IMG/VR virus record: IMGVR_UViG_3300011008_000177
Location: 2,230-66,229 of that record
Length of the DNA stretch: 64,000 nucleotides
Reading direction: 5' to 3' (one strand)
DNA from: a virus
Lineage: Duplodnaviria; Caudoviricetes
Shown: piece after piece, positions 1 through 64,000 of the stretch
Layout of the letters: each line of letters begins with the position of its first letter
How positions within the stretch are numbered: the stretch's first letter is position 1
Program-made: the position numbers and the translations under genes
The notes under the pieces: generated by a model
Told to the model about the DNA's origin: nothing
The model's database searches: none
Seen by the model: only the letters and a program-made list of their open reading frames with translations

Positions 1-1015
1 ACGTTCCGCTGATTTGTGGAGTAGGAGCATTAACTGATGTAAATATTGGTCTTGTACTACGTCCAACAACACCACTGGATGAATCAAGAGGAATTTCTCC
101 AAGTGATTTGTTAAAGATTGGCTGCGTTGCAGTATTAACTCCTGATGCGTAAATTGCATCACCAAGCTCAGGATTAAAGTTCAATGAATTACTGACTATC
201 AAATATTGTTTTAATAAGTCATTTGCAATTGCATTTACTATAACTGAACGATATGGAACAACATTCCATCGAATTGAATATACTACGTTATCATGTGTTC
301 CAAAGTCTTGGTTATCAAATATTTTTGCCTGATCTATTGATCTAGGATAAACATCTGCAAGTAAAACAGCTCGTTCAACTTGAGATCCAGATCTATCAGT
401 TACAATATGAATTAATTCACACGTATGTTGGGATTCATTGAATTCATATGCATCGGTATCAGATGAGTTATACTGATAAAGTCGGACGGGATTGCCGTTG
501 TTGTCAGTTCCACCTGAGATTAATCCACCATAGTGAGAAAGTCCACTATTTTCATCTCCAATCGCATTCATCCAACCATCAATAACAGTTAAAATTGGAG
601 ATCCATTCATTTCGTAAAGATCAGTTGTAATTTCTGTAGTACCATCTTTAGTAACTGTTGGCGTATTGAATTGTCTTCCGGCAAATCCACCCTGAATAGG
701 TGTTGATGCATTGTCAATTGTTTTTTCTCCAAATCCTGAGATACTTTTGCACATATATTCCATCATATGTTTAAATTGCATAAATGTTGATTTTGAAGAA
801 TACATATCATTTGGCCCAGATGCAAACATACGAGCAATTACAAATGGTACACGAACCATGAATAATCTTGTGAAACTATTCATTAGTGGTGAATAGTTTG
901 ATAAGGCATGATGCGTTGCATTTACTCCACCAACAAACATTGAATATTTCGTAAAGTCAGAAGGATTAAATTGTCTAGCACCAGTCTGACTTGTAATAAC
1001 ACCATTAATAGCCAT
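1..1015 (-). CDS. Tail tube protein (phiKZ/AR9-like), 3'-truncated by window edge; absent from the ORF track
   Basis: ATG at 1015 with GGAGGTGAA RBS; the frame begins MAINGVITSQTGARQFNPSDF and is open in the segments I translated, including the stretch reaching position 1. It lies directly downstream of the sheath gene, the canonical sheath-tube order. Confidence 0.75.
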   Translation of the reverse strand, partial: MAINGVITSQTGARQFNPSDFTKYSMFVGGVNATHHALSNYSPLMNSFTRLFMVRVPFVIARMFASGPNDMYSSKSTFMQFKHMMEYMCKSISGFGEKTIDNASTPIQGGFAGRQFNTPTVTKDGTTEITTDLYEMNGSPILTVIDGWMNAIGDENSGLSHYGGLISGGTDNNGNPVRLYQYNSSDTDAYEFNESQHTCELIHIVTDRSGSQVERAVLLADVYPRSIDQAKIFDNQDFGTHDNVVYSIRWNVVPYRSVIVNAIANDLLKQYLIVSNSLNFNPELGDAIYASGVNTATQPIFNKSLGEIPLDSSSGVVGRSTRPIFTSVNAPTPQISGT

Positions 1016-1035
1016 ATTTATTCACCTCCTAAGAA

Positions 1036-3462
1036 TTAGTATTCAGGTCTATTGATATTGATTTCAAGAATAATTCTCTTAACAATATCACGGAATGCTA
1101 CGTCAACATAGCAGTGCATAATCATACGTTCTTGTTCCCATTCATTAGCTTCAAATCTAATGTCGAGATCCTGAACTAATGTACCAATCCAAGGACGGAA
1201 ATATTGCATCTGTACATCAGTATATCCTTTACGTGCTTCTGGTTCATTCCAATCATATAAGTAACCTCTGCAAGCTTTTTCAAGTTTCTTTTTAAGAGCA
1301 TTAAGTACACGAATGTTATTTTCTTCCAATAAAGCAGAAGCATCTTTTTGTCTAGTATTCTGAGTAGCACGCTGTACGTGACGACCTTCATCAGAAGTTA
1401 AATAATAATTAACTCTATTGTCTTTAAATAAGAATTCTTTTACATCCCAATTTATAAGATCAATATCTGGACGGAATGAGTCTCTAATCATGTTACCAGT
1501 AACAGTAAGATTTGCATTTCTTTGAAGTGCTGTAAGTTCTGCATATGCACCTGTAAATGGTTTTTCTAATCCATATGTCATGATATGATTTACAAGATTT
1601 GATGCAATGAAATATGTGGCGGTAACTTTAATACGTTTCCCAGATACTGGATCAAAAATTTCATATGAGCCAAGATCTACAGATGTTGAACGTCCTGTAA
1701 AATCTTTCAACATATTAAGCATATCAAGAAGTTCAAAGTTTACATCAATATTCTTTGTTTCAACAAGACCACAATCAAGATGGAGTAAACAACCGGCACC
1801 TTGTTCTGGATTGATGATCATACCATTTTTATTACGGAATTCATTAAGATTCCACATTGCTTCTTTAACATTAAGATCTGACATTTTAAGAAGCTCATTC
1901 TTCTTACGAAGAATTGTTAATTCGTTTAAGTTTTCATCTGTTAATACAGACGAATATCCATAAACTTTTGCAACAGAAGTATCAAATCCTAAATTATCTT
2001 CTTTTGTCATATTATAGTTAGCATCGAAAATAAAATCAAGATCTATACGTGCAGGAGAAAGAATTTTTTTATCCTTTTCTCCATGGAAAGCTTTTACATA
2101 TTCTCTAGCTAATAAGAGTTTCATTTCTGATTCTGTTGGAGCACGTTTTACTCCATTGACTGAAACTTCTTCGAAATCGCCATCTGATCCACCAACAAAT
2201 TGAATACCTGTTGAAGATGCTAAATCTACACCATCATATTGATCAGCATCGATTGCAACTTCCACACCATCATCATATGTGATCGTACCATCATCGGCAA
2301 CATTAATTACCGTATATAAATAACGATATCCATCATTCAATGGATCAGCCAATACTAATACAGTATTACCAACTTTGGCAGTTCCCCAATCATTGGTTGA
2401 AAGAGGTTTTCTACTAGGAACTTGAACATCAGGTTCAACATAAGGTCCATCTGCAGAAACTGTATAATTTCTATAGTAAGGAATTATTTCACCTGATCTG
2501 GTGAGATACTGATATCCAAATAATGGATCGAATGTATCAGGTACAATACTCTTAGCAATTTCTAACTCTTCAGCTTCTTCTTCAGTCATTTCAGCAGCTG
2601 TTAAATAAGCTTCATTCGTAGTGACCACTTCTTGATACTTAGCAAAAATTGCATCAAAAGTATCTTCAAATGAATGAATGAATACAGGACAACTACCAGT
2701 AGAGAATTGATCAAGCACATCGGAAATTAATGTTGACATCTCATAACGAGTTGTCTGATATAATGATCCCGAGAATATATTTGTAACAACAGATGTATCA
2801 TCATTATTAATTAATGAGAATTTATACATTTTTACTGAATATTCTTTCTCAGCATCCATATCACGATCTATTGCCATTGAATAATTATTTCCATAATTAC
2901 CTCTACCAATAGATCTTACATAAAACATTGGTTTTGTAACATAACCAGTTTGTGGATCTGCTGATGTTTCAAGTGATTTTGCTAATTCAGTAATTGATTC
3001 ATCATCAAGTGCTCCATTAGATAATGAAACCTCATCAGCATTGACAACTGAGAATTTTACTTCGAGTCTCTTTAATCCTGTCTCCTGTGCATAGTCATCT
3101 AAGATTTTACCAACACGATAGTGTGCAAGTACAATAAAATTAGCATATGTTGCATTGTCAGGAAGAACTCTCATGAACCAAACATTGCAATAGCCATTAA
3201 ATAACTGATCTGCTTGCAATGAAGATTGTCCATATTTCATAAAGTTACTCTTACCAAAAATGGCTTCCTTTGTATTATAATCGCTTAATCTAACAAATAC
3301 GTTATCAATTCCTTTGTCAGCACCAGTAACTACACATGTTGAATAAGGTTTTTCTGACGAAGGCTGTGCAACAGTTTCATCGTAGAAAGAATGATCATTA
3401 ATAACCACATGTACGTGTGGATGCGCATAAAAAGGAATGATCTGGGCTACATCATCAGCCAT
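1036..3462 (-). CDS. Tail sheath protein
   Basis: ~808 aa from ATG 3462 (AAGGAGAGTG RBS; track start 3489). N-terminal HPHVHVVINDHSFYDE and a sheath-like C-terminus (DIRFEANEWEQERMIMHCYVDVAFRDIVKRIILEINI); context next to terminase and tube. Confidence 0.85.
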   Translation of the reverse strand: MADDVAQIIPFYAHPHVHVVINDHSFYDETVAQPSSEKPYSTCVVTGADKGIDNVFVRLSDYNTKEAIFGKSNFMKYGQSSLQADQLFNGYCNVWFMRVLPDNATYANFIVLAHYRVGKILDDYAQETGLKRLEVKFSVVNADEVSLSNGALDDESITELAKSLETSADPQTGYVTKPMFYVRSIGRGNYGNNYSMAIDRDMDAEKEYSVKMYKFSLINNDDTSVVTNIFSGSLYQTTRYEMSTLISDVLDQFSTGSCPVFIHSFEDTFDAIFAKYQEVVTTNEAYLTAAEMTEEEAEELEIAKSIVPDTFDPLFGYQYLTRSGEIIPYYRNYTVSADGPYVEPDVQVPSRKPLSTNDWGTAKVGNTVLVLADPLNDGYRYLYTVINVADDGTITYDDGVEVAIDADQYDGVDLASSTGIQFVGGSDGDFEEVSVNGVKRAPTESEMKLLLAREYVKAFHGEKDKKILSPARIDLDFIFDANYNMTKEDNLGFDTSVAKVYGYSSVLTDENLNELTILRKKNELLKMSDLNVKEAMWNLNEFRNKNGMIINPEQGAGCLLHLDCGLVETKNIDVNFELLDMLNMLKDFTGRSTSVDLGSYEIFDPVSGKRIKVTATYFIASNLVNHIMTYGLEKPFTGAYAELTALQRNANLTVTGNMIRDSFRPDIDLINWDVKEFLFKDNRVNYYLTSDEGRHVQRATQNTRQKDASALLEENNIRVLNALKKKLEKACRGYLYDWNEPEARKGYTDVQMQYFRPWIGTLVQDLDIRFEANEWEQERMIMHCYVDVAFRDIVKRIILEININRPEY

Positions 3463-3547
3463 AGTTGTTTCACTCTCCTTAAAATACAAATTTTTATAAA
3501 AAAGACTATTCTCTTTATTGATATTAATTTAATGTTTTATGTGTTTC

Positions 3548-4258
3548 CTAATAGTGGATGATTTTTTCCAACGGAGAAACAGGTTCTTCAATGTTATTTA
3601 ATGAATTATCAACTCCTGAAGAAATCATTTCATTAATTGCTTCAAATGTCATTCCGCTGAATGTTGATAAATTCTTAACAGCATTACGAACATTCTGTGC
3701 TTTGTAATCATATCCGTTTCCTTCTCCAGTTCCAAAGTATTGTCCGTATCGTTGTTTATTATTACTCGGACTGCGATAGATTGCTGAAATAATTAATTCA
3801 TATATCTTCGAAGGAACATTATAGGATACACCAGAGAATTCTAAATTTTTCCACCAAATATTTATAAGATTTAAATAATTGAGTGTGTGTGGTAATCTTC
3901 CACTTAGCATTTTATCTAAAAATGCTGTTGCATTGCCAACATTTTTAGTTACACTTTGGTGCATTATACGAGAATCTTTTGGATATTTTAATGTAATAAC
4001 ATCTAGAGAATTGTCATGAATTGTGATGGATGTTTTTTCTGATTCGTATAACATTAAATTACACATCATTGGTAATGCTAAGATTTGTAATTTGTCAGGT
4101 TTACCATTTTCAAATCCTCTAATATTACAAACACCAAATGTTTCGTAATAAGTTCCTCTATTAAATGCTAATTCATCATCAACGTATGATTCTGGAATAT
4201 AAATTTCTAAATATTTACTTGCGTAAATTTCATTATCTTTTGCATATAAAAGTCCCAT
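3548..4258 (-). CDS. Putative small C-terminal fragment of the RNA polymerase beta' subunit (split phage RNAP)
   Basis: C-terminal blocks IYELIISAIYR / STFSGMTFEAINEMISSGV / SPLEKII align by eye with RpoC [11 protein letters not shown] / [20 protein letters not shown] / GLKENVI. Confidence 0.5.
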   Translation of the reverse strand: MGLLYAKDNEIYASKYLEIYIPESYVDDELAFNRGTYYETFGVCNIRGFENGKPDKLQILALPMMCNLMLYESEKTSITIHDNSLDVITLKYPKDSRIMHQSVTKNVGNATAFLDKMLSGRLPHTLNYLNLINIWWKNLEFSGVSYNVPSKIYELIISAIYRSPSNNKQRYGQYFGTGEGNGYDYKAQNVRNAVKNLSTFSGMTFEAINEMISSGVDNSLNNIEEPVSPLEKIIHY

Positions 4259-4268
4259 AATAAAATAT

Positions 4269-6443
4269 TTACCTCCTATTTATATTTAAAAAGAAGCTAG
4301 ATGGAATATCAACAGTTTCATCATTATTTCTATGATCTAGATTGGTATTTCTACTATATAGAGGATCCTGAACAAATGAAATCTTTTGACAAATTTCCTT
4401 TATGGATGCTTCTTGACGAATACTATCTTCCATGACTTCTTGATCATATGATTTAGTATTCTGTATTGGCTGAATTCTACTTAACTGATTTGCTCTATTA
4501 ATCATATTAAAATTAATCGGTGATGGTTCTGGATCGTATTCTTTAGATTGTGCCAATGGATTAGCTCTCTGATCAACTCCAAAGAATGCTAAATTATCTC
4601 CCGTATGATAAATATAAAGAGCTAATAAATATGACATTAGACTATCATCGTGAAAACCTTTCTCAGCTTCAACTTTTCCAGTAGCAGTTCTAACTAATTT
4701 ACAAATATCATTAACCAAATATTCAGTATTTAAAAGATCTTTACATTCATCAATATATTGAAATAATAAAGAAAACATTGCATTTCTACTAGCACCAGAA
4801 GTAACAACTCCGTATTTGGAATACATTTGTGAGGCTAATCTTAATTCTCTATCTCTATAATTTTCTTCTGCAATAGCATCTAATTGTTTATTAGTAGATT
4901 TCTCACTCCAGTAAACATTATCACGAGCTTGTGTTTTTAAAAGCATCTGAATTAAGAAAGCTCCTATACTATTTTTTTCTGGAATTAATACAGCCTTCGG
5001 CATATGTTCTAATACTAATTCATTCAATAAATCACAAGCTGCTGGTCCTGATAAATATTTATTTTTAAATTCAGCAGCAATTTTCATATTCAATGGATTA
5101 ATGATTGTAATTGCAAAGTTATCTTTTCCGGCTCCTGTAGATGGATCTATCCCAACAAGATATGGAATATTTTCATCAAAGTAAGCATTTGGTTTCATAG
5201 AATTCTGATCATGTGAATAAATTTTAAACAACCATTTATCTTGAATAAGTAATTCTTTATCTGATCTAATCATATGAGCATTTAAGTATTCAATATCATC
5301 TGGTGAAATTGGTGAATTGTCAGTACTGGCTCCTCTGATCATTAATACTTCGCGTTTGACTGTTGCTTTGTCTCCCGTCATTTTTAATTGTCTTACTACC
5401 CAAGCATCATCTTTTCTAAGTTGTTTATAATCATATTCCATTCGTAAAATATCGATAGAACTTATTCCATCACCTTCATTATCAGAATCAAAATTTTCCA
5501 TATATGCATTTTTATATTCTGCAATTTGAGCACTCGTCATATCATATAATTTTTCAGTCCATGGAATCATTGAATCTATGATTGGTAAAACATCTCTACC
5601 AATTCTTGTGTTCATGTTTCCTGGTGTTCCAGTGAGTATACGACAATGTGGTTTACCAATAGCTTCTGCTCCAGCAGAAGCTTCTCTATATGCAAATGCA
5701 GTATTTCTAAATATTTCTGGAAAATACAATGTATGTTCGATTTCATCATAATAAATGATTGGTGCTGAATCTCCTCTACCTATATTAGTAGCAGCAATGA
5801 TTGAATTAGCTTTGGGAAATGTTTTAACTTTATTCCATTTATTGGAAATGATTCTAGTAGCTTCTTTACTTTTTTTAATTTTATTATTATCATCATGATA
5901 TTGTTTAAATTGCATCCATTTTGGTAAACACTCCAAATCATCTTTTAAATCTCCAAGGTTTTTAATTGTATTATCAGTAGCTTTACCAATCATATGAATA
6001 GTTGTATTTCGTGTAAATTGATAAGCCCATTGAACTAATGCTGCAAGAATTCCTGTGGTTTTATATGTTTGCCGAGGTTCTGTCAATAAAAAATCATATG
6101 AATGTTCGAATGCCCAAATTGCGGCACAAAGTCCTCTGTGTAAATAAAATGGAACTATTCCTTTATTAGTTTTTAATCTAATAACACGAGCTGCAAAATA
6201 CCATAAATTTCTAGAGCATTCTTCTAACATAGCCATTCTAATTTGTGGTGGTAAATTTTCATCATGAGGATCATAGTCTGCAATTAATGGATTATTGATT
6301 CTTAACATAAAATAATATTTTTTTATTCCCTTGATTCTTAATTCCTCTGCTGTGAGTAAAAAACTTTTGTTTGGACAATTAAGATGATAAAATATTTTAT
6401 TACCATTTTCATCAATATCATAACAAAAATCATTTGCGTTCAA
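4269..6443 (-). CDS. terL: Terminase large subunit
   Basis: Walker A EPRQTYKTT, Walker B IIYYDEIEH, coupling motif LTGTPG, RNase H-like nuclease YLVGIDPSTG and HDDSLMSY; TTG start with AGGAG RBS. Confidence 0.92.
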   Translation of the reverse strand: MNANDFCYDIDENGNKIFYHLNCPNKSFLLTAEELRIKGIKKYYFMLRINNPLIADYDPHDENLPPQIRMAMLEECSRNLWYFAARVIRLKTNKGIVPFYLHRGLCAAIWAFEHSYDFLLTEPRQTYKTTGILAALVQWAYQFTRNTTIHMIGKATDNTIKNLGDLKDDLECLPKWMQFKQYHDDNNKIKKSKEATRIISNKWNKVKTFPKANSIIAATNIGRGDSAPIIYYDEIEHTLYFPEIFRNTAFAYREASAGAEAIGKPHCRILTGTPGNMNTRIGRDVLPIIDSMIPWTEKLYDMTSAQIAEYKNAYMENFDSDNEGDGISSIDILRMEYDYKQLRKDDAWVVRQLKMTGDKATVKREVLMIRGASTDNSPISPDDIEYLNAHMIRSDKELLIQDKWLFKIYSHDQNSMKPNAYFDENIPYLVGIDPSTGAGKDNFAITIINPLNMKIAAEFKNKYLSGPAACDLLNELVLEHMPKAVLIPEKNSIGAFLIQMLLKTQARDNVYWSEKSTNKQLDAIAEENYRDRELRLASQMYSKYGVVTSGASRNAMFSLLFQYIDECKDLLNTEYLVNDICKLVRTATGKVEAEKGFHDDSLMSYLLALYIYHTGDNLAFFGVDQRANPLAQSKEYDPEPSPINFNMINRANQLSRIQPIQNTKSYDQEVMEDSIRQEASIKEICQKISFVQDPLYSRNTNLDHRNNDETVDIPSSFFLNINRR

Positions 6444-6529
6444 TTTATATCAACTCCTAATTCAACAAATATATTTAATTTTTTTGATAATATATTATAT
6501 ATTTATAATTTAATTGGAGGAATTCAAAA

Positions 6530-7549
6530 ATGATTAAGAAAGTAGGAATTTTTCATTCAGATCTTGATGGTTTAGGATGCAGTATAGTATTTAAAGCTGC
6601 AAATTATTACCTAAAAGAAAATATCGATTATTTAAATTTTAATTGCAACATTGGTATTGATGTTACAAATACTGTGGAAGAAGTTTTAAAACGTAAAGAT
6701 ATTTGTGATCAGACAATATTTTATTTTGCTGATATTGTACCACCAAAAGAAACGTTACAAAAATTATTAGATAATCAATTCAGAGTAAAAATTTATGATC
6801 ATCATAAGAGTAATAAATATGTATTATCTTTATTACCATCTGCAATCATTATTAGTGATCCTGTAAACGGAAAACTTGAATCAGGTACAAGTATTTTATA
6901 TAAATATTTGAAACTTGAAAATGAAGAAAGATTAAAGAAACTTGGTAAAAAGAAAAGTATCATATGGAAAGGTGATGAATGTTTATTCTATAATGTATTG
7001 ATACCAATATTCGTGGATACTGTAAGATCATATGATACATTTGAATGGAAAGATTCTAATAATATGGATGCAAAGAAACTGCAAATACTATCAACATTGC
7101 TTGATCCTAATTTATTCATTAATAATTATTTAAAGAAATTCAAAAATGGTTGTATGTATTTATTTACAAAAACAGAATTGGAATTTATTCAATCAAGAAT
7201 TGATAATGAAGATTCTATCATAGCAAAATTTTCGGAAAATGATATCATACCAATTAATGTTAAAGGATATAATTGTGCACTGATAATGGGACCCTGTGGA
7301 GTTAATTTTAGTAGACTTGGAAATAGTTTTTTGGAACGGTATCCAAAATATGATTTCATTGCACAGTTTAGTATTAATGATATGACAATTGGTGTTAGAA
7401 GTTTAAAAGACGATTTTGATTTAACAACTGAACTTGATGGATATTTATCTCCAAAAGGTCATCCAAAAGCAGCTGGGTGTAAATTACCGGACGGAATAAA
7501 AAATAAAATTGTTAAGTTGATTATTGATGGATTCAACAATGCCTACTAA
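6530..7549 (+). CDS. DHH/DHHA1 family phosphoesterase (NrnA/NrnB-like)
   Basis: HSDLDGLGC, FADI, YDHHKS (DHH motif) and C-terminal GHPKAAGC (DHHA1 GGH-like motif). Confidence 0.85.
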   Translation: MIKKVGIFHSDLDGLGCSIVFKAANYYLKENIDYLNFNCNIGIDVTNTVEEVLKRKDICDQTIFYFADIVPPKETLQKLLDNQFRVKIYDHHKSNKYVLSLLPSAIIISDPVNGKLESGTSILYKYLKLENEERLKKLGKKKSIIWKGDECLFYNVLIPIFVDTVRSYDTFEWKDSNNMDAKKLQILSTLLDPNLFINNYLKKFKNGCMYLFTKTELEFIQSRIDNEDSIIAKFSENDIIPINVKGYNCALIMGPCGVNFSRLGNSFLERYPKYDFIAQFSINDMTIGVRSLKDDFDLTTELDGYLSPKGHPKAAGCKLPDGIKNKIVKLIIDGFNNAY

Positions 7550-7970
7550 TAATAATTTAATAACATCAAAAGATATTGTTTATTTTAGAATGGCATCTCA
7601 ATTAGCTGAATTTTCAACATATCGAAAATCTCCAACAGGATGTATTATTGTATATAAGAATAAAGTAATTTCGACAGGATTCAATAAAGATAAAACAGAT
7701 CCATTGCAAAAAATATATAATATACATCGTAACATATCACTAGATTCTCCACCAAAATGTCATGCCGAAACAGATGCTATTAAGCATTTAATTGGAGCTG
7801 AAAATATTAATTGGAATATGATCTCATTATATATTGTAAGATTAAGAAAATCTATACAATATGGATTAGCAAGACCATGTGCATCATGTATGCAATTAAT
7901 TAAAGATTGTGGTATTCATCATATATATTATACAACTAATAATGGATATGCTTATGAATATATTGAATAA
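7539..7970 (+). CDS. Zn-dependent cytidine/dCMP deaminase-family protein
   Basis: CHAETDAI (HxE) and RPCASC (PCxxC) motifs; ATG 7539 overlaps the end of the DHH gene (track start 7524). Confidence 0.85.
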   Translation: MPTNNNLITSKDIVYFRMASQLAEFSTYRKSPTGCIIVYKNKVISTGFNKDKTDPLQKIYNIHRNISLDSPPKCHAETDAIKHLIGAENINWNMISLYIVRLRKSIQYGLARPCASCMQLIKDCGIHHIYYTTNNGYAYEYIE

Positions 7971-7984
7971 CAAAATAATCAATA

Positions 7985-8018
7985 TTTCAGTGGGTAATAA
8001 TGTTATTACCCACCGAAA
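7985..8018 (+). terminator. Hairpin after deaminase gene
   Basis: tttcagtgggtaataa-tg-ttattacccaccgaaa inverted repeat with one mismatch, followed by a T-rich tract. Confidence 0.55.
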
Positions 8019-8058
8019 TATATTTTTTAATATCAAAAATCAAAAGGTGATTTTAATT

Positions 8059-9351
8059 ATGTATAAACAAGAAATGATGCAATTAATTTGTGATAGTTGT
8101 CATACTAAATATGAATTGAATAAAAATAGTTATCAAAGTAGATGTAGAAGGAAAAGTCCTAACCTATGTCCAATTTGTATGACAAAATATAAATCTAAGA
8201 TGAATAAAATTAGAAAACAAAATGAATGGAATAATAAAACACCGATAGAACGAGAAGAACATAGGAAAGCGACTAGTAAAGGAATGGCTAATATGTCAGA
8301 AGAAGCTAAGAAAAAACGATCTGAATTATTAAGCATAGCTACAACAAATTATCTTAGTAATTTAGACACAACCGAAAAAAATAGAAGAATTAAGAAAGCC
8401 AAAGAAACTATAGCTAATACAGATATTCAAATTTTACAAGATAGACATAAGCGACAAATTGAAGGAGCAAAATTAGCATATAAAAATAAATCCGATGATG
8501 AAAAGATAAAGCAAATTTCAGAATTATTGAAAAATAGAGATAATTATTATGCAAATAGAAATGAAGAAGAAATTAATAGAATATCAAAATTATTAAGTTC
8601 TATTAAAAAAGAATATTACGAACAATTATCAAAAGAAGAAAGATTATTGCAAATAAAACCGTTGATTGATTATATAAAAAATGAAACAATAGATCAAAAA
8701 GATGATCGTCTTAAAAAATCTGGTATTAAACAAAAAATAATATGGGATAACAAAACAGATGAAAAAAGAGAATATGATATAGCTCGGTTACATGATGGAA
8801 GAGATAATTATTATAAAAATGAAACATATGAAATATTTGTAGAAAAGGTTTTAAGAAATGCTATTAGATATAATATTGCTGGAGAAAATAGAACTAAATA
8901 TATCATTACTTATCATATAGATGAAATGAGATATAATACAGAAAGAGAATTTCTTAGATTATTAGTAAATAATAATATTGATTTTATTTTTCAATTTTAT
9001 AGTACAATAATTCATCCAAAATTCCATGAATTATTTCCAAATAATCCAATCACAGGAGCTAACTATGTTTCACCATTTCATAGATGGGATTTTATGATAA
9101 AAACGAAACAAACTAATATTTTTATAGATATTGATGGTAGTATACATAATTTAAAATATAACTCACCAATATCCAAAGGTCGAAAATTTGATGACAGTCA
9201 ACGTTTATACCAAACAGATGAGTTACCAGCATATATAGTAAAATGTTATAATGATAGATTAAATCTTGATAATATAGTAATTAATTTATATAGTAATGAA
9301 GAATTAACTGTAAACGATTTATTTTATATTATTAATGATTATAATAAATAA
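8059..9351 (+). CDS. Freestanding putative homing endonuclease: Zn ribbon + 19-23-aa helical repeat array + PD-(D/E)XK/EDxHD-type nuclease
   Basis: ATG 8059 after AAGGTGA (track start 7909). CDSC..CPIC Zn ribbon, ~10 repeats of [YW]xNx[TS]xEE+, C-terminal HRWDF..IFIDIDGSIH; close paralog of the intron ORF 60585-61769. Confidence 0.7.
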   Translation: MYKQEMMQLICDSCHTKYELNKNSYQSRCRRKSPNLCPICMTKYKSKMNKIRKQNEWNNKTPIEREEHRKATSKGMANMSEEAKKKRSELLSIATTNYLSNLDTTEKNRRIKKAKETIANTDIQILQDRHKRQIEGAKLAYKNKSDDEKIKQISELLKNRDNYYANRNEEEINRISKLLSSIKKEYYEQLSKEERLLQIKPLIDYIKNETIDQKDDRLKKSGIKQKIIWDNKTDEKREYDIARLHDGRDNYYKNETYEIFVEKVLRNAIRYNIAGENRTKYIITYHIDEMRYNTEREFLRLLVNNNIDFIFQFYSTIIHPKFHELFPNNPITGANYVSPFHRWDFMIKTKQTNIFIDIDGSIHNLKYNSPISKGRKFDDSQRLYQTDELPAYIVKCYNDRLNLDNIVINLYSNEELTVNDLFYIINDYNK

Positions 9352-9367
9352 TGTTTAAAAACAAATT

Positions 9368-9401
9368 AAAAGAATTCTGTAAAAAAATACAGAATTCTTT
9401 T
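9368..9401. terminator. Bidirectional terminator-like hairpin between convergent genes
   Basis: aaaagaattctgta-aaaaaa-tacagaattctttt 14-bp stem with a flanking T run. Confidence 0.7.
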
Positions 9402-9424
9402 AATTATTTTTTTTTTTTTATTAA

Positions 9425-12025
9425 TTAATAATTGTAGGGTTCACCCATATCATCTATAGATGATACTTGATTTGGATTAACTATTTTAACATTCATTATT
9501 TTTTTATAACAATTAAGAAGTTGAGTTCTAAATCTTTGAAGTTGGTCTTTTGTGTACGGCACAATATAATTTTTACTACCAATGTCTAATAATTCAATAT
9601 ACCACTCACAAATTTCTAGCTTGCTAGCGGTATAACTGGCGATCATTAATTTATCATTATAATCTCTAATGGCTTCGGTCTCAATTGTTATATATGCAAT
9701 TAAATCAGATGGAAATTTTTTAAGTTTTTTTACTTTACTAAAAAATCCTTCTTGATAATATTCTACTGTTTTATCTTTTTCTTGATGCCAATCATTATCT
9801 ATTAAAGAATTTTCAAATTCAATTTGATATTGTTTTTCCAAATCATTAAATTCTTTATTATGATATTTTTCCAATAGTATTGGAACATTTTTAATTTGTT
9901 TATACACTTCATAATTATTTAATGATCTGATTGATTCAACAATCATTTTACAATTATCAATACAATTTTCTAATTCTAATATAGCATGTAAATAATCAGA
10001 TAATATATTTTCATTATCCAATAATGATTCTTTAAATGAAAAATTATTATCAATAAATAGTGATTCAATTAACATTGGTAATATTCCTTTTAAATCAGTA
10101 TGCTCAATTATATACTTTTCTTTATTTGGTAATAATTTATATTCATAAATTAAATTATTTACCGGAATATCTATATTATCTGAATAGAAGATTATTGATT
10201 CTTTCAAGAAATTAATAATATCATCAGCTGATCCATTTTTAAATGCCATTGGTGATATTTTATATATTAATTTATTTTCTCCATTATGTAGTAAATTACT
10301 GATAGTATCTTTTGATTCTAGTAATTTATTAATAAATTTATCATCAACATTTGATACGCTAACTTCAAACATTAAAGATGGATCATCTAACAATTGAATT
10401 TCAAATGAATTAAATTTATTATCTAATTTAGGAAGAAATTCTTCAGTAAATATTTTACTAATTGTATCCAAATTAGATTGTGTTGGATCATTTGATAATC
10501 TGTCACATAATGTTTGTAACATACTTTCTGATTTCAATTCATCTTTTTTATCTTTAATTTTTAAATGCTTTTTTAATAAATCAATATCTGGAATCCACTC
10601 TATATACCAATCATCCCAGTCTCCATCCCATGAAGCATTTCCAAATTTAAAATCATTTACAATTTTTACTAATTCATCCATAATATTTTCACAGTTATTG
10701 ATTACCTTAACACATAAATCATTACTTCTTGTTACTGGATTATCTTTATGAGTTTCATTATATTCCCAAAGATCCCATCCAACTATCCAAATATATCCAT
10801 TTTCTAAATATTCTTCCCAATAATAATCATCAATTTTATCATAAACACTAAACATTGATTTATACTCAGGATATTTATCAAGACATTTGTTTAGACTTGG
10901 ACCCATTTTTTTCATCATTGATTGAACATATTTTTGTAATTTTTTCGATTCATCATCATCTAAATCATTAAGAAATTCATCATCATCAGATTTTTCAATT
11001 TCTTCATCTTTTTCATCATTTTCTTTGTTGCTAGTCCACCACCATTCTGTTAGATATTCATCTTCATAATGATGGTTTTGTAAATGCTCGTATAATAATT
11101 TACTGTATTTATCATCCAATTGTAATTGTAAGCATCCATAAGTTTCATTATATAATAATTTCGTTAATCCATTATCAGTATAATTTTCATTGAAGAATTT
11201 TGTTAATCCACCAATAATTCCTTTAACGGCTTTATTATCTAATTTGATTTGAGTATTAATATTAATTTTTCCATCCATGTAATTCCCATTTCCAGATAAT
11301 GTGGTTTCTCCAATACAATCTAAAACATTTGATGACATTGATTTTATTCCATTTTTTACAGATGATAAATCATAGTTTTCTTTGTAGTATTTATTTTCTG
11401 CTTTTTCACATAATATTTCCAAAGTATTTTTAATATTATCAATACTTTCTTTTACATATATTTTTAATTGATTTGGTAATTCTTTATATTCATATTCTTT
11501 TTCATATATTACCGATTCATCTAATTCTTTTTCTTTATTAATTTCTTTTACTTTTTTAAATTCAAACAAATCCCAAACTTTTTTAGCATCTTCTCCAACT
11601 AACCAAACATCAAATCCTTCAAAAGATTCTCCATTTTTATATTCACTTCGTAATATTAAATTATATTCTTTTTTAATAACATTTTTACATCTTTCATATA
11701 AAGTATTTATTAATTTATTCAATTTTTGTTCAACTGAATTTTCATTCATATTTTCAAAATGTCCTGTTATTTGTATCATGCAACTAAATTTATTTTTATT
11801 ATTATATGCTCGAATAGATCCAACTTTATTCTTATCAGTAGGCCCAACTAAAAATTCATCAATCTTAGATTTTGCCCATTCATCATTATTCAATTCTTTA
11901 AATTCTTTTTCATTTTCCAATAAATTATACATCATATCTTTCAATACTTTATGTACTGATATTAGATTCTTTTGTAAATTGTTGTCTAAATCTCCAAAAT
12001 ATCCATCTTTAACTAATTTAGGCAT
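9425..12025 (-). CDS. Large acidic hypothetical protein, likely inner-head/virion protein
   Basis: ATG 12025 after GGAGG (track start 12046). Several xxES/xxEG segments resembling prohead-protease sites; near the capsid gene. Confidence 0.5.
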   Translation of the reverse strand: MPKLVKDGYFGDLDNNLQKNLISVHKVLKDMMYNLLENEKEFKELNNDEWAKSKIDEFLVGPTDKNKVGSIRAYNNKNKFSCMIQITGHFENMNENSVEQKLNKLINTLYERCKNVIKKEYNLILRSEYKNGESFEGFDVWLVGEDAKKVWDLFEFKKVKEINKEKELDESVIYEKEYEYKELPNQLKIYVKESIDNIKNTLEILCEKAENKYYKENYDLSSVKNGIKSMSSNVLDCIGETTLSGNGNYMDGKININTQIKLDNKAVKGIIGGLTKFFNENYTDNGLTKLLYNETYGCLQLQLDDKYSKLLYEHLQNHHYEDEYLTEWWWTSNKENDEKDEEIEKSDDDEFLNDLDDDESKKLQKYVQSMMKKMGPSLNKCLDKYPEYKSMFSVYDKIDDYYWEEYLENGYIWIVGWDLWEYNETHKDNPVTRSNDLCVKVINNCENIMDELVKIVNDFKFGNASWDGDWDDWYIEWIPDIDLLKKHLKIKDKKDELKSESMLQTLCDRLSNDPTQSNLDTISKIFTEEFLPKLDNKFNSFEIQLLDDPSLMFEVSVSNVDDKFINKLLESKDTISNLLHNGENKLIYKISPMAFKNGSADDIINFLKESIIFYSDNIDIPVNNLIYEYKLLPNKEKYIIEHTDLKGILPMLIESLFIDNNFSFKESLLDNENILSDYLHAILELENCIDNCKMIVESIRSLNNYEVYKQIKNVPILLEKYHNKEFNDLEKQYQIEFENSLIDNDWHQEKDKTVEYYQEGFFSKVKKLKKFPSDLIAYITIETEAIRDYNDKLMIASYTASKLEICEWYIELLDIGSKNYIVPYTKDQLQRFRTQLLNCYKKIMNVKIVNPNQVSSIDDMGEPYNY

Positions 12026-12170
12026 TATTAATAACCTCCAATTCACTTCTATTGATTAACTAAAAATATTATAAAGTGGTGAAATACCCTATAAATTTAA
12101 TTATTATTTTAATTATATATTCTAATAGTAATAATATAAAATATTATATCATAAAGGAGAATATTAAATT

Positions 12171-12923
12171 ATGGAAAATAATAATAATAAAATAATATGG
12201 AAAGATATTATAATAGATAAGAATGTGACAAATTATGAAGTAAATAATATTGGCCAAGTTAGAAATAAAATAACTAATAAAATATTAAAACCAATAAGAT
12301 CAGAAAAGATTGATAATACATATTTACACGTTGCTTTATTTATTAATAAGAAACCAAATTATCAATTATTGCATAGATTAGTAGCATCAGCATTTATACC
12401 AAATAATGATCCGAAAAATAAATTATTTATAAATCATATTAATGGTATAAAGAATGATAATAGAATTGAAAATCTGGAATGGTGTACAGCTTCTGAAAAC
12501 ACAAAGCATGCTTATAGTATAGGATTATGTAAATCAAGAGTTGGTACAGATAATAATTTTACAAAATATAATGATGATCAGATTCATATGGTATGTAAAT
12601 TATTAACAAAATTTCTTCCAATGAGATTAATTAGTGAATTAACAAATGTTACCAGTAGACAAGTTAAGAAAATTAAAAATGGTCAGCATTGGAAATATAT
12701 ATCATCATTATACAATATTAACTATCATGAAAAGTATAAGTCTCACAATATTAAATATAAAGAATTAAAAAAGATATTAATAGAATTAAATATATTTGAT
12801 AAAATAAATTTATTAAGTTTATTAAATTCTGATAATATTACTCATAAAAAGAAATTAATAGAAGATTTAGAAAATTTAGATTATACAATATTCATTGACT
12901 CAAAATTGATAAAAGAATTATAA
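12171..12923 (+). CDS. Freestanding HNH homing endonuclease (NUMOD4 + HNH)
   Basis: IWKDI..YEVNNIGQVRN (NUMOD4-like), LHRLVASAFIPN, INHINGIKNDNRIENLEWCTASENTKHA. Confidence 0.9.
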   Translation: MENNNNKIIWKDIIIDKNVTNYEVNNIGQVRNKITNKILKPIRSEKIDNTYLHVALFINKKPNYQLLHRLVASAFIPNNDPKNKLFINHINGIKNDNRIENLEWCTASENTKHAYSIGLCKSRVGTDNNFTKYNDDQIHMVCKLLTKFLPMRLISELTNVTSRQVKKIKNGQHWKYISSLYNINYHEKYKSHNIKYKELKKILIELNIFDKINLLSLLNSDNITHKKKLIEDLENLDYTIFIDSKLIKEL

Positions 12924-12964
12924 TTATATTGGTATGGACATTTTAGTCCATACCAATATAATTA
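12921..12964. terminator. Long hairpin between HNH gene and major capsid gene
   Basis: taattatattggtatggac...gtccataccaatataatta, ~19-bp stem. Confidence 0.7.
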
Positions 12965-13007
12965 ATTTATTTTTTATTTTTATATGTAATATTCTATCTA
13001 TCAGATA

Positions 13008-14933
13008 TTAAGGATTAACTCCAGTTGGTGTCTCTGGTGTAGTATCTGCCCATGGAGCACCAGTCTTTGTTCTAGATGCTTTAGGTGTACCATAAATAAT
13101 ATTACTATTAAGAAGAATTAATTTAGCTTGAATTCCCTGAATTGTAATATTAGTGAACCTAGACATTGCTGTCACTATATTATAGGCCCCGCCTGCGGCT
13201 ACGCTTGGTGAATTGTATGCTGTCTGAGACTGTGAAGTGAACAAATGTGAAGTATATTTAAGATGTCTGTATGAAATGTGTTCACTATCAGTTGGATATC
13301 CATAGATATGCATTACCAATTCACGCTGTGCTGTTGCAGGTGCAGATGTACCATATTTTTCAAGATCCACAACATCATCAGTATAAGGATCATAGAGGTT
13401 TGTAGCAACAATACGAATATTAGCACCAAGATCTGTGCTGAATCCATATGAACTATTGACCTCGATACCTCCAACAGACGTACCTTGCTGAACTTTCCAC
13501 TGGACAAATTCTTTGAGAATTCTACAGACCATTGGATTTGCAACAATGATGAATGAGAGGTTATCTAATTTTGTTGCTTCAGTTAACTGATTGAAGATTG
13601 AATCAAGTCTGAACTGAACAGCTCTTGTCATATACTGGAATGGATCACCAGCGAAATAATCAGGAGCCTTAAGATCTACATAGTGAGTCTGTACAACAGG
13701 TTCAAGTTTAAAGATATCAGGATCAATATTCTCATTCTTCTCAAAATCTTTATTAAGGAAATCAATAACTGTTAAGCATTCATTCATTTCCTGGCAACGA
13801 ACGATTTCATCAACCATTCTGTTATAATAGTTAATATCAAGAAGAGCTGAAGCATCTTCAATTTCTTCAATTGAGAATGGCATGTTCCAACGTGCACCAT
13901 CTTCAATTGTGAAACGTTTAATTTCTCTCTTTTCACGTACTGATGTTGAACGTCTGTTCTGTTCGTTGGAAAGATATCCTTCGATATATACACCAGTAAC
14001 TCTACCAGAAGTATTTGCAATATCAATTGTACCATTACGGAAATCTACCTGGCCCTGAATGTTGTCCTGAACAGGAATTTCATTTCCAGAAGCATCTTTG
14101 TAAACAAAATCAAGTTTACCATTAAGAAGAGTTCCACCAGTGGCAAATTCAACTGTGATGCCATTTCCAACAAGAGGAATACGCTGACTTGCAACCTGAA
14201 CTGCATTGATTCTAAATGCAAATGAAAGCTGATCAAGTCCTCTAACTCCCTTTGTGAGATTTGTAATAATATCATACTGGAAGAGTTTTCCTGACGCTCC
14301 AAGATCAACTAATTTGTTGTTATCGATAGGAAGACCTTTTGAAGCATTGAAAGGTTCTTTCCACGTACCATCCCAAATACATTTAGGATATTCATATTCT
14401 TTACCAGTATTATTATCAACAATATACATGGTACGAACATGTTTTGAAATATTAGGTGTCTTCGTAGTTTCAACTTCAATAATATCTTTAATTATTGATG
14501 AAAAGAACTGTTTCACAAGAACAGGAAATTCAAGTGTTGAAATAGGAAGATAAGCAGTCATTGATGCTGATTCATTATAGAAGTTAACTTTTGTATCCCA
14601 GAAACGTTCAACATTTTCAATGATGTTATGAATGTGAGGATCATTCTCACTCATTGATTCAAATCCTTCAATTACCGGTTGCATTAAATCGACTTTATAT
14701 TGTTCCATGAATGCAGGATCTGCAAGCATTGATTTGAAATCACGTTTAATATCAATTTTCTTTGTGTCTTTATAACGATCACAAAGTTCTTCGAAATGTT
14801 CATCAAAACTTTTTACTCCTAAATTCTGAAATGATCCGAAGGAACTTTTTGGTTCGTCATAGTTACGAGAATTACGTTCAGCAGCTGATTCGCCGAACCA
14901 GCTATCTGCTACATTACGTCTAAAAGTAGCCAT
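13008..14933 (-). CDS. Major capsid protein precursor
   Basis: 641 aa with an N-terminal propeptide carrying GESA/NESA putative cleavage sites, then LPISTLEFPVLVKQFFSSIIKDIIEVET typical of jumbo-phage capsid proteins; strong AGGAGA RBS. Confidence 0.8.
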   Translation of the reverse strand: MATFRRNVADSWFGESAAERNSRNYDEPKSSFGSFQNLGVKSFDEHFEELCDRYKDTKKIDIKRDFKSMLADPAFMEQYKVDLMQPVIEGFESMSENDPHIHNIIENVERFWDTKVNFYNESASMTAYLPISTLEFPVLVKQFFSSIIKDIIEVETTKTPNISKHVRTMYIVDNNTGKEYEYPKCIWDGTWKEPFNASKGLPIDNNKLVDLGASGKLFQYDIITNLTKGVRGLDQLSFAFRINAVQVASQRIPLVGNGITVEFATGGTLLNGKLDFVYKDASGNEIPVQDNIQGQVDFRNGTIDIANTSGRVTGVYIEGYLSNEQNRRSTSVREKREIKRFTIEDGARWNMPFSIEEIEDASALLDINYYNRMVDEIVRCQEMNECLTVIDFLNKDFEKNENIDPDIFKLEPVVQTHYVDLKAPDYFAGDPFQYMTRAVQFRLDSIFNQLTEATKLDNLSFIIVANPMVCRILKEFVQWKVQQGTSVGGIEVNSSYGFSTDLGANIRIVATNLYDPYTDDVVDLEKYGTSAPATAQRELVMHIYGYPTDSEHISYRHLKYTSHLFTSQSQTAYNSPSVAAGGAYNIVTAMSRFTNITIQGIQAKLILLNSNIIYGTPKASRTKTGAPWADTTPETPTGVNP

Positions 14934-15031
14934 AATATATCATATCTCCTTTATTTGTTAAATTTTATTTATAAATAAATACATATTATTCTTTAATGTA
15001 TATATAAAATTTTACATATTGGTTACATCAA

Positions 15032-15616
15032 TTAACGAGTACCTTTATTAATTTCTTGTGAAAATTTATCGTTTAACATTTTTAATGCATTTAAACATTG
15101 ATTAAAAAATAGTAAATTCTTTGAAGAATTTTCTGAAATAAAAGAATTATTAATATATAATCTTATGCTTTCATCTAGTCTTTTAAATTCTTCTACAATT
15201 TCTCCAAGATTTGGTACTATGGAATGTAATATTTCATTATTATTTTTTATATTGGATAATTGACTTCCAATTTGATTTAATAATGTAAGAAATTTATCAT
15301 ATAATAATTTATTTAATATATTTGAAATTTTTTCATCAATTTCTAATTCTTTTTTCTCACCATTATTTTCATCATCGGAATTTATATCATCCATATCTGA
15401 TCCAAAATCATTGTCATCCGATGACATATCCTCTGGCATATCGGGAGGCATTTCTGTATCAGCTTCTCCAGTTAAATCATCATTTGTTGGCATATCAGGT
15501 GGAGAATCACTAGTACCAACATCAGGCATATCGGGAGCTGCAGTAGCATCTGGAGTAGCTTCAGTTCCAGGAGCTTCAAATAAAACTTGCTCGAAAAAAG
15601 ATAACTTCGTAACCAT
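15032..15616 (-). CDS. Acidic hypothetical protein (P/D-rich N-terminus, helical C-terminus), possible head/scaffold protein
   Basis: PPDMP repeats and LFEA putative cleavage site; co-oriented immediately upstream of the capsid gene. Confidence 0.45.
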   Translation of the reverse strand: MVTKLSFFEQVLFEAPGTEATPDATAAPDMPDVGTSDSPPDMPTNDDLTGEADTEMPPDMPEDMSSDDNDFGSDMDDINSDDENNGEKKELEIDEKISNILNKLLYDKFLTLLNQIGSQLSNIKNNNEILHSIVPNLGEIVEEFKRLDESIRLYINNSFISENSSKNLLFFNQCLNALKMLNDKFSQEINKGTR

Positions 15617-15631
15617 ATATTTCAGCTCCTC

Positions 15632-18226
15632 CTATAAGATATAATTCGCGTTAGGCCCACCAGCAACTTTAAACAATTTTTTCTTAATCTCATTCTTATA
15701 ACGCATGAGTTTAAATTGATTTTTCAAATCATTATGTTCTTTGGCATATTCAATTTTCTCATCAATTATTTTAAGTTCAGTATTAATTTCATTTAACATT
15801 TCATTTCTAATTCTTTCACGTTTTGCTGTTCTTGTCCAAAGTCTAGATGCTCCTAAATAAACAAAAATTGGATTTAATAATAAACCAGCATATCCTAATG
15901 CCCAGTAATGTATTCCTGCACGAGCAGCTCTATAAAGATTATAACGATTTTCAGGATCAGCAAGATCTTCTTTTAATTCTTCTTCATCTTTATCTTTCCA
16001 AAAATTAACCAATCCGCTCAACCAAGAACCAACTCGTTTGAATGGTTTTGCAACAGCTTTCCCAAAATTAATTACACTTTGAGCTCCTTTTTTGGCACTC
16101 TGTTGATATGACGCAACATTTCTATCAATATCTGTCATCATATCTGTCCATGGATTATCTGATTTTGGCATTTCTGGATCTTCAACTTCTTCTTTATTAT
16201 CATCTTCAGATTCTCTTAAATAATTTAAAATTTTTCTTGAATAAGATTGAGACAAAGATCCTAATACATAATTAACATCATACTTGGAGCCTATGATGTC
16301 TAAATTAATATTATTATCATTGGTGTTGTTCTCAGCATAATATTTTTTCACAGCACTTTCAATAATTGCATTTAATTGTTTAACAAATTTTATATCGGAA
16401 TCGTCAGAAACATTTAATCTGGTAACTTTAAATTTTGATTTATAATTACCATCTCCCAAATATGATTCTGTTGTATATGCTTTATTGATATTATATTCTT
16501 CATTTACATTTGGAAGAATAACAATTTGTCCAAATATATTATCATTCTTTTCAAGAATAGCAGTATCTCCCATTTCAAATAAATATCCTTTGGAAGTTAT
16601 TAGATTGAAATATCTTTCCAATTTAAGTTTTGTCAATTCACCATAAGAACCATTTTCAATTTCATTATGAATTGTTTCTGATAAGAAAGTATTCATAGCT
16701 TTAATTTCATCTGATACTTTCTCTGGTAAATGACATAATTTACATGTATTGGAATTTTCATCATTGAATATGGTTTCAACAAATACTTTATCATCTAAAA
16801 TATTATCTAAATTCCAAGGTTCAAAATCTGCTAGTGAAGATTCTTTGATAGGATTTTTATCTGTTCTTACTTTCAATGAATTATCAGTTGAATCATGAGA
16901 ATCTATTCTACTATTACTATTTCCATTATATAATTTACTATTTTTATTATATGAATTTGTATAATTGTAATAGTATGTGTTGTATACATTTCCTCTACGA
17001 GATTTATTCTTATTATCGAGAGAATTCTTTAATTCTGTTCCAAGATTTTCATCAGTATTGTCAATTTCATCATCTAAATCATCATCTGATACTGGCATTG
17101 ATGATTTTTTAATTGGTTTTGGCTTTGAAGATGAAGGACGTCTATAAGATTCAATATCATCTAATTCATCATCTGAATCATCAGGTTCAACTTTTACAAC
17201 TGATGGTTTTTCATCATCTTCATATGTATCTGAATTTCCATAAATTCCATGTAGATATTTTGGAGAAGCTCCAGTTCGTTTGTGTTGAATATGTTTACTA
17301 AAGATTGTACTTTCATCAACATCATCCAATGATGAACAATTCTCCATTGCAATTAATTCTTCATATAAAGAATTATTTTGTTTCTTTATAGATTCTTTAA
17401 TAAATGAAGACTTTTCTCCATATATATCATCAGCACATAAGGATACATATTCATTATATGTAATCATATCAAGCATTGCATTAATATCACTATTTGTGTA
17501 TTTGATTAAAATATTTTTATTATTCGCTAATAATGCTTCAGCAAATAATCTATTCTTAGTATTTAAAATTTTCTTACTTAATGTAGATGCAGAATTTTCT
17601 TTAAAATATTTTATTGATTCATTAGTCGATAATTTATAATCTTCACAAATAAAACTCATCCATTGGTAAAATAATGGTGAATTGAATCTTGATTGTTCTT
17701 TAATATATTCTAATGTAAGTGATAATGCTTTATTACCAATTTTATTGGAAGCAATTAACATATCAGGAATAGCTTGTTCATTAAATGTTTTAATCATTCC
17801 ATCAACATTTTTGCAATTTGGAATATCTTCTGTGATTCCATAAAACGTTTCTAAATATTTTTTCATATCTGTATCAGAATAATATTCGTACATTGTTAGA
17901 AACTTTATATTTTTCTTTTTAAGATTTTTTAATTCATCCAAGTATTCTTTATATATAGAAGAATTTAATTTATTCTTCTCACATTTTTCAACACAATCAT
18001 TGAATTTTTCAATTAAATAATTATATGAGCATACAGGAATATCATATTTAGACATAAATTCTTTAAATGAATTTAAACCAATCGAAGATTGAATGATATA
18101 TTCTATATTAGTAATATACTGATAGGGAGATTCTAAATACTCAGATATGGCATTTTTATATTCGGCAATGTTATTGGCTGTTTTATTATATTTCGTTTTT
18201 TCATATAATATTTTAATATTTACCAT
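15632..18226 (-). CDS. Large hypothetical virion (inner-head) protein
   Basis: ATG 18226 after AAGGAG (track start 18235). Low-complexity D/S/N linker and multiple KES/RES sites; in the capsid operon. Confidence 0.5.
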   Translation of the reverse strand: MVNIKILYEKTKYNKTANNIAEYKNAISEYLESPYQYITNIEYIIQSSIGLNSFKEFMSKYDIPVCSYNYLIEKFNDCVEKCEKNKLNSSIYKEYLDELKNLKKKNIKFLTMYEYYSDTDMKKYLETFYGITEDIPNCKNVDGMIKTFNEQAIPDMLIASNKIGNKALSLTLEYIKEQSRFNSPLFYQWMSFICEDYKLSTNESIKYFKENSASTLSKKILNTKNRLFAEALLANNKNILIKYTNSDINAMLDMITYNEYVSLCADDIYGEKSSFIKESIKKQNNSLYEELIAMENCSSLDDVDESTIFSKHIQHKRTGASPKYLHGIYGNSDTYEDDEKPSVVKVEPDDSDDELDDIESYRRPSSSKPKPIKKSSMPVSDDDLDDEIDNTDENLGTELKNSLDNKNKSRRGNVYNTYYYNYTNSYNKNSKLYNGNSNSRIDSHDSTDNSLKVRTDKNPIKESSLADFEPWNLDNILDDKVFVETIFNDENSNTCKLCHLPEKVSDEIKAMNTFLSETIHNEIENGSYGELTKLKLERYFNLITSKGYLFEMGDTAILEKNDNIFGQIVILPNVNEEYNINKAYTTESYLGDGNYKSKFKVTRLNVSDDSDIKFVKQLNAIIESAVKKYYAENNTNDNNINLDIIGSKYDVNYVLGSLSQSYSRKILNYLRESEDDNKEEVEDPEMPKSDNPWTDMMTDIDRNVASYQQSAKKGAQSVINFGKAVAKPFKRVGSWLSGLVNFWKDKDEEELKEDLADPENRYNLYRAARAGIHYWALGYAGLLLNPIFVYLGASRLWTRTAKRERIRNEMLNEINTELKIIDEKIEYAKEHNDLKNQFKLMRYKNEIKKKLFKVAGGPNANYIL

Positions 18227-18305
18227 AAAAAGCAACTCCTTTACTAAAATATTGAAATAATTTTTATATTATTTATTCGGTGTACATCTTGGAGGAATGA
18301 TATAA

Positions 18306-20027
18306 ATGAATAAAGATAAAAAGAAAAATGAATTACCAAAGTTAAATGAAATAAAAATAAATAGTATTGGAGTTTATTTTAAAATTCCAATACTAAAGAA
18401 AATATTAAAAATATTAACTATGAATCATGGTGGATATAGAACTCTGAAATCAATGAAGACTATAAATAAGTTATTCTCAAATATCGATTTAAAACAATAC
18501 AAAAATAACACCGAAGCTTTAGCATATATTTGGTGTATTCAATATATAAGTAAACAGTGGTTAGGTGGAATTACTGATCCAGAGATTATTATGGAAATTG
18601 CAAAAGGTCATTCTGAATATGATAATCTGAAGGGTGATTTAATGCAAAAATGTGCATCTGATTCTAATATTATATTAGAACCAGAAGCACGTAGTATTTT
18701 TGGATTAATTTCAGAAGCTTTACAACAAGGATATATCATTCCATATAAAGAAGAAATCATAAACTTATTAGATGATATTGATATAAATGAACCAGGAGCT
18801 TATAAAATATTATCAGAAAGATTATTTAATATATCAAAAACTTTAATGGATATTAAATACAATACAAATTTAATCACAAATAAAATTGAATTTAATACAG
18901 CCAATGAAGATAGTATTAAGGAAGCAGTTACTCAAACTATTGCATCATTGTCTAGTAAAGGAAATATTTTTAAAACTGGAATTAAAAGATTAAATACATT
19001 ATTATCACCAGGATATATGAACGGAAGATTATATGTCTATATGGGTTTACCAGTAAGCTACAAATCAGGTATGCTTTTAAAATCAGCATTAGATATTAGA
19101 GAATATAATCCCAATTTTCAAACAAAAACTCCAGGAATGACTCCATGTGTTCTTTTAGTAACAATGGAAAATACATATGAAGAAACTATTGAAAGAATTT
19201 GGAATATGTATTTTGATGATGCAATTACAGATCATGATCCTGAAGAAGCAATTCAAATGATGTATGAAAAATTAGGATATACTGATGATCCTGATGAAAA
19301 TACTAATACAGATGATAAAAAAGAAAAATCATTGGTTGATTTATTGGATGAAGAAGATAAGAAAAAGGAAAGAAAAAATATAGCTGTTGTAATTCAATAT
19401 AAACCATATAGATCAATCAATACTGATGATTTATATACTATGATTGAAGATCTTAGAGAAGAAAATATGGAAGTATGTGTTTTAATATTAGACTATATTA
19501 AAAGAATTGCTCCTGCTACGCCTGTGCAAGATAATCTAAGATTAGAATTAGATCATATCATGAATGAATTAAAAGCATTAGCTATTATTAAAAATATTCC
19601 AGTGATTACAGCTCACCAAATGAATAGAGCAGCTGCATCTACTGTAGATCAAGCATTACGTCAAGGAAAGACAGACGTCAATAAATTGGTTGGTCGTGAA
19701 AATATTGGAGATTCGTTTTCTGTCTACGAAACAGCTGACTGGTTAGCAGTTTTAAATACAGAATATAAACAAGGAACTGATCAAAAATATTTAACAATAA
19801 ATTGTATCAAACGAAGACGTGTGGATAGATCAGAACTTAATCTGGAAAGATATACATACTTAGCTCATCCATTTTGTATTGATAATTCATTTAGATTGAT
19901 TGATGATATTAAATTAGATAAAGTTTTATCATTACAAACATTAATGCCTGATGCTAGTGAATTAAATCCGATACCAGAAAAGTTGGAAAAATTACCATAT
20001 GAAAAATTTAATTATAATAAATTTTAA
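18306..20027 (+). CDS. dnaB: DnaB-like replicative helicase (jumbo-phage type)
   Basis: Variant Walker A GLPVSYKSG, VTMEN, ILDYIKRI (Walker B), ITAHQMNR, IGDSFSVYETADW. Confidence 0.88.
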   Translation: MNKDKKKNELPKLNEIKINSIGVYFKIPILKKILKILTMNHGGYRTLKSMKTINKLFSNIDLKQYKNNTEALAYIWCIQYISKQWLGGITDPEIIMEIAKGHSEYDNLKGDLMQKCASDSNIILEPEARSIFGLISEALQQGYIIPYKEEIINLLDDIDINEPGAYKILSERLFNISKTLMDIKYNTNLITNKIEFNTANEDSIKEAVTQTIASLSSKGNIFKTGIKRLNTLLSPGYMNGRLYVYMGLPVSYKSGMLLKSALDIREYNPNFQTKTPGMTPCVLLVTMENTYEETIERIWNMYFDDAITDHDPEEAIQMMYEKLGYTDDPDENTNTDDKKEKSLVDLLDEEDKKKERKNIAVVIQYKPYRSINTDDLYTMIEDLREENMEVCVLILDYIKRIAPATPVQDNLRLELDHIMNELKALAIIKNIPVITAHQMNRAAASTVDQALRQGKTDVNKLVGRENIGDSFSVYETADWLAVLNTEYKQGTDQKYLTINCIKRRRVDRSELNLERYTYLAHPFCIDNSFRLIDDIKLDKVLSLQTLMPDASELNPIPEKLEKLPYEKFNYNKF

Positions 20028-20038
20028 TTATATATTAT
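20027..20038 (+). promoter_or_regulatory. Representative of recurrent ATATATT(A/C)T promoter-like motif
   Basis: ATTATATATTAT here, with similar copies at ~6489, 12112, 21802, 25251, 29157, 29484, 54285 and 57099, mostly 29-49 nt upstream of a + strand start. Confidence 0.5.
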
Positions 20039-20080
20039 TATTGTATATAATATAAAAGAAAGGAAGATATACTTGTAATT

Positions 20081-21460
20081 ATGTCAATTAATAATAATTT
20101 AAATGGATATAAATTTGAAAGAGCCCAGATGTGGTGGTGGCATGATCCTACATATCAAAATAAAGCAAATAATATAGCAATGCCAAAAGGTGAAGCTGTT
20201 TGTAGACATGATCGTCCGGTAATTATTATACAAGATCAGTCAACTATAGAAACTGGTTCTGTATTGGTAGTTCCATGTTCTTCAAGTACAAGAAGTAAAT
20301 GCGACTTAGCAATTACTGATCCAGAAATTCAACGTTCATACACAGTTACATATTTAAGATGTGATAAAATCATGTCTGTTGACGTAAATCAATTATCACG
20401 TTACATGTTAACATTGAATGAAGAAACAATGGAAAGATTGGAACAAAAAATTGCAAAATTAATATTTCCAAATTTAAAATATGATTGGAATGATAATAAG
20501 AAAGTATATTACGACGATAAAAATATTCGTCATATTAAAAGTACACAGTTAACAAGAATCAAATTATACAGTAAAGATACCATTGATGAAATTCCTCATT
20601 CAAAATGGAATGAAAAGAAAATAAAAGAATTCTGTGAAGATTATATCAATCATCCATTATGGATGGTATCGGAAAAATATAATTTATCTGAATTAGGATG
20701 TACTAAATTATTTTATAATTGGAGAGATTTTTGTGATAATCCAGAAATCATTAATTATAATAAAGCAATTAAATGGACTCCTGAACAGAAGGCAGCTTTA
20801 GTAAAATTATATTATGAAAAAGGCTGTTCCACATGTATGGAAGAATATGGATTGAGTAAATCAACAATAAGAGGATATGTTTCTAAATTTAAAGAACGAC
20901 ATCCAAAATTAGAAAAGATTGAAGAAGTTGAGATTACCTCATTACCATTTCCTGATTTACAATATGCTGCAGAAAATGTAATTTGGTTCTCGAATATTAT
21001 TACAAAAACATGCAAAGCATTTGATATGTATCATTCTGTATATACAAATTACAGATTGAAGAATTCACAATCATTAACACCTGAAGGATTTTATTCAATA
21101 TTGAGAAATGCAATTAATGATGGAATATTGAGTGCTCTCAATATAATTAAAATGCAAGATAATAGTTTATATGTACAAGAGATCTTGCCGAATGATAAAT
21201 ACATAAATAGTTGGAAATTATTGGATATTTGTAAAGATGATTTGATTCCACAAACATCATCAGATGGTGTAAATTTAATGAAAGAATGTAGGCGATTATA
21301 TGGAAATAAAATTGCACTTCATGTTGATATAATAAATGAAATTAGAAGATTTTTACATTCAAATTTAACAATTGCTCCTGCGGGAATTAATATGGTATAT
21401 AATACACTAATAAACATTTATTGTGATCCTGATGAAGTTAATAAATTAAAAACAAAATAA
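20081..21460 (+). CDS. PemK/MazF-like domain fused to tandem HTH motifs and an unknown C-terminal domain
   Basis: HDRPVIIIQ, VLVVPCSS, CDKIMSVDVNQL and MERLEQKIAKLI match the MazF fold pattern; KWNEKKIKEF..KYNLS and KWTPEQKAAL..EYGLSKSTI are HTH-like. Confidence 0.65.
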   Translation: MSINNNLNGYKFERAQMWWWHDPTYQNKANNIAMPKGEAVCRHDRPVIIIQDQSTIETGSVLVVPCSSSTRSKCDLAITDPEIQRSYTVTYLRCDKIMSVDVNQLSRYMLTLNEETMERLEQKIAKLIFPNLKYDWNDNKKVYYDDKNIRHIKSTQLTRIKLYSKDTIDEIPHSKWNEKKIKEFCEDYINHPLWMVSEKYNLSELGCTKLFYNWRDFCDNPEIINYNKAIKWTPEQKAALVKLYYEKGCSTCMEEYGLSKSTIRGYVSKFKERHPKLEKIEEVEITSLPFPDLQYAAENVIWFSNIITKTCKAFDMYHSVYTNYRLKNSQSLTPEGFYSILRNAINDGILSALNIIKMQDNSLYVQEILPNDKYINSWKLLDICKDDLIPQTSSDGVNLMKECRRLYGNKIALHVDIINEIRRFLHSNLTIAPAGINMVYNTLINIYCDPDEVNKLKTK

Positions 21461-21463
21461 TAT

Positions 21464-21494
21464 TAATGAGATCCAATATAATTGGATCTCATTA
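21464..21494. terminator. Hairpin between convergent genes
   Basis: taatgagatccaat...attggatctcatta, 14-bp stem. Confidence 0.7.
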
Positions 21495-21505
21495 TTTTTT
21501 TATTA

Positions 21506-21775
21506 TTAAATTTCAATTTGTTCTCCAAATAAATCTTCCATTTCATCCATTGGAACATATTCATTTTTAAATGCTTCTTCATCAATTTCTTGTTGTACAG
21601 TTGCATATACATTTGATAACATTTCTTGTGTTATTTCTTTCATTTGTTGAAATCTGTTTCTATCATCTTCGTTAATGTTAGAATCTAATACTTCATTAAT
21701 ATCACTTAATGCAGAATCAAATTTTAGTACAATTTGTTTTAAAATTCCTAATGGTAATTTATATTCATTATTCAT
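21506..21775 (-). CDS. Small acidic hypothetical protein
   Basis: 89-aa ORF with AAGGAG RBS. Confidence 0.6.
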   Translation of the reverse strand: MNNEYKLPLGILKQIVLKFDSALSDINEVLDSNINEDDRNRFQQMKEITQEMLSNVYATVQQEIDEEAFKNEYVPMDEMEDLFGEQIEI

Positions 21776-21861
21776 TATTAGAACAACTCCTTGTTTTCAT
21801 AATTATATATTATGAGAATAATGGAAAATAATTTTATATTTTTAATGAGGTGTTTAAGAGC

Positions 21862-22825
21862 AATGAAATATAATTATTTAGATATGGAACCTTATGTTCC
21901 AAATAATGAAATATTAGAAGATGCATATTTTATTGATAATGAATGGTTTTATAGATATTATCATAAAAATAATCTGGATAAACCAACTAGAATATTTGGA
22001 TCAAAAAGTGGAAGAATATGGAGAGAAAATAGAAATAAAATAGTACATGGGACTTATGATAAAGATGGATATTTACATTTATCTATACTAATCTCGAAAA
22101 ATAAGAAAAAGCATTTAAAAAATCATAGAGTAATTTGCATGATATTTCATCCGGAATCATATAATGATGAATTACAAGTAAATCATATCAATGGAATAAA
22201 AGATGATAATAGAGCTGAAAATTTGGAATGGTGTACTAATTTAGAAAATATAAAACATTCATGCATAACTGGTCTTAGTCCAGCATTTAAATATCCTGAT
22301 GAAATAATTCATAAAATGTGTAAAATGTTAAAATATGAAAATAAATCAATGGTGGAAGTTTCCAAAGAATTAAATATTCCACTTCGCGTAATTTCTTCAA
22401 TAGTGGTTAATAAATCAAGTAGACAAGATATAGCTAAAGTATATGAACCATTCCCAGATACCATCTATATTAGAATACAAGATAACCATTCTGATGAAAT
22501 AATTCATAAAATGTGTAAAATGTTAAAATATGAAAATAAATCAATGTCGGAAGTTTCCAAAGAATTAAATATTCCATATAATACTATATTTGATTTAATT
22601 AATCATAAAGATAAAAGAAAGGATATAATTAATCAATATAAACCTTTCCCTGATACAATTTATGTACATAAATTTCATTTATCAAACAAAGAAAAAAGTG
22701 AAATTTTCAACATGTATTACAATCAAAAAATCTCATATGAAGAAATAATTGAGAAATTAAACTTAGCAACATCTGTTAATGCATTAAGAGCCATGATTCA
22801 TTATTATAAAAATAATCAAAAGTAA
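21862..22825 (+). CDS. Freestanding HNH homing endonuclease with duplicated C-terminal HTH module
   Basis: ATG 21862 after GAGGTG (track start 21812). NHRVICMIF, VNHINGIKDDNRAENLEWCTNLENIKH; two copies of DEIIHKMCKMLKYENKSMxEVSKELNIP. Confidence 0.88.
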
Positions 22826-22831
22826 ATAATT

Positions 22832-22870
22832 AATATCGATATGATAGATAATATCTATCATATCGATATT
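22832..22870. terminator. Long hairpin between convergent genes
   Basis: aatatcgatatgatagat...atctatcatatcgatatt, ~18-bp stem. Confidence 0.7.
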
Positions 22871-22879
22871 TTATATTTT

Positions 22880-25159
22880 TTACATACTAATGACCTTGAG
22901 CTTTATACTTTTTGGTCTATAAATTTCAACTCTTGAATTTCCCCAATTTTTTAATTGAGTAGAAGCTTTATCAATTACATCGTAAAAGTAGACATCTCGA
23001 CCATCATCACGTCTACGTGTTCGATAATAGATCTGGAGCGTCAGTATCCAGCTTTTCATTGGGCTAAACATATATGTTTTACTGAGCCCTATCTTGTCAA
23101 AGCCAGTACCACAACTTGATGGTGTGGACACTAATATGTCTGATTCTATTTTATTTTTTTGATTTTCTGCTTTTGATTGTAATGAATTTATAGTACCAAT
23201 TTTTTTATTTGGGAATACAGCTTTTAAATGTTCTATCATAACTTTACATGTTTTTATTGTTGGTAATAATACAAGACTGGATCCATATGGACATTCCTTT
23301 TCACCCATTTGTACAACTTTGATTAAAGTTTTTACAAATGGAGTCATTCTTCCGTCGGATGGAATAACTAAATTCATATATTGTCCAATATTGATTCCAT
23401 ACCTAACCCACATACCTTCTCTTTCAGAATATACTTTACTTGTATTAATAGCTTTAATCTGTTCTCCCGATAAACCTGAAGATGTCCATATTATTCTTGT
23501 TTGATGGTATGGCTTCTGACCATATATATTACCTGGTCTTCGGTCCCAAAAGGTTGGAGTTTTCATTTTCTCTCTGAATATTTCGATGTCACCAAACATT
23601 TTTTGATATAAATTATTTTCAACCTCATCAGAACGTCCGAATGTACCTGTTAAAAATATAGTATTTTTAATATTTGAACATGATTCAATCATTATAATAT
23701 TTTTAAAAAACATCTGACACTCATCAACTATTGTAATACCAAATCTATTATTTTTTAAAATTTTTTCTAGATCATAATTTTTATTTATTGATGATAGTGA
23801 AGCATGTGATACAACTACAAAATCAGCATCACAATTAACAAAATCTCGTGGTGAATTTATAACCTTTACTCTAGATTGAGAAACATTAAACATTTTTGTT
23901 AATGTTTCTCCCCATTGAACTTTAATGGAAGAAGTTGGAACTACGATTAAAGTTTTCATTTGTGTCTTAATCGCAATGTAACATGCCATAAAAGTATTAT
24001 GAGTAACTATAAAATCATCTGTAAGATATAAATGTTCAGGTGAATCAATATATAAGCATCTACTATTTTCTCTACCAATTAATTTTATATCTTTTATCAA
24101 TAAACAATCTCTAAAATTATCATTACCATAATTAATAGCTTTCAATGCTATTTCTTTCTTTGATTGTAAAGTAAATAATTTATGTTTTTCATTATTTGGT
24201 ATTTTAATAAATAAAGTATTATTTTCGATATCAATATTTCCATCCCAACCCAAACTTCTAACAATTTCTAATATCTGATCTAATAATTTTTTAAATGTTG
24301 ATGAATATGATATTTCAAAATCATCTTCTGTAATATTACCACTACTATCCATCAATCCTTGTAATAAAGATAATCTAATAGTTTTATCATTATATATATA
24401 ATTATCAGGTATTATTAAATTATCTTTATAAGATTCAATTCCAATAGATGTTCCTAAAGTATATGGATCAATTGATACTTTTTTAGAAGGATATTCTACT
24501 GGATCAGATAATCTAGGAATATAATATTTAATATCAGATTTATTAAAATTATTTATTATTTCTTTAAGAATTACTGGATGATATTCTTCATTGTATGATG
24601 TCTTCACATACCATAGATGCTCTAATCCACATTTAACTTTACATTCATTATCGAATGTAATTCCATAAACATCTTTTTCTCCCTGTTCATATATTTGAGA
24701 TATTTTTTGTGGTTCACCATGAGCTCCAAATACATAATCTCCAACTTTGAGTTCTCCCATTGTAGTCCAACCATTTGGTGTTGGAATTCGTGCTGAGTAC
24801 GGTTCTTCTTTTCCGCTTCCACATCCTAAGATACCTGCAATTTTTTGACCTTTATTAATTTTATCCAATGCAAAATTTATAAAATCTTTTTGTAATTGAT
24901 TTCTAGGTTCTGCATTATGATTTACTGGTTGAATTGTATTATATGGCCAATATGAATTTGTATCATCTTTAAATATTGCTTTTGGAAATTTTTCTTTTAA
25001 ACTTTGTTCAAAACCTGGTGGTATTCCTATAGTGCCTTTGTCTTGATCATAGTATAGATATACATTATCCATCTTAGCCACATAATTTTCAATTCTTTCT
25101 TTTTCTCTATCTGTATAATCTGATATAAGTAGTCTTGTTCTTTGTTTTAAAATTTCCAT
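22880..25159 (-). CDS. Superfamily 2 (UvsW-like) helicase containing an intein
   Basis: Walker A GCGSGK|T split by the intein, LIVVPT (Ia), IVDECQ (II), FLTGT (III), LVSTPSSCGTGFD (V), LQIYYRTRR (VI). Confidence 0.85.
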   Translation of the reverse strand: MEILKQRTRLLISDYTDREKERIENYVAKMDNVYLYYDQDKGTIGIPPGFEQSLKEKFPKAIFKDDTNSYWPYNTIQPVNHNAEPRNQLQKDFINFALDKINKGQKIAGILGCGSGKEEPYSARIPTPNGWTTMGELKVGDYVFGAHGEPQKISQIYEQGEKDVYGITFDNECKVKCGLEHLWYVKTSYNEEYHPVILKEIINNFNKSDIKYYIPRLSDPVEYPSKKVSIDPYTLGTSIGIESYKDNLIIPDNYIYNDKTIRLSLLQGLMDSSGNITEDDFEISYSSTFKKLLDQILEIVRSLGWDGNIDIENNTLFIKIPNNEKHKLFTLQSKKEIALKAINYGNDNFRDCLLIKDIKLIGRENSRCLYIDSPEHLYLTDDFIVTHNTFMACYIAIKTQMKTLIVVPTSSIKVQWGETLTKMFNVSQSRVKVINSPRDFVNCDADFVVVSHASLSSINKNYDLEKILKNNRFGITIVDECQMFFKNIIMIESCSNIKNTIFLTGTFGRSDEVENNLYQKMFGDIEIFREKMKTPTFWDRRPGNIYGQKPYHQTRIIWTSSGLSGEQIKAINTSKVYSEREGMWVRYGINIGQYMNLVIPSDGRMTPFVKTLIKVVQMGEKECPYGSSLVLLPTIKTCKVMIEHLKAVFPNKKIGTINSLQSKAENQKNKIESDILVSTPSSCGTGFDKIGLSKTYMFSPMKSWILTLQIYYRTRRRDDGRDVYFYDVIDKASTQLKNWGNSRVEIYRPKSIKLKVISM
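23996..24808 (-). mobile_element. Class-3 intein (271 aa) with degenerate LAGLIDADG domain
   Basis: Starts EEPYSARIPTPNGWTTMGELKVGDYV and ends FIVTHN with +1 Thr. WCT signature (EHLW, RCLYI, VTHN); LAGLIDADG remnants DPYTLGTSIG and LLQGLMDSSG. Confidence 0.88.
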
Positions 25160-25290
25160 CTTATCACTTCCTATGAAAATTCAAATAAATAATAATATTA
25201 ATCAGTTAAATTAACATTGAGTTTTGATTACGACCCTTTAATAATTTTGAATTATATATTATATTGAATAAGAAAAGAGGTTTGAATAAT

Positions 25291-28200
25291 ATGAATCATA
25301 ATAATCAAATTAAAATTGATAATTCATATGAATCTGCAATAAAAGATGGTAAGTGGAAGGCTCCTGGAAAAGAATTATATGATGAAATAATAAAACTTGG
25401 AAATAGTAAGAAAATAAAAAAATTATTGGATGAAATATGGTTATCTCATGAAAAGGAACATATTCCTAGTAATGATGAAAGATATTATATTCCATTTACA
25501 ACGGCAAATTGTAAATATCCACATCATGTTATTAGTAAAGGAAAATTAGTCTTAAGTATTCCAGGTGTAAAGGCTGCATATATGAGAGCTTGTCAAACTG
25601 GAGTAATTAAAGATAGTAAAGTAAAAAATCATTTAAAAAAACATTTTAAAGAATTAAATTTAGAAATGAATGAAAAATTGTTAGCTGAGTGTAAAATTGA
25701 AGAAAACATGAATGGATTACTTGATTATTTAGGTATTTCTTTAAATGAAGATTATAGTGAAAATGAATTACCGAATACTTTAGATAAAGCTTTGGATAAT
25801 ATTGAAAATATTGTATATAATGAAAATAATATGGAAGATTTATCAAATAATGGAAAACAAATATTAAAAAATAATACAGTTAAATATGAAAATGTTAATT
25901 CATTTACTAATTTATTTACATGGATGGATAATATTCAAAATGGCTACAAAAATAATGAAAATAAAATAATTACATTAATATATGAATATGCGTCTATGAA
26001 TATGATTCATCCCAGTTATGAAAAAATAAATAAAATATTTCGTGATCTATACACTAAATATAGATTACAAAGTCCAATGGAACTTTTAGAATCAAAGAAT
26101 GGATTATTACCAGATAAAATAGAATTTTTAAGAGAATATTGTATTGAAAATAATATTAATTTTGATATATATAATATTCAATTAGAAAAATCTCTTAATA
26201 AAGAAAATCATTCAATATTAGTAATTTATGAAAATGATAATTTTTATTGGGTAGAAAATAATTGGGATAAATATAAAGGAATTTATGAATATTCTGATTT
26301 ATATCATTTATTAGCAGATATAAATTTTAAATTTAAATCATCTCATAAATATAATGGAAAATCAGTTATTCATAGATTAGATAATATTCCAAAGTTTGGT
26401 ATATCATATAATGAATATCTTGATTATATTAATGAACAAGAAATAATAGAATTAAACGAATTGAAAGAGTTTTCTAATATTGATGATTTAAATGAATATT
26501 CTCTAAATAAAAATTACAGTGAAAATAATATGGAATATTTTACTGAAATGAAAACTAAAGTAGAATATGCTCTAGAAAGATTCAAAAAGAAATATAATTA
26601 TGATGATAAAACAAAAACAATGATTGTTGATGGTAAAGAATATTATGTTAATTTGGATATTAAAGATCCTTATATAAGAAATGTTTTTGGAAAAGTACCG
26701 AAACAAATTAGTGTTATGTTATCGAGAGATAATAAATATGTTGTAATATTACCAAAAATGTTTTTTGAATTAAAAGATGATAATCGACGTGATGCAATTT
26801 TACATCATGAATTAGGACATATTAATCCAGTAAAAGTTAATATGTCATTGAAAGAATACGAAAAAGGTGGCCATATTAATATAGATGAATTTTTAGCTGA
26901 TATAAATTCTATAAATAAAGTTGATGTTAAATATTGGAAACGAGGATTACGTGAATCACTTCATAAAACAGCTAAATCAATTATTGATAATCTTAATAAA
27001 TTTTCTATTGATGATCTTACAAAAATTTATACACAGCTGACATTAAATAAAATACCAGCATTTGAAGAATTTGATAAATATAAAGAATTTGTTAATCGTA
27101 ATAAAGATAAAGTAATTAAGAAAATAATAGCTATTGCTAATACAAGAAATACAGATGATTATTTAACTAGATTAAAAGTTATCGAAAAATATCTATCTGC
27201 AGGTGGAAAGAAATTGTTAATGGAATATACTAATTTTGATGACTTATATGAAGCCCCCGATATTATCCCGATACAATCTGGTAATGAATCATCCAAATCA
27301 TTAGATAATAAATCTCATAATTATTTTTATCATATAATTTCAAAAGATTTCAATGATGATAAAATTACAAGTTTAGAATATCAATATCATCATGATAAAA
27401 AATTATATCATGAGAATAGTGAAAAATATAGAGATAGGTTATGTTATGGATGGAATATCTATCCAGATAGAGAGCCTGATGACTTAACTGATGATGAAGT
27501 TCATGAAGGAATTAATAAATTTAGAAAATCTGAAGATGGGTGTAATCAAATATATTTCTTTAAATATCCACCCTATAGAAGATTAGGATTTAAAATAACA
27601 AGTATAATGAATGAACATAAAATCTATAGAATTGATATTAATGATCCAAGAATAAAAGATTATATTAAATATATTGATTGGGGCTTTGATTTTTCAACAC
27701 CCAATGATGATAGATTGAATAAAGAATACTATTTAAATGTGACACCTAAAGAATATTTTTCAAAATATGATGATAATAATGAAAACATGCCTGTCTTTGC
27801 ATTTTTTAATCATATATCAATAGTATTTAAAGATGGATATCTTCCAATTAAGTTGTGTAAAGAAATACCAACACCAAATACTTTAGAAGATGTCATTTCA
27901 ATAGAATCTAAGAATGAAAATATAAATGAAAGTAAAGAATATTCAAAACCATTTGAAGAAATTAAAACTCCTGAAGAATTATTAAAGTGGATGAGTCCAA
28001 TTAAATATGGATGGATTGATAAATTTGGTAAAGCTAATTATGATTCCAATGGATATGATATGGATAAACATTATAAATTACAATCTGCAGAAGAAGTTGC
28101 TAAAAATAAAATTGGTATTTGTTGGGATCAATGTATATTAGAAAAAGCTTGGTTTGATCAAACCATTGGATGTAAAATATATTTCATTGATTTATATAGT

Positions 28201-29145
28201 GATGAGTTTTATCATCAAACACATTCATTTATTGTGTATCAAGAAAATGGTAAATATATTTGGTTTGAACATTCATGGGATAAATTTAGAGGTATTCATA
28301 AATATAAATCATTTAATGATTTAATGGAAGATGTTAAAAAGAAATTTTCTGATTATTATAAAAAGAAAGATAAAATTAATAAATTTAAACATATATTTAT
28401 TTCAGAAATTACAAATGTCAAACCAGGATTAACAGCTCAAGAATATATGAAATATGCATATAAAAAAGGAAAACCAATTCATGAACATCATGAAGGAAAA
28501 CTTGAATTACCAAAAGATGATCCTATAAATGAATCATTGAGAATGATCGAAGAATTTGATTTAAATAAAATATATTTGGAAGTGGGTGAAAATGATTCTG
28601 ATAAAACTGTAACTGATCAAACTACTGTCAATGATGAAGTTGAAGATAACAAAGAATCTTTTCCAAAGAAAATTGATAAAGCTGAATCTAATAAAAATGG
28701 TGTTAGAAGAAAAGCTTTGTATATAGCATTCATAGAATGGTCTAAAAAATATGACCACCGGAATACATTTAGTTCGTTATTTGATAAGGACATTTTTCAT
28801 CAGACATTTCCTTTTGTTCCAGAATCTATGAGATATTTTTATAGATTGGCAAATCCTCAAAGATGTGTTTTAGCAGGTAATTTAACATTCTTTCCAGTAA
28901 ATAGATTAAAGGAAGTAAATAGTAAAAATACTAAATTATCTGAAATGATGATATTTGCTTCAACACTAGAAGATCTTAGAATTTTTAACATTAAAGATGG
29001 AAAAGTTTATAAAGGAAAAGAAGAAAATAATAATATTGTTTTGGGCGATTTATTATCCAATTCATTTGATTTATATTTACAAAGTATGATTGCTCAGGGA
29101 GATATTTTGAATAAACCATTAAATGAAAATACCATTGGTATATAA
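25291..29145 (+). CDS. Large multidomain protein (transglutaminase-like domain x2, HExxH zincin, other domains)
   Basis: Probable ATG 25291 after AGAGG (track start 25264). ILHHELGH..EFLAD; GICWDQ..HQTHSF..WFEHSWDKF, with an earlier degenerate copy ENHSILV..WVENNWDKY. Confidence 0.6.
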   Translation: MNHNNQIKIDNSYESAIKDGKWKAPGKELYDEIIKLGNSKKIKKLLDEIWLSHEKEHIPSNDERYYIPFTTANCKYPHHVISKGKLVLSIPGVKAAYMRACQTGVIKDSKVKNHLKKHFKELNLEMNEKLLAECKIEENMNGLLDYLGISLNEDYSENELPNTLDKALDNIENIVYNENNMEDLSNNGKQILKNNTVKYENVNSFTNLFTWMDNIQNGYKNNENKIITLIYEYASMNMIHPSYEKINKIFRDLYTKYRLQSPMELLESKNGLLPDKIEFLREYCIENNINFDIYNIQLEKSLNKENHSILVIYENDNFYWVENNWDKYKGIYEYSDLYHLLADINFKFKSSHKYNGKSVIHRLDNIPKFGISYNEYLDYINEQEIIELNELKEFSNIDDLNEYSLNKNYSENNMEYFTEMKTKVEYALERFKKKYNYDDKTKTMIVDGKEYYVNLDIKDPYIRNVFGKVPKQISVMLSRDNKYVVILPKMFFELKDDNRRDAILHHELGHINPVKVNMSLKEYEKGGHINIDEFLADINSINKVDVKYWKRGLRESLHKTAKSIIDNLNKFSIDDLTKIYTQLTLNKIPAFEEFDKYKEFVNRNKDKVIKKIIAIANTRNTDDYLTRLKVIEKYLSAGGKKLLMEYTNFDDLYEAPDIIPIQSGNESSKSLDNKSHNYFYHIISKDFNDDKITSLEYQYHHDKKLYHENSEKYRDRLCYGWNIYPDREPDDLTDDEVHEGINKFRKSEDGCNQIYFFKYPPYRRLGFKITSIMNEHKIYRIDINDPRIKDYIKYIDWGFDFSTPNDDRLNKEYYLNVTPKEYFSKYDDNNENMPVFAFFNHISIVFKDGYLPIKLCKEIPTPNTLEDVISIESKNENINESKEYSKPFEEIKTPEELLKWMSPIKYGWIDKFGKANYDSNGYDMDKHYKLQSAEEVAKNKIGICWDQCILEKAWFDQTIGCKIYFIDLYSDEFYHQTHSFIVYQENGKYIWFEHSWDKFRGIHKYKSFNDLMEDVKKKFSDYYKKKDKINKFKHIFISEITNVKPGLTAQEYMKYAYKKGKPIHEHHEGKLELPKDDPINESLRMIEEFDLNKIYLEVGENDSDKTVTDQTTVNDEVEDNKESFPKKIDKAESNKNGVRRKALYIAFIEWSKKYDHRNTFSSLFDKDIFHQTFPFVPESMRYFYRLANPQRCVLAGNLTFFPVNRLKEVNSKNTKLSEMMIFASTLEDLRIFNIKDGKVYKGKEENNNIVLGDLLSNSFDLYLQSMIAQGDILNKPLNENTIGI

Positions 29146-29236
29146 AATAAAAATATTTATATATTATAATAATGAATATGAATATAACACAACTAATTAT
29201 TTTCATATATCATTACAAATAAAGGAGTAAGTTAAT

Positions 29237-29419
29237 ATGGAAGCAATTTTAAATACTAATGAAATTACAATCAATAGATGTTTTGAGGATTTGGGGTCGG
29301 ATCCCCTAGATGATATAATAATTGTCATACCGATAATTGTCTTATTTAAACAAATTGGTTATGAGAGAGAAGCTCTCATAATGAATCTCAAAACAAAGGA
29401 ATTGTTAGAAACATATTAA
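29237..29419 (+). CDS. Small hypothetical protein
   Basis: 60-aa ORF with AAGGAG RBS, followed by a palindromic terminator-like element. Confidence 0.55.
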   Translation: MEAILNTNEITINRCFEDLGSDPLDDIIIVIPIIVLFKQIGYEREALIMNLKTKELLETY

Positions 29420-29423
29420 TTAT

Positions 29424-29461
29424 AATTACCATAACCTCTCATATGAGAGGTTATGGTAATT
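29424..29461. repeat. Perfect 38-bp palindrome (terminator-like)
   Basis: aattaccataacctctcat|atgagaggttatggtaatt with no loop. Confidence 0.9.
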
Positions 29462-29529
29462 CACCGTATATTCTCTTTTTTTAAGTATATATTATAATTG
29501 TGAATAAATAAGAAAGGAAGTAATTCACA

Positions 29530-29781
29530 ATGAAAACATTTGTAAATTTAATGATCACATTATTTGTTTTAAGCACCACAGCACTTTATGCATTCCTTGG
29601 CATTGAAATGTTCAACATTTCAATGATCTCGGAGATTTCTGCGTTTTATCGTGCATGTGCAGTTATTGCATGCGTTGTTTTCTCGATGAGTTTCCTTACG
29701 TGTGTTGTGTATATTCTTCTGTGGGCAGCGCTGATTGCATATTTCAAGGACATAGTCAGCGCCAAAAAGAAACTTGATTAA
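29530..29781 (+). CDS. Small membrane protein (2 TM)
   Basis: Two hydrophobic segments; AAAGGAAG RBS; followed by an intrinsic terminator. Confidence 0.6.
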   Translation: MKTFVNLMITLFVLSTTALYAFLGIEMFNISMISEISAFYRACAVIACVVFSMSFLTCVVYILLWAALIAYFKDIVSAKKKLD

Positions 29782-29791
29782 CAACACAATT

Positions 29792-29823
29792 TGTGAGCGA
29801 AAGCTCACATTTTTTTTTTTTTT
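29792..29823 (+). terminator. Intrinsic terminator
   Basis: tgtgagc-gaaa-gctcaca followed by a long T run. Confidence 0.85.
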
Positions 29824-29875
29824 ATTCATTTTTTTTAACTTTGACAATAATATTTATACATTGAAGGTGAACTAA

Positions 29876-31648
29876 ATGAATTATGAAAAATTTATTGATT
29901 TTTATAATTATATAATAAATAATAATATTTCATTACCATCCGGAAGTAATTCATTTTATAATATTGATAATGGTGTTATTAATCTATATGCAAATGATGA
30001 TAGTATTTATGATATATTTACAGATGAAGGAATCATTGATTCTGGTAATGGAGATTTGATAATAAATAATGATAAATTTAAATCATTAAATATTATTCAA
30101 GATACTAAATTTCTATTAAATAATACATTAATAATTGATAATGGAATTTTATACGTTCATGGTATTTTATCATTGAATGAAAATTCTACATTATCAATTA
30201 AAAATAATTCTACTGTTATTTTTTACCCAGATTCAAAATTAATAGTAAAAGATAATGTTAATTTAAATATTGAAAATTCAAATGTATCAATATATGGAAA
30301 AATTGATATACATTTATCAAACATATCTACATTGATTGATGACGAAAACATTTATATTGATTCAGCAACATTATTTGAAGTTGAAGGAATTAATACATCA
30401 AATAGAATATTTAGTTTAAGTGATTATGAAATATCATTACGTGAATTATATATTAATGAAAATACACAAGGTGAATTTGATAATGGTGATTTTCGATATC
30501 AATATATATGGAAAAATTCATATGGTGATAAAAATAAATTATTGGAATTATCATTGGATAGTGGAGAAGCTCCACTCGGAGATTTCAAATTCTCAGTATT
30601 GGGTATTCCTGAATCTTTAGCAGATAATAAACAAATGATATCAGAATTAAATATTGAAGAAAAAGGAATCTTATATATTTCTGATGAATTTAAAGAATCT
30701 ACTTATATCAGACCCAATCTATACATTGGAATAGAAATTGGGAATAATTTAACACCTGGAAATTGTAATATATATGGAAAATTAATATTATCTGGAAAAA
30801 ATTCATTTGTTACAATAGATAGACATGGTACTTTACATATTAAAGAAAATGCAACAATGATAATTGAAAATAATAGTAAATTAATATCTACAAATAATGA
30901 AAATAATCATGTATTATTTATTAATGGAATATTAATAATCGATCAATTGGAACAATTGGTTGGATTTAATAACGACAATATTGTATTTGGAGAAAATGGA
31001 AAATTAATAATATTAAATAAATATGACGATAGAAAAATTTTATTCTCAACACCAAATGGAATTAAAGAATCATATTTATATTCATTATTTGAAAATAGAT
31101 TGGATAAAATCGAATATCATATTAATGAAAATACTGGTATTAAGATTGATCAATTCTATGAATATTATGAAAGAGAATTTACTGAATGTTACAATGGAAT
31201 GAGATTTGAAAAAGCTATTAAAGAAGGATACATAATATTTGAAAATGGATTCATAGAATTAGATAGTAAAATAATTCCTTGGGTAACATTAAATTGTAAT
31301 TTATTTGACGCTGCTAAAATATTTAAAAATAATTCGACATCGGATCGAAAAGATAGATTACAACAAGTAGTAGATCATTTAAAATATGTAGGATGCGGAA
31401 ATATTGTTTTTAGATTTATCGATGAAAATGAATATAAAGAATATACTTTACACTTGGAACCAATTAAATTGAAAAATGTTATTAATAAACCATTACAATC
31501 AAATGAATATATAGTGAGTGTAAATAATGAAGGTCAACTATTTTTAAATAATAATATTGATGAAATATCAAATGAATCAATCATAAATGAAAATTCATTA
31601 AAATTTGATTTAGAAGAAGGAAATAATACTATCGAAATAAATGAATAA
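29876..31648 (+). CDS. Hypothetical beta-rich protein, possibly tail/baseplate-associated
   Basis: 590-aa ORF with AAGGTGA RBS; I/N/G-rich beta-strand-like repeats; convergent with the tail-fibre block. Confidence 0.4.
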   Translation: MNYEKFIDFYNYIINNNISLPSGSNSFYNIDNGVINLYANDDSIYDIFTDEGIIDSGNGDLIINNDKFKSLNIIQDTKFLLNNTLIIDNGILYVHGILSLNENSTLSIKNNSTVIFYPDSKLIVKDNVNLNIENSNVSIYGKIDIHLSNISTLIDDENIYIDSATLFEVEGINTSNRIFSLSDYEISLRELYINENTQGEFDNGDFRYQYIWKNSYGDKNKLLELSLDSGEAPLGDFKFSVLGIPESLADNKQMISELNIEEKGILYISDEFKESTYIRPNLYIGIEIGNNLTPGNCNIYGKLILSGKNSFVTIDRHGTLHIKENATMIIENNSKLISTNNENNHVLFINGILIIDQLEQLVGFNNDNIVFGENGKLIILNKYDDRKILFSTPNGIKESYLYSLFENRLDKIEYHINENTGIKIDQFYEYYEREFTECYNGMRFEKAIKEGYIIFENGFIELDSKIIPWVTLNCNLFDAAKIFKNNSTSDRKDRLQQVVDHLKYVGCGNIVFRFIDENEYKEYTLHLEPIKLKNVINKPLQSNEYIVSVNNEGQLFLNNNIDEISNESIINENSLKFDLEEGNNTIEINE

Positions 31649-31663
31649 AGGATGTTTTAATAT

Positions 31664-31858
31664 ATGGAAGATTATATAAAAGGATGTTTGATCGGATTGT
31701 TATATGTATTAATTGGATCATTATTGTTAAATGAAAATGTTTGTGTATTAACAGTAATTATTTTATTAGCATCAATATTTATTTTTTTGATACCATGTAA
31801 AAATAATAAATCATTATATTTATTATTTTTACAAAATATTATTGGATATGAATATTAA
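31664..31858 (+). CDS. Small membrane protein
   Basis: 64 aa with two hydrophobic stretches; AAGGA RBS. Confidence 0.5.
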   Translation: MEDYIKGCLIGLLYVLIGSLLLNENVCVLTVIILLASIFIFLIPCKNNKSLYLLFLQNIIGYEY

Positions 31859-31863
31859 TAATT

Positions 31864-31898
31864 ATTATAGGATGAGATTTAAAATCTCATCCTATAAT
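31864..31898. terminator. Long hairpin between convergent genes
   Basis: attataggatgagattt-a-aaatctcatcctataat, 17-bp stem. Confidence 0.72.
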
Positions 31899-31906
31899 AT
31901 ATTTTT

Positions 31907-32428
31907 TTATACAATAATAAAATTAAATACTAATCTCATTGGTTCATAATTTAATGATTTCACAATAACATCACATCTCAAAAATTGTTCATCTACTTGA
32001 AAATTATAATCTTCTTCACCCGTGATCATTAATGAATCATCGGAATCGATACTTACATTAAGTTCTGAATTACCACTATATTTCTTTTCATACAATGCTA
32101 ATGAAAATTCAACATTTTCTGGAAATGGTTTATCACCCAAAACTTCTTTTGTGAAAATATCTTCAATTCTGATTGGCATTTTAATATATATTGTACCACT
32201 AATATTAAATTCTTTTGGTAATTCAACATCGATTGGATTTATATTAATAGCTCCCAATAAATATTCTTTCTCTTCTTCTTTTGGAGATGGATTATTCGGT
32301 TCAATTATTTTTTCCCCATTGATATATTTTTTAACATCTTCACTAATATTTTCAGGAACTTCTTCCAACTTCATAACTTTTTTTAATATTAATGATGCAT
32401 AATAATGGATTAATGCAATATTTTTCAT
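31907..32428 (-). CDS. Putative tail-fibre chaperone (CD1375/XkdX-like N-terminus) with C-terminal beta domain
   Basis: N-terminal YYASLILKKVMKLEEVPENISEDVKKYI resembles the Y..LI.....TIE.VP..LR..V motif of clostridial fibre chaperones; lies directly downstream of the fibre gene. Confidence 0.45.
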   Translation of the reverse strand: MKNIALIHYYASLILKKVMKLEEVPENISEDVKKYINGEKIIEPNNPSPKEEEKEYLLGAININPIDVELPKEFNISGTIYIKMPIRIEDIFTKEVLGDKPFPENVEFSLALYEKKYSGNSELNVSIDSDDSLMITGEEDYNFQVDEQFLRCDVIVKSLNYEPMRLVFNFIIV

Positions 32429-32436
32429 GATTAACT

Positions 32437-35400
32437 TTACCCCCTAATAGTAAATGATTCTGGAATATCTTTACTTGTAATTATACATTCATTATAGTAT
32501 TCTTGATCATTATCCAGTTTTGTAAATACCGTATAACTTGCTGTTTCATCAACTCTAATATTTGGTAAATTAAACGTACTTTCTGTTTTGTAAATTATTC
32601 CATCAGATGATGAATTATTTGTATATATCAAATTACCATTATCATCAATATCAAATGAAATATTATCATCACTGGATGTTATTATTAATTCATCATTAAC
32701 TAATGAGAATGATAAATTATCCTGGATGTTATTATTAATTCATCATTAACTAATGAGAATGATAAATTATCATTGTTTGATGTTATTAATAATTCTCCAT
32801 TTTCATTTATGGTCATATAAATATCCATTTCATTATCAATGCCGTCAACAGATTCTACAGTATTACCACTATCATCAATCATGGAAATAATTGATAGATT
32901 ATGAGGTTTTTCTAATAATTGAATATGAGAAGCATCCACGTCACCCGTATTGATTAAATGAATCTTATACTTAAGAATTTTATCAGTATGAGTATTATCA
33001 TTAGATTCATTATTATTGGATGAATTATCATTTACTAGCAAATTACCATTATCATCAATATCAAATGAAATATTATCATCACTGGATGTTATTATTAATT
33101 CATCATTAACTAATGAGAATGATAAATTATCATTATTTGATGTTATTAATAATTCTCCATTTTCATTTATATTAATTTTAACATCGTTATATTCATCATC
33201 AGTATCTGATGAAGTATTATCATCATATGAAGATTCTAATTCTTTATATGAGGTTGATAAATCAGCAAATCCATTAGAAGGTAATTTTACAGATTCAATA
33301 TTGTCACCATTAATCATTATAAAATTTTTGAAATATTCTGGATCAATAATTCTACATTCAACTTCATATATTTCTGATGATATTGGATCAATGTTTCCAA
33401 TATTGTATACTTTTTCATTTTCAGGAGTAATTTCAATTCCTTCTGAAGATTTGAAACTAATAATTTCCAATCCACGAGGATTTTCAACAATTTCTACATT
33501 ATTAGCAGTTCCTGATCCTGTATTATTAATTGAAATAATATATTTTACTATATCATCAATATTATATTCTTCTTTAATACTATCATTAGATAATGTTTTC
33601 GTTGATTTACTAAGATCGGGTGAAGTATTCATATCTCCAGTAATTATTGTAATATCAGGTATATCATTAGCATGAATTACTGTGATATTTCCTATTGCTG
33701 GAAGTGATATAACTTCACAATCTACAAGTAATGTTACAACTTCATCTACTTTAATATCACCCAATGGGAATTTATTTGTTTCTCTATTCAACATGATCAA
33801 CATATCATCATTTGTACGTAAAACTGATGTTATGTTTAAGCCAATTAATTGTTGAGAAATAAATACATCTTCCGCTGGGCCATCACCTGTATTTGCAATA
33901 ATTATTTTATATCTAATATTATCACCAATACTAATATTATCTAACGATGATTCTAAATTAACTAATGAACTTGCTAAGAAAGGTAAACCATTATTAATTT
34001 CAACTTCTACCAAATTAGGATCTGGATCCAATGATTCAATATATGGATTCTCCAATATCCAATTATTACCATCAAAAATAAATACATGATTATGGTTTGC
34101 ATGTAATGATTGTTTGTTAATATTTTTTCTTGCATATATAATTGGAAATTCTCCACTATCATCAACATTTAATTTTGTTATATCGGAAGATTTATCACTA
34201 TTTTCAAAATTGATTGCGACCATAGTTCCTCTTTGTAAATTAAATTTCAATCCATATTTTTGCATCACATCTGATGATAGATATGCATATTTAGTACTTC
34301 TACTTCCAAGTGTTGTTGTCCAACCTAAGAATGGACCTTTGTCGTTATTTCTAACCCAATCTGTAGTTGCAAAATTATCATTAGTTATTCCATCAGGTAA
34401 TTCTTCTTTACTAACACCAGAAGGATTTTGAATAACCCAATTATTACCATCGAAAATAAATATATATGAATGATCAGCTCTAATCATTCCTTTTGATAAT
34501 TCTTTATTTCCAAATAATACATTAATAGCTCCTGTATTTTGTACATTTAATTGAATTGATCCAGTATTATCATATTTAAATGTAACACAAATGGATGATC
34601 CTTTTTGTGGAGTAAAATAAACATCATTTGTATATGTTGATGATAACACAACTCTTTTTTCATTTATTGATTCTTTTGTATTACATACTCCAAATATTAA
34701 TCCTGCTCCATTTTGTCTAACCCATTCAGTTGTTGCAATCCAATCACTATTATCATCATTTGGTGGAGTAGTTGATCTTGGTTCGCCTGTTAATCTATAT
34801 TGGTTTCTAGCAGTATCCGGAAAATGTAATGGAGCTCTGCTAACATCAGTAGGATGTCTGTGGTCTGACATTGCATAATATCCATCATCTGTTCCTTTAA
34901 ATATAATTCCATCCATTAATGGATCAATATTAGAAGCTCTAGCATGTCCGAATAAATCAACATTAGCCCTTCCATAAATACTTCCAGATGAATTAGCATG
35001 ATATTTATCAGCTTTATTTTCATTCAACCATCTACCCATATTAGCTGATAATGGATTTATAGGAGATATTGAATCTAAAGTATCAATAACTTCATATGTG
35101 TTTAAATCCATTATTAATTGAATGATTTCATCTCTATCTGCTTTTCTATTATTTAAAATTCTTCCCATATTGGCTGATAATGCTCGATCAGTCTGGAATG
35201 AAATTAAATTATCAATTACATTATTTTTAACAAATTCCGTAGTAGCTAATCTAGTAGATTTATCAGTTTCAACTGGTGTGTTTACTGTAGGTTCACCTGG
35301 TAAATTAATAGAATCCGATAGTTCTCTTTCTGTAATACTCCCAGGAATAATTTTTGTTATAATCACACCATCAGATTTTACTTCAACATCAACGTTTTCA

Positions 35401-37379
35401 CTTTTTCCACCAGTATATTCAGAAACGAGATTTTGAATATCCATTCTATTCTCAGTTCCATCTGGCATCGTTATAACTAATTCTTTATTATCACTATCAT
35501 ATGTTAATGTTTCCAATGTTTGCACTATTGGTATTCTAATTGTTAACTCAGATCCATCTCTATAATATAATGATAATGTACATGTTGAAGCATCCCATAA
35601 AGCATTAGCAATAAAATTATTATTTCCAATATCTTGTGTAATATTAGAAAGTCTCTCATTAATCAAATCCAATTCATTTTGAGTAGCTGTTGAAATTGGT
35701 TTATTAATATCAGATGTATTATCAACATTACCAAGATCAATTTGTTCTTTTGTAACAAGATGAGGATTATCAAAATTATTAATATGATCTAAATATGTAT
35801 CATTGGATACAGCACCAATTTGAGCAGCTGTAATTCTATGTGGATTTTCAAAATCAGATATATGTGCTTCTAATTCATGATTTACATTATCAGATGAAAA
35901 TTCTACTTGACTCATTGAGCGTTCAATATCATCTAATCTATTATTGGTTGCTTCAAATTCTTTTGTTATGTATAATTGAGTAACGGTGCCGTCTATATTT
36001 TCTCCTAATTCATTATACAGAATTGGAGCATTTTCAATATCTTCATAACTAATATTTCCATAAGGAATTTGATTTCCTTTATTAATCCATTCATTAATAA
36101 TTTCATCAAATGATTTCCAAGCTGTTTCATAATCAAAATCATCTGTTTTCATTAATATTGATCCAGCTTCTCCACCAGTTGGTACACCTATGCCTGGTTT
36201 ACCGTCGAAATAGTCTACTCCTTTGATTGGAGTATATCCAGCAGGACCTTGTAAATTTACAGGAGCAGGTGGTGTAGTATCAGAAGTTAATTCAAAACCT
36301 AATTCCTTATCGGAAGACCAAACTGGTCTGAAGAAAAATGTTGATCCACCTGGAACAGATGTACCACTTTCACTATTTCCTGAATCAGCAAATATTGATT
36401 TAAATTTTCCTGATATCCAAACACACATTGTTGTATCTGGATATCTGATAACAAGATCACCAATTTCCATTGATTGTAAACCAATCAATTGCCATGTATT
36501 ACCAGGTTTCTTAATATAAATTTGACAGTCTTGTGTTTCATTTACAGCATAATCTGTATTAGGTTTTAAAGCAAAATAAATTTGCGATACATCTGGTACT
36601 TCTGGTAAAGATTCTCCATATGGTAATATGTAGTTAGGATTCCATAAATCAGCATCATAATCCACTAATGTTGCTGTATTATATCTTTCATCATATTTGA
36701 TACTCTTATAATTAAAAAATGATGATCTTATGTTGATAAACATATCATCAATTTCATTACGAGTATATGTACCAGTTTGATGAGCTGTTACATTATGAGG
36801 ATTATTTAAATCAGCCAAGTGATCTTCAAGATCATCTTGACTTGCTTTAGAATTCCAAATTTCTTTTTCATCACTAGTAACATGAATATTATCATTATTA
36901 ATGTGAGTCTCGATATCAGGTAAATCATCAATTGTATTCCACTTTTCACGTTCTTGTTGTGTTACATGGCTTTCAGTATTATTTATATGATCTTGATATT
37001 CTTTATAGTTTACTTTTGTTTCCCCAAATAATCCAATAGCTTTTTCAGTGGGAATTTTAAAATGAGATAATGTGGCAACATCAGAACTAATTGATTTTGA
37101 TACTTCGAGATCACCAATTTGTCCTTCTTGACCAGTATATGTCATTAATCTTCCACTAATTCCAGCTGCAACTTTAGGTTGCTTGTCTTCTATAAGTGTA
37201 TAAATTGATTTAAGTTCATCAGTTAATGTTGTTGAACTTTCATCAAAATCTTTCCTAATTGCATCATAAATCGTTTGGGGATAAATATTAATAAAGTCAC
37301 CAGCTGGGATAGGTGTATCTTCTTCTGTACTTTTCCAACTCCTAAGTTGTTGAATTACATTAGATAGTAAGTTTCCCAT
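32437..37379 (-). CDS. Long tail fibre/adhesin with DUF11-like domains; C-terminal tip frameshifted by a 50-nt duplication
   Basis: HINNxxxHVT/NPHxVT fibre repeats, LGNVDNTSDINKPIS, ALSANMGR x2, two GVCNT/GWTT..LNV..G fibre modules, three Y.I.I.NTG..A DUF11-like modules. Track ORFs 32700-37379 and 32437-32631 join in frame (1630 aa) if one duplicate copy is removed. Confidence 0.75.
32629..33170. repeat. Near-identical 132-nt direct repeat pair (33039-33170 and 32629-32810, the latter with an extra 50-nt copy)
   Basis: Direct comparison shows one synonymous mismatch (cattatttga vs cattgtttga). Confidence 0.9.
32672..32771. repeat. Perfect 50-nt tandem duplication
   Basis: ctggatgttattattaattcatcattaactaatgagaatgataaattatc at 32672-32721 and 32722-32771. 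Confidence 0.95.
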
Positions 37380-37438
37380 AGCAATTAGTTCACCTCTTTA
37401 CTTTAAAATAATCTTTGAAAATTTTATTAGGAGGTTGT

Positions 37439-39304
37439 ATGAAAATGCCAGATGAAAGTACAACAACAACCAGTGAAAATTCCGGTAATTCTGGAGGATC
37501 TACTACTAAAGCTGCAGATTTAAAGAAAGGAAGTTCGCAACAAGAAAGCAGTGGCGGGGAAGGAAATGCTGAACAATACATAGGATATTTTGTGGACAAA
37601 GCAGCTGAAAAAATATCAGAAAGTAGTGGGGGAAATTCAATTGTAAGCACAATAGTATCATTATTAAAAAATTTACTTTTTGGAGATAGTCTACCTAGTT
37701 TAACTGGAGGAGGTTCTGGGATAGGAAATACTCTTACAGATAAAATTCTTCCTGGAGTAAATATTGATAATCCATTTACTAAAAGAACAACTGCATCAGA
37801 AAATTGGAGTTTTAACAATGCTGAACCAGTTCCAGAATATCATAATGTTTACAAAGTTAAATATGTTGAGCCTGAATTTAAAGCAGTAATTGAAACTGAT
37901 GAATTTAAAAAAGATATTTATAATCAAAATACAAAAGTAATTCAGAATAAATATTTATTTCCAAGAGAAGCTACTAGTGAAAAAGTTATGAAAGATGATA
38001 AACTTAAAAAATATGATTATCAAATTCTTGTAGGAGATCCTAATTTAGAATTAAGCAAATCATTAGAAGACAAATTACAAGAATTCAGAGCATCTGTTGG
38101 ATTAACTGTTCATGGTAGTAATAGAATTGCACGAGCCATGAAATATTATATGTATAATAGATATAAAGTTCCAGATACAAATTTAGCTCATGTTAAAACA
38201 TTTACTCATGTATTTTTTACAAGACCGGATTTAAATTTATTGGAAAAACATGGTAATTCTTTTTCTGCTAATAAACAAATAAGAGAGCATAGTGATGCTT
38301 CATTGTACTGGAGAAAATATCCTGATTTGTTTAAACTGTTAACAGAATCAGATCGATGTGGAGATACATCTAATTTGAATCTATTATTATCAAATCAAAT
38401 ATATTCATTTGAACCAAAAGAATCTGAATTACAAACTGAGAATGTTGGTAAAAACTGGAATGATTATTCAATACTTTACGGAAATGCTTATACTAATAAA
38501 ACAGGAAATGATTTCTCATGTGAATTTATTGATACAGCAAATTTGGAAATTATGCATCTATTAAAATTGTGGATGTTGTATATTGATAATGTTTCAAGAG
38601 GGGCTTGGAAGCCATCATATGATTTGCCATCGGGTGAATGTGGAAAATGTTCTGTTAGAATGACAGATAGTCATGTATACCAAAGAACTTTGGATTATGC
38701 TGCAAGTGCATATATGTTTAAAGTTGGACCAGATGGAGAAGATATTTTATACTGGACAAAATACTATGGAGTATTTCCACTAAATGATGGATCTGATGTA
38801 TTACGATGGACCAATAGTCCAGAAAGTGCTTCAACAGTTCCAAAATTAAATATTAAATTTGCATATTCGTTTAAACGAGATATGAGTCCGCTATCAATTG
38901 TGGAATTTAATAATAATTCTGGAATTTTAAAAATAGGAACGGAAGATACAATTGAATCATATAGTCATGAATATAATGAGAGTACTCGTCCTTTTGTTGG
39001 TATTCCATATGTAGATGTTAGTCTGGGTAGTCCAATCTTAAATAATGACGATGTATCAAATGGTCAAGATACTCATTTACGTTTAAAATTTGTTAAAGAT
39101 AAAAAAAGAGATGATGAAATGTTATATCGTCCGATACCAACTTATATTGGAAATGGAGCAGCTAATTCTAAAAATAATTCTAATGGTATCGATAAATTGA
39201 AAGATCAAGTTGCAAATAAAGCTAGTGAATTACTTAAACCTTTTAGCCAGAAAATAATTTCAACAAATAGTACAGGAATAACTCCAGGATTTTCAATAGG
39301 ATAA
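37439..39304 (+). CDS. Baseplate hub / tail-tube-like structural protein
   Basis: ATG 37439 after GGAGG (track start 37415). HVFFTRPDLNL and YWTKYYGVFPL motifs seen in jumbo-phage tube-fold baseplate proteins; upstream of the wedge gene. Confidence 0.55.
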   Translation: MKMPDESTTTTSENSGNSGGSTTKAADLKKGSSQQESSGGEGNAEQYIGYFVDKAAEKISESSGGNSIVSTIVSLLKNLLFGDSLPSLTGGGSGIGNTLTDKILPGVNIDNPFTKRTTASENWSFNNAEPVPEYHNVYKVKYVEPEFKAVIETDEFKKDIYNQNTKVIQNKYLFPREATSEKVMKDDKLKKYDYQILVGDPNLELSKSLEDKLQEFRASVGLTVHGSNRIARAMKYYMYNRYKVPDTNLAHVKTFTHVFFTRPDLNLLEKHGNSFSANKQIREHSDASLYWRKYPDLFKLLTESDRCGDTSNLNLLLSNQIYSFEPKESELQTENVGKNWNDYSILYGNAYTNKTGNDFSCEFIDTANLEIMHLLKLWMLYIDNVSRGAWKPSYDLPSGECGKCSVRMTDSHVYQRTLDYAASAYMFKVGPDGEDILYWTKYYGVFPLNDGSDVLRWTNSPESASTVPKLNIKFAYSFKRDMSPLSIVEFNNNSGILKIGTEDTIESYSHEYNESTRPFVGIPYVDVSLGSPILNNDDVSNGQDTHLRLKFVKDKKRDDEMLYRPIPTYIGNGAANSKNNSNGIDKLKDQVANKASELLKPFSQKIISTNSTGITPGFSIG

Positions 39305-39331
39305 AATAATTAAGGAAGTGAATGATAAATT

Positions 39332-42082
39332 ATGTTAGAAACTGTAGGAAAGAATGATACTTATGTCAGAAATTATACAAGTATTTTTGATGTTAAAGAA
39401 TTCATACAAAATGTTTTGATACCTAAAGCATTTCCATCAATTGAAGCAAATAAATTAAATCTAGGATTCACAGGTATTGTATCTGAATATATTGGAGATG
39501 CTATTGAAGATTCAACATCTGCAGCTGCATTAATGTTAAATGAATCTTTTATTACCAAAGCAACTATCCCATCATCAATTTATGCACATGGAGCTATATT
39601 TAATAAATCATATTCATATGCAGTTCCATCATCATGTACATTTGCATTACAAATTTATATTGATGATATTTTAGAATATTCTGAAATTACAAATAATGCT
39701 AGTATTTATAGATATAAAATAGATAAAGATACAAAAATTACATTGGGTAAAAATATTTATAAATTTGATTATGATATATTCATTGATCATGAGATGAGAA
39801 ATGGTCATAGAATTTATAAAGTTTATTACAATACTGATGATGAAATAAATTCAATATCTGATCTAGATAGTAAATATATCAACTATCAGGTTTCTGGGGA
39901 TAGTTGGTTAATTTTATTTGTGACTGTAAAAGAATTTGATAGAAAAATCATAACTAAAAAAATTACTGATAATAAAGTTACAACAAATAGTGATATTGAA
40001 TTATCATGGACTAATCAAATATGTGGTATGGATGTTGTATATATTTCTCCAAAAGGTAATAGACAACAAATTGATTTAAAACAGATTTATACAAATCCTA
40101 GTATAGATCCATTTGTTTGGTATTTTTTTACTGATGATAATAAAATGTCATTAACATTTAATTCCGATGAAGGATATTGGACTCCTGAATTTAATAGTAG
40201 TATTGAAGCTACTATTTACACATGTAATGGAAGCGTTAGTAATTTTACAGAATATACTAGAAATACTAGTGTTCCAGTAACAAGAACAGGTGAAAGATTT
40301 AATTATAACTCTAAAACAAAAATGGTTGCGTTGTGTTGGTCTGCATCGACAGGTGGACAAAATAGAGGAAATATTGAGAATCTTAGAAATGATATTATAT
40401 TAGCATACAATAGTGCAAATGCATTAACAACTGAACATGATTTGGAATTGTGGTTTAATGATTATGCAAAAAAATCAGGTGTAAGAAATAAATTCTTCAA
40501 ACGAAGAGATGATCCAAGTGGAAAATTATTTTCACAATTTATTTCCATTAGTAAAGATACAGAAATATTTTCTACAAATACATTATCAATCAAAGTTGAT
40601 CAAAATGATTTTGATTTTGTAAATTATGATAATGATGGATCAGCAAATGAATTTATTTTAAAGGCTGGACATATTTGGGAATATGACAATGATAGTAGAA
40701 CTACATTGAAATTAGTAAATAATGGCAGTGGTAATGCTATGATATATGATGAGGTAATTCCAGAAATTACTGAAGATAGACCATTTATGTTTGTCAATCC
40801 ATTCAGTATTAAAATATTTAAATCTCCAGCAATAGTTATGAATTATAATTATTTAATTAATGAAATTTCATGGCCTGAAAATATGTTAATCAAAACAAAT
40901 TCATTTTACAATTTCCAAATTTCATCAATAAATATTACCAGAACATTGTCACATACGACAAATAACAAATATCATATTGAATGTATTTGTATTCCGTCAA
41001 TAGCTATTAATTCAGCATTTAATTATATTGAAGGAATTGGATCAGATTATCCAGCAAATAAAAATAATTTACGTGTTATATTAATATTGACTAACATATT
41101 AGATGGAGATTCTGGTTATATTGAAATGAGTCCAACTGAAGAATTAGATACTGGGGCTTTTAAATTTGAAACAGATATTTCTGTAAAAGATAATCTTCAA
41201 TCAAATATGATTGAAATTGATTTGGAAAATTCACCAAATGTTACATCATTAACCTATAATGGTGACAGGGCTGAAAGAGTATTCATTGATTCAACAGAAA
41301 CTTTATTTAATATTATGACAATAATTAAAGATTTTGATAATACTGATACAGCTATGATATTCAATGATCCCCAATTCAAAGGTTACATTCCTACAGATAG
41401 ATATAGAAATAAAAATAGGGAGTTAAATTTATATAAACCATTAAGCATGATGAGATCAGTATTAACATTTACAGGAGATAAAAATTCTGGGTACACGATA
41501 GAAGCTTCACTAATTCCATTTGTTAAATATGATTTACCTCTTGATGATGAATCAATGGAATATTTTATTCAATCATTCAATGATCAATATAAAGCAATGG
41601 AACCAGTTTTATCACAATTGGAAGGAAATAGTTTCTTAGATTTTAAATTATATAATACATATGGAAGATCCAATAATTATTATGTAGGACCATCTGAAGA
41701 TGGAATACTTGCAAATTCAGATTTGGTATTGGATGATGTTTATGTAAAAATGAAATTTAAGATATCTGTAAAGGATAGAAGTTTTTATTCCCAAACTGTT
41801 GATGAAGTAATTAATGAAATAGAAGATTACTTTAATCAATTAAATGAGTTGAATAACAATTTAGATATTCATATGTCCAATTTAATTAGAACATTAGAAC
41901 AAAACGTTCCCAATATTAGATATATTAGATTTTTAGGATTTAATAATTATGATAGTTCTAAACAATCAATCTTTATTAAATTTAAAGATATTTCTGAATT
42001 ACAACAAGAAAAACTAATTCCATATGTTCCAGAAATATTAAGAGTTGATAAAAATTCTATTGAAATTATTGAAGAAATATAA
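39332..42082 (+). CDS. Baseplate wedge subunit (T4 gp6-like)
   Basis: LNLGFTGIVSEY, MLNESFITKATIPSSIYAHGA, LAYNSANALTTEHDL, and C-terminal IHMSNLIRTLEQNVPNIRYIRF. Confidence 0.72.
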   Translation: MLETVGKNDTYVRNYTSIFDVKEFIQNVLIPKAFPSIEANKLNLGFTGIVSEYIGDAIEDSTSAAALMLNESFITKATIPSSIYAHGAIFNKSYSYAVPSSCTFALQIYIDDILEYSEITNNASIYRYKIDKDTKITLGKNIYKFDYDIFIDHEMRNGHRIYKVYYNTDDEINSISDLDSKYINYQVSGDSWLILFVTVKEFDRKIITKKITDNKVTTNSDIELSWTNQICGMDVVYISPKGNRQQIDLKQIYTNPSIDPFVWYFFTDDNKMSLTFNSDEGYWTPEFNSSIEATIYTCNGSVSNFTEYTRNTSVPVTRTGERFNYNSKTKMVALCWSASTGGQNRGNIENLRNDIILAYNSANALTTEHDLELWFNDYAKKSGVRNKFFKRRDDPSGKLFSQFISISKDTEIFSTNTLSIKVDQNDFDFVNYDNDGSANEFILKAGHIWEYDNDSRTTLKLVNNGSGNAMIYDEVIPEITEDRPFMFVNPFSIKIFKSPAIVMNYNYLINEISWPENMLIKTNSFYNFQISSINITRTLSHTTNNKYHIECICIPSIAINSAFNYIEGIGSDYPANKNNLRVILILTNILDGDSGYIEMSPTEELDTGAFKFETDISVKDNLQSNMIEIDLENSPNVTSLTYNGDRAERVFIDSTETLFNIMTIIKDFDNTDTAMIFNDPQFKGYIPTDRYRNKNRELNLYKPLSMMRSVLTFTGDKNSGYTIEASLIPFVKYDLPLDDESMEYFIQSFNDQYKAMEPVLSQLEGNSFLDFKLYNTYGRSNNYYVGPSEDGILANSDLVLDDVYVKMKFKISVKDRSFYSQTVDEVINEIEDYFNQLNELNNNLDIHMSNLIRTLEQNVPNIRYIRFLGFNNYDSSKQSIFIKFKDISELQQEKLIPYVPEILRVDKNSIEIIEEI

Positions 42083-42129
42083 AATATAAATTATGGCAGT
42101 CTTAATATAGACTGCCATAATTTATATTT
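42082..42129. terminator. Long hairpin between convergent genes
   Basis: aaatataaattatggcagtct...agactgccataatttatattt, 21-bp stem. Confidence 0.72.
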
Positions 42130-42415
42130 ATTCATTAATTTCATATAATACATTTATGCAATGTTTATATTGTTTTTGAACATTTTCTGTTGTATCATCT
42201 TCTGTTGGAACTAACATCACAACATTATCAGAATTAGTTATTTCCTCATAAGTAATCAATGATGTTCCAGGATTAGCTGCAACTGTTGAACATGCGACAT
42301 GTTTAATATCATATTTTGGTATTCCGTTGGAATCTCTGCTACCATTATACCAATCATAAAGTCTATCAAACATATCATTGATAATTCCTGTTGAAACAAA
42401 AGTTATCTTCTTCAT
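42128..42415 (-). CDS. Hypothetical protein
   Basis: 95 aa with GGAGGT RBS. Confidence 0.6.
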   Translation of the reverse strand: MKKITFVSTGIINDMFDRLYDWYNGSRDSNGIPKYDIKHVACSTVAANPGTSLITYEEITNSDNVVMLVPTEDDTTENVQKQYKHCINVLYEINE

Positions 42416-42519
42416 TATAAAATACCTCCGAAATAAAAAAGCTTAAAAGTCGAATATTATTACAACGTAGTTAATAAATTACTAAAATTGCATATTTTTT
42501 AAGAAGAGGTGTTTATATT

Positions 42520-43422
42520 ATGAAACCTGTAGGATTATCACAATATTATGATATGATCAAAAATGGTGAAGATCCAAATATTATAAATTCAGATAGTAGT
42601 TCATTTACTCCAATAATTCATCATATGCATGATCACGATGACTTTGATTGGAAGAATAAAGTAATGGATAAGTATCATGATCTTAAGAATAATTGTGCAA
42701 AACATATTCTTGTAGATATTTATTTCCATTCTTTACCATTGGATCATGATTACAAATGTAGAAACATGGGTATGATAAAACAAGATGTTGATAAAATGTT
42801 ACAAAATAAAGGAATGGATGCAACACAATATCTCACATCATGCTATGAAAAAACAAAAGCTCCATTATTGAATTATATTATTAGAAGTATTGATGAAATT
42901 GGTAAACGTTACTTAGAAGATGCTAGCCAAGCATTAGCTAAAGCAAAGAATCAAAACGGGGCAGTTCAACAGTCTCCCGAAATTAAAAATCCAGATTCTG
43001 AAGAAGTTGCATCACAATTAATCGATGTTAAAAAATATCCAGAGTATGAAATGTTTATGAAAGAATTAACTGATACAACTAAAGAAAAAATTGTCAGTGA
43101 TACCGTTGGAATAATTAAAAATAAACAAGATGAACGAGGAATGAAATTTAACAAACCAGTTGACAATACCGAAGTTAAGAATGAATCAGCCATTGTATGT
43201 GGAATGGATTATTTACAAAAGATCTTATGGGAGCATGTAGATATAATAGAAAATAACCAAGAAGAATTATTAGGGATTGTAATTAGAGAATCTGTATTAA
43301 ATCAGTTGGATGTTGTATTTAAACAGAGTGGTCAATACGTTGAAGATTTTCATAAAAAACTTTGGAAAAATCAAGGTGTGTTGATTAATGAAAGTGTAAA
43401 GGATCTATTCATTCATGAATAA
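42520..43422 (+). CDS. Hypothetical protein, likely virion/head
   Basis: GAGGTG RBS; NESA/RESV/NESV putative processing motifs. Confidence 0.5.
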   Translation: MKPVGLSQYYDMIKNGEDPNIINSDSSSFTPIIHHMHDHDDFDWKNKVMDKYHDLKNNCAKHILVDIYFHSLPLDHDYKCRNMGMIKQDVDKMLQNKGMDATQYLTSCYEKTKAPLLNYIIRSIDEIGKRYLEDASQALAKAKNQNGAVQQSPEIKNPDSEEVASQLIDVKKYPEYEMFMKELTDTTKEKIVSDTVGIIKNKQDERGMKFNKPVDNTEVKNESAIVCGMDYLQKILWEHVDIIENNQEELLGIVIRESVLNQLDVVFKQSGQYVEDFHKKLWKNQGVLINESVKDLFIHE

Positions 43423-43431
43423 CATAATATT

Positions 43432-43467
43432 ATTTAGAGAGATTCTTATATAAGAATCTCTCTAAAT
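43432..43467. repeat. Perfect 36-bp palindrome (terminator-like)
   Basis: atttagagagattcttat|ataagaatctctctaaat. Confidence 0.9.
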
Positions 43468-43499
43468 ATAATTTAACAAAATTGAGGTGATCTGATAAT

Positions 43500-45170
43500 A
43501 TGGCTGTCGCTAATGAAGAATTTGATTGTGTGAAAATGTTAGAAACGGAACTACAACAATTAGAAGGAATTCAAAGACAGAATCCAGAATCTGGTGATAA
43601 CGCTGGACAAAGTGAATATTTCTACAGTAGATATACAAATAGATTATTTGGTGCCCCATATCAATTATTACATTCAGTAGATTTTAGATTTCCAAATACC
43701 AATCCTAACATTGGAAATGAATATTTGAGAAATTTTTTATTAAACGCTCCTATATTGGAAATAAAAGCTGGTATTCCAATGTATACATATCAACAAAATT
43801 GGATTGATGAATATACTAAAAGAATGATTCCCGGAAGACAATTTACTTGGGGAGCTGTACTAAAATATTTATGGAGCTTTTTTACAGATACAGCACCACA
43901 ACTTAGAATGTTTACATTTGCAAATAGATATTTGGAATATATGGCTCATGTAAATTATATGTGTAGATCGATGGCTTATTTATTAAATTTAAGATTGGAA
44001 TCAGATGGCGATAATAAATCATCAAATACGCCCAATACAGATTCATCAGAATCAAGAGCTTATCCAAGTGGAGTTCATATGCAAAATGCTGAACAATTAG
44101 AACCATATAATGATTGTCGGTGGGAAAATTACAGAATGACTAATGGTGAGGCACCAAAAGTTCCTTCAGCTGATTCATCACTAGGAAGCAATTTATTTGA
44201 GCAAACTGTTAATCTTGGTGCTAGAGTATTTTCTAGAAGTTATCCTCGAATGGCATCATTTTTAGCAGCATTGGGATTATTTGATAAAGAAAATTTACAA
44301 GCGAGTGTTGATAAAGGTTTAGACTACGGAGTAAAATTCTTAGTAGAACCTACATCTGTTAATGAAAATTTGGAGAATAATGTAACTGAATCTGTCGTAT
44401 CACAAACCATTAATGGTTTGTATAATTCAGTTGGAACTGAAGTAGCATTTCTTATGGATAGTAATGCTCTTGGTCCAATTGGTGATGCAATTACATCTAC
44501 ACTGCAAGGAGCAGCTTCTGGATTAGCTAAAGTAACTGGAGAATTAGTATCAGCTGGTTTAGGTTCCGAGTATGTTAATAATTTAACCTCATCTATTGGA
44601 AATACTCTTAGAGGACAAAAAATGATTTATCCTCAAGTATACAAAGATAGTCGATATAGTACTAATTATTCCTTCGTGGTTCATTTAAATAGTCCATATG
44701 GAGATGTGTATAATTATTACATGAATATAATTGTACCATTGATGCATTTAATTTGTTTAGCTGCACCGAGATTGATAACAGGAAATGGAACAAAAGCACC
44801 CTATATTGTACAAGCTTGTATTCCTGGAATGTGTACAATTGACATGGGAATGATAACTAAAATGGAAATTACAAAAAATAAAAATCGATCACACGTATCC
44901 GTTGATGGTTTTCCTCTTGATATTGATGTAAATTTTACAATTGAAGAATTATATAGTTCATTACCAATATCATCTGCATTTAGCCCTGCATCATTTTTAA
45001 CAAATGAAACATTAAATAATTATTTAGCAAGTATGGCCGGACTAAGACCATCGTTTGATACAAGAGCAAAAGTTCTTGCGTTGACAGAAAAATCAATGCA
45101 GGATTATGCGAAACATTGGCCTCAATGGGCTATTGAAACTCTTGCAACTGGACAAGGTAATACTAATTAA
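43500..45170 (+). CDS. Baseplate/tail-tube cap-like structural protein
   Basis: C-terminal KMIYPQVYKDSRYSTNYSFVVHLNSPYGD...GMITKMEITK...GFPLDIDVNFTIEEL resembles the T4 gp48/gp54 tube-fold pattern. Confidence 0.5.
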   Translation: MAVANEEFDCVKMLETELQQLEGIQRQNPESGDNAGQSEYFYSRYTNRLFGAPYQLLHSVDFRFPNTNPNIGNEYLRNFLLNAPILEIKAGIPMYTYQQNWIDEYTKRMIPGRQFTWGAVLKYLWSFFTDTAPQLRMFTFANRYLEYMAHVNYMCRSMAYLLNLRLESDGDNKSSNTPNTDSSESRAYPSGVHMQNAEQLEPYNDCRWENYRMTNGEAPKVPSADSSLGSNLFEQTVNLGARVFSRSYPRMASFLAALGLFDKENLQASVDKGLDYGVKFLVEPTSVNENLENNVTESVVSQTINGLYNSVGTEVAFLMDSNALGPIGDAITSTLQGAASGLAKVTGELVSAGLGSEYVNNLTSSIGNTLRGQKMIYPQVYKDSRYSTNYSFVVHLNSPYGDVYNYYMNIIVPLMHLICLAAPRLITGNGTKAPYIVQACIPGMCTIDMGMITKMEITKNKNRSHVSVDGFPLDIDVNFTIEELYSSLPISSAFSPASFLTNETLNNYLASMAGLRPSFDTRAKVLALTEKSMQDYAKHWPQWAIETLATGQGNTN

Positions 45171-45180
45171 AAAAATATAA

Positions 45181-45221
45181 TAATTTCAATAGATAGGAAT
45201 TTAACCTATCTATTGAAATTA
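45181..45221. terminator. Long hairpin between convergent genes
   Basis: taatttcaatagatagg-aatttaa-cctatctattgaaatta, 17-bp stem. Confidence 0.72.
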
Positions 45222-45225
45222 TTTA

Positions 45226-46164
45226 TTATTTTACAAAATTTTTATATATTTCATTTGATTGTAATTTCTCATATAAATCTTTAACTAAACCTTGCATTTG
45301 TGGATGAGCTCCTGCACTCATTCGTAAATTAAAGAAATGTTTCCAACTCCATAAAGGAGCTGTCATAACAACTTCTGTTTTTAAAGAATTTGGTAACACA
45401 GCTCTAGCAATTTGAGGTTGTTCACCTAAATCCAAAAGTTTTAAATAATGATATTCAGCATTTTCACATGAAACTTTCCAACAGTTATAATTATAAGAAT
45501 CTTCATTATCAAATGGAGAAATTACAGTAATTTCGTTACCAAATTTATCTAAACTATAATTAGCATATCTAGTACTTTCAACACTAAATGATGCAATTCT
45601 ATGTCTAGTTAATTCAGCCATAATTCCACGATCGCAAATAAATTTTACTGTCAAGTATCTATGTTTTTGTTGTTCTTCTTTTGTTAATGAATTTTCAATT
45701 TCATTTTGTGTCAAAAATACTTTATTAGATTCATTATAACAATTAAAGATTTTTTTATCTACCAATCTTGTCAAATAATCATTTGAATTATAGTATCCTA
45801 AATTTATTTTTGAGGCAATAGAGAATGACATTAAATATCTTTCCTGATATAATGATTCAGGATAATACTTTATGCTTCTAGTAATATTTACAAATCTATT
45901 ATATGGATTAATGGTATCCCAATGATTTTTAATATCATAATATTCTTGTTTGGATAATTCTGTCACATATGTAAAATGTTCTAATACACTAGTATGTCTA
46001 CGCATTATTAATTGATCAATAAACTTTATACATGAATCTTCTGTTATCCTGTCTTCTGATTTGTAACAAGTCCTACCGATCTTTTCTAAAAACTTATAGA
46101 CAGCAATTTTATCATTAGCATCCGGATATTCTAAAATTTCTACACTTGGTTTAACTATCTTCAT
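45226..46164 (-). CDS. thyX: FAD-dependent thymidylate synthase
   Basis: RRHTSVLEH, ELTRHRIASFSVESTRY (RHRx7S motif), ARAVLPNS, FFNLR, AHPQM. Confidence 0.93.
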   Translation of the reverse strand: MKIVKPSVEILEYPDANDKIAVYKFLEKIGRTCYKSEDRITEDSCIKFIDQLIMRRHTSVLEHFTYVTELSKQEYYDIKNHWDTINPYNRFVNITRSIKYYPESLYQERYLMSFSIASKINLGYYNSNDYLTRLVDKKIFNCYNESNKVFLTQNEIENSLTKEEQQKHRYLTVKFICDRGIMAELTRHRIASFSVESTRYANYSLDKFGNEITVISPFDNEDSYNYNCWKVSCENAEYHYLKLLDLGEQPQIARAVLPNSLKTEVVMTAPLWSWKHFFNLRMSAGAHPQMQGLVKDLYEKLQSNEIYKNFVK

Positions 46165-46849
46165 GATTTAATACCTCCTCTGTATTTACATCAATAACTG
46201 ATGTGACATGATGCCAAATATCGTTTAATACATTCTTTTTACTATCTTCACCATTGATTGTTACAATACTACATAATTGATTTTTTAATAATATACTAAT
46301 AGATTTGTTATAAGACTTATCAATTTTTTGTAATTTGGAAATATTATCTTCATATATGCTGATAGTTCCTCTTCGTTTACTAATCCTATCAATTGCTACT
46401 TTTGGATCAATTTTTATATGTAATATTAAATCAGGTTTCAATCCTTGATTATCTAAAAATCTATTATATATTTCGATTACTTTTTGTGAAAATAATTTTT
46501 CATCCAAATCAATTCTATTATATAAAGAATATGCAATTGTTGATAATATGTATCTATCACAAATTACATTAATTCCATTTTTAAGATTTTTAGAAATACC
46601 ATTATTTTCATTTAGAATATGATCCATTCTATCAATTTCACATAATTTATTAATAATTCCTCCGTTTTCTTTTCGTTTACCTGATAAATATTCACGTCTA
46701 ATTAATCTACCAATTGGACCATTGGATGGTTCTCTAGTAAACATTATAGGAATATTATACTTTGAAAATTTCTTTTGAAGTAATTTAATTTGTGTTGATT
46801 TACCACATGAATCAATTCCTTCAAATATAATAAATTTACCTTTATTCAT
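46151..46849 (-). CDS. tmk: Thymidylate kinase
   Basis: FIIFEGIDSCGKST P-loop, TREPS, ICDRYILS, PDL. Confidence 0.93.
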   Translation of the reverse strand: MNKGKFIIFEGIDSCGKSTQIKLLQKKFSKYNIPIMFTREPSNGPIGRLIRREYLSGKRKENGGIINKLCEIDRMDHILNENNGISKNLKNGINVICDRYILSTIAYSLYNRIDLDEKLFSQKVIEIYNRFLDNQGLKPDLILHIKIDPKVAIDRISKRRGTISIYEDNISKLQKIDKSYNKSISILLKNQLCSIVTINGEDSKKNVLNDIWHHVTSVIDVNTEEVLNHEDS

Positions 46850-46942
46850 TGTATTATCATCCTAACCGATGTAAAGTTTTTAGTAGTAAAGTTATACTTT
46901 TTATATAAATTTTATTTTATTTAATTGAGGTGAAATATTAAT

Positions 46943-49222
46943 ATGGCAAAAAGTATATTACCAAGTGGAGAAGTTATATCAACAAGTCCTGAAGAGATCC
47001 TCAGGTATGCCAACACAGATACGATTAGGCAATTGATGAGACAGCATAGAATATTATGGAATATGAAAACATCGAAGAATATTGAATATACAGATAATCT
47101 TACATTGTATAAATATGCTGGATCGGTTCATAATGAAGAAGGATATCAAAAAATGGAAATTAAAACATTTCCTGATAATAATGCTCCAGAAGGATATGCT
47201 GGAGTATTGATTGATAGCGGAATGCTTGGATGGGCATATGACGTTGATAAATGGGATCAAGCTCTTTCCGAGGAATCTAAATCAGCTAAAGTTGGAAGAA
47301 CTATCATTGGAACAAAGGCAAAAATATCTGAAAAAGAAGGTTATGGGTTAGATGATAATAAAAAAATAACATCTAAAACTCACAACAGAAATGCTATGAT
47401 TTTACTAGATTCATATGATGGAAGAGCATATTTGTTATCCAACGATGATCCTCATTATGTTAATAATGAATCACGACAACTAGATGAAAGATTACCAAAT
47501 AGAAGTATTGCTAGAATTGGCGATATTCCAACAAGAATTACTCAATTACAAAATGATTTAAATTTTGTTTCTGATCCAGATTATCAGCATACCGATAATA
47601 ATTTCACAACTTCAAATCGTTATGTTTTAGATAACTTAGACGATAGAACTTTTGTTTACCCAGAAATTAGTCGTGATTTCAATGGTGGAGATTTAATTGC
47701 AAACAGACGAGTTAGTTTAAAAGGTGAACCTTACTATGGAGAATGTGATGAACCAGAAAAACAAAATACTCAGCCCGATTTAGGAGTGGAACCATTATTA
47801 GGAAGATATGGAGATAGACATGGAGATTTAAATAGTAATTATAACATAAATAAAAATTTTAGTGGAGTAACTCATACTGATGGATATTTACCAGGAGTAT
47901 TTAGATCATATGAAGAATTATGTAGGGTTGACTTAGTTGATCAAACCTATACAATTAGAACTCAGACAGCTACTCCTGGTGCAAGAAGATCAAGTAACTA
48001 TTATATTCATGATGGAATTTGGGAAGATAATTGGTTTGATGAAATTGATATCAATGATTCATATAAACATGAAGCATTGAATCCTACTAATATGGAAAAT
48101 AGATTAGATGGAATGCAACCATGTCCATATAATGAATTAGAACAAACTAATCCTTTATACAAAACCACAAAATTACATCAATGGAGGTATAATAGAATTA
48201 CCACTAGATATTATAGTAAAGATATTAGTATAAATATTATTAAATCAGGAACTAATTATAGAGTTGGAGATATTCTACATTGGAGTTTTTCAAATAATGT
48301 TTTCATTTATGAAGTAACATCTGTTGGAGATAAAGGACAAATTCAGTCTGGTATGTATAGAGTTGAAAATGATAAAGTTTTTAAACAAAATCCTAGTACA
48401 TATGGAATTGGTATTGAATTTTCCAATATGAGCGGAATTGGTTCGGGAGCATTATTAGAAATAAAATCAAAAGCTACTATTGAAACATTTGCTGGTCAAA
48501 TTAAAAATAATTTGTATGCATATGTTGATATATGTCCAACAGTGAGATCTGAAAATCATACAGAATGGTCTGATAATAAAGAAGTTGATGATCAAGAAGG
48601 TTTAATAGTAAAACAATCTACAGCTGCTGGTCCTGCATATAGTGGAATAAATAGTGGAATTGGTGGCCCAGATGATGATAAATTCTATGAGCATGGTGGA
48701 AATGCAACTGCTGGAGTACATGTACATTTATTCAGATATGTAATTGATACATTAAATCCAACTTGGGTTGAGAGAGATGGGATTAAAATTTATCTTGGTA
48801 AATGGTGTGATATGGGTCCACTTGGATTAGAAAGACCTTGTGATATAAAAGCACTATTATTCTCTAATGCTGATTGTAATAATTTTAATAATTATTATAA
48901 ATTCTCTATGGATAATTTATTAAGACGAATGAACAATAGTGGAGATGGTGTTGAAACTTTTGATGATAATGCAACAGAAATTCCAAGAATTCATATTGAT
49001 CAAAAGGATCCTGAATCAGATCAAAAATTTTATGAAAAACAATTTAATCCACACACAGGCAAATTGGAAAATATTGATATAACTGATAAAGTTTTATATA
49101 TTAATATTGTATCTCCAATGATATTCAAATATAATCCTGGATATAAGATTGATGAACATTACGGTACAAGAACAACTGGATGGATACCACTAACAAAACC
49201 AGATAGACCTAGATTGGATTAA
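46943..49222 (+). CDS. Hypothetical structural protein (possible baseplate/tail component)
   Basis: 759 aa with GAGGTGA RBS; IKSGTNYRVGDIL..EVTSVG..G motif recurrent in tail proteins. Confidence 0.4.
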   Translation: MAKSILPSGEVISTSPEEILRYANTDTIRQLMRQHRILWNMKTSKNIEYTDNLTLYKYAGSVHNEEGYQKMEIKTFPDNNAPEGYAGVLIDSGMLGWAYDVDKWDQALSEESKSAKVGRTIIGTKAKISEKEGYGLDDNKKITSKTHNRNAMILLDSYDGRAYLLSNDDPHYVNNESRQLDERLPNRSIARIGDIPTRITQLQNDLNFVSDPDYQHTDNNFTTSNRYVLDNLDDRTFVYPEISRDFNGGDLIANRRVSLKGEPYYGECDEPEKQNTQPDLGVEPLLGRYGDRHGDLNSNYNINKNFSGVTHTDGYLPGVFRSYEELCRVDLVDQTYTIRTQTATPGARRSSNYYIHDGIWEDNWFDEIDINDSYKHEALNPTNMENRLDGMQPCPYNELEQTNPLYKTTKLHQWRYNRITTRYYSKDISINIIKSGTNYRVGDILHWSFSNNVFIYEVTSVGDKGQIQSGMYRVENDKVFKQNPSTYGIGIEFSNMSGIGSGALLEIKSKATIETFAGQIKNNLYAYVDICPTVRSENHTEWSDNKEVDDQEGLIVKQSTAAGPAYSGINSGIGGPDDDKFYEHGGNATAGVHVHLFRYVIDTLNPTWVERDGIKIYLGKWCDMGPLGLERPCDIKALLFSNADCNNFNNYYKFSMDNLLRRMNNSGDGVETFDDNATEIPRIHIDQKDPESDQKFYEKQFNPHTGKLENIDITDKVLYINIVSPMIFKYNPGYKIDEHYGTRTTGWIPLTKPDRPRLD

Positions 49223-49230
49223 TAAATAAT

Positions 49231-49266
49231 AAATTAGAAGACCCTAATTAAAGGGTCTTCTAATTT
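49231..49266. terminator. Long hairpin between convergent genes
   Basis: aaattagaagaccct-aattaa-agggtcttctaattt, 15-bp stem. Confidence 0.72.
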
Positions 49267-51216
49267 TTAATCTTGATAATCACTCATATCTACAGTTTCT
49301 GTATTTTTCATATCACTATTACAAATTATACACTGATTTCCTGAAATTAATATTTTAATTAATTCACTTGCAACTGTTAGTACCATAATATCAGTTTCAG
49401 CACTTGTAATAATATTTGAATCCCATGATAAAGTTTCTAAATTAAATGAGATATTTTTATCACGACTAATTTCAAATATATCTCGATATGAAACTTTTCT
49501 AAGTTTATTAATATCTTTCAATATATTATCATTTTCATCTGATAAAAATTTATCCATTATTTGCATTAATGTATTTCCTTCAGGTCCAATTAGAACTTTT
49601 TCAAACACTTTGGAAACAGCATAACCAATAATTTCAAAAATCTTTAATCTTAATTCATCATGTTTAATTAATATTTTATCTTTAGGAATATTCGTGTACT
49701 CAGCTTTTTGTTCATCAGTTAATACATCAAAATTTTTTGGAATTTTAATTTTATCTTTATACCGTTTTTCTTTAATATCATCAACTATTCTTGCAATTGT
49801 TAATTGTGATCCTGGAACAATTCCATATTTAAATGATGATTCTAAGCACTTGATCACATCCTCAACTGAATCTTCCAAAACTTGACGTTGAAGTTCAGAA
49901 TTTGCTCCTACATAATAAATATAATTATTCATGTTTAATTGGTTAATTCTATTCTGAGCATCGTAAACTTTTTCTGAATAATTCTGTCTTTCATATTCAG
50001 TAGTTTTAATAATATTTTCTAAATTTAGTTTAGCAATATTTTTAGTATCTTCTAATCTTTCACTATTAAGAATACTAGGTTTAAAAATAGAACCATTCAT
50101 ACATGATAAATTAGCTGATTTACATTGTCCAATAATACCATATAAATCATATGTTTCATCTTGTAAAGATGAATCAAATATTGATTCAATACCAACTTTA
50201 TCTTCCATAATTCTATCATTTAATATAGTAAATAAATCATTATTAATAATTTTACAATCGAGAATTACTGATAAATCATTTAGTTGATAGTCTTTTAGTT
50301 TGGAATTATTATACTGGAGAAGATATAAATTAATGTAATTTAAGTACTTCTTTTCTTTAATGATATATTGTTTAAGTATAGTTTCACAAAGTTGGTTTTC
50401 ATATTTTGATGCTAATATAATTAATCGTTTATTGGATGAAATACAGATATCATTAAATGGAACAATAATATTTTCAAATATGTCAACATCAATAGTTCTA
50501 TCAAATATTAATACATAAGCAGATGGTACTTCTACTGAAAGATCATCAGAATTTGTATATGATGTATCAATTAAATTTGCATTAATATCATAACCATCAA
50601 TCTTTTTAGAAAATGATTTATTTGAAGGAGAACGTTTCTTTTTAATTGAAGGCAAATTGCTGTCTGAATAGATTGATGAAATTTCTTTACTTATTTCTTC
50701 ATTTCCATTACTAGTTACATATGCAATATTATAAATCTTTTCACTATCTTTTGATGTTAAAGGTTTAGCACGCAATTTAATTTCTTCAATAAGTTCTTGT
50801 ATACATTCATCCCATGCTCTTGTGAAATCTCTTGGTAAATAATATAATTCACTGATAGAATTTTTCTGTTCTTTATAACGATTAAATAGTTCTGTAGTAA
50901 ATGCAATTGCAGTTGTTGTACCATCTCCAACAGAATTATTCATTACAGTACAGGGTCTTAAAATAAGATTATAAATTAATCGTTTATACTGATTAGTGAA
51001 CCAATAATTCTTTAATATTGAATATCCATCTTTGGTTGCTTCTGTAATATTTCCATCTAAAATTGTTGCGGAAGAACCAAGTGGACCTAATGATTTACAT
51101 AAGTTATACGATATCACATTGAATACCTCTTGTACCAAATTTTCAAATTCTTCTTTTGGTACAATGTTACAATGATTAGCTTGTGAATATGAAAGTAGAC
51201 CCATGATAAAATTCAC
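49267..51216 (-). CDS. groEL: Phage-encoded GroEL-like chaperonin
   Basis: SLGPLG, ATKDGYSILK, VGDGTTTA (nucleotide-binding motif), DSVEDVIK, GIVPGS; no GGM tail. Confidence 0.88.
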   Translation of the reverse strand: MNFIMGLLSYSQANHCNIVPKEEFENLVQEVFNVISYNLCKSLGPLGSSATILDGNITEATKDGYSILKNYWFTNQYKRLIYNLILRPCTVMNNSVGDGTTTAIAFTTELFNRYKEQKNSISELYYLPRDFTRAWDECIQELIEEIKLRAKPLTSKDSEKIYNIAYVTSNGNEEISKEISSIYSDSNLPSIKKKRSPSNKSFSKKIDGYDINANLIDTSYTNSDDLSVEVPSAYVLIFDRTIDVDIFENIIVPFNDICISSNKRLIILASKYENQLCETILKQYIIKEKKYLNYINLYLLQYNNSKLKDYQLNDLSVILDCKIINNDLFTILNDRIMEDKVGIESIFDSSLQDETYDLYGIIGQCKSANLSCMNGSIFKPSILNSERLEDTKNIAKLNLENIIKTTEYERQNYSEKVYDAQNRINQLNMNNYIYYVGANSELQRQVLEDSVEDVIKCLESSFKYGIVPGSQLTIARIVDDIKEKRYKDKIKIPKNFDVLTDEQKAEYTNIPKDKILIKHDELRLKIFEIIGYAVSKVFEKVLIGPEGNTLMQIMDKFLSDENDNILKDINKLRKVSYRDIFEISRDKNISFNLETLSWDSNIITSAETDIMVLTVASELIKILISGNQCIICNSDMKNTETVDMSDYQD

Positions 51217-51306
51217 ATACCTTTCCGTTTAAATTATATGAGAAATTATTACAATTAGTAAAGAAAACATTTATTTATTATTATATATAAAGGATGTGTA
51301 GATACT

Positions 51307-51612
51307 ATGACTAATACTATTAAATTTACTCCAGGTCCTTGGAAAATACATCCAATATCAACAGATATGGGAGAATTTATTATTGGGAAATCATTACATG
51401 ATGATAGACCATGTGAAGTTGTTTGTACAGGAATTTTAAATCCATATGATTCACAATTAATAGCAGTAGCTCCAAATATGCATGCTATGTTAAAATATAT
51501 ATCAGGATTGATAGAAACTGATCCTGAAGAAATAGTTACATTAAAAGAACCTATAGCTTCAATTTTAAGATATATTGATAGAGAAAGGAATGTTGATGTG
51601 AATGACCAATGA
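51307..51612 (+). CDS. Hypothetical phage protein
   Basis: FTPGPW..LIAVAPNM motif common in small phage proteins; AAGGA RBS. Confidence 0.6.
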   Translation: MTNTIKFTPGPWKIHPISTDMGEFIIGKSLHDDRPCEVVCTGILNPYDSQLIAVAPNMHAMLKYISGLIETDPEEIVTLKEPIASILRYIDRERNVDVNDQ

Positions 51613-52186
51613 TGAGAAAACATATGATTTATTGTTTGGAAATATACCAAATAATGATGAAGAAAGACTAGAATACATATTAGGTAAAAAAGTTGGTAAT
51701 ACAAAATTTAAACAAGAATTAGATAAAATAATTAATAAATTTAGAAGAATAAAAAAGCATAAGATAGAATTTACTTGGTATAAAGTATTAAAACCGAGTG
51801 CAAGACCAAGAGCTAATATGAGATCAGGCTATGTTCATATGTATGTACCAAGAGCAGCTGAAAATGGTAAACAATTTGAAGAATTTTATAAAGATAGTAA
51901 TTTACCAAAAATTGATACTCCGTGTGAATTGAATTTAAAAATATATCAAAAGACTCCATCTTCATTTAGTGTAAAAAATAAAGTATTAGCAGAACTTGGA
52001 TTTTTAAGACCCTGGGGTAGAACAGGTGATTTTGATAATTATGCAAAAAGTGTTTCAGACTCAATGCAACATGGTATGCTAACAGATGATTGTCTCATAA
52101 TATCATCAAAGATAGAAAAATTTTATTCTATAAAACCTCGTGTTTATGTTGAAATAATTTATTATGACAAATTTCCAGAATATTGA
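51602..52186 (+). CDS. rusA: RusA-like Holliday junction resolvase
   Basis: KPSARPR, GRTGDFDNYAKSVSD, LTDDCLI, KPRVYVEI. Confidence 0.78.
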   Translation: MTNDEKTYDLLFGNIPNNDEERLEYILGKKVGNTKFKQELDKIINKFRRIKKHKIEFTWYKVLKPSARPRANMRSGYVHMYVPRAAENGKQFEEFYKDSNLPKIDTPCELNLKIYQKTPSSFSVKNKVLAELGFLRPWGRTGDFDNYAKSVSDSMQHGMLTDDCLIISSKIEKFYSIKPRVYVEIIYYDKFPEY

Positions 52187-52863
52187 TAGGAGATGAAAGT
52201 TTAAAAATGTTTGGTAGTTCTACAGAGCAATTATTAAATGGAATTAATGATGTGAAGGATCAAGCACTTGATGCAATGGTAGCTTTAGCATCAGGAACAG
52301 GATATCAATTAACTCACAAATCTGGACATGCTGGATGTGGGAGTGGAACTTGCATATCATCAGAAATTCCAGTTCCTTATGGTTCAGCATCTTCAGAAAC
52401 AGAAGGAGCATTGAATGGAATTAGTGATAATATTTCTAAAATGAAATCATTTGGAGATAATTTATACGTAGATCCAAAGCAATACAATAATAGTTATGGC
52501 TCACCATTTTCAGAAATTGAACAAATGAAGAAAGCTGTACAAGCAGCTGTATCATATAATTCATCACATGCACCATTTAATTTCGTTGGCGAGAAAGCTG
52601 CTATGTTATCATTGTTGGCAATGGTTATTGGAATGGCTAGTGATTGCAAGCAATCGTTAACAACATTTCAAGATTCAGCACAACGAGCATTTGATGAGGA
52701 AAGTGACCAACCATCGATACAATGGGTTAAGGATAGTACAGGAAAGAAGACTGCAGGGATGAATAAACCAGTTTCTAAAAAAGCTGAAGCTTTAGAAAAT
52801 TTAGGAATTGATAGTATTGATTTAAAATCATTAGGCGGATTAGGATTTAATTTAGGAGTGTGA
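52183..52863 (+). CDS. Hypothetical protein
   Basis: 226-aa ORF coupled to rusA; an alternative ATG at 52207 follows AGGAG. Confidence 0.55.
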   Translation: MIGDESLKMFGSSTEQLLNGINDVKDQALDAMVALASGTGYQLTHKSGHAGCGSGTCISSEIPVPYGSASSETEGALNGISDNISKMKSFGDNLYVDPKQYNNSYGSPFSEIEQMKKAVQAAVSYNSSHAPFNFVGEKAAMLSLLAMVIGMASDCKQSLTTFQDSAQRAFDEESDQPSIQWVKDSTGKKTAGMNKPVSKKAEALENLGIDSIDLKSLGGLGFNLGV

Positions 52864-53081
52864 AAATACGAATGGCATGTTTCAATATAGGAGACAAAGT
52901 AATAGGTGTAATTGGATCTCATAAAGATGATATTGGTGAAATAGTTGGATATGGAGGATATAAATTCCAGGAACAAAATTACATGGTACAATTTCACAAT
53001 AGAAATGAACCTTATGAATGTACTGGATCAAGTTTAGATCCTCTTGATTATGTTAAATCAAAGATGAATAAAAATAATTAA
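52860..53081 (+). CDS. Small hypothetical protein (SH3/KOW-like)
   Basis: FNIGDKVIGV..GEIVG..YMVQF pattern. Confidence 0.5.
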   Translation: MKIRMACFNIGDKVIGVIGSHKDDIGEIVGYGGYKFQEQNYMVQFHNRNEPYECTGSSLDPLDYVKSKMNKNN

Positions 53082-53083
53082 AT

Positions 53084-53124
53084 ATTATATTGGATGGAAT
53101 CATTATGATTCCATCCAATATAAT
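53084..53124. terminator. Long hairpin between convergent genes
   Basis: attatattggatggaatcat-t-atgattccatccaatataat, 20-bp stem. Confidence 0.72.
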
Positions 53125-54249
53125 TTATATTGTTTGATTAATATAATTTTGTATAGATGATATTGATAAGTTTGTATCATATTTCTTTTCTATAAACATA
53201 TGAATTTTATCAATTGGAGACAACGATTTATCAAGAATAAATTCATATTCTGAATTTTTAATATTATTAATTATTTCAGATTCTTCTGTTGTTATTTCTT
53301 TAATAGATAAAGAAAATATATTTTCTTTAAGTAAAAGAGTTCTAATTGTATCATTAAATAAAGTATTATTTGAATCTGGATGAAATACCAATTTAATTTT
53401 ACCAATAATTTCATTATTGAATAATTTGATATTATTAATTTTTATTTTTAATAATTCTTTTATCAATAGTCTTTTATCATTATAAACTTTACTATTTTCA
53501 TTAAAATCATAAGTCTTGTAAATATAAGCTTGCTCATTTTCTATAAACTTAAATTCATCATTTTCAATGATACCATAGCCTTTATTAATTTCTTCTCCAA
53601 ATTTCCATCTGAATAGTGAACCAACATAAACTACATTATCCATTTCTTTATGTAGATGATAATGACCAAATACACACAATTTACAAATATCTGTAAAATC
53701 ATTTACTGTAAATAATGGAGAATGTTTTTCATTTACATTTCTGGAATGAATGTTAATATCAAATGGTAAAATATCTGAAATATTTCCATGTCCAAATATA
53801 TAATCATATTTATTATTGGAATATAGATAATCTTTATAGTATTCTTCTTTATTAAAAATATATTCCTCTGGAACATACAAAATATGATGATTATCGATAA
53901 TTTCATCACTAACATTTCTAATTACTTTAAAATCTATATATGGTGAAAGAATATATTCATTGAATAATTGATATTGATTCATATCATGACTATGTGTTCC
54001 ATAAACAATTCTAATTTTTGTATTTGTTAATTTACACATATTGACAATATAAATCATTGTGTTAATTGCTAAAGCTGTATATTCTTCATCAGCTCGAAGT
54101 GCTCTATCAAAATAATCTCCTAAAATTACAACTAAATTTGTTTTATTAAATTTTAATTCTTTATCAATAATATTCGTAATTGTATTATATGTATAATTGG
54201 TATCTTTAATAGCACCTATGTGAATATCAGCCAATAATAAAATTCTCAT
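53125..54249 (-). CDS. sbcD: SbcD/Mre11-like metallophosphoesterase nuclease
   Basis: LADIHIG, ILGDYFD, GTHSHD (GNHD variant), FGHG, FGHYH, YVGSL, EEINKGY. Confidence 0.88.
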   Translation of the reverse strand: MRILLLADIHIGAIKDTNYTYNTITNIIDKELKFNKTNLVVILGDYFDRALRADEEYTALAINTMIYIVNMCKLTNTKIRIVYGTHSHDMNQYQLFNEYILSPYIDFKVIRNVSDEIIDNHHILYVPEEYIFNKEEYYKDYLYSNNKYDYIFGHGNISDILPFDINIHSRNVNEKHSPLFTVNDFTDICKLCVFGHYHLHKEMDNVVYVGSLFRWKFGEEINKGYGIIENDEFKFIENEQAYIYKTYDFNENSKVYNDKRLLIKELLKIKINNIKLFNNEIIGKIKLVFHPDSNNTLFNDTIRTLLLKENIFSLSIKEITTEESEIINNIKNSEYEFILDKSLSPIDKIHMFIEKKYDTNLSISSIQNYINQTI

Positions 54250-54334
54250 TATTAAATCCTCCCTAAAAGATATCTTGTTTTATAATAATATATTATTATT
54301 TTATAATCAATCAAAAAGGGGATTTTTATAAAAA

Positions 54335-54901
54335 ATGTATTATAATTTAGCTTATAAAAAGATAGATAATAATGTTATAATATTTCCAACATCAAATGAT
54401 ATGTATCATCACACAATTGCATTTTGTAAATCATTCTATGATAAAATTTCACGCACAGATGAAAGAAAATTATTATTGATTGATTTAAAAAGTAATACTG
54501 ATATAATTAAAGAAAATTTAACATATCATTTTATTCTTGAAAAGAATGCTCGATATATTCTAAATCATCAATTTGATGTTTTATATATAATTGAACAATT
54601 CTTTCTTGAACATAAAAGAAGGTTTAATAATAATCGTCTAAATGTTGTATTTCATTTACCAAAATTATTATTAGCTGATTTTAAAGATGATTATCAATAT
54701 CTTAATAGATTTAAACATCATTACACAAATAATATCAATCCATTCATTGATGAAATATTTGCAAATGTAAATATTAAGATAAATATAATAGGAGAAGATC
54801 ATTTGATAATTGGAAATAAAAATAATAAATATAGATATTACATTGATTTTTCAAATGGTAATATTTTAATTAATTATTTTAATACAGAGAAGGAGAATTA
54901 G
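54335..54901 (+). CDS. Hypothetical protein (distant paralog of next ORF)
   Basis: 188-aa ORF sharing LxYxxIDxNxII, VxFxxPK and terminal FxNG motifs with 54904-55713. Confidence 0.55.
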   Translation: MYYNLAYKKIDNNVIIFPTSNDMYHHTIAFCKSFYDKISRTDERKLLLIDLKSNTDIIKENLTYHFILEKNARYILNHQFDVLYIIEQFFLEHKRRFNNNRLNVVFHLPKLLLADFKDDYQYLNRFKHHYTNNINPFIDEIFANVNIKINIIGEDHLIIGNKNNKYRYYIDFSNGNILINYFNTEKEN

Positions 54902-54903
54902 TT

Positions 54904-55713
54904 ATGAAAAAATTAGTCTATGAGCAAATCGATAAGAACATAATAATTTATGCAAAGAATCCTGTCAGAGTTAATGACTTAATTATCACCCCCAGAATAT
55001 TATCATATCAAATAATACACCCAGATGAATTTAGTATACTTAAACATGATTCCGTGATCCAAGTTATTGTTGCACCAACGATACATGAATTATTAGATTT
55101 GAAATTAAAAGAAATTTTAAAATCATTGCTTGATTGGGGAGAAAAATTTAATTTTGGAAAAATAAAAATTTTCTTTAGAATTCCAAAAAATCATCCATTA
55201 TTAATGGAACAAATTACAGTTGTAAAAACTCTAATTGATGAGTTGAATGATTTCATGAAGGATGAGTTTGCATCAAGAAAAATGCATTATCAAATTCGAC
55301 TATTCTTAGAAAATGAAATAACATTTGGAAAAGATTCAAACAGTACAAAACTTACATGTAGTTTTAAAAATGGTACATTTGAAATTATTAAACATGTCGC
55401 TGATAAATATCATCGATTTCGTTATGATAATAATCAAATAAAGAATTATGTTAAAGATGATACTAATTTATTACTATATCTAAAATCGAATACTCCAAAA
55501 GCTATATTAAATACTTTTAAAAGTGATAAAGAATTATTAGATTTCTTTAAAAAAGAATATTTACAAATAAATGATAAAAAATCAATTAAGTTAAATCCAA
55601 TCAATCTTACAACAGATGAAAAGGATATTAATAAATTAAAGGAAAATATTACCAAAACAATTAAAGAAATTTTTGGTGTTGATGAGGAGCATGTTCATGT
55701 TGAGAATAATTAA
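54904..55713 (+). CDS. Hypothetical protein
   Basis: 269 aa with AGGAG RBS. Confidence 0.6.
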   Translation: MKKLVYEQIDKNIIIYAKNPVRVNDLIITPRILSYQIIHPDEFSILKHDSVIQVIVAPTIHELLDLKLKEILKSLLDWGEKFNFGKIKIFFRIPKNHPLLMEQITVVKTLIDELNDFMKDEFASRKMHYQIRLFLENEITFGKDSNSTKLTCSFKNGTFEIIKHVADKYHRFRYDNNQIKNYVKDDTNLLLYLKSNTPKAILNTFKSDKELLDFFKKEYLQINDKKSIKLNPINLTTDEKDINKLKENITKTIKEIFGVDEEHVHVENN

Positions 55714-56341
55714 AGATATATTTTCTCCAGTATTAAGTGATCGAATAATAAAAAAATATATGAAAAAGAAATTGTTAATTGAATCTCCCATAGAGGAGAT
55801 TCAATTTCAACCCAATTCTGTAGATTTGACATTATCCGATAAAGTTAAAGTTTTAAATCATGATTATTATCATAATTATTCAAAATATGATGATCGGATT
55901 ATAAATAGACTTGATAATTATATTGATATAAGATTTCCAATTAAATATATCGACAAAACATTTGATACTTGTATAACATCTTCTGGAAAAGAATTAAAAT
56001 GTTATGTATTAAATCCAGGAGATTTTGCACTAATGTCAACAAAGGAAAAATTAAATATTCCTAATGGACTAATTGCATTTGTACAAGGTAGATCATCAAT
56101 TGCTCGTTTGGGTATTCAAGTTGAACAGGCTGGTTTGATTGATAGTGGATTTACTGGTGCAATAACATGTGAAGTATTTAATGAAACTCATGAAAGAATC
56201 ATGCTATTTGAAAATATGAGAATAGCTCAAGTATATTTCTTCAAATCACAATATGCTGATAAATTATATGGTATCTTCGGTAGCAAATATCAAAATCAAT
56301 CAGGACCAACAGAATCAAGAATTAATAATGATTTTAAATAA
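55697..56341 (+). CDS. dcd: dCTP deaminase
   Basis: ATG 55697 after GAGGAG (track start 55673). LSDRII, QPNSVDLTL, GRSSIARLG, GLIDSGFTG, RIAQ, KYQNQSGPTESR. Confidence 0.92.
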   Translation: MLRIIKDIFSPVLSDRIIKKYMKKKLLIESPIEEIQFQPNSVDLTLSDKVKVLNHDYYHNYSKYDDRIINRLDNYIDIRFPIKYIDKTFDTCITSSGKELKCYVLNPGDFALMSTKEKLNIPNGLIAFVQGRSSIARLGIQVEQAGLIDSGFTGAITCEVFNETHERIMLFENMRIAQVYFFKSQYADKLYGIFGSKYQNQSGPTESRINNDFK

Positions 56342-56361
56342 TAAATATTGAGGTATTAAAA

Positions 56362-56844
56362 ATGAAAGATATGAATTATAATGAAAAGTTTACAACTGAT
56401 AAAGTTCATGAAGTATCTATGGTATTTAAAACATGTTCAAATAATCGTGCAATTTGGATAGGAACAACACAACAAACTTATTTATCAAACATAGATAATT
56501 TTCTAATTAATCAAAATCTTTCGAAATTAATTTCATTACATAAATCATATAAATTCAATGATAATCAAGAAACAAAAATTCAAATTCATTGTAAGCAAAG
56601 TAATGGATATAAGATTCTATATAGTGGAAATATTAATGAAATACCTACAATGTATGAGTCATTAAAAATTCTTCCATGGAATGAAGAAATTGCATTACAT
56701 TTAAGACCAATGACATTATACATTTATGTGAAATATGATCAATCTAAAATTGATCATGCAAAGGATATGTTGGATAAAGCTGATTATGAAGAACAAGAAG
56801 AAGATAGTTTATTCAGATTATTTACAAGGAGAAAATATAAATAA
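56362..56844 (+). CDS. Hypothetical protein
   Basis: 160 aa with GAGGT RBS. Confidence 0.6.
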   Translation: MKDMNYNEKFTTDKVHEVSMVFKTCSNNRAIWIGTTQQTYLSNIDNFLINQNLSKLISLHKSYKFNDNQETKIQIHCKQSNGYKILYSGNINEIPTMYESLKILPWNEEIALHLRPMTLYIYVKYDQSKIDHAKDMLDKADYEEQEEDSLFRLFTRRKYK

Positions 56845-57035
56845 TGTGTAATTTTAATAAAAATAATATAGATCCAAAAATTCCACTAGATCTTTATGGA
56901 CCTAACGAATCACCAATATCAACTGCTTCTGATAGTTGGTTGAATCCTGTTAAAAATATTTTCAAAAGATCTAGAAAAGAATTTATTACCCGTGATCAAT
57001 TTAATGAAATGATTGGTGCTAAAGTTATTGAATAA
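56844..57035 (+). CDS. Small hypothetical protein
   Basis: TAATG coupling to the previous gene; followed by a hairpin. Confidence 0.45.
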   Translation: MCNFNKNNIDPKIPLDLYGPNESPISTASDSWLNPVKNIFKRSRKEFITRDQFNEMIGAKVIE

Positions 57036-57045
57036 ATAAATAAAG

Positions 57046-57078
57046 TTATTTAGGTGGAAGATATTTCCACCTAAATAA
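57046..57078 (+). terminator. Hairpin terminator
   Basis: ttatttaggtggaa-gatat-ttccacctaaataa, 14-bp stem. Confidence 0.7.
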
Positions 57079-57143
57079 TTATTAAACATTATTTTTTAAT
57101 GATATATTCTTAAGATAAATAATAATATTAAGGTGTTTTAAAA

Positions 57144-59188
57144 ATGGCTTATAATAAGATTCAATTAAAATTAAAATGTGAATGGTGTGGGAAAGATTTT
57201 GAAATATTAAAAAGTGTTAATCATCGTAGAAAGAAAAATAACACACCCGATCTTTGTGAAGATTGTATAAAAATTCATAGAAATAAAATAATCAGTGAGA
57301 AACAAAGTAAAATTTGGAATAATAAAACTGAAGAAGAATTGAAACAAATATCAGATTTACATAGAGATATTTGGTATAACCAATCAGATGATGTTAAAGA
57401 TAAAATTTTAAACTTAGCTAAAGATGGTTATCAAAATTATTTAAACAATATGACTGATGAGCAGAAGAAAAATATTTCCAAAATGCATAGGAAAGATACA
57501 TTAGATTATTATGCAACAAGAACTGAAGAGCAAAAAATAAAACACAATGAAAATCTTTCCAAAGCTAAAGAAGAAGAATGGAAAAATATGAATGATGATG
57601 AAAAAAATAAACGTTTGTATGCACTTCATATTGGGGGAGAAAATTATAGACGAAATATGACTGAAGAAGAAAAGAAAATTCAGAATAAGTTAATGATTAA
57701 TGGTAGAAATGAATGGTTGAAAAATTTAACCGATGAGGAAAGAATTTATTATATCACAAAATTATCATTATCTCTACAAGAATCATGGGATCTGATGACT
57801 CCTGAAGAAAGAGAAGAACGTTCTGAATTAATTAAACAGGGTATGAAAAATATGTCGGATGAAGCTAAAGAACAAATGCATGAGAATCAAAAAATAGCTG
57901 CTATCAAAAGATATAAGGATCCGGAAGAACATGAAAAAATTAGTAGAGCTATTAGACTGGGTAAAGCTAATATGTCACCAGAAAATAGAAAACAAATGAT
58001 ACAAAATTCATTTAGAAATAAAGATTGGTATAATCAACTACATCGGAAATTTGAAATATATTTCAAAGAATCAGAATTATCTAAACATTTCTACTATGAT
58101 AGTGAAATTTATGTAAATAATAATTCTATTGGACATTTATGGGATTATGGAATATATAACAAATATGGAGAATTAGAATTATTATTAGATTTAGATGGTG
58201 TATTTTATCATGCAGATGATAAGTATGATTATAATGGAATACAATCACATGAAGAATATGATGAAATAAGATATTTATCAATTCCAAATAATATTAAATC
58301 ATGTATTATATATGAATTAAAATTTGATGAATCGTTTGAATATCTAATCAATATTTTAAAATTATCATATGATGAATTTATAAAAAATAAACATGAATAT
58401 TTTAAGAATATTAAATTTCCATATCCTCAATATAATGATAAAGAATTAAAATATTCATATGAGCAATTATGTAAATTAGATAATGATGATACAAATCATA
58501 AAAATAAAATATTCTTAAATGTAAAATTAGGTAATCACTTAATTTACCATTTTCATCCTAGTATATTTAAAGATCATTATAATGATAAATTATCTCCATA
58601 TGATATATGGAATGATAATAAATCTTTAATGAATTTAATGATAATAAATCTTTAATGAATTTAATTAAATCTAATGCATTATTACATAATCATTTAAATA
58701 TGAATAAAATATATCAATCATTTAATATGAATTATGCTATAAGATTTATAAATGCAAGCAGATCTAAATTAATAATAAATAAATATTTAAATGATTATGA
58801 TTTAATATTTAATCCATATGATAAATATTCAGGTATAATGTTAGGATCATTATCATTAAATAAACAATATATCGGATTAAATGAAAATATCGATATATTA
58901 AATGAATCATATAACATGATACATTTTCTACAGAAATATTTTAAAATTCCACAGGTGAATATATACAATAAAAATATATTATCACATACTGGAAGTTATC
59001 CATGTTTGTTTACATCATTATCACTACATGATGATTCAGATAAATTCATAAATGAATGTTTATTAAGATTTGATTGTAATAAATATGTATTCGTTATAAA
59101 TGATACACACAAATACAAAAATAATGTGGTAGAAAAAATTTATAATAGAAATTATTATGATGAATATATCATATTAATTAATAAATAG
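57144..59188 (+). pseudogene. Zn ribbon + 23-aa repeat array + PD-(D/E)XK-type nuclease + degenerate DNA methyltransferase-like domain, split by a 26-nt duplication
   Basis: Track ORFs 57144-58655 and 58655-59188 fuse in frame (672 aa) when one duplicate copy is removed. CEWC..LCEDC; seven consecutive 23-aa repeats; HLWDY..LLLDLDG; IFNPYDKYSGIMLG..YIG (motif I-like); CLFTSLSL (lost xPPY). Confidence 0.65.
58611..58662. repeat. Perfect 26-nt tandem duplication
   Basis: aatgataataaatctttaatgaattt at 58611-58636 and 58637-58662. Confidence 0.95.
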
Positions 59189-59205
59189 GGAGGAAATCTT
59201 CAATC

Positions 59206-60369
59206 ATGTTAGAATATTTAAACAAATTACCATCAGCTTATAGAGATAATGTTAATATAGGTTTACTCTATAAAAAATATGATCGTCCATTAGCAGAATA
59301 TTTGTTTGAAGCATTTAAGTCAATGGAAATATTACCAAATATAAAAATTTTACGATATGAATGGGATCAACGTGAAGATGCATATGATCCAAATGATCAT
59401 ATTGTTAGAAGAAATACATTAAAGAATAAATTAGTAAAGAGTATGAGTGAAACTAGATGCGGTATATTTACATTATTTGCTGAAGTTGGTGGGATTGATA
59501 AGGATGGCAAATACAAATATCAATATATTGCAAAACCTATCATTGTGCCCATTGAAGATGAAAATGGATATTTAATGATTAAGAATAAACGCTGCTATTT
59601 AATATATCAGCTAGTTGATAAACTTTGTTATCCTTCATTTTCTGCAGTAACAGTAAAATCATTGATGCCAATATGTGTTAAAACATCCAAAGATAATTTT
59701 ACTGATACAAATGGAAATGAACATGTAATTTCCACATATACAATTCAAATCTTTAAAGATGCAATAAATGTATTATTAATATATTCACATATGGGAATTA
59801 CTCAAACTCTAAATTTCTTAGAAGTTGATAGATTTATTAGAGTTGAAGAAAGATCAGCTGAGTATTTAGATGAAGAAGAATACATTAGATTCAATTGTAA
59901 TAAAGATAATGATATTTGCATTGCTGTATTAAAGAAAGCATTTGAAAAAGATATTTATGTAAGATCTATTGTTGGATGCTTAATTAATTTATTCAATGAA
60001 ACAAAAGTTCCATATAAAGATATTGATAATGTTGATGAATGGTTACTGATAGTTGGAAAAAAGAATACTGTAAGTAAGGGTAGATATCAACATATATTCT
60101 TTAATCGTTTATTGGATGATGTAACAAAAAATGAATTGAAAATAAATGCTTATGATAAGCAGAATATTTATTATTTATTACGATGGATATTACAAAATTA
60201 CTTAGATTTATGGAGTAAAGATAATCTAAGTATGATCAATAAACGTATTCGTAGAAACGAATATGTTGGATCTTTTATTACTAAGGAAATTAGTTCTAGA
60301 ATCAATAGAATAATTTCATTAGGTAACAGAGCTACATTAAAGGACAACTTAAACATGTTCAAATTCTCT
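59206..60369 (+). CDS. rpoB: RNA polymerase beta subunit N-terminal half (split phage RNAP), exon 1
   Basis: IVPIEDENGY..LIYQLVDK and KRIRRNEY motifs; GGAGG RBS; the exon ends at the U of a U-G wobble in P1 (..TTCTCT). Confidence 0.85.
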
Positions 60370-61951
60370 AAATAAAATCTTTGGAGTTCTTTTCATAATT
60401 GCTGGAAGTTCCTTAAGCTCAAATAACCGCGATTATATAGTAATGTATAATGTCAGCAAATATCGTAATGGATATTGGATGGTAATATCATTTGAGATTG
60501 GATAATCAGCAGCTAAGAATAATTTATAAATGCTATCAAATATTTACTATACACATATTAATAGAAAAGAGGTGAAATTATATTATGGATAGATCTGCTA
60601 CTAAAAATACATATAAATGCATAAATTGTGGTAAAGAATTTACCACTAACATTATTTATCCACATGGCTTTCTTTGTTGTGATTGTAGAAAATTTACAAA
60701 GATAACAGTAAAATGTTCTATGTGTGGTAAAGATATTCAACTACATTGGAATTCTTATCGTAGAAATTTTAATGGTCCATTTAGATGTCAAGATTGTTTC
60801 AATGATTATCAGAAAAATAATAAAATTGAATATTATAAAAATGAAACTGAAGAAGAAAAACAGAAACGAATTGAAAGTCATATTGATGGATGGAACAATA
60901 TTTCAGAAGAATTAAAACAATCAATAGCAAAGAAAAAATCTATTGTAATGAAAAACAAACTTAAAGATTTATCACATAATGAAAGATATGCTAAAATATC
61001 TAAAGCTATTGATAAAGTTAAAGAGAAATGGGATAATATTCCAAGATCTGAACATAACAATTATATGGATCATATTCATAATGGTTATGATAAATGGCGT
61101 TCAAATTTATTAAATAATAATATTGCTTATAATGAATACTGTAACAATTTATCATTAGGACAAATAACAAGATATAAAAATCCTAATGAACGATTAAAGA
61201 CATCTATGATCATGAGATCGATAGCATCCAAAATAACATATGAAGAATTTCTCAATCAAATATATAAAAAAGTTATTAAATGGAATAATGATAGTTCTAA
61301 ACATATTCATACAGAAACTGATACTGAAGAAATGTTTAAAAATATATTAGATATATTAAATATTAAATATACTTTACAATATTTCAATACTATTCGAAAT
61401 CAATCATTTAAAGAATTATTTCCATATAATCCGTATTATAAAACTGAATTTATTTCCCCATATCATCGTTGGGATTTCTTGATACATATTAAACCATTTG
61501 ATATTTTTATTGATATTGATGGAAATATTCATGATTTAAATACTCATCATGGAATGGTTACAAATAAAATTGGAAATAAATTTAATTTAAATGATTATAT
61601 TCAATTTAATGACTTGCAAAGAAAATATCAAACTGATAATCTTCATGGATATGTTATTGAATGTTACAATAATAAATTATCAAATGATACAATTGTAACT
61701 GATATTATTACAGGTAAAAAATTACCATTAAATCAATTTTTAAATCTGATAGCAAAATTTAAATTATAAATTATTCGTGTTCAACGACTATCTCATTTAT
61801 GAGAGTACAATCATAAGTTAATGATGATTGGAAACGAAAAGCGTTATAATATTTTTAATATTGTAATGAAGATATAGTCTCATCTTTATAGAAATATAAA
61901 GCAGAGTTAAAAGCTCGGTATAAGTGTTACGAACTTATATGAAGATAAATG
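60370..61951 (+). mobile_element. Group I self-splicing intron (1582 nt) with embedded endonuclease ORF
   Basis: P1 ctct|aaa pairs with tttggag (U60369-G60383 wobble). P AATTGCTGGAAG 60397, Q AATCAGCAG 60504, R GTTCAACGACTA 61779, S AAGATATAGTCT 61869; terminal G61951; P10 aaatct/agattt. Splicing gives in-frame FKFS-ADLF. Confidence 0.93.
60585..61769 (+). CDS. Intron-encoded endonuclease: two Zn ribbons + helical repeat array + PD-(D/E)XK/EDxHD-type nuclease
   Basis: CINC..CCDC, CSMC..CQDC, 19/23-aa repeats, HRWDF..IFIDIDGNIHD; AGAGGTGA RBS; located between Q and R. Confidence 0.82.
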   Translation: MDRSATKNTYKCINCGKEFTTNIIYPHGFLCCDCRKFTKITVKCSMCGKDIQLHWNSYRRNFNGPFRCQDCFNDYQKNNKIEYYKNETEEEKQKRIESHIDGWNNISEELKQSIAKKKSIVMKNKLKDLSHNERYAKISKAIDKVKEKWDNIPRSEHNNYMDHIHNGYDKWRSNLLNNNIAYNEYCNNLSLGQITRYKNPNERLKTSMIMRSIASKITYEEFLNQIYKKVIKWNNDSSKHIHTETDTEEMFKNILDILNIKYTLQYFNTIRNQSFKELFPYNPYYKTEFISPYHRWDFLIHIKPFDIFIDIDGNIHDLNTHHGMVTNKIGNKFNLNDYIQFNDLQRKYQTDNLHGYVIECYNNKLSNDTIVTDIITGKKLPLNQFLNLIAKFKL

Positions 61952-62491
61952 GCAGATTTGTTTATGACAACTTTATATTCGTCAGGTGTATTAAGATATG
62001 CTGAAAATAATAATGACATGGATATGAAAAGTAAAATCCTATTCACCAAGAAAGGCCCTAACTCACTCGGGGTCAATGATTCCAGAAGAATTCCTACAAG
62101 ACAAAGAATACTACATCCAAGTATGTTGGGATATGTTGATATATCAGATTCTAGCAGTAGTGATCCTGGACAAGGTGGAAGTCTTAGTCCATATTGTGAT
62201 TTAAAATCAATGTATTTTGATGATTCATTATATGAAAATAAAAAACACTATGAATTAGCAAAATTATTAGACGAATTTCCATATGAATGGGATGGAGAAG
62301 AATTTCATATTCAATGTGAAAATGATATTCAATATAATGAAGTATTGGATAAATTATTTGAATATGGAAAAGATAAAATAAAAATGTATGGAGTATCTTC
62401 AAATCCATTTGAAATAATTGTGGATGAAGATCCACGAGATAAGTATAGAAAGTTTGATGAAGAAAAATTTCTAATGAAAGAAGAGAATTAA
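61952..62491 (+). CDS. rpoB: RNA polymerase beta N-terminal half, exon 2
   Basis: SSGVLRY, TKKGPNSLG, LHPSMLGYVDISDSSSSDPGQGGSLSP (RpoB fork-loop region VHPTHYGR..IGL..SL equivalent); spliced product 567 aa. Confidence 0.85.
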   Translation, partial: ADLFMTTLYSSGVLRYAENNNDMDMKSKILFTKKGPNSLGVNDSRRIPTRQRILHPSMLGYVDISDSSSSDPGQGGSLSPYCDLKSMYFDDSLYENKKHYELAKLLDEFPYEWDGEEFHIQCENDIQYNEVLDKLFEYGKDKIKMYGVSSNPFEIIVDEDPRDKYRKFDEEKFLMKEEN

Positions 62492-62492
62492 C

Positions 62493-63224
62493 ATGAGTAA
62501 AAACAATAAGAAGAAAAATAATAATAATCATAATAACAATCATAATCATAAAAATAACGATATCCCGACTAGTTTGGGAAATCCTAACAGATTGGATCGA
62601 GTTAGATATACAATATTTTATCTTCCCGATAAATTATTATTTAAATTAGAAATACCTAGAGGACTTAGTCCAGAAAAAAGATTCATCTTTGATTATAAAA
62701 ATTATTTGGATACACAAATCTTTATTGATATTAGATTAATGATATTAAATAAAGAAAAAATTGAATTAAATCCTGTACTAATAGAATCTGAAAAGAAAAT
62801 TAAAGAAGATTTTAGAAAACGAAGTACAACATTTAATATGATAACATTTGCACGATTTTTAAATGAAATTGATATGTTATCTATAGAATTACGCTCACCT
62901 GAATTATTTACATATGATGATAATGATAAATTAATATTAAATGGAAATAATTGGAAAAAATACATTCATGATGTTAAATCATCATTTGATAGAATTATAA
63001 TGGCTCCTCATGTTGTTGAAAATAAAGATAAGATTCCATGTGAAGGAGTAAAAATAACATTAATAGATGATTTGAATAAACATCATAATGTAGAATTAAC
63101 ATATGATGAATTTTATGCTTTAAATTGGACTTTAAAGAATACTGACATAAATACTATGGCTCTAAATATATATTTGAGAATGTATTTTAGACCAGTAAAA
63201 ACAGATAATTTTAATAGGAGATAA
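62493..63224 (+). CDS. Hypothetical protein with K/N-rich N-terminus
   Basis: 243-aa ORF directly after the RNAP exon. Confidence 0.6.
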   Translation: MSKNNKKKNNNNHNNNHNHKNNDIPTSLGNPNRLDRVRYTIFYLPDKLLFKLEIPRGLSPEKRFIFDYKNYLDTQIFIDIRLMILNKEKIELNPVLIESEKKIKEDFRKRSTTFNMITFARFLNEIDMLSIELRSPELFTYDDNDKLILNGNNWKKYIHDVKSSFDRIIMAPHVVENKDKIPCEGVKITLIDDLNKHHNVELTYDEFYALNWTLKNTDINTMALNIYLRMYFRPVKTDNFNRR

Positions 63225-63229
63225 AATAA

Positions 63230-64000
63230 ATGATAATTGGAATTGTTCCATCATTAAACAAAACATTTGAAGTTGATGGCAAAATATGTGATAATATGAT
63301 TGAAGAAAAATTATATTATGATAATGATCATCGACTTTTTATGTATTCGACAAAATATAATCGAAGTTGTCCAGATAATGGATTCTTTCCAATTTTCAAT
63401 GGAAAGAATTTTCTAATAGATAAACATAGTATTATTAAATATTATCCTGACGATATGATAAATATATCTATGGATAATATGTCGAATAATCTAACAGATG
63501 AAAAAGCCAGAGAAATTATTTATAAAAGAAAAGTTTCTGAGATGAATCAACTACTAAAACCTGAAATTTATGAGACAGATAATTTATTTACTCAATGTAT
63601 TAAAAGTATTATCTGTGAAATGAATATAAATATGATTGATCTGTATAATATGAATGATATCGTAGGTGAAAATATTATTGAACAATGTTATGATTCATTA
63701 ATTAAAATTGCATTTATGAGAAATCATAGGTGGCGTATTTGGATAAATGATATATTAAAATTACATTATATTATAAAAATTTATAAAAATAATGAAAATA
63801 TTTTAGAATATAAATATCCTGATATTACATTGAATCATAAAGATTTATTTAAATTAATAATTCAAACTTTATTAAAAGATTTAAACATAAATAAAAATGA
63901 TTTACATTGTACAGAATTGGATGATTATACAATCAATAATATGTTTTCAGCTTTACGTGGAAAACAATTAAGCGCACAAATATTTAGTAGATTCATGTTA
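63230..64000 (+). CDS. Hypothetical protein, truncated by window end (absent from track); two internal helical repeats
   Basis: ATG 63230 after AGGAG, open to 64000 (MIIGIVPSLNK...AQIFSRFML). DNLFTQCIKSII..NIN and KDLFKLIIQTLL..NIN repeats. Confidence 0.7.
   Translation, partial: MIIGIVPSLNKTFEVDGKICDNMIEEKLYYDNDHRLFMYSTKYNRSCPDNGFFPIFNGKNFLIDKHSIIKYYPDDMINISMDNMSNNLTDEKAREIIYKRKVSEMNQLLKPEIYETDNLFTQCIKSIICEMNINMIDLYNMNDIVGENIIEQCYDSLIKIAFMRNHRWRIWINDILKLHYIIKIYKNNENILEYKYPDITLNHKDLFKLIIQTLLKDLNINKNDLHCTELDDYTINNMFSALRGKQLSAQIFSRFML

Follow-up and report, generated by a model that had tools for sequence, protein, structure and literature searches.

The window analysed here, 64,000 nucleotides and part of a very large Caudoviricetes phage, carries three related genes, designated A, B and C (Table 1). 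Their paralogy is established directly by BLASTP, with E values of 6e-34 between B and C and 5e-17 between A and C. Common to all three products are a CxxC...CxxC zinc ribbon, a series of tandem helical units and a nuclease of the PD-(D/E)xK fold. The original prediction had assigned a single architecture with these three parts to three open reading frames. The reading frames do exist and are paralogs, and paralogy, periodicity and fold matches together confirm that the combination defines a real family. The three-part layout itself fits B and C alone, since the intact layout of A adds two domains, a helical connector and a methyltransferase fold.

Table 1. Position and character of the three paralogs, their parts and the surrounding features in the window
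Feature	Position	Strand	Details
C, 430 aa from ATG at 8059	8059..9351	+	Free-standing; zinc ribbon, array, nuclease (~8911-9348)
A, first ORF, 503 aa	57144..58655	+	Zinc ribbon, array, nuclease-like core, helical connector; shortened by frameshift
A, zinc ribbon CxxC...CxxC (C12, C15, C38, C41)	57177..57266	+	Near-invariant in family alignment; model strands 7-22, pLDDT 84-90
A, array of ~11 single helices (residues 58-291)	57315..58016	+	Fold model; ten units fit the repeat model
A, seven units of exactly 23 residues (residues 77-237, W-first register)	57372..57854	+	Sequence
A, alpha/beta nuclease-like core (residues 298-405)	58035..58358	+	Alignment, fold model
Exact 26-bp tandem duplication, two copies	58614..58665	+	58614-58639 identical to 58640-58665; shifts the frame of A
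Second ORF, 177 aa, displaced C-terminal part of A	58655..59188	+	Class I methyltransferase fold; degenerate motif I, no PPY motif IV
Exon 1, RNA polymerase beta (N-terminal part)	59206..60369	+	AR9 non-virion RNAP chain 7s00_c residues 15-366
Group I intron, 1582 nt, holding B	60370..61951	+	U (60369) ends the 5' exon; last intron base G (61951)
B, 394 aa, intron-encoded	60585..61769	+	Two zinc ribbons (residues 8-71), helical array (76-240), nuclease (241-394)
B, nuclease domain	61305..61766	+	Conservation across 89 relatives, fold match
Rfam Intron_gpI 3' core match (model positions 219-251)	61867..61899	+	28.4 bits, E 9e-5; gathering score 50
Exon 2, same RNA polymerase beta gene	61952..62491	+	7s00_c residues 392-469

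The first ORF of A stops where it does only because of the 26-bp tandem duplication. With one copy removed, the frame continues through the second ORF to give a protein of 672 aa, like the homologs that make up a longer A-type subfamily of about 30 proteins (630–715 aa). An alternative genetic code and a spliced gene were considered for a 651-aa database product, P0001, and rejected, the duplication being the simpler explanation. The C-terminus of the A-type proteins matches class I methyltransferases in Foldseek (E 4e-5), and VIA-align gives Z scores of 12–13.5 overall for the methyltransferase fold of A, with METTL5 at 13.5 and Trm11/Trm14 at 12.8. The match found for P0011, an intact member, is a phage ‘N-4 cytosine-specific DNA methylase’. 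Around half of the A-type subfamily retains C-P-P-Y; in the A of this window and its four closest relatives P-P-Y is missing and motif I is altered. The degenerate methyltransferase motifs together with the frameshift point to decay, and on these sequence features A is probably a decaying gene in this phage. In its layout A recalls type IIG enzymes such as BpuSI (3s1s), to which Foldseek aligns it over 511 columns (E 4e-4), both uniting a PD-(D/E)xK nuclease, a helical connector and an amino-methyltransferase fold in one chain. The difference is that A has an N-terminal zinc ribbon and a repeat array in place of a C-terminal target-recognition domain; the latter is absent from the A-type proteins, whose chains end with the methyltransferase fold. 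The A of this window differs further in that its SAM-binding and PPY motifs are degenerate and its gene is frameshifted.

B lies within a group I intron, as had been predicted. This setting is observed directly: the two exons are colinear parts of one gene, both matching the beta chain of the AR9 RNA polymerase, with an in-frame junction after U and a terminal G in the intron, and the intron includes a partial Rfam core. The 1185-nt ORF of B splits the ribozyme. Centred on the site of intron insertion, the presumed target has an inverted repeat of 5 bp. At gathering level an Rfam scan of the whole window returned nothing, the RF00028 core falling below the cut-off, and no intron-less homologs of exon 1 were found in viral contigs. 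A homing role, which the original prediction had derived from the intron setting, stands as the best reading of what B would do.

Only a few families of homing endonucleases are distinguished, and little is understood of the NUMODs, the modules added to them for DNA binding. The family described here is large, with 575 clusters at 50% identity when E<=1e-3 is allowed and 184 when E<=1e-30 is required, and is seemingly confined to uncultured, mostly large phages. No model in Pfam, PHROG, NCBIfam or PADLOC fits it, neither the three proteins nor several relatives yielding more than noise or hints of zinc ribbons when scanned. A tblastn search with A and B gave no match in 50,697 phage records, no full-length match to B or to P0031 was found among 50,697 deposited phage genomes, and phmmer searches of A and B against PDB sequences recovered zinc fingers and nothing else. 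The three genes would thus add to the homing endonucleases an undescribed branch outside the coverage of Pfam, PHROG, NCBIfam and PADLOC. Two related contigs carry three to four paralogs apiece, some of them frameshifted, and share no synteny with the window. These features are read as the behaviour of selfish genes and counted as supporting evidence.

The most distinctive part of these proteins is the array. The seven consecutive 23-aa units announced for A are present letter for letter, at residues 76–236 in the register first quoted, and the ten units that match the repeat model are spaced at 19, 23 (six times), 19 and 40 residues. In 183 family proteins the distance between successive motif anchors is 23 aa in 137 cases and 19 aa in 54, the remaining spacings being mostly sums of 23 and 19, which bears out the predicted unit lengths; the 19-aa variant is one helical turn shorter than the 23-aa unit. 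This periodicity is a direct observation and, judged on the sequences, is far beyond chance. The unit consensus is [W/Y]-x-N-[L/M]-[S/T]-[D/E/P]-E-E-[K/R], after which comes an amphipathic stretch that varies. Information per position is 2.5–3.6 bits at positions 3–9 and 0.5–1.5 bits at positions 10–23, which agrees with the earlier description of a unit conserved in its first half and variable in its second. Copy numbers of about 7, 10 and 11 were, on the other hand, not recovered: under a strict repeat model A has 10 units, B 1 and C 5, and the fold models show some 11 helices in the array of A and 9 in that of B. In the AlphaFold models the array helices are 17–21 residues long and the linkers 2–3 residues, with array pLDDT values of 58–75. 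With the modelled helix interrupted at each unit, the idea of one unbroken alpha-helix or a coiled-coil stalk was rejected. Searched by words, the array alone retrieved the query protein itself and nothing else, and in the ESM Atlas it gave one weak lead, DUF7487 (score 0.85). The same units are directly observed elsewhere, behind a GIY-YIG domain in Burkholderia phage BCSR5 (QRE00295; six units, unit-model E 5.6e-24), in a protein that has no zinc ribbon. Reuse of the array after a nuclease of another class marks it as a modular nuclease attachment.

When a profile of 89 family proteins is compared with all PDB sequences, the top match is the STPR domain of FMBP-1 (5d23_A, E 3.2e-5), aligned in register over 89 residues. 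On a 23-column matrix derived from 112 distinct units, three STPR units reach 49.5 bits, but in one register only, the next register giving −41, and this score was reached by none of 20,000 column permutations (maximum 31.5). Per unit, the matrix gives 30.5 bits for the family, approximately 16.5 for STPR and −4 to −9 for genuine NUMOD3, the best of 100,000 random 23-mers scoring 8.7. The helices of B match 5d23_A structurally with a Z score of 5.3. The Pfam STPRs model (PF21107) produces sub-threshold matches on several members, the best being P0005 (21.2 bits, E 3.9e-4); its 27-bit gathering cut-off was reached by no family member scanned, and on the window’s own genes it gave no match at E<=10.

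To our knowledge STPR is the only solved domain with helices running along the major groove. In its crystal structure each unit is a 21-residue helix with a 2-residue linker, reading 4 bp mostly via DNA shape and with a preference for AT-rich DNA (PMC4856987). The correspondence with the phage units extends to residues involved in binding. The DNA-contact residue Arg6 is K/R in 88% of family units and the contact residue Ser14 is S in 39%; the position of Met13 is hydrophobic in 64% (mainly L or M) and that of Leu21 in 84% (mainly W or Y), while acidic residues are avoided on the helix face of the contact positions. Among the conserved STPR hallmarks Glu1, Thr/Ser2 and Arg9 (PMC4856987), Thr/Ser2 is kept in 97% of family units, L or M stands in place of Glu1 in 87%, and Arg9 is K/R in 34%; Tyr16 and Arg20 are not retained. 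Thus the phage units and the STPR repeats of Bombyx FMBP-1 and human ZNF821 have in common a 23-residue period, one helix of about 21 residues with a short linker, T/S at the helix cap followed by E-E/Q-R, an [L/M]-S pair and an N ahead of the cap, and the AT-rich preference of STPR suits the 26.5% GC of this phage. They differ in that reports of STPR come chiefly from animals and usually concern transcription factors with four almost identical basic repeats, whereas the phage proteins carry 1–11 diverged units on nucleases. The 19-aa variant has no counterpart in STPR, and unit charge is +1 to +4 in STPR compared with +0.2 in the phage family.

It is attractive to consider a true homology between the 23-residue units and the STPR repeat of animals. 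Arrays that place one helix per 4 bp in the major groove would then be an ancient targeting device of phage selfish nucleases, with the FMBP-1/ZNF821 domain of animals as a domesticated offshoot or donor, and the length of the array and its variable helix face would determine how long a target is read and which targets are preferred. This wider proposal is offered tentatively, as a possibility we would on the whole doubt. The S/T-x-E-E cap is common and designed helical repeats score E 0.004 against the family profile, so that convergence with STPR is possible, and no paper tying STPR to phages was found in the literature. Were the homology true, one array would be found on Vsr-like, GIY-YIG and nuclease-methyltransferase enzymes and would be a candidate engineering scaffold. 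Binding in the manner of STPR would of itself supply a microbial history for STPR, explain the reading of long AT-rich sites and offer a simple helix-per-4-bp module for engineering trials.

The units are close to neutral in net charge and K/E-rich in composition, and their lysines and arginines form no one-sided stripe. An arm of near-zero charge and such composition, with conserved hydrophobic positions that could pack helix on helix and a modest model confidence, might not bind DNA at all; it could link a DNA-binding zinc ribbon to the nuclease as a spacer, ruler or oligomerisation stalk, or bind RNA in the manner of a maturase. Such a role is improbable. The regular helix breaks every 19 or 23 residues are not what one long helix or a coiled coil would show, the array recurs on an unrelated nuclease without a zinc ribbon, and the units match a repeat, STPR, that is proven to bind DNA, its thymine-methyl pocket residues included. 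Binding to RNA is opposed in addition by the free-standing copies, which have no intron RNA to bind.

A DNA-binding arm might instead be built from stretched NUMOD3 or similar modules, acting as extended and mostly non-specific tethers as in I-TevI, with the likeness to STPR being convergent. NUMOD3 modules in phage homing endonucleases of the GIY-YIG and HNH classes were reportedly described by Sitbon and Pietrokovski in 2003, and the setting is the same here, the units being joined to Vsr-like and GIY-YIG homing nucleases. NUMOD3 (PF07460), too, consists of short repeated capped-helix modules on homing nucleases, with a similar S-x-E-x-K-x-K-h-S core; genuine NUMOD3 units align in the same register over S-E-E-x-K-x-K-I-S, albeit weakly (2–6 bits), and in an Acinetobacter phage protein a zinc ribbon, NUMOD3 and a DUF559-type nuclease are arranged in parallel fashion. 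The S/T-x-E-E cap is itself generic, matched weakly by many capped-helix Pfam families. The Pfam NUMOD3 model, however, has no match in the window at E<=10, whilst detecting three copies in Acinetobacter phage phi1_092060 as a positive control, and NUMOD3 is not among the families matched by 89 members. Its period is 18 aa rather than 23 or 19, and on the 23-mer matrix its units have no positive score where STPR has 16.5 bits. The suggestion that the units are distant NUMOD3/IENR relatives of greater length and regularity therefore holds as regards length and regularity (−4 to −9 against about 30 bits) and finds no Pfam match as regards relationship. A NUMOD3 origin is judged unlikely, though less so than an arm that leaves DNA alone.

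The original prediction went further in proposing a possibly re-programmable code, in which hypervariable residues of the array specify individual bases as in a natural TALEN. TALE repeats are near-identical and carry their specificity in a few hypervariable residues. A repeat array fused to a nuclease, copy numbers that differ among paralogs and homologs, a second half of the unit that varies and reuse of the array with another nuclease class are all features that such a code would share. The units within A are by contrast old and diverged, with a mean identity of 22% in protein (range 9–43%) and 47% in DNA, and the low information is spread over the 14 positions from 10 to 23 without a focused hypervariable pair. 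Identity this low, together with variation across the whole second half, leaves a TALE-like code unsupported. Moreover STPR, the closest solved analogue, relies mainly on DNA shape (PMC4856987), and the flanking DNA contacts of the homing endonuclease I-Bth0305I are largely non-specific (PMC3239194). A TALEN-like code is thus very unlikely.

Turning to the nuclease, conservation follows the motif E ... H-x-W-D ... D-x-D-G-x-x-H ... D-x-x-R-x-Y-Q-x-D. In B, residues E248, W296, D310, D312, G313, H316, R346 and Y348 are invariant among 89 relatives, and H294, D297, D343, Q349 and D351 are at least 90% conserved; the equivalent core residues of A that are also conserved in B and C are E321, H331-x-W-D334, D349-x-D351-G and H356. 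The model of B places E248 in helix 246–257, D297 just ahead of strand 298–301 and D310/D312 in strand 306–312, so that the first-helix glutamate and the conserved acidic residues on strands 2 and 3 that characterise the PD-(D/E)xK superfamily are present, the canonical lysine position being occupied by Asp. On these models the nuclease is of the PD-(D/E)xK superfamily fold, as had been proposed, superfamily members being the top structural matches. With VIA-align rows no more than one Z unit apart treated as tied, residues 244–394 of B match Hjc (Z 7.1), I-Bth0305I (3r3p; Z 6.1, 95/98 residues aligned, 17% identity), Bax1 (Z 6.0), Vsr (1cw0; Z 5.9), I-Ssp6803I (Z 5.2) and the DUF559 protein 3hrl (Z 5.0). 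Foldseek returns Hjc, RecU and MGME1 as the best matches to the B model (E 0.04–0.3), with nothing in the PDB at E<=0.001, and a viral structure library yields DUF2726, mismatch-endonuclease and homing-endonuclease proteins. By sequence, a nuclease-only profile has no match among PDB sequences at E<=10 and Pfam scans of the family find neither Vsr nor DUF559 at E<=1; hhalign pairs W-D-F...D-I-D-G-x-x-H with V-D-I...E-V-N-G-x-x-H of the DUF559-type protein from an Acinetobacter phage at a probability of 0.4–2%.

Within the superfamily, the nuclease may be closest to the Vsr-like enzymes of the EDxHD group, which include phage Hef-type proteins and I-Bth0305I (3r3p; PMC3239194). E248, D297, H316 and D343 of B are conserved in the EDxHD order of residues. 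The likeness is one of fold, with every Z score below 8 and Hjc scoring as high as the Vsr-type enzymes, so that the Vsr/EDxHD placement inside the superfamily is tentative. I-Bth0305I nevertheless resembles the phage family in having an N-terminal modular DNA-binding region ahead of a C-terminal Vsr-like nuclease, with E, D, H and D in the same order, and in being encoded, like B, by an intron within a phage gene. Its footprint is long and tolerant, and by analogy the same would be expected of the phage family. Differences are equally apparent: there is no detectable sequence similarity, the core motif D-x-D-G-x-x-H sets the family apart, and I-Bth0305I carries two NUMOD2 helix-turn-helix motifs where the family has a zinc ribbon and up to 11 single-helix units of 23 or 19 aa.

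Taken together, the evidence makes it reasonably probable that the three genes belong to a large, unannotated and undescribed family of phage homing-type endonucleases, in which an STPR-type modular DNA-binding array serves as the arm and a Vsr-like PD-(D/E)xK domain as the nuclease. From the sequences and models we infer DNA binding, groove geometry, cleavage and homing for the family as a whole. An N-terminal zinc ribbon would be followed by an arm of tandem single-helix units, each of about 20 helical residues and a turn of 2–3 residues, and this in turn by the C-terminal nuclease. Successive helices of the arm would lie along the major groove, each covering about 4 bp, and would favour AT-rich DNA via contacts of lysine and arginine with phosphates and of hydrophobic residues with thymine methyl groups. 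The resulting footprint, long but tolerant, would place the nuclease much as the NUMOD region of I-Bth0305I does. C would be a free-standing copy of this enzyme, and A would represent the longer subfamily, in which the three modules are succeeded by a helical connector and an amino-methyltransferase in a type IIG-like layout.

B, for its part, would be the endonuclease of the RNA polymerase beta intron, presumably cutting the intron-less allele of related co-infecting phages. A parallel is provided by the endonuclease encoded in an RNA polymerase intron of phage PhiPA3, an enzyme which we take to be of the HNH class. In both cases the endonuclease lies in a group I intron of a multisubunit RNA polymerase gene of a jumbo phage, and competition among co-infecting phages is the likely role in common (PMC12908238), although the phage lineages differ, B residing in an AR9-like beta subunit. 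Recent work has shown that intron endonucleases in the RNA polymerase genes of jumbo phages serve as weapons against one another during co-infection (PMC12908238), and B sits in just such a setting.

According to CheckV, the source record, a 66-kb IMG/VR virus record, is about 25% complete, which points to a phage of jumbo size; the GC content of the window is 26.5%. The three ORFs originally picked out as sharing one architecture are all present. In BLASTP, the free-standing gene C is matched by the intron-encoded gene B at 6e-34 and by the focal gene A at 5e-17; the three are paralogs. Each starts with a CxxC...CxxC zinc ribbon (two in B), followed by a run of helices and then an alpha/beta domain.

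The seven 23-residue units first quoted from A are exact in its sequence. With a repeat model seeded with these units and iterated over the family, successive units in 183 family proteins were found to be spaced by 23 residues 137 times and by 19 residues 54 times, the remaining spacings being mostly sums of the two. Units share the consensus [W/Y]-x-N-[L/M]-[S/T]-[D/E/P]-E-E-[K/R], after which conservation is weak over about 14 positions, and in AlphaFold models each unit forms one helix of 17-21 residues with a linker of 2-3 residues (pLDDT 58-75). The repeat is thus real and well beyond chance. Unit-to-unit identity inside A is 22% in protein and 47% in DNA, and Tandem Repeats Finder detected no DNA-level array in A. 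The units are old, diverged repeats, in contrast to TALE repeats.

Searching all PDB sequences with a profile of 89 family proteins gave as top match the STPR domain from silkworm FMBP-1 (5d23_A, E 3.2e-5), aligned in register over 89 residues and four repeats. STPR is a 23-residue repeat, each unit of which is seen in crystal structures as a 21-residue helix and a 2-residue linker; the helices follow the DNA major groove in a zig-zag, covering 4 bp apiece, and prefer AT-rich DNA largely via shape readout (PMC4856987). A 23-column matrix was derived from 112 distinct phage units; on it, three STPR units reach 49.5 bits in a single register (runner-up -41), a value attained by none of 20,000 STPR column permutations (maximum 31.5). 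Family units average 30.5 bits and STPR about 16.5 per unit, whilst the top of 100,000 random 23-mers reaches 8.7 bits. STPR Arg6, which contacts phosphate, corresponds to a phage position with K/R in 88% of units; of the residues contacting thymine methyls, Met13 corresponds to mostly L or M, Ser14 to S in 39% and Leu21 to mostly W or Y. However, Glu1, Tyr16 and Arg20 of STPR are absent from the phage units, which are near neutral (+0.2 per unit, against +1 to +4 in STPR). On family members the Pfam STPRs model stays under its cut-off (best 21.2 of 27 bits) and has no match on the window's own genes, and weak matches also come from designed repeats and other capped-helix families. For these reasons the array is termed STPR-like and is not classed as a Pfam STPR member; the likeness could possibly have arisen through convergence. 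The original prediction had seen in this arm a possibly re-programmable recognition code within a TALEN-like layout; an STPR-like single-helix array, rather than a TALE-like code, is the better description of the arm. A literature search for STPR in phage proteins found no paper linking the two.

Pfam NUMOD3 has no match in the window at E<=10, the same model detecting genuine copies in an Acinetobacter phage that served as control. On the phage-unit matrix, genuine NUMOD3 units score -4 to -9 bits. The T4-like Acinetobacter phage phi1_092060 does encode a 225-aa protein of parallel layout, in which NUMOD3 lies between a zinc ribbon and a DUF559-type nuclease with the core motif V-D-I...F-E-V-N-G-N-Q-H. 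The array of P0031, a family member, matches QRE00295 of Burkholderia BCSR5, a jumbo phage in culture; this protein is the sole cultured-phage example of the repeat found in this analysis. Its N-terminal GIY-YIG domain is LEM-3-like (E 6.7e-10), and its six units match the unit model at E 5.6e-24, with matrix scores up to 39.6 bits. The array is thus transferable between at least two unrelated nuclease classes and to either protein end; of the indirect arguments for nucleic-acid binding by the array, this reuse is the strongest.

All VIA-align matches to B residues 244-394 are PD-(D/E)xK enzymes: Hjc (Z 7.1), I-Bth0305I (3r3p; Z 6.1, 95/98 residues aligned, 17% identity), Vsr (1cw0; Z 5.9), I-Ssp6803I (Z 5.2) and the DUF559 protein 3hrl (Z 5.0). 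Foldseek PDB matches to B are weaker, and a nuclease-only profile found no match among PDB sequences. Comparison by hhalign with a DUF559-type phage protein paired the expected motifs, without significance. Conserved across 89 relatives of B are E248, H294-x-W-D297, D310-x-D312-G-x-x-H316 and D343-x-x-R-x-Y-Q-x-D351, the same order of E, D, H and D residues that defines the EDxHD family (PMC3239194). Membership of the PD-(D/E)xK superfamily is established, and the nuclease likely belongs to the Vsr-like branch, as a putative EDxHD member.

The placing of one member in a group I intron is borne out. The ORFs flanking B match a single chain of the non-virion RNA polymerase of AR9, its beta subunit (7s00_c), and splicing from 60369 (U) to 61952 (after G) keeps the frame (F-K-F-S / A-D-L-F). 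In Rfam, the 3' core conserved in group I introns scores 28.4 bits, under cut-off because the ORF splits the ribozyme. Colinear exons, in-frame junction and core together show B to be an intron-encoded putative endonuclease in an essential jumbo-phage gene. The same setting is known in PhiPA3, where the intron-encoded endonuclease acts in competition between phages (PMC12908238). The insertion site is centred in a 5-bp inverted repeat, CAAAT-N9-ATTTG (60350-60369 joined to 61952-61970); as equivalents occur at about 3% of positions in the AT-rich window, this is no more than a weak hint that the target is dimeric and pseudo-palindromic, as it is for I-Bth0305I.

Coordinates of family members and associated features
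Record	Position	Strand	Feature	Remarks
Window	7524-7970		Putative cytidine/dCMP deaminase ORF	
Window	8059-9351		C	
Window	55673-56341		dCTP deaminase/dUTPase-like ORF	Pfam DCD, E 5e-32
Window	57144-58655; 58655-59188		A, two ORFs	
Window	58614-58639; 58640-58665		Exact 26-bp tandem duplication in A	Shifts frame
Window	59206-60375		Upstream exon ORF	7s00_c residues 15-366, E 1.6e-26
Window	60585-61769		B	
Window	61867-61899		Group I intron 3' core	
Window	61949-62491		Downstream exon ORF	7s00_c residues 392-469, E 1.2e-6
L006, related IMG/VR contig	1-4000; 9842-11902		Family members	B/C-type copy split
L007, related IMG/VR contig	1-4100; 10001-12209		Family members	A-type copy split
L009, Burkholderia phage BCSR5	1039-1962		QRE00295.1, annotated 'hypothetical protein'	GIY-YIG nuclease, then six 23/19-residue units
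L011, Acinetobacter phage phi1_092060	1132-1809	minus	NUMOD3-built counterpart	Zinc ribbon, two Pfam-NUMOD3 units, DUF559/Vsr-type core
MK250016.1	41713-42603		Lak megaphage relative (example)	Records without annotation

The lengths of A homologs range over 630-715 aa. A tandem duplication breaks the gene in this assembly; removal of one copy gives a 672-aa ORF that runs through the second ORF and regains a segment conserved in A relatives. The database product, P0001 (651 aa), fuses the first ORF, up to its residue 499, to the Met at 58727, as if spliced, leaving out the duplication and about 22 conserved residues, and is not a natural protein sequence. In its AlphaFold model (pLDDT 77.6), a zinc ribbon and about 11 helices precede a nuclease-like core (residues 298-405, pLDDT about 90), which a helical connector joins to a Rossmann domain. 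The complete model aligns with the type IIG enzyme BpuSI over 511 columns. For the Rossmann domain, Foldseek returns class I amino-methyltransferases (E 4e-5), and VIA-align returns METTL5 (Z 13.5) and Trm11/Trm14 (Z 12.8). P0011, an intact A relative, has matches to a phage 'N-4 cytosine-specific DNA methylase' and to a gene of a Lak megaphage; 15/15 Lak megaphage records hold relatives, 34% identical, of the half of intact A-type proteins that comprises connector and methyltransferase (E ~1e-43). About half of the A subfamily retains the motif I D-P-F-S-G-F-S-G and the motif IV C-P-P-Y; in the window's A and its nearest relatives P-P-Y is gone and motif I altered. A is thus a fusion of a nuclease with a methyltransferase, the latter probably dead. 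The interpretation in the original prediction is to be corrected on three points: the placing of the family, the TALE-like code and the focal copy, which is a probably decaying fusion.

An exhaustive profile search of 1.84 billion cluster representatives returned 575 proteins at E<=1e-3, 184 of which reach E<=1e-30; among the matches listed, lengths are 182-538 aa, with one to eleven units each. None of the matches in the named-database search carries a Pfam domain or informative name (one reads 'hypothetical protein'), and tblastn with B drew no match from the 50,697 deposited phage genomes searched. A new, large subfamily of Vsr-like homing endonucleases is the best description of the family, for which we infer DNA binding, groove geometry, cleavage and homing. 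Two related viral contigs, L006 and L007, each hold three or four members within 22 kb: an array-less nuclease-methyltransferase copy, a B/C-type copy, a zinc-ribbon fragment and an A-type copy. Several are frameshift-split, and almost no gene order is shared with the window; this multiplicity, the frameshifts and the scant synteny are read as selfish-gene behaviour.

Two further ORFs of the window are deaminase-like: the one at 55673 and that at 7524, whose H-A-E and P-C-x-x-C motifs give it, by eye, the look of a cytidine/dCMP deaminase. Together with an RNA polymerase resembling that of the uracil-DNA phage AR9, they suggest that this phage may have modified or uracil-containing DNA.
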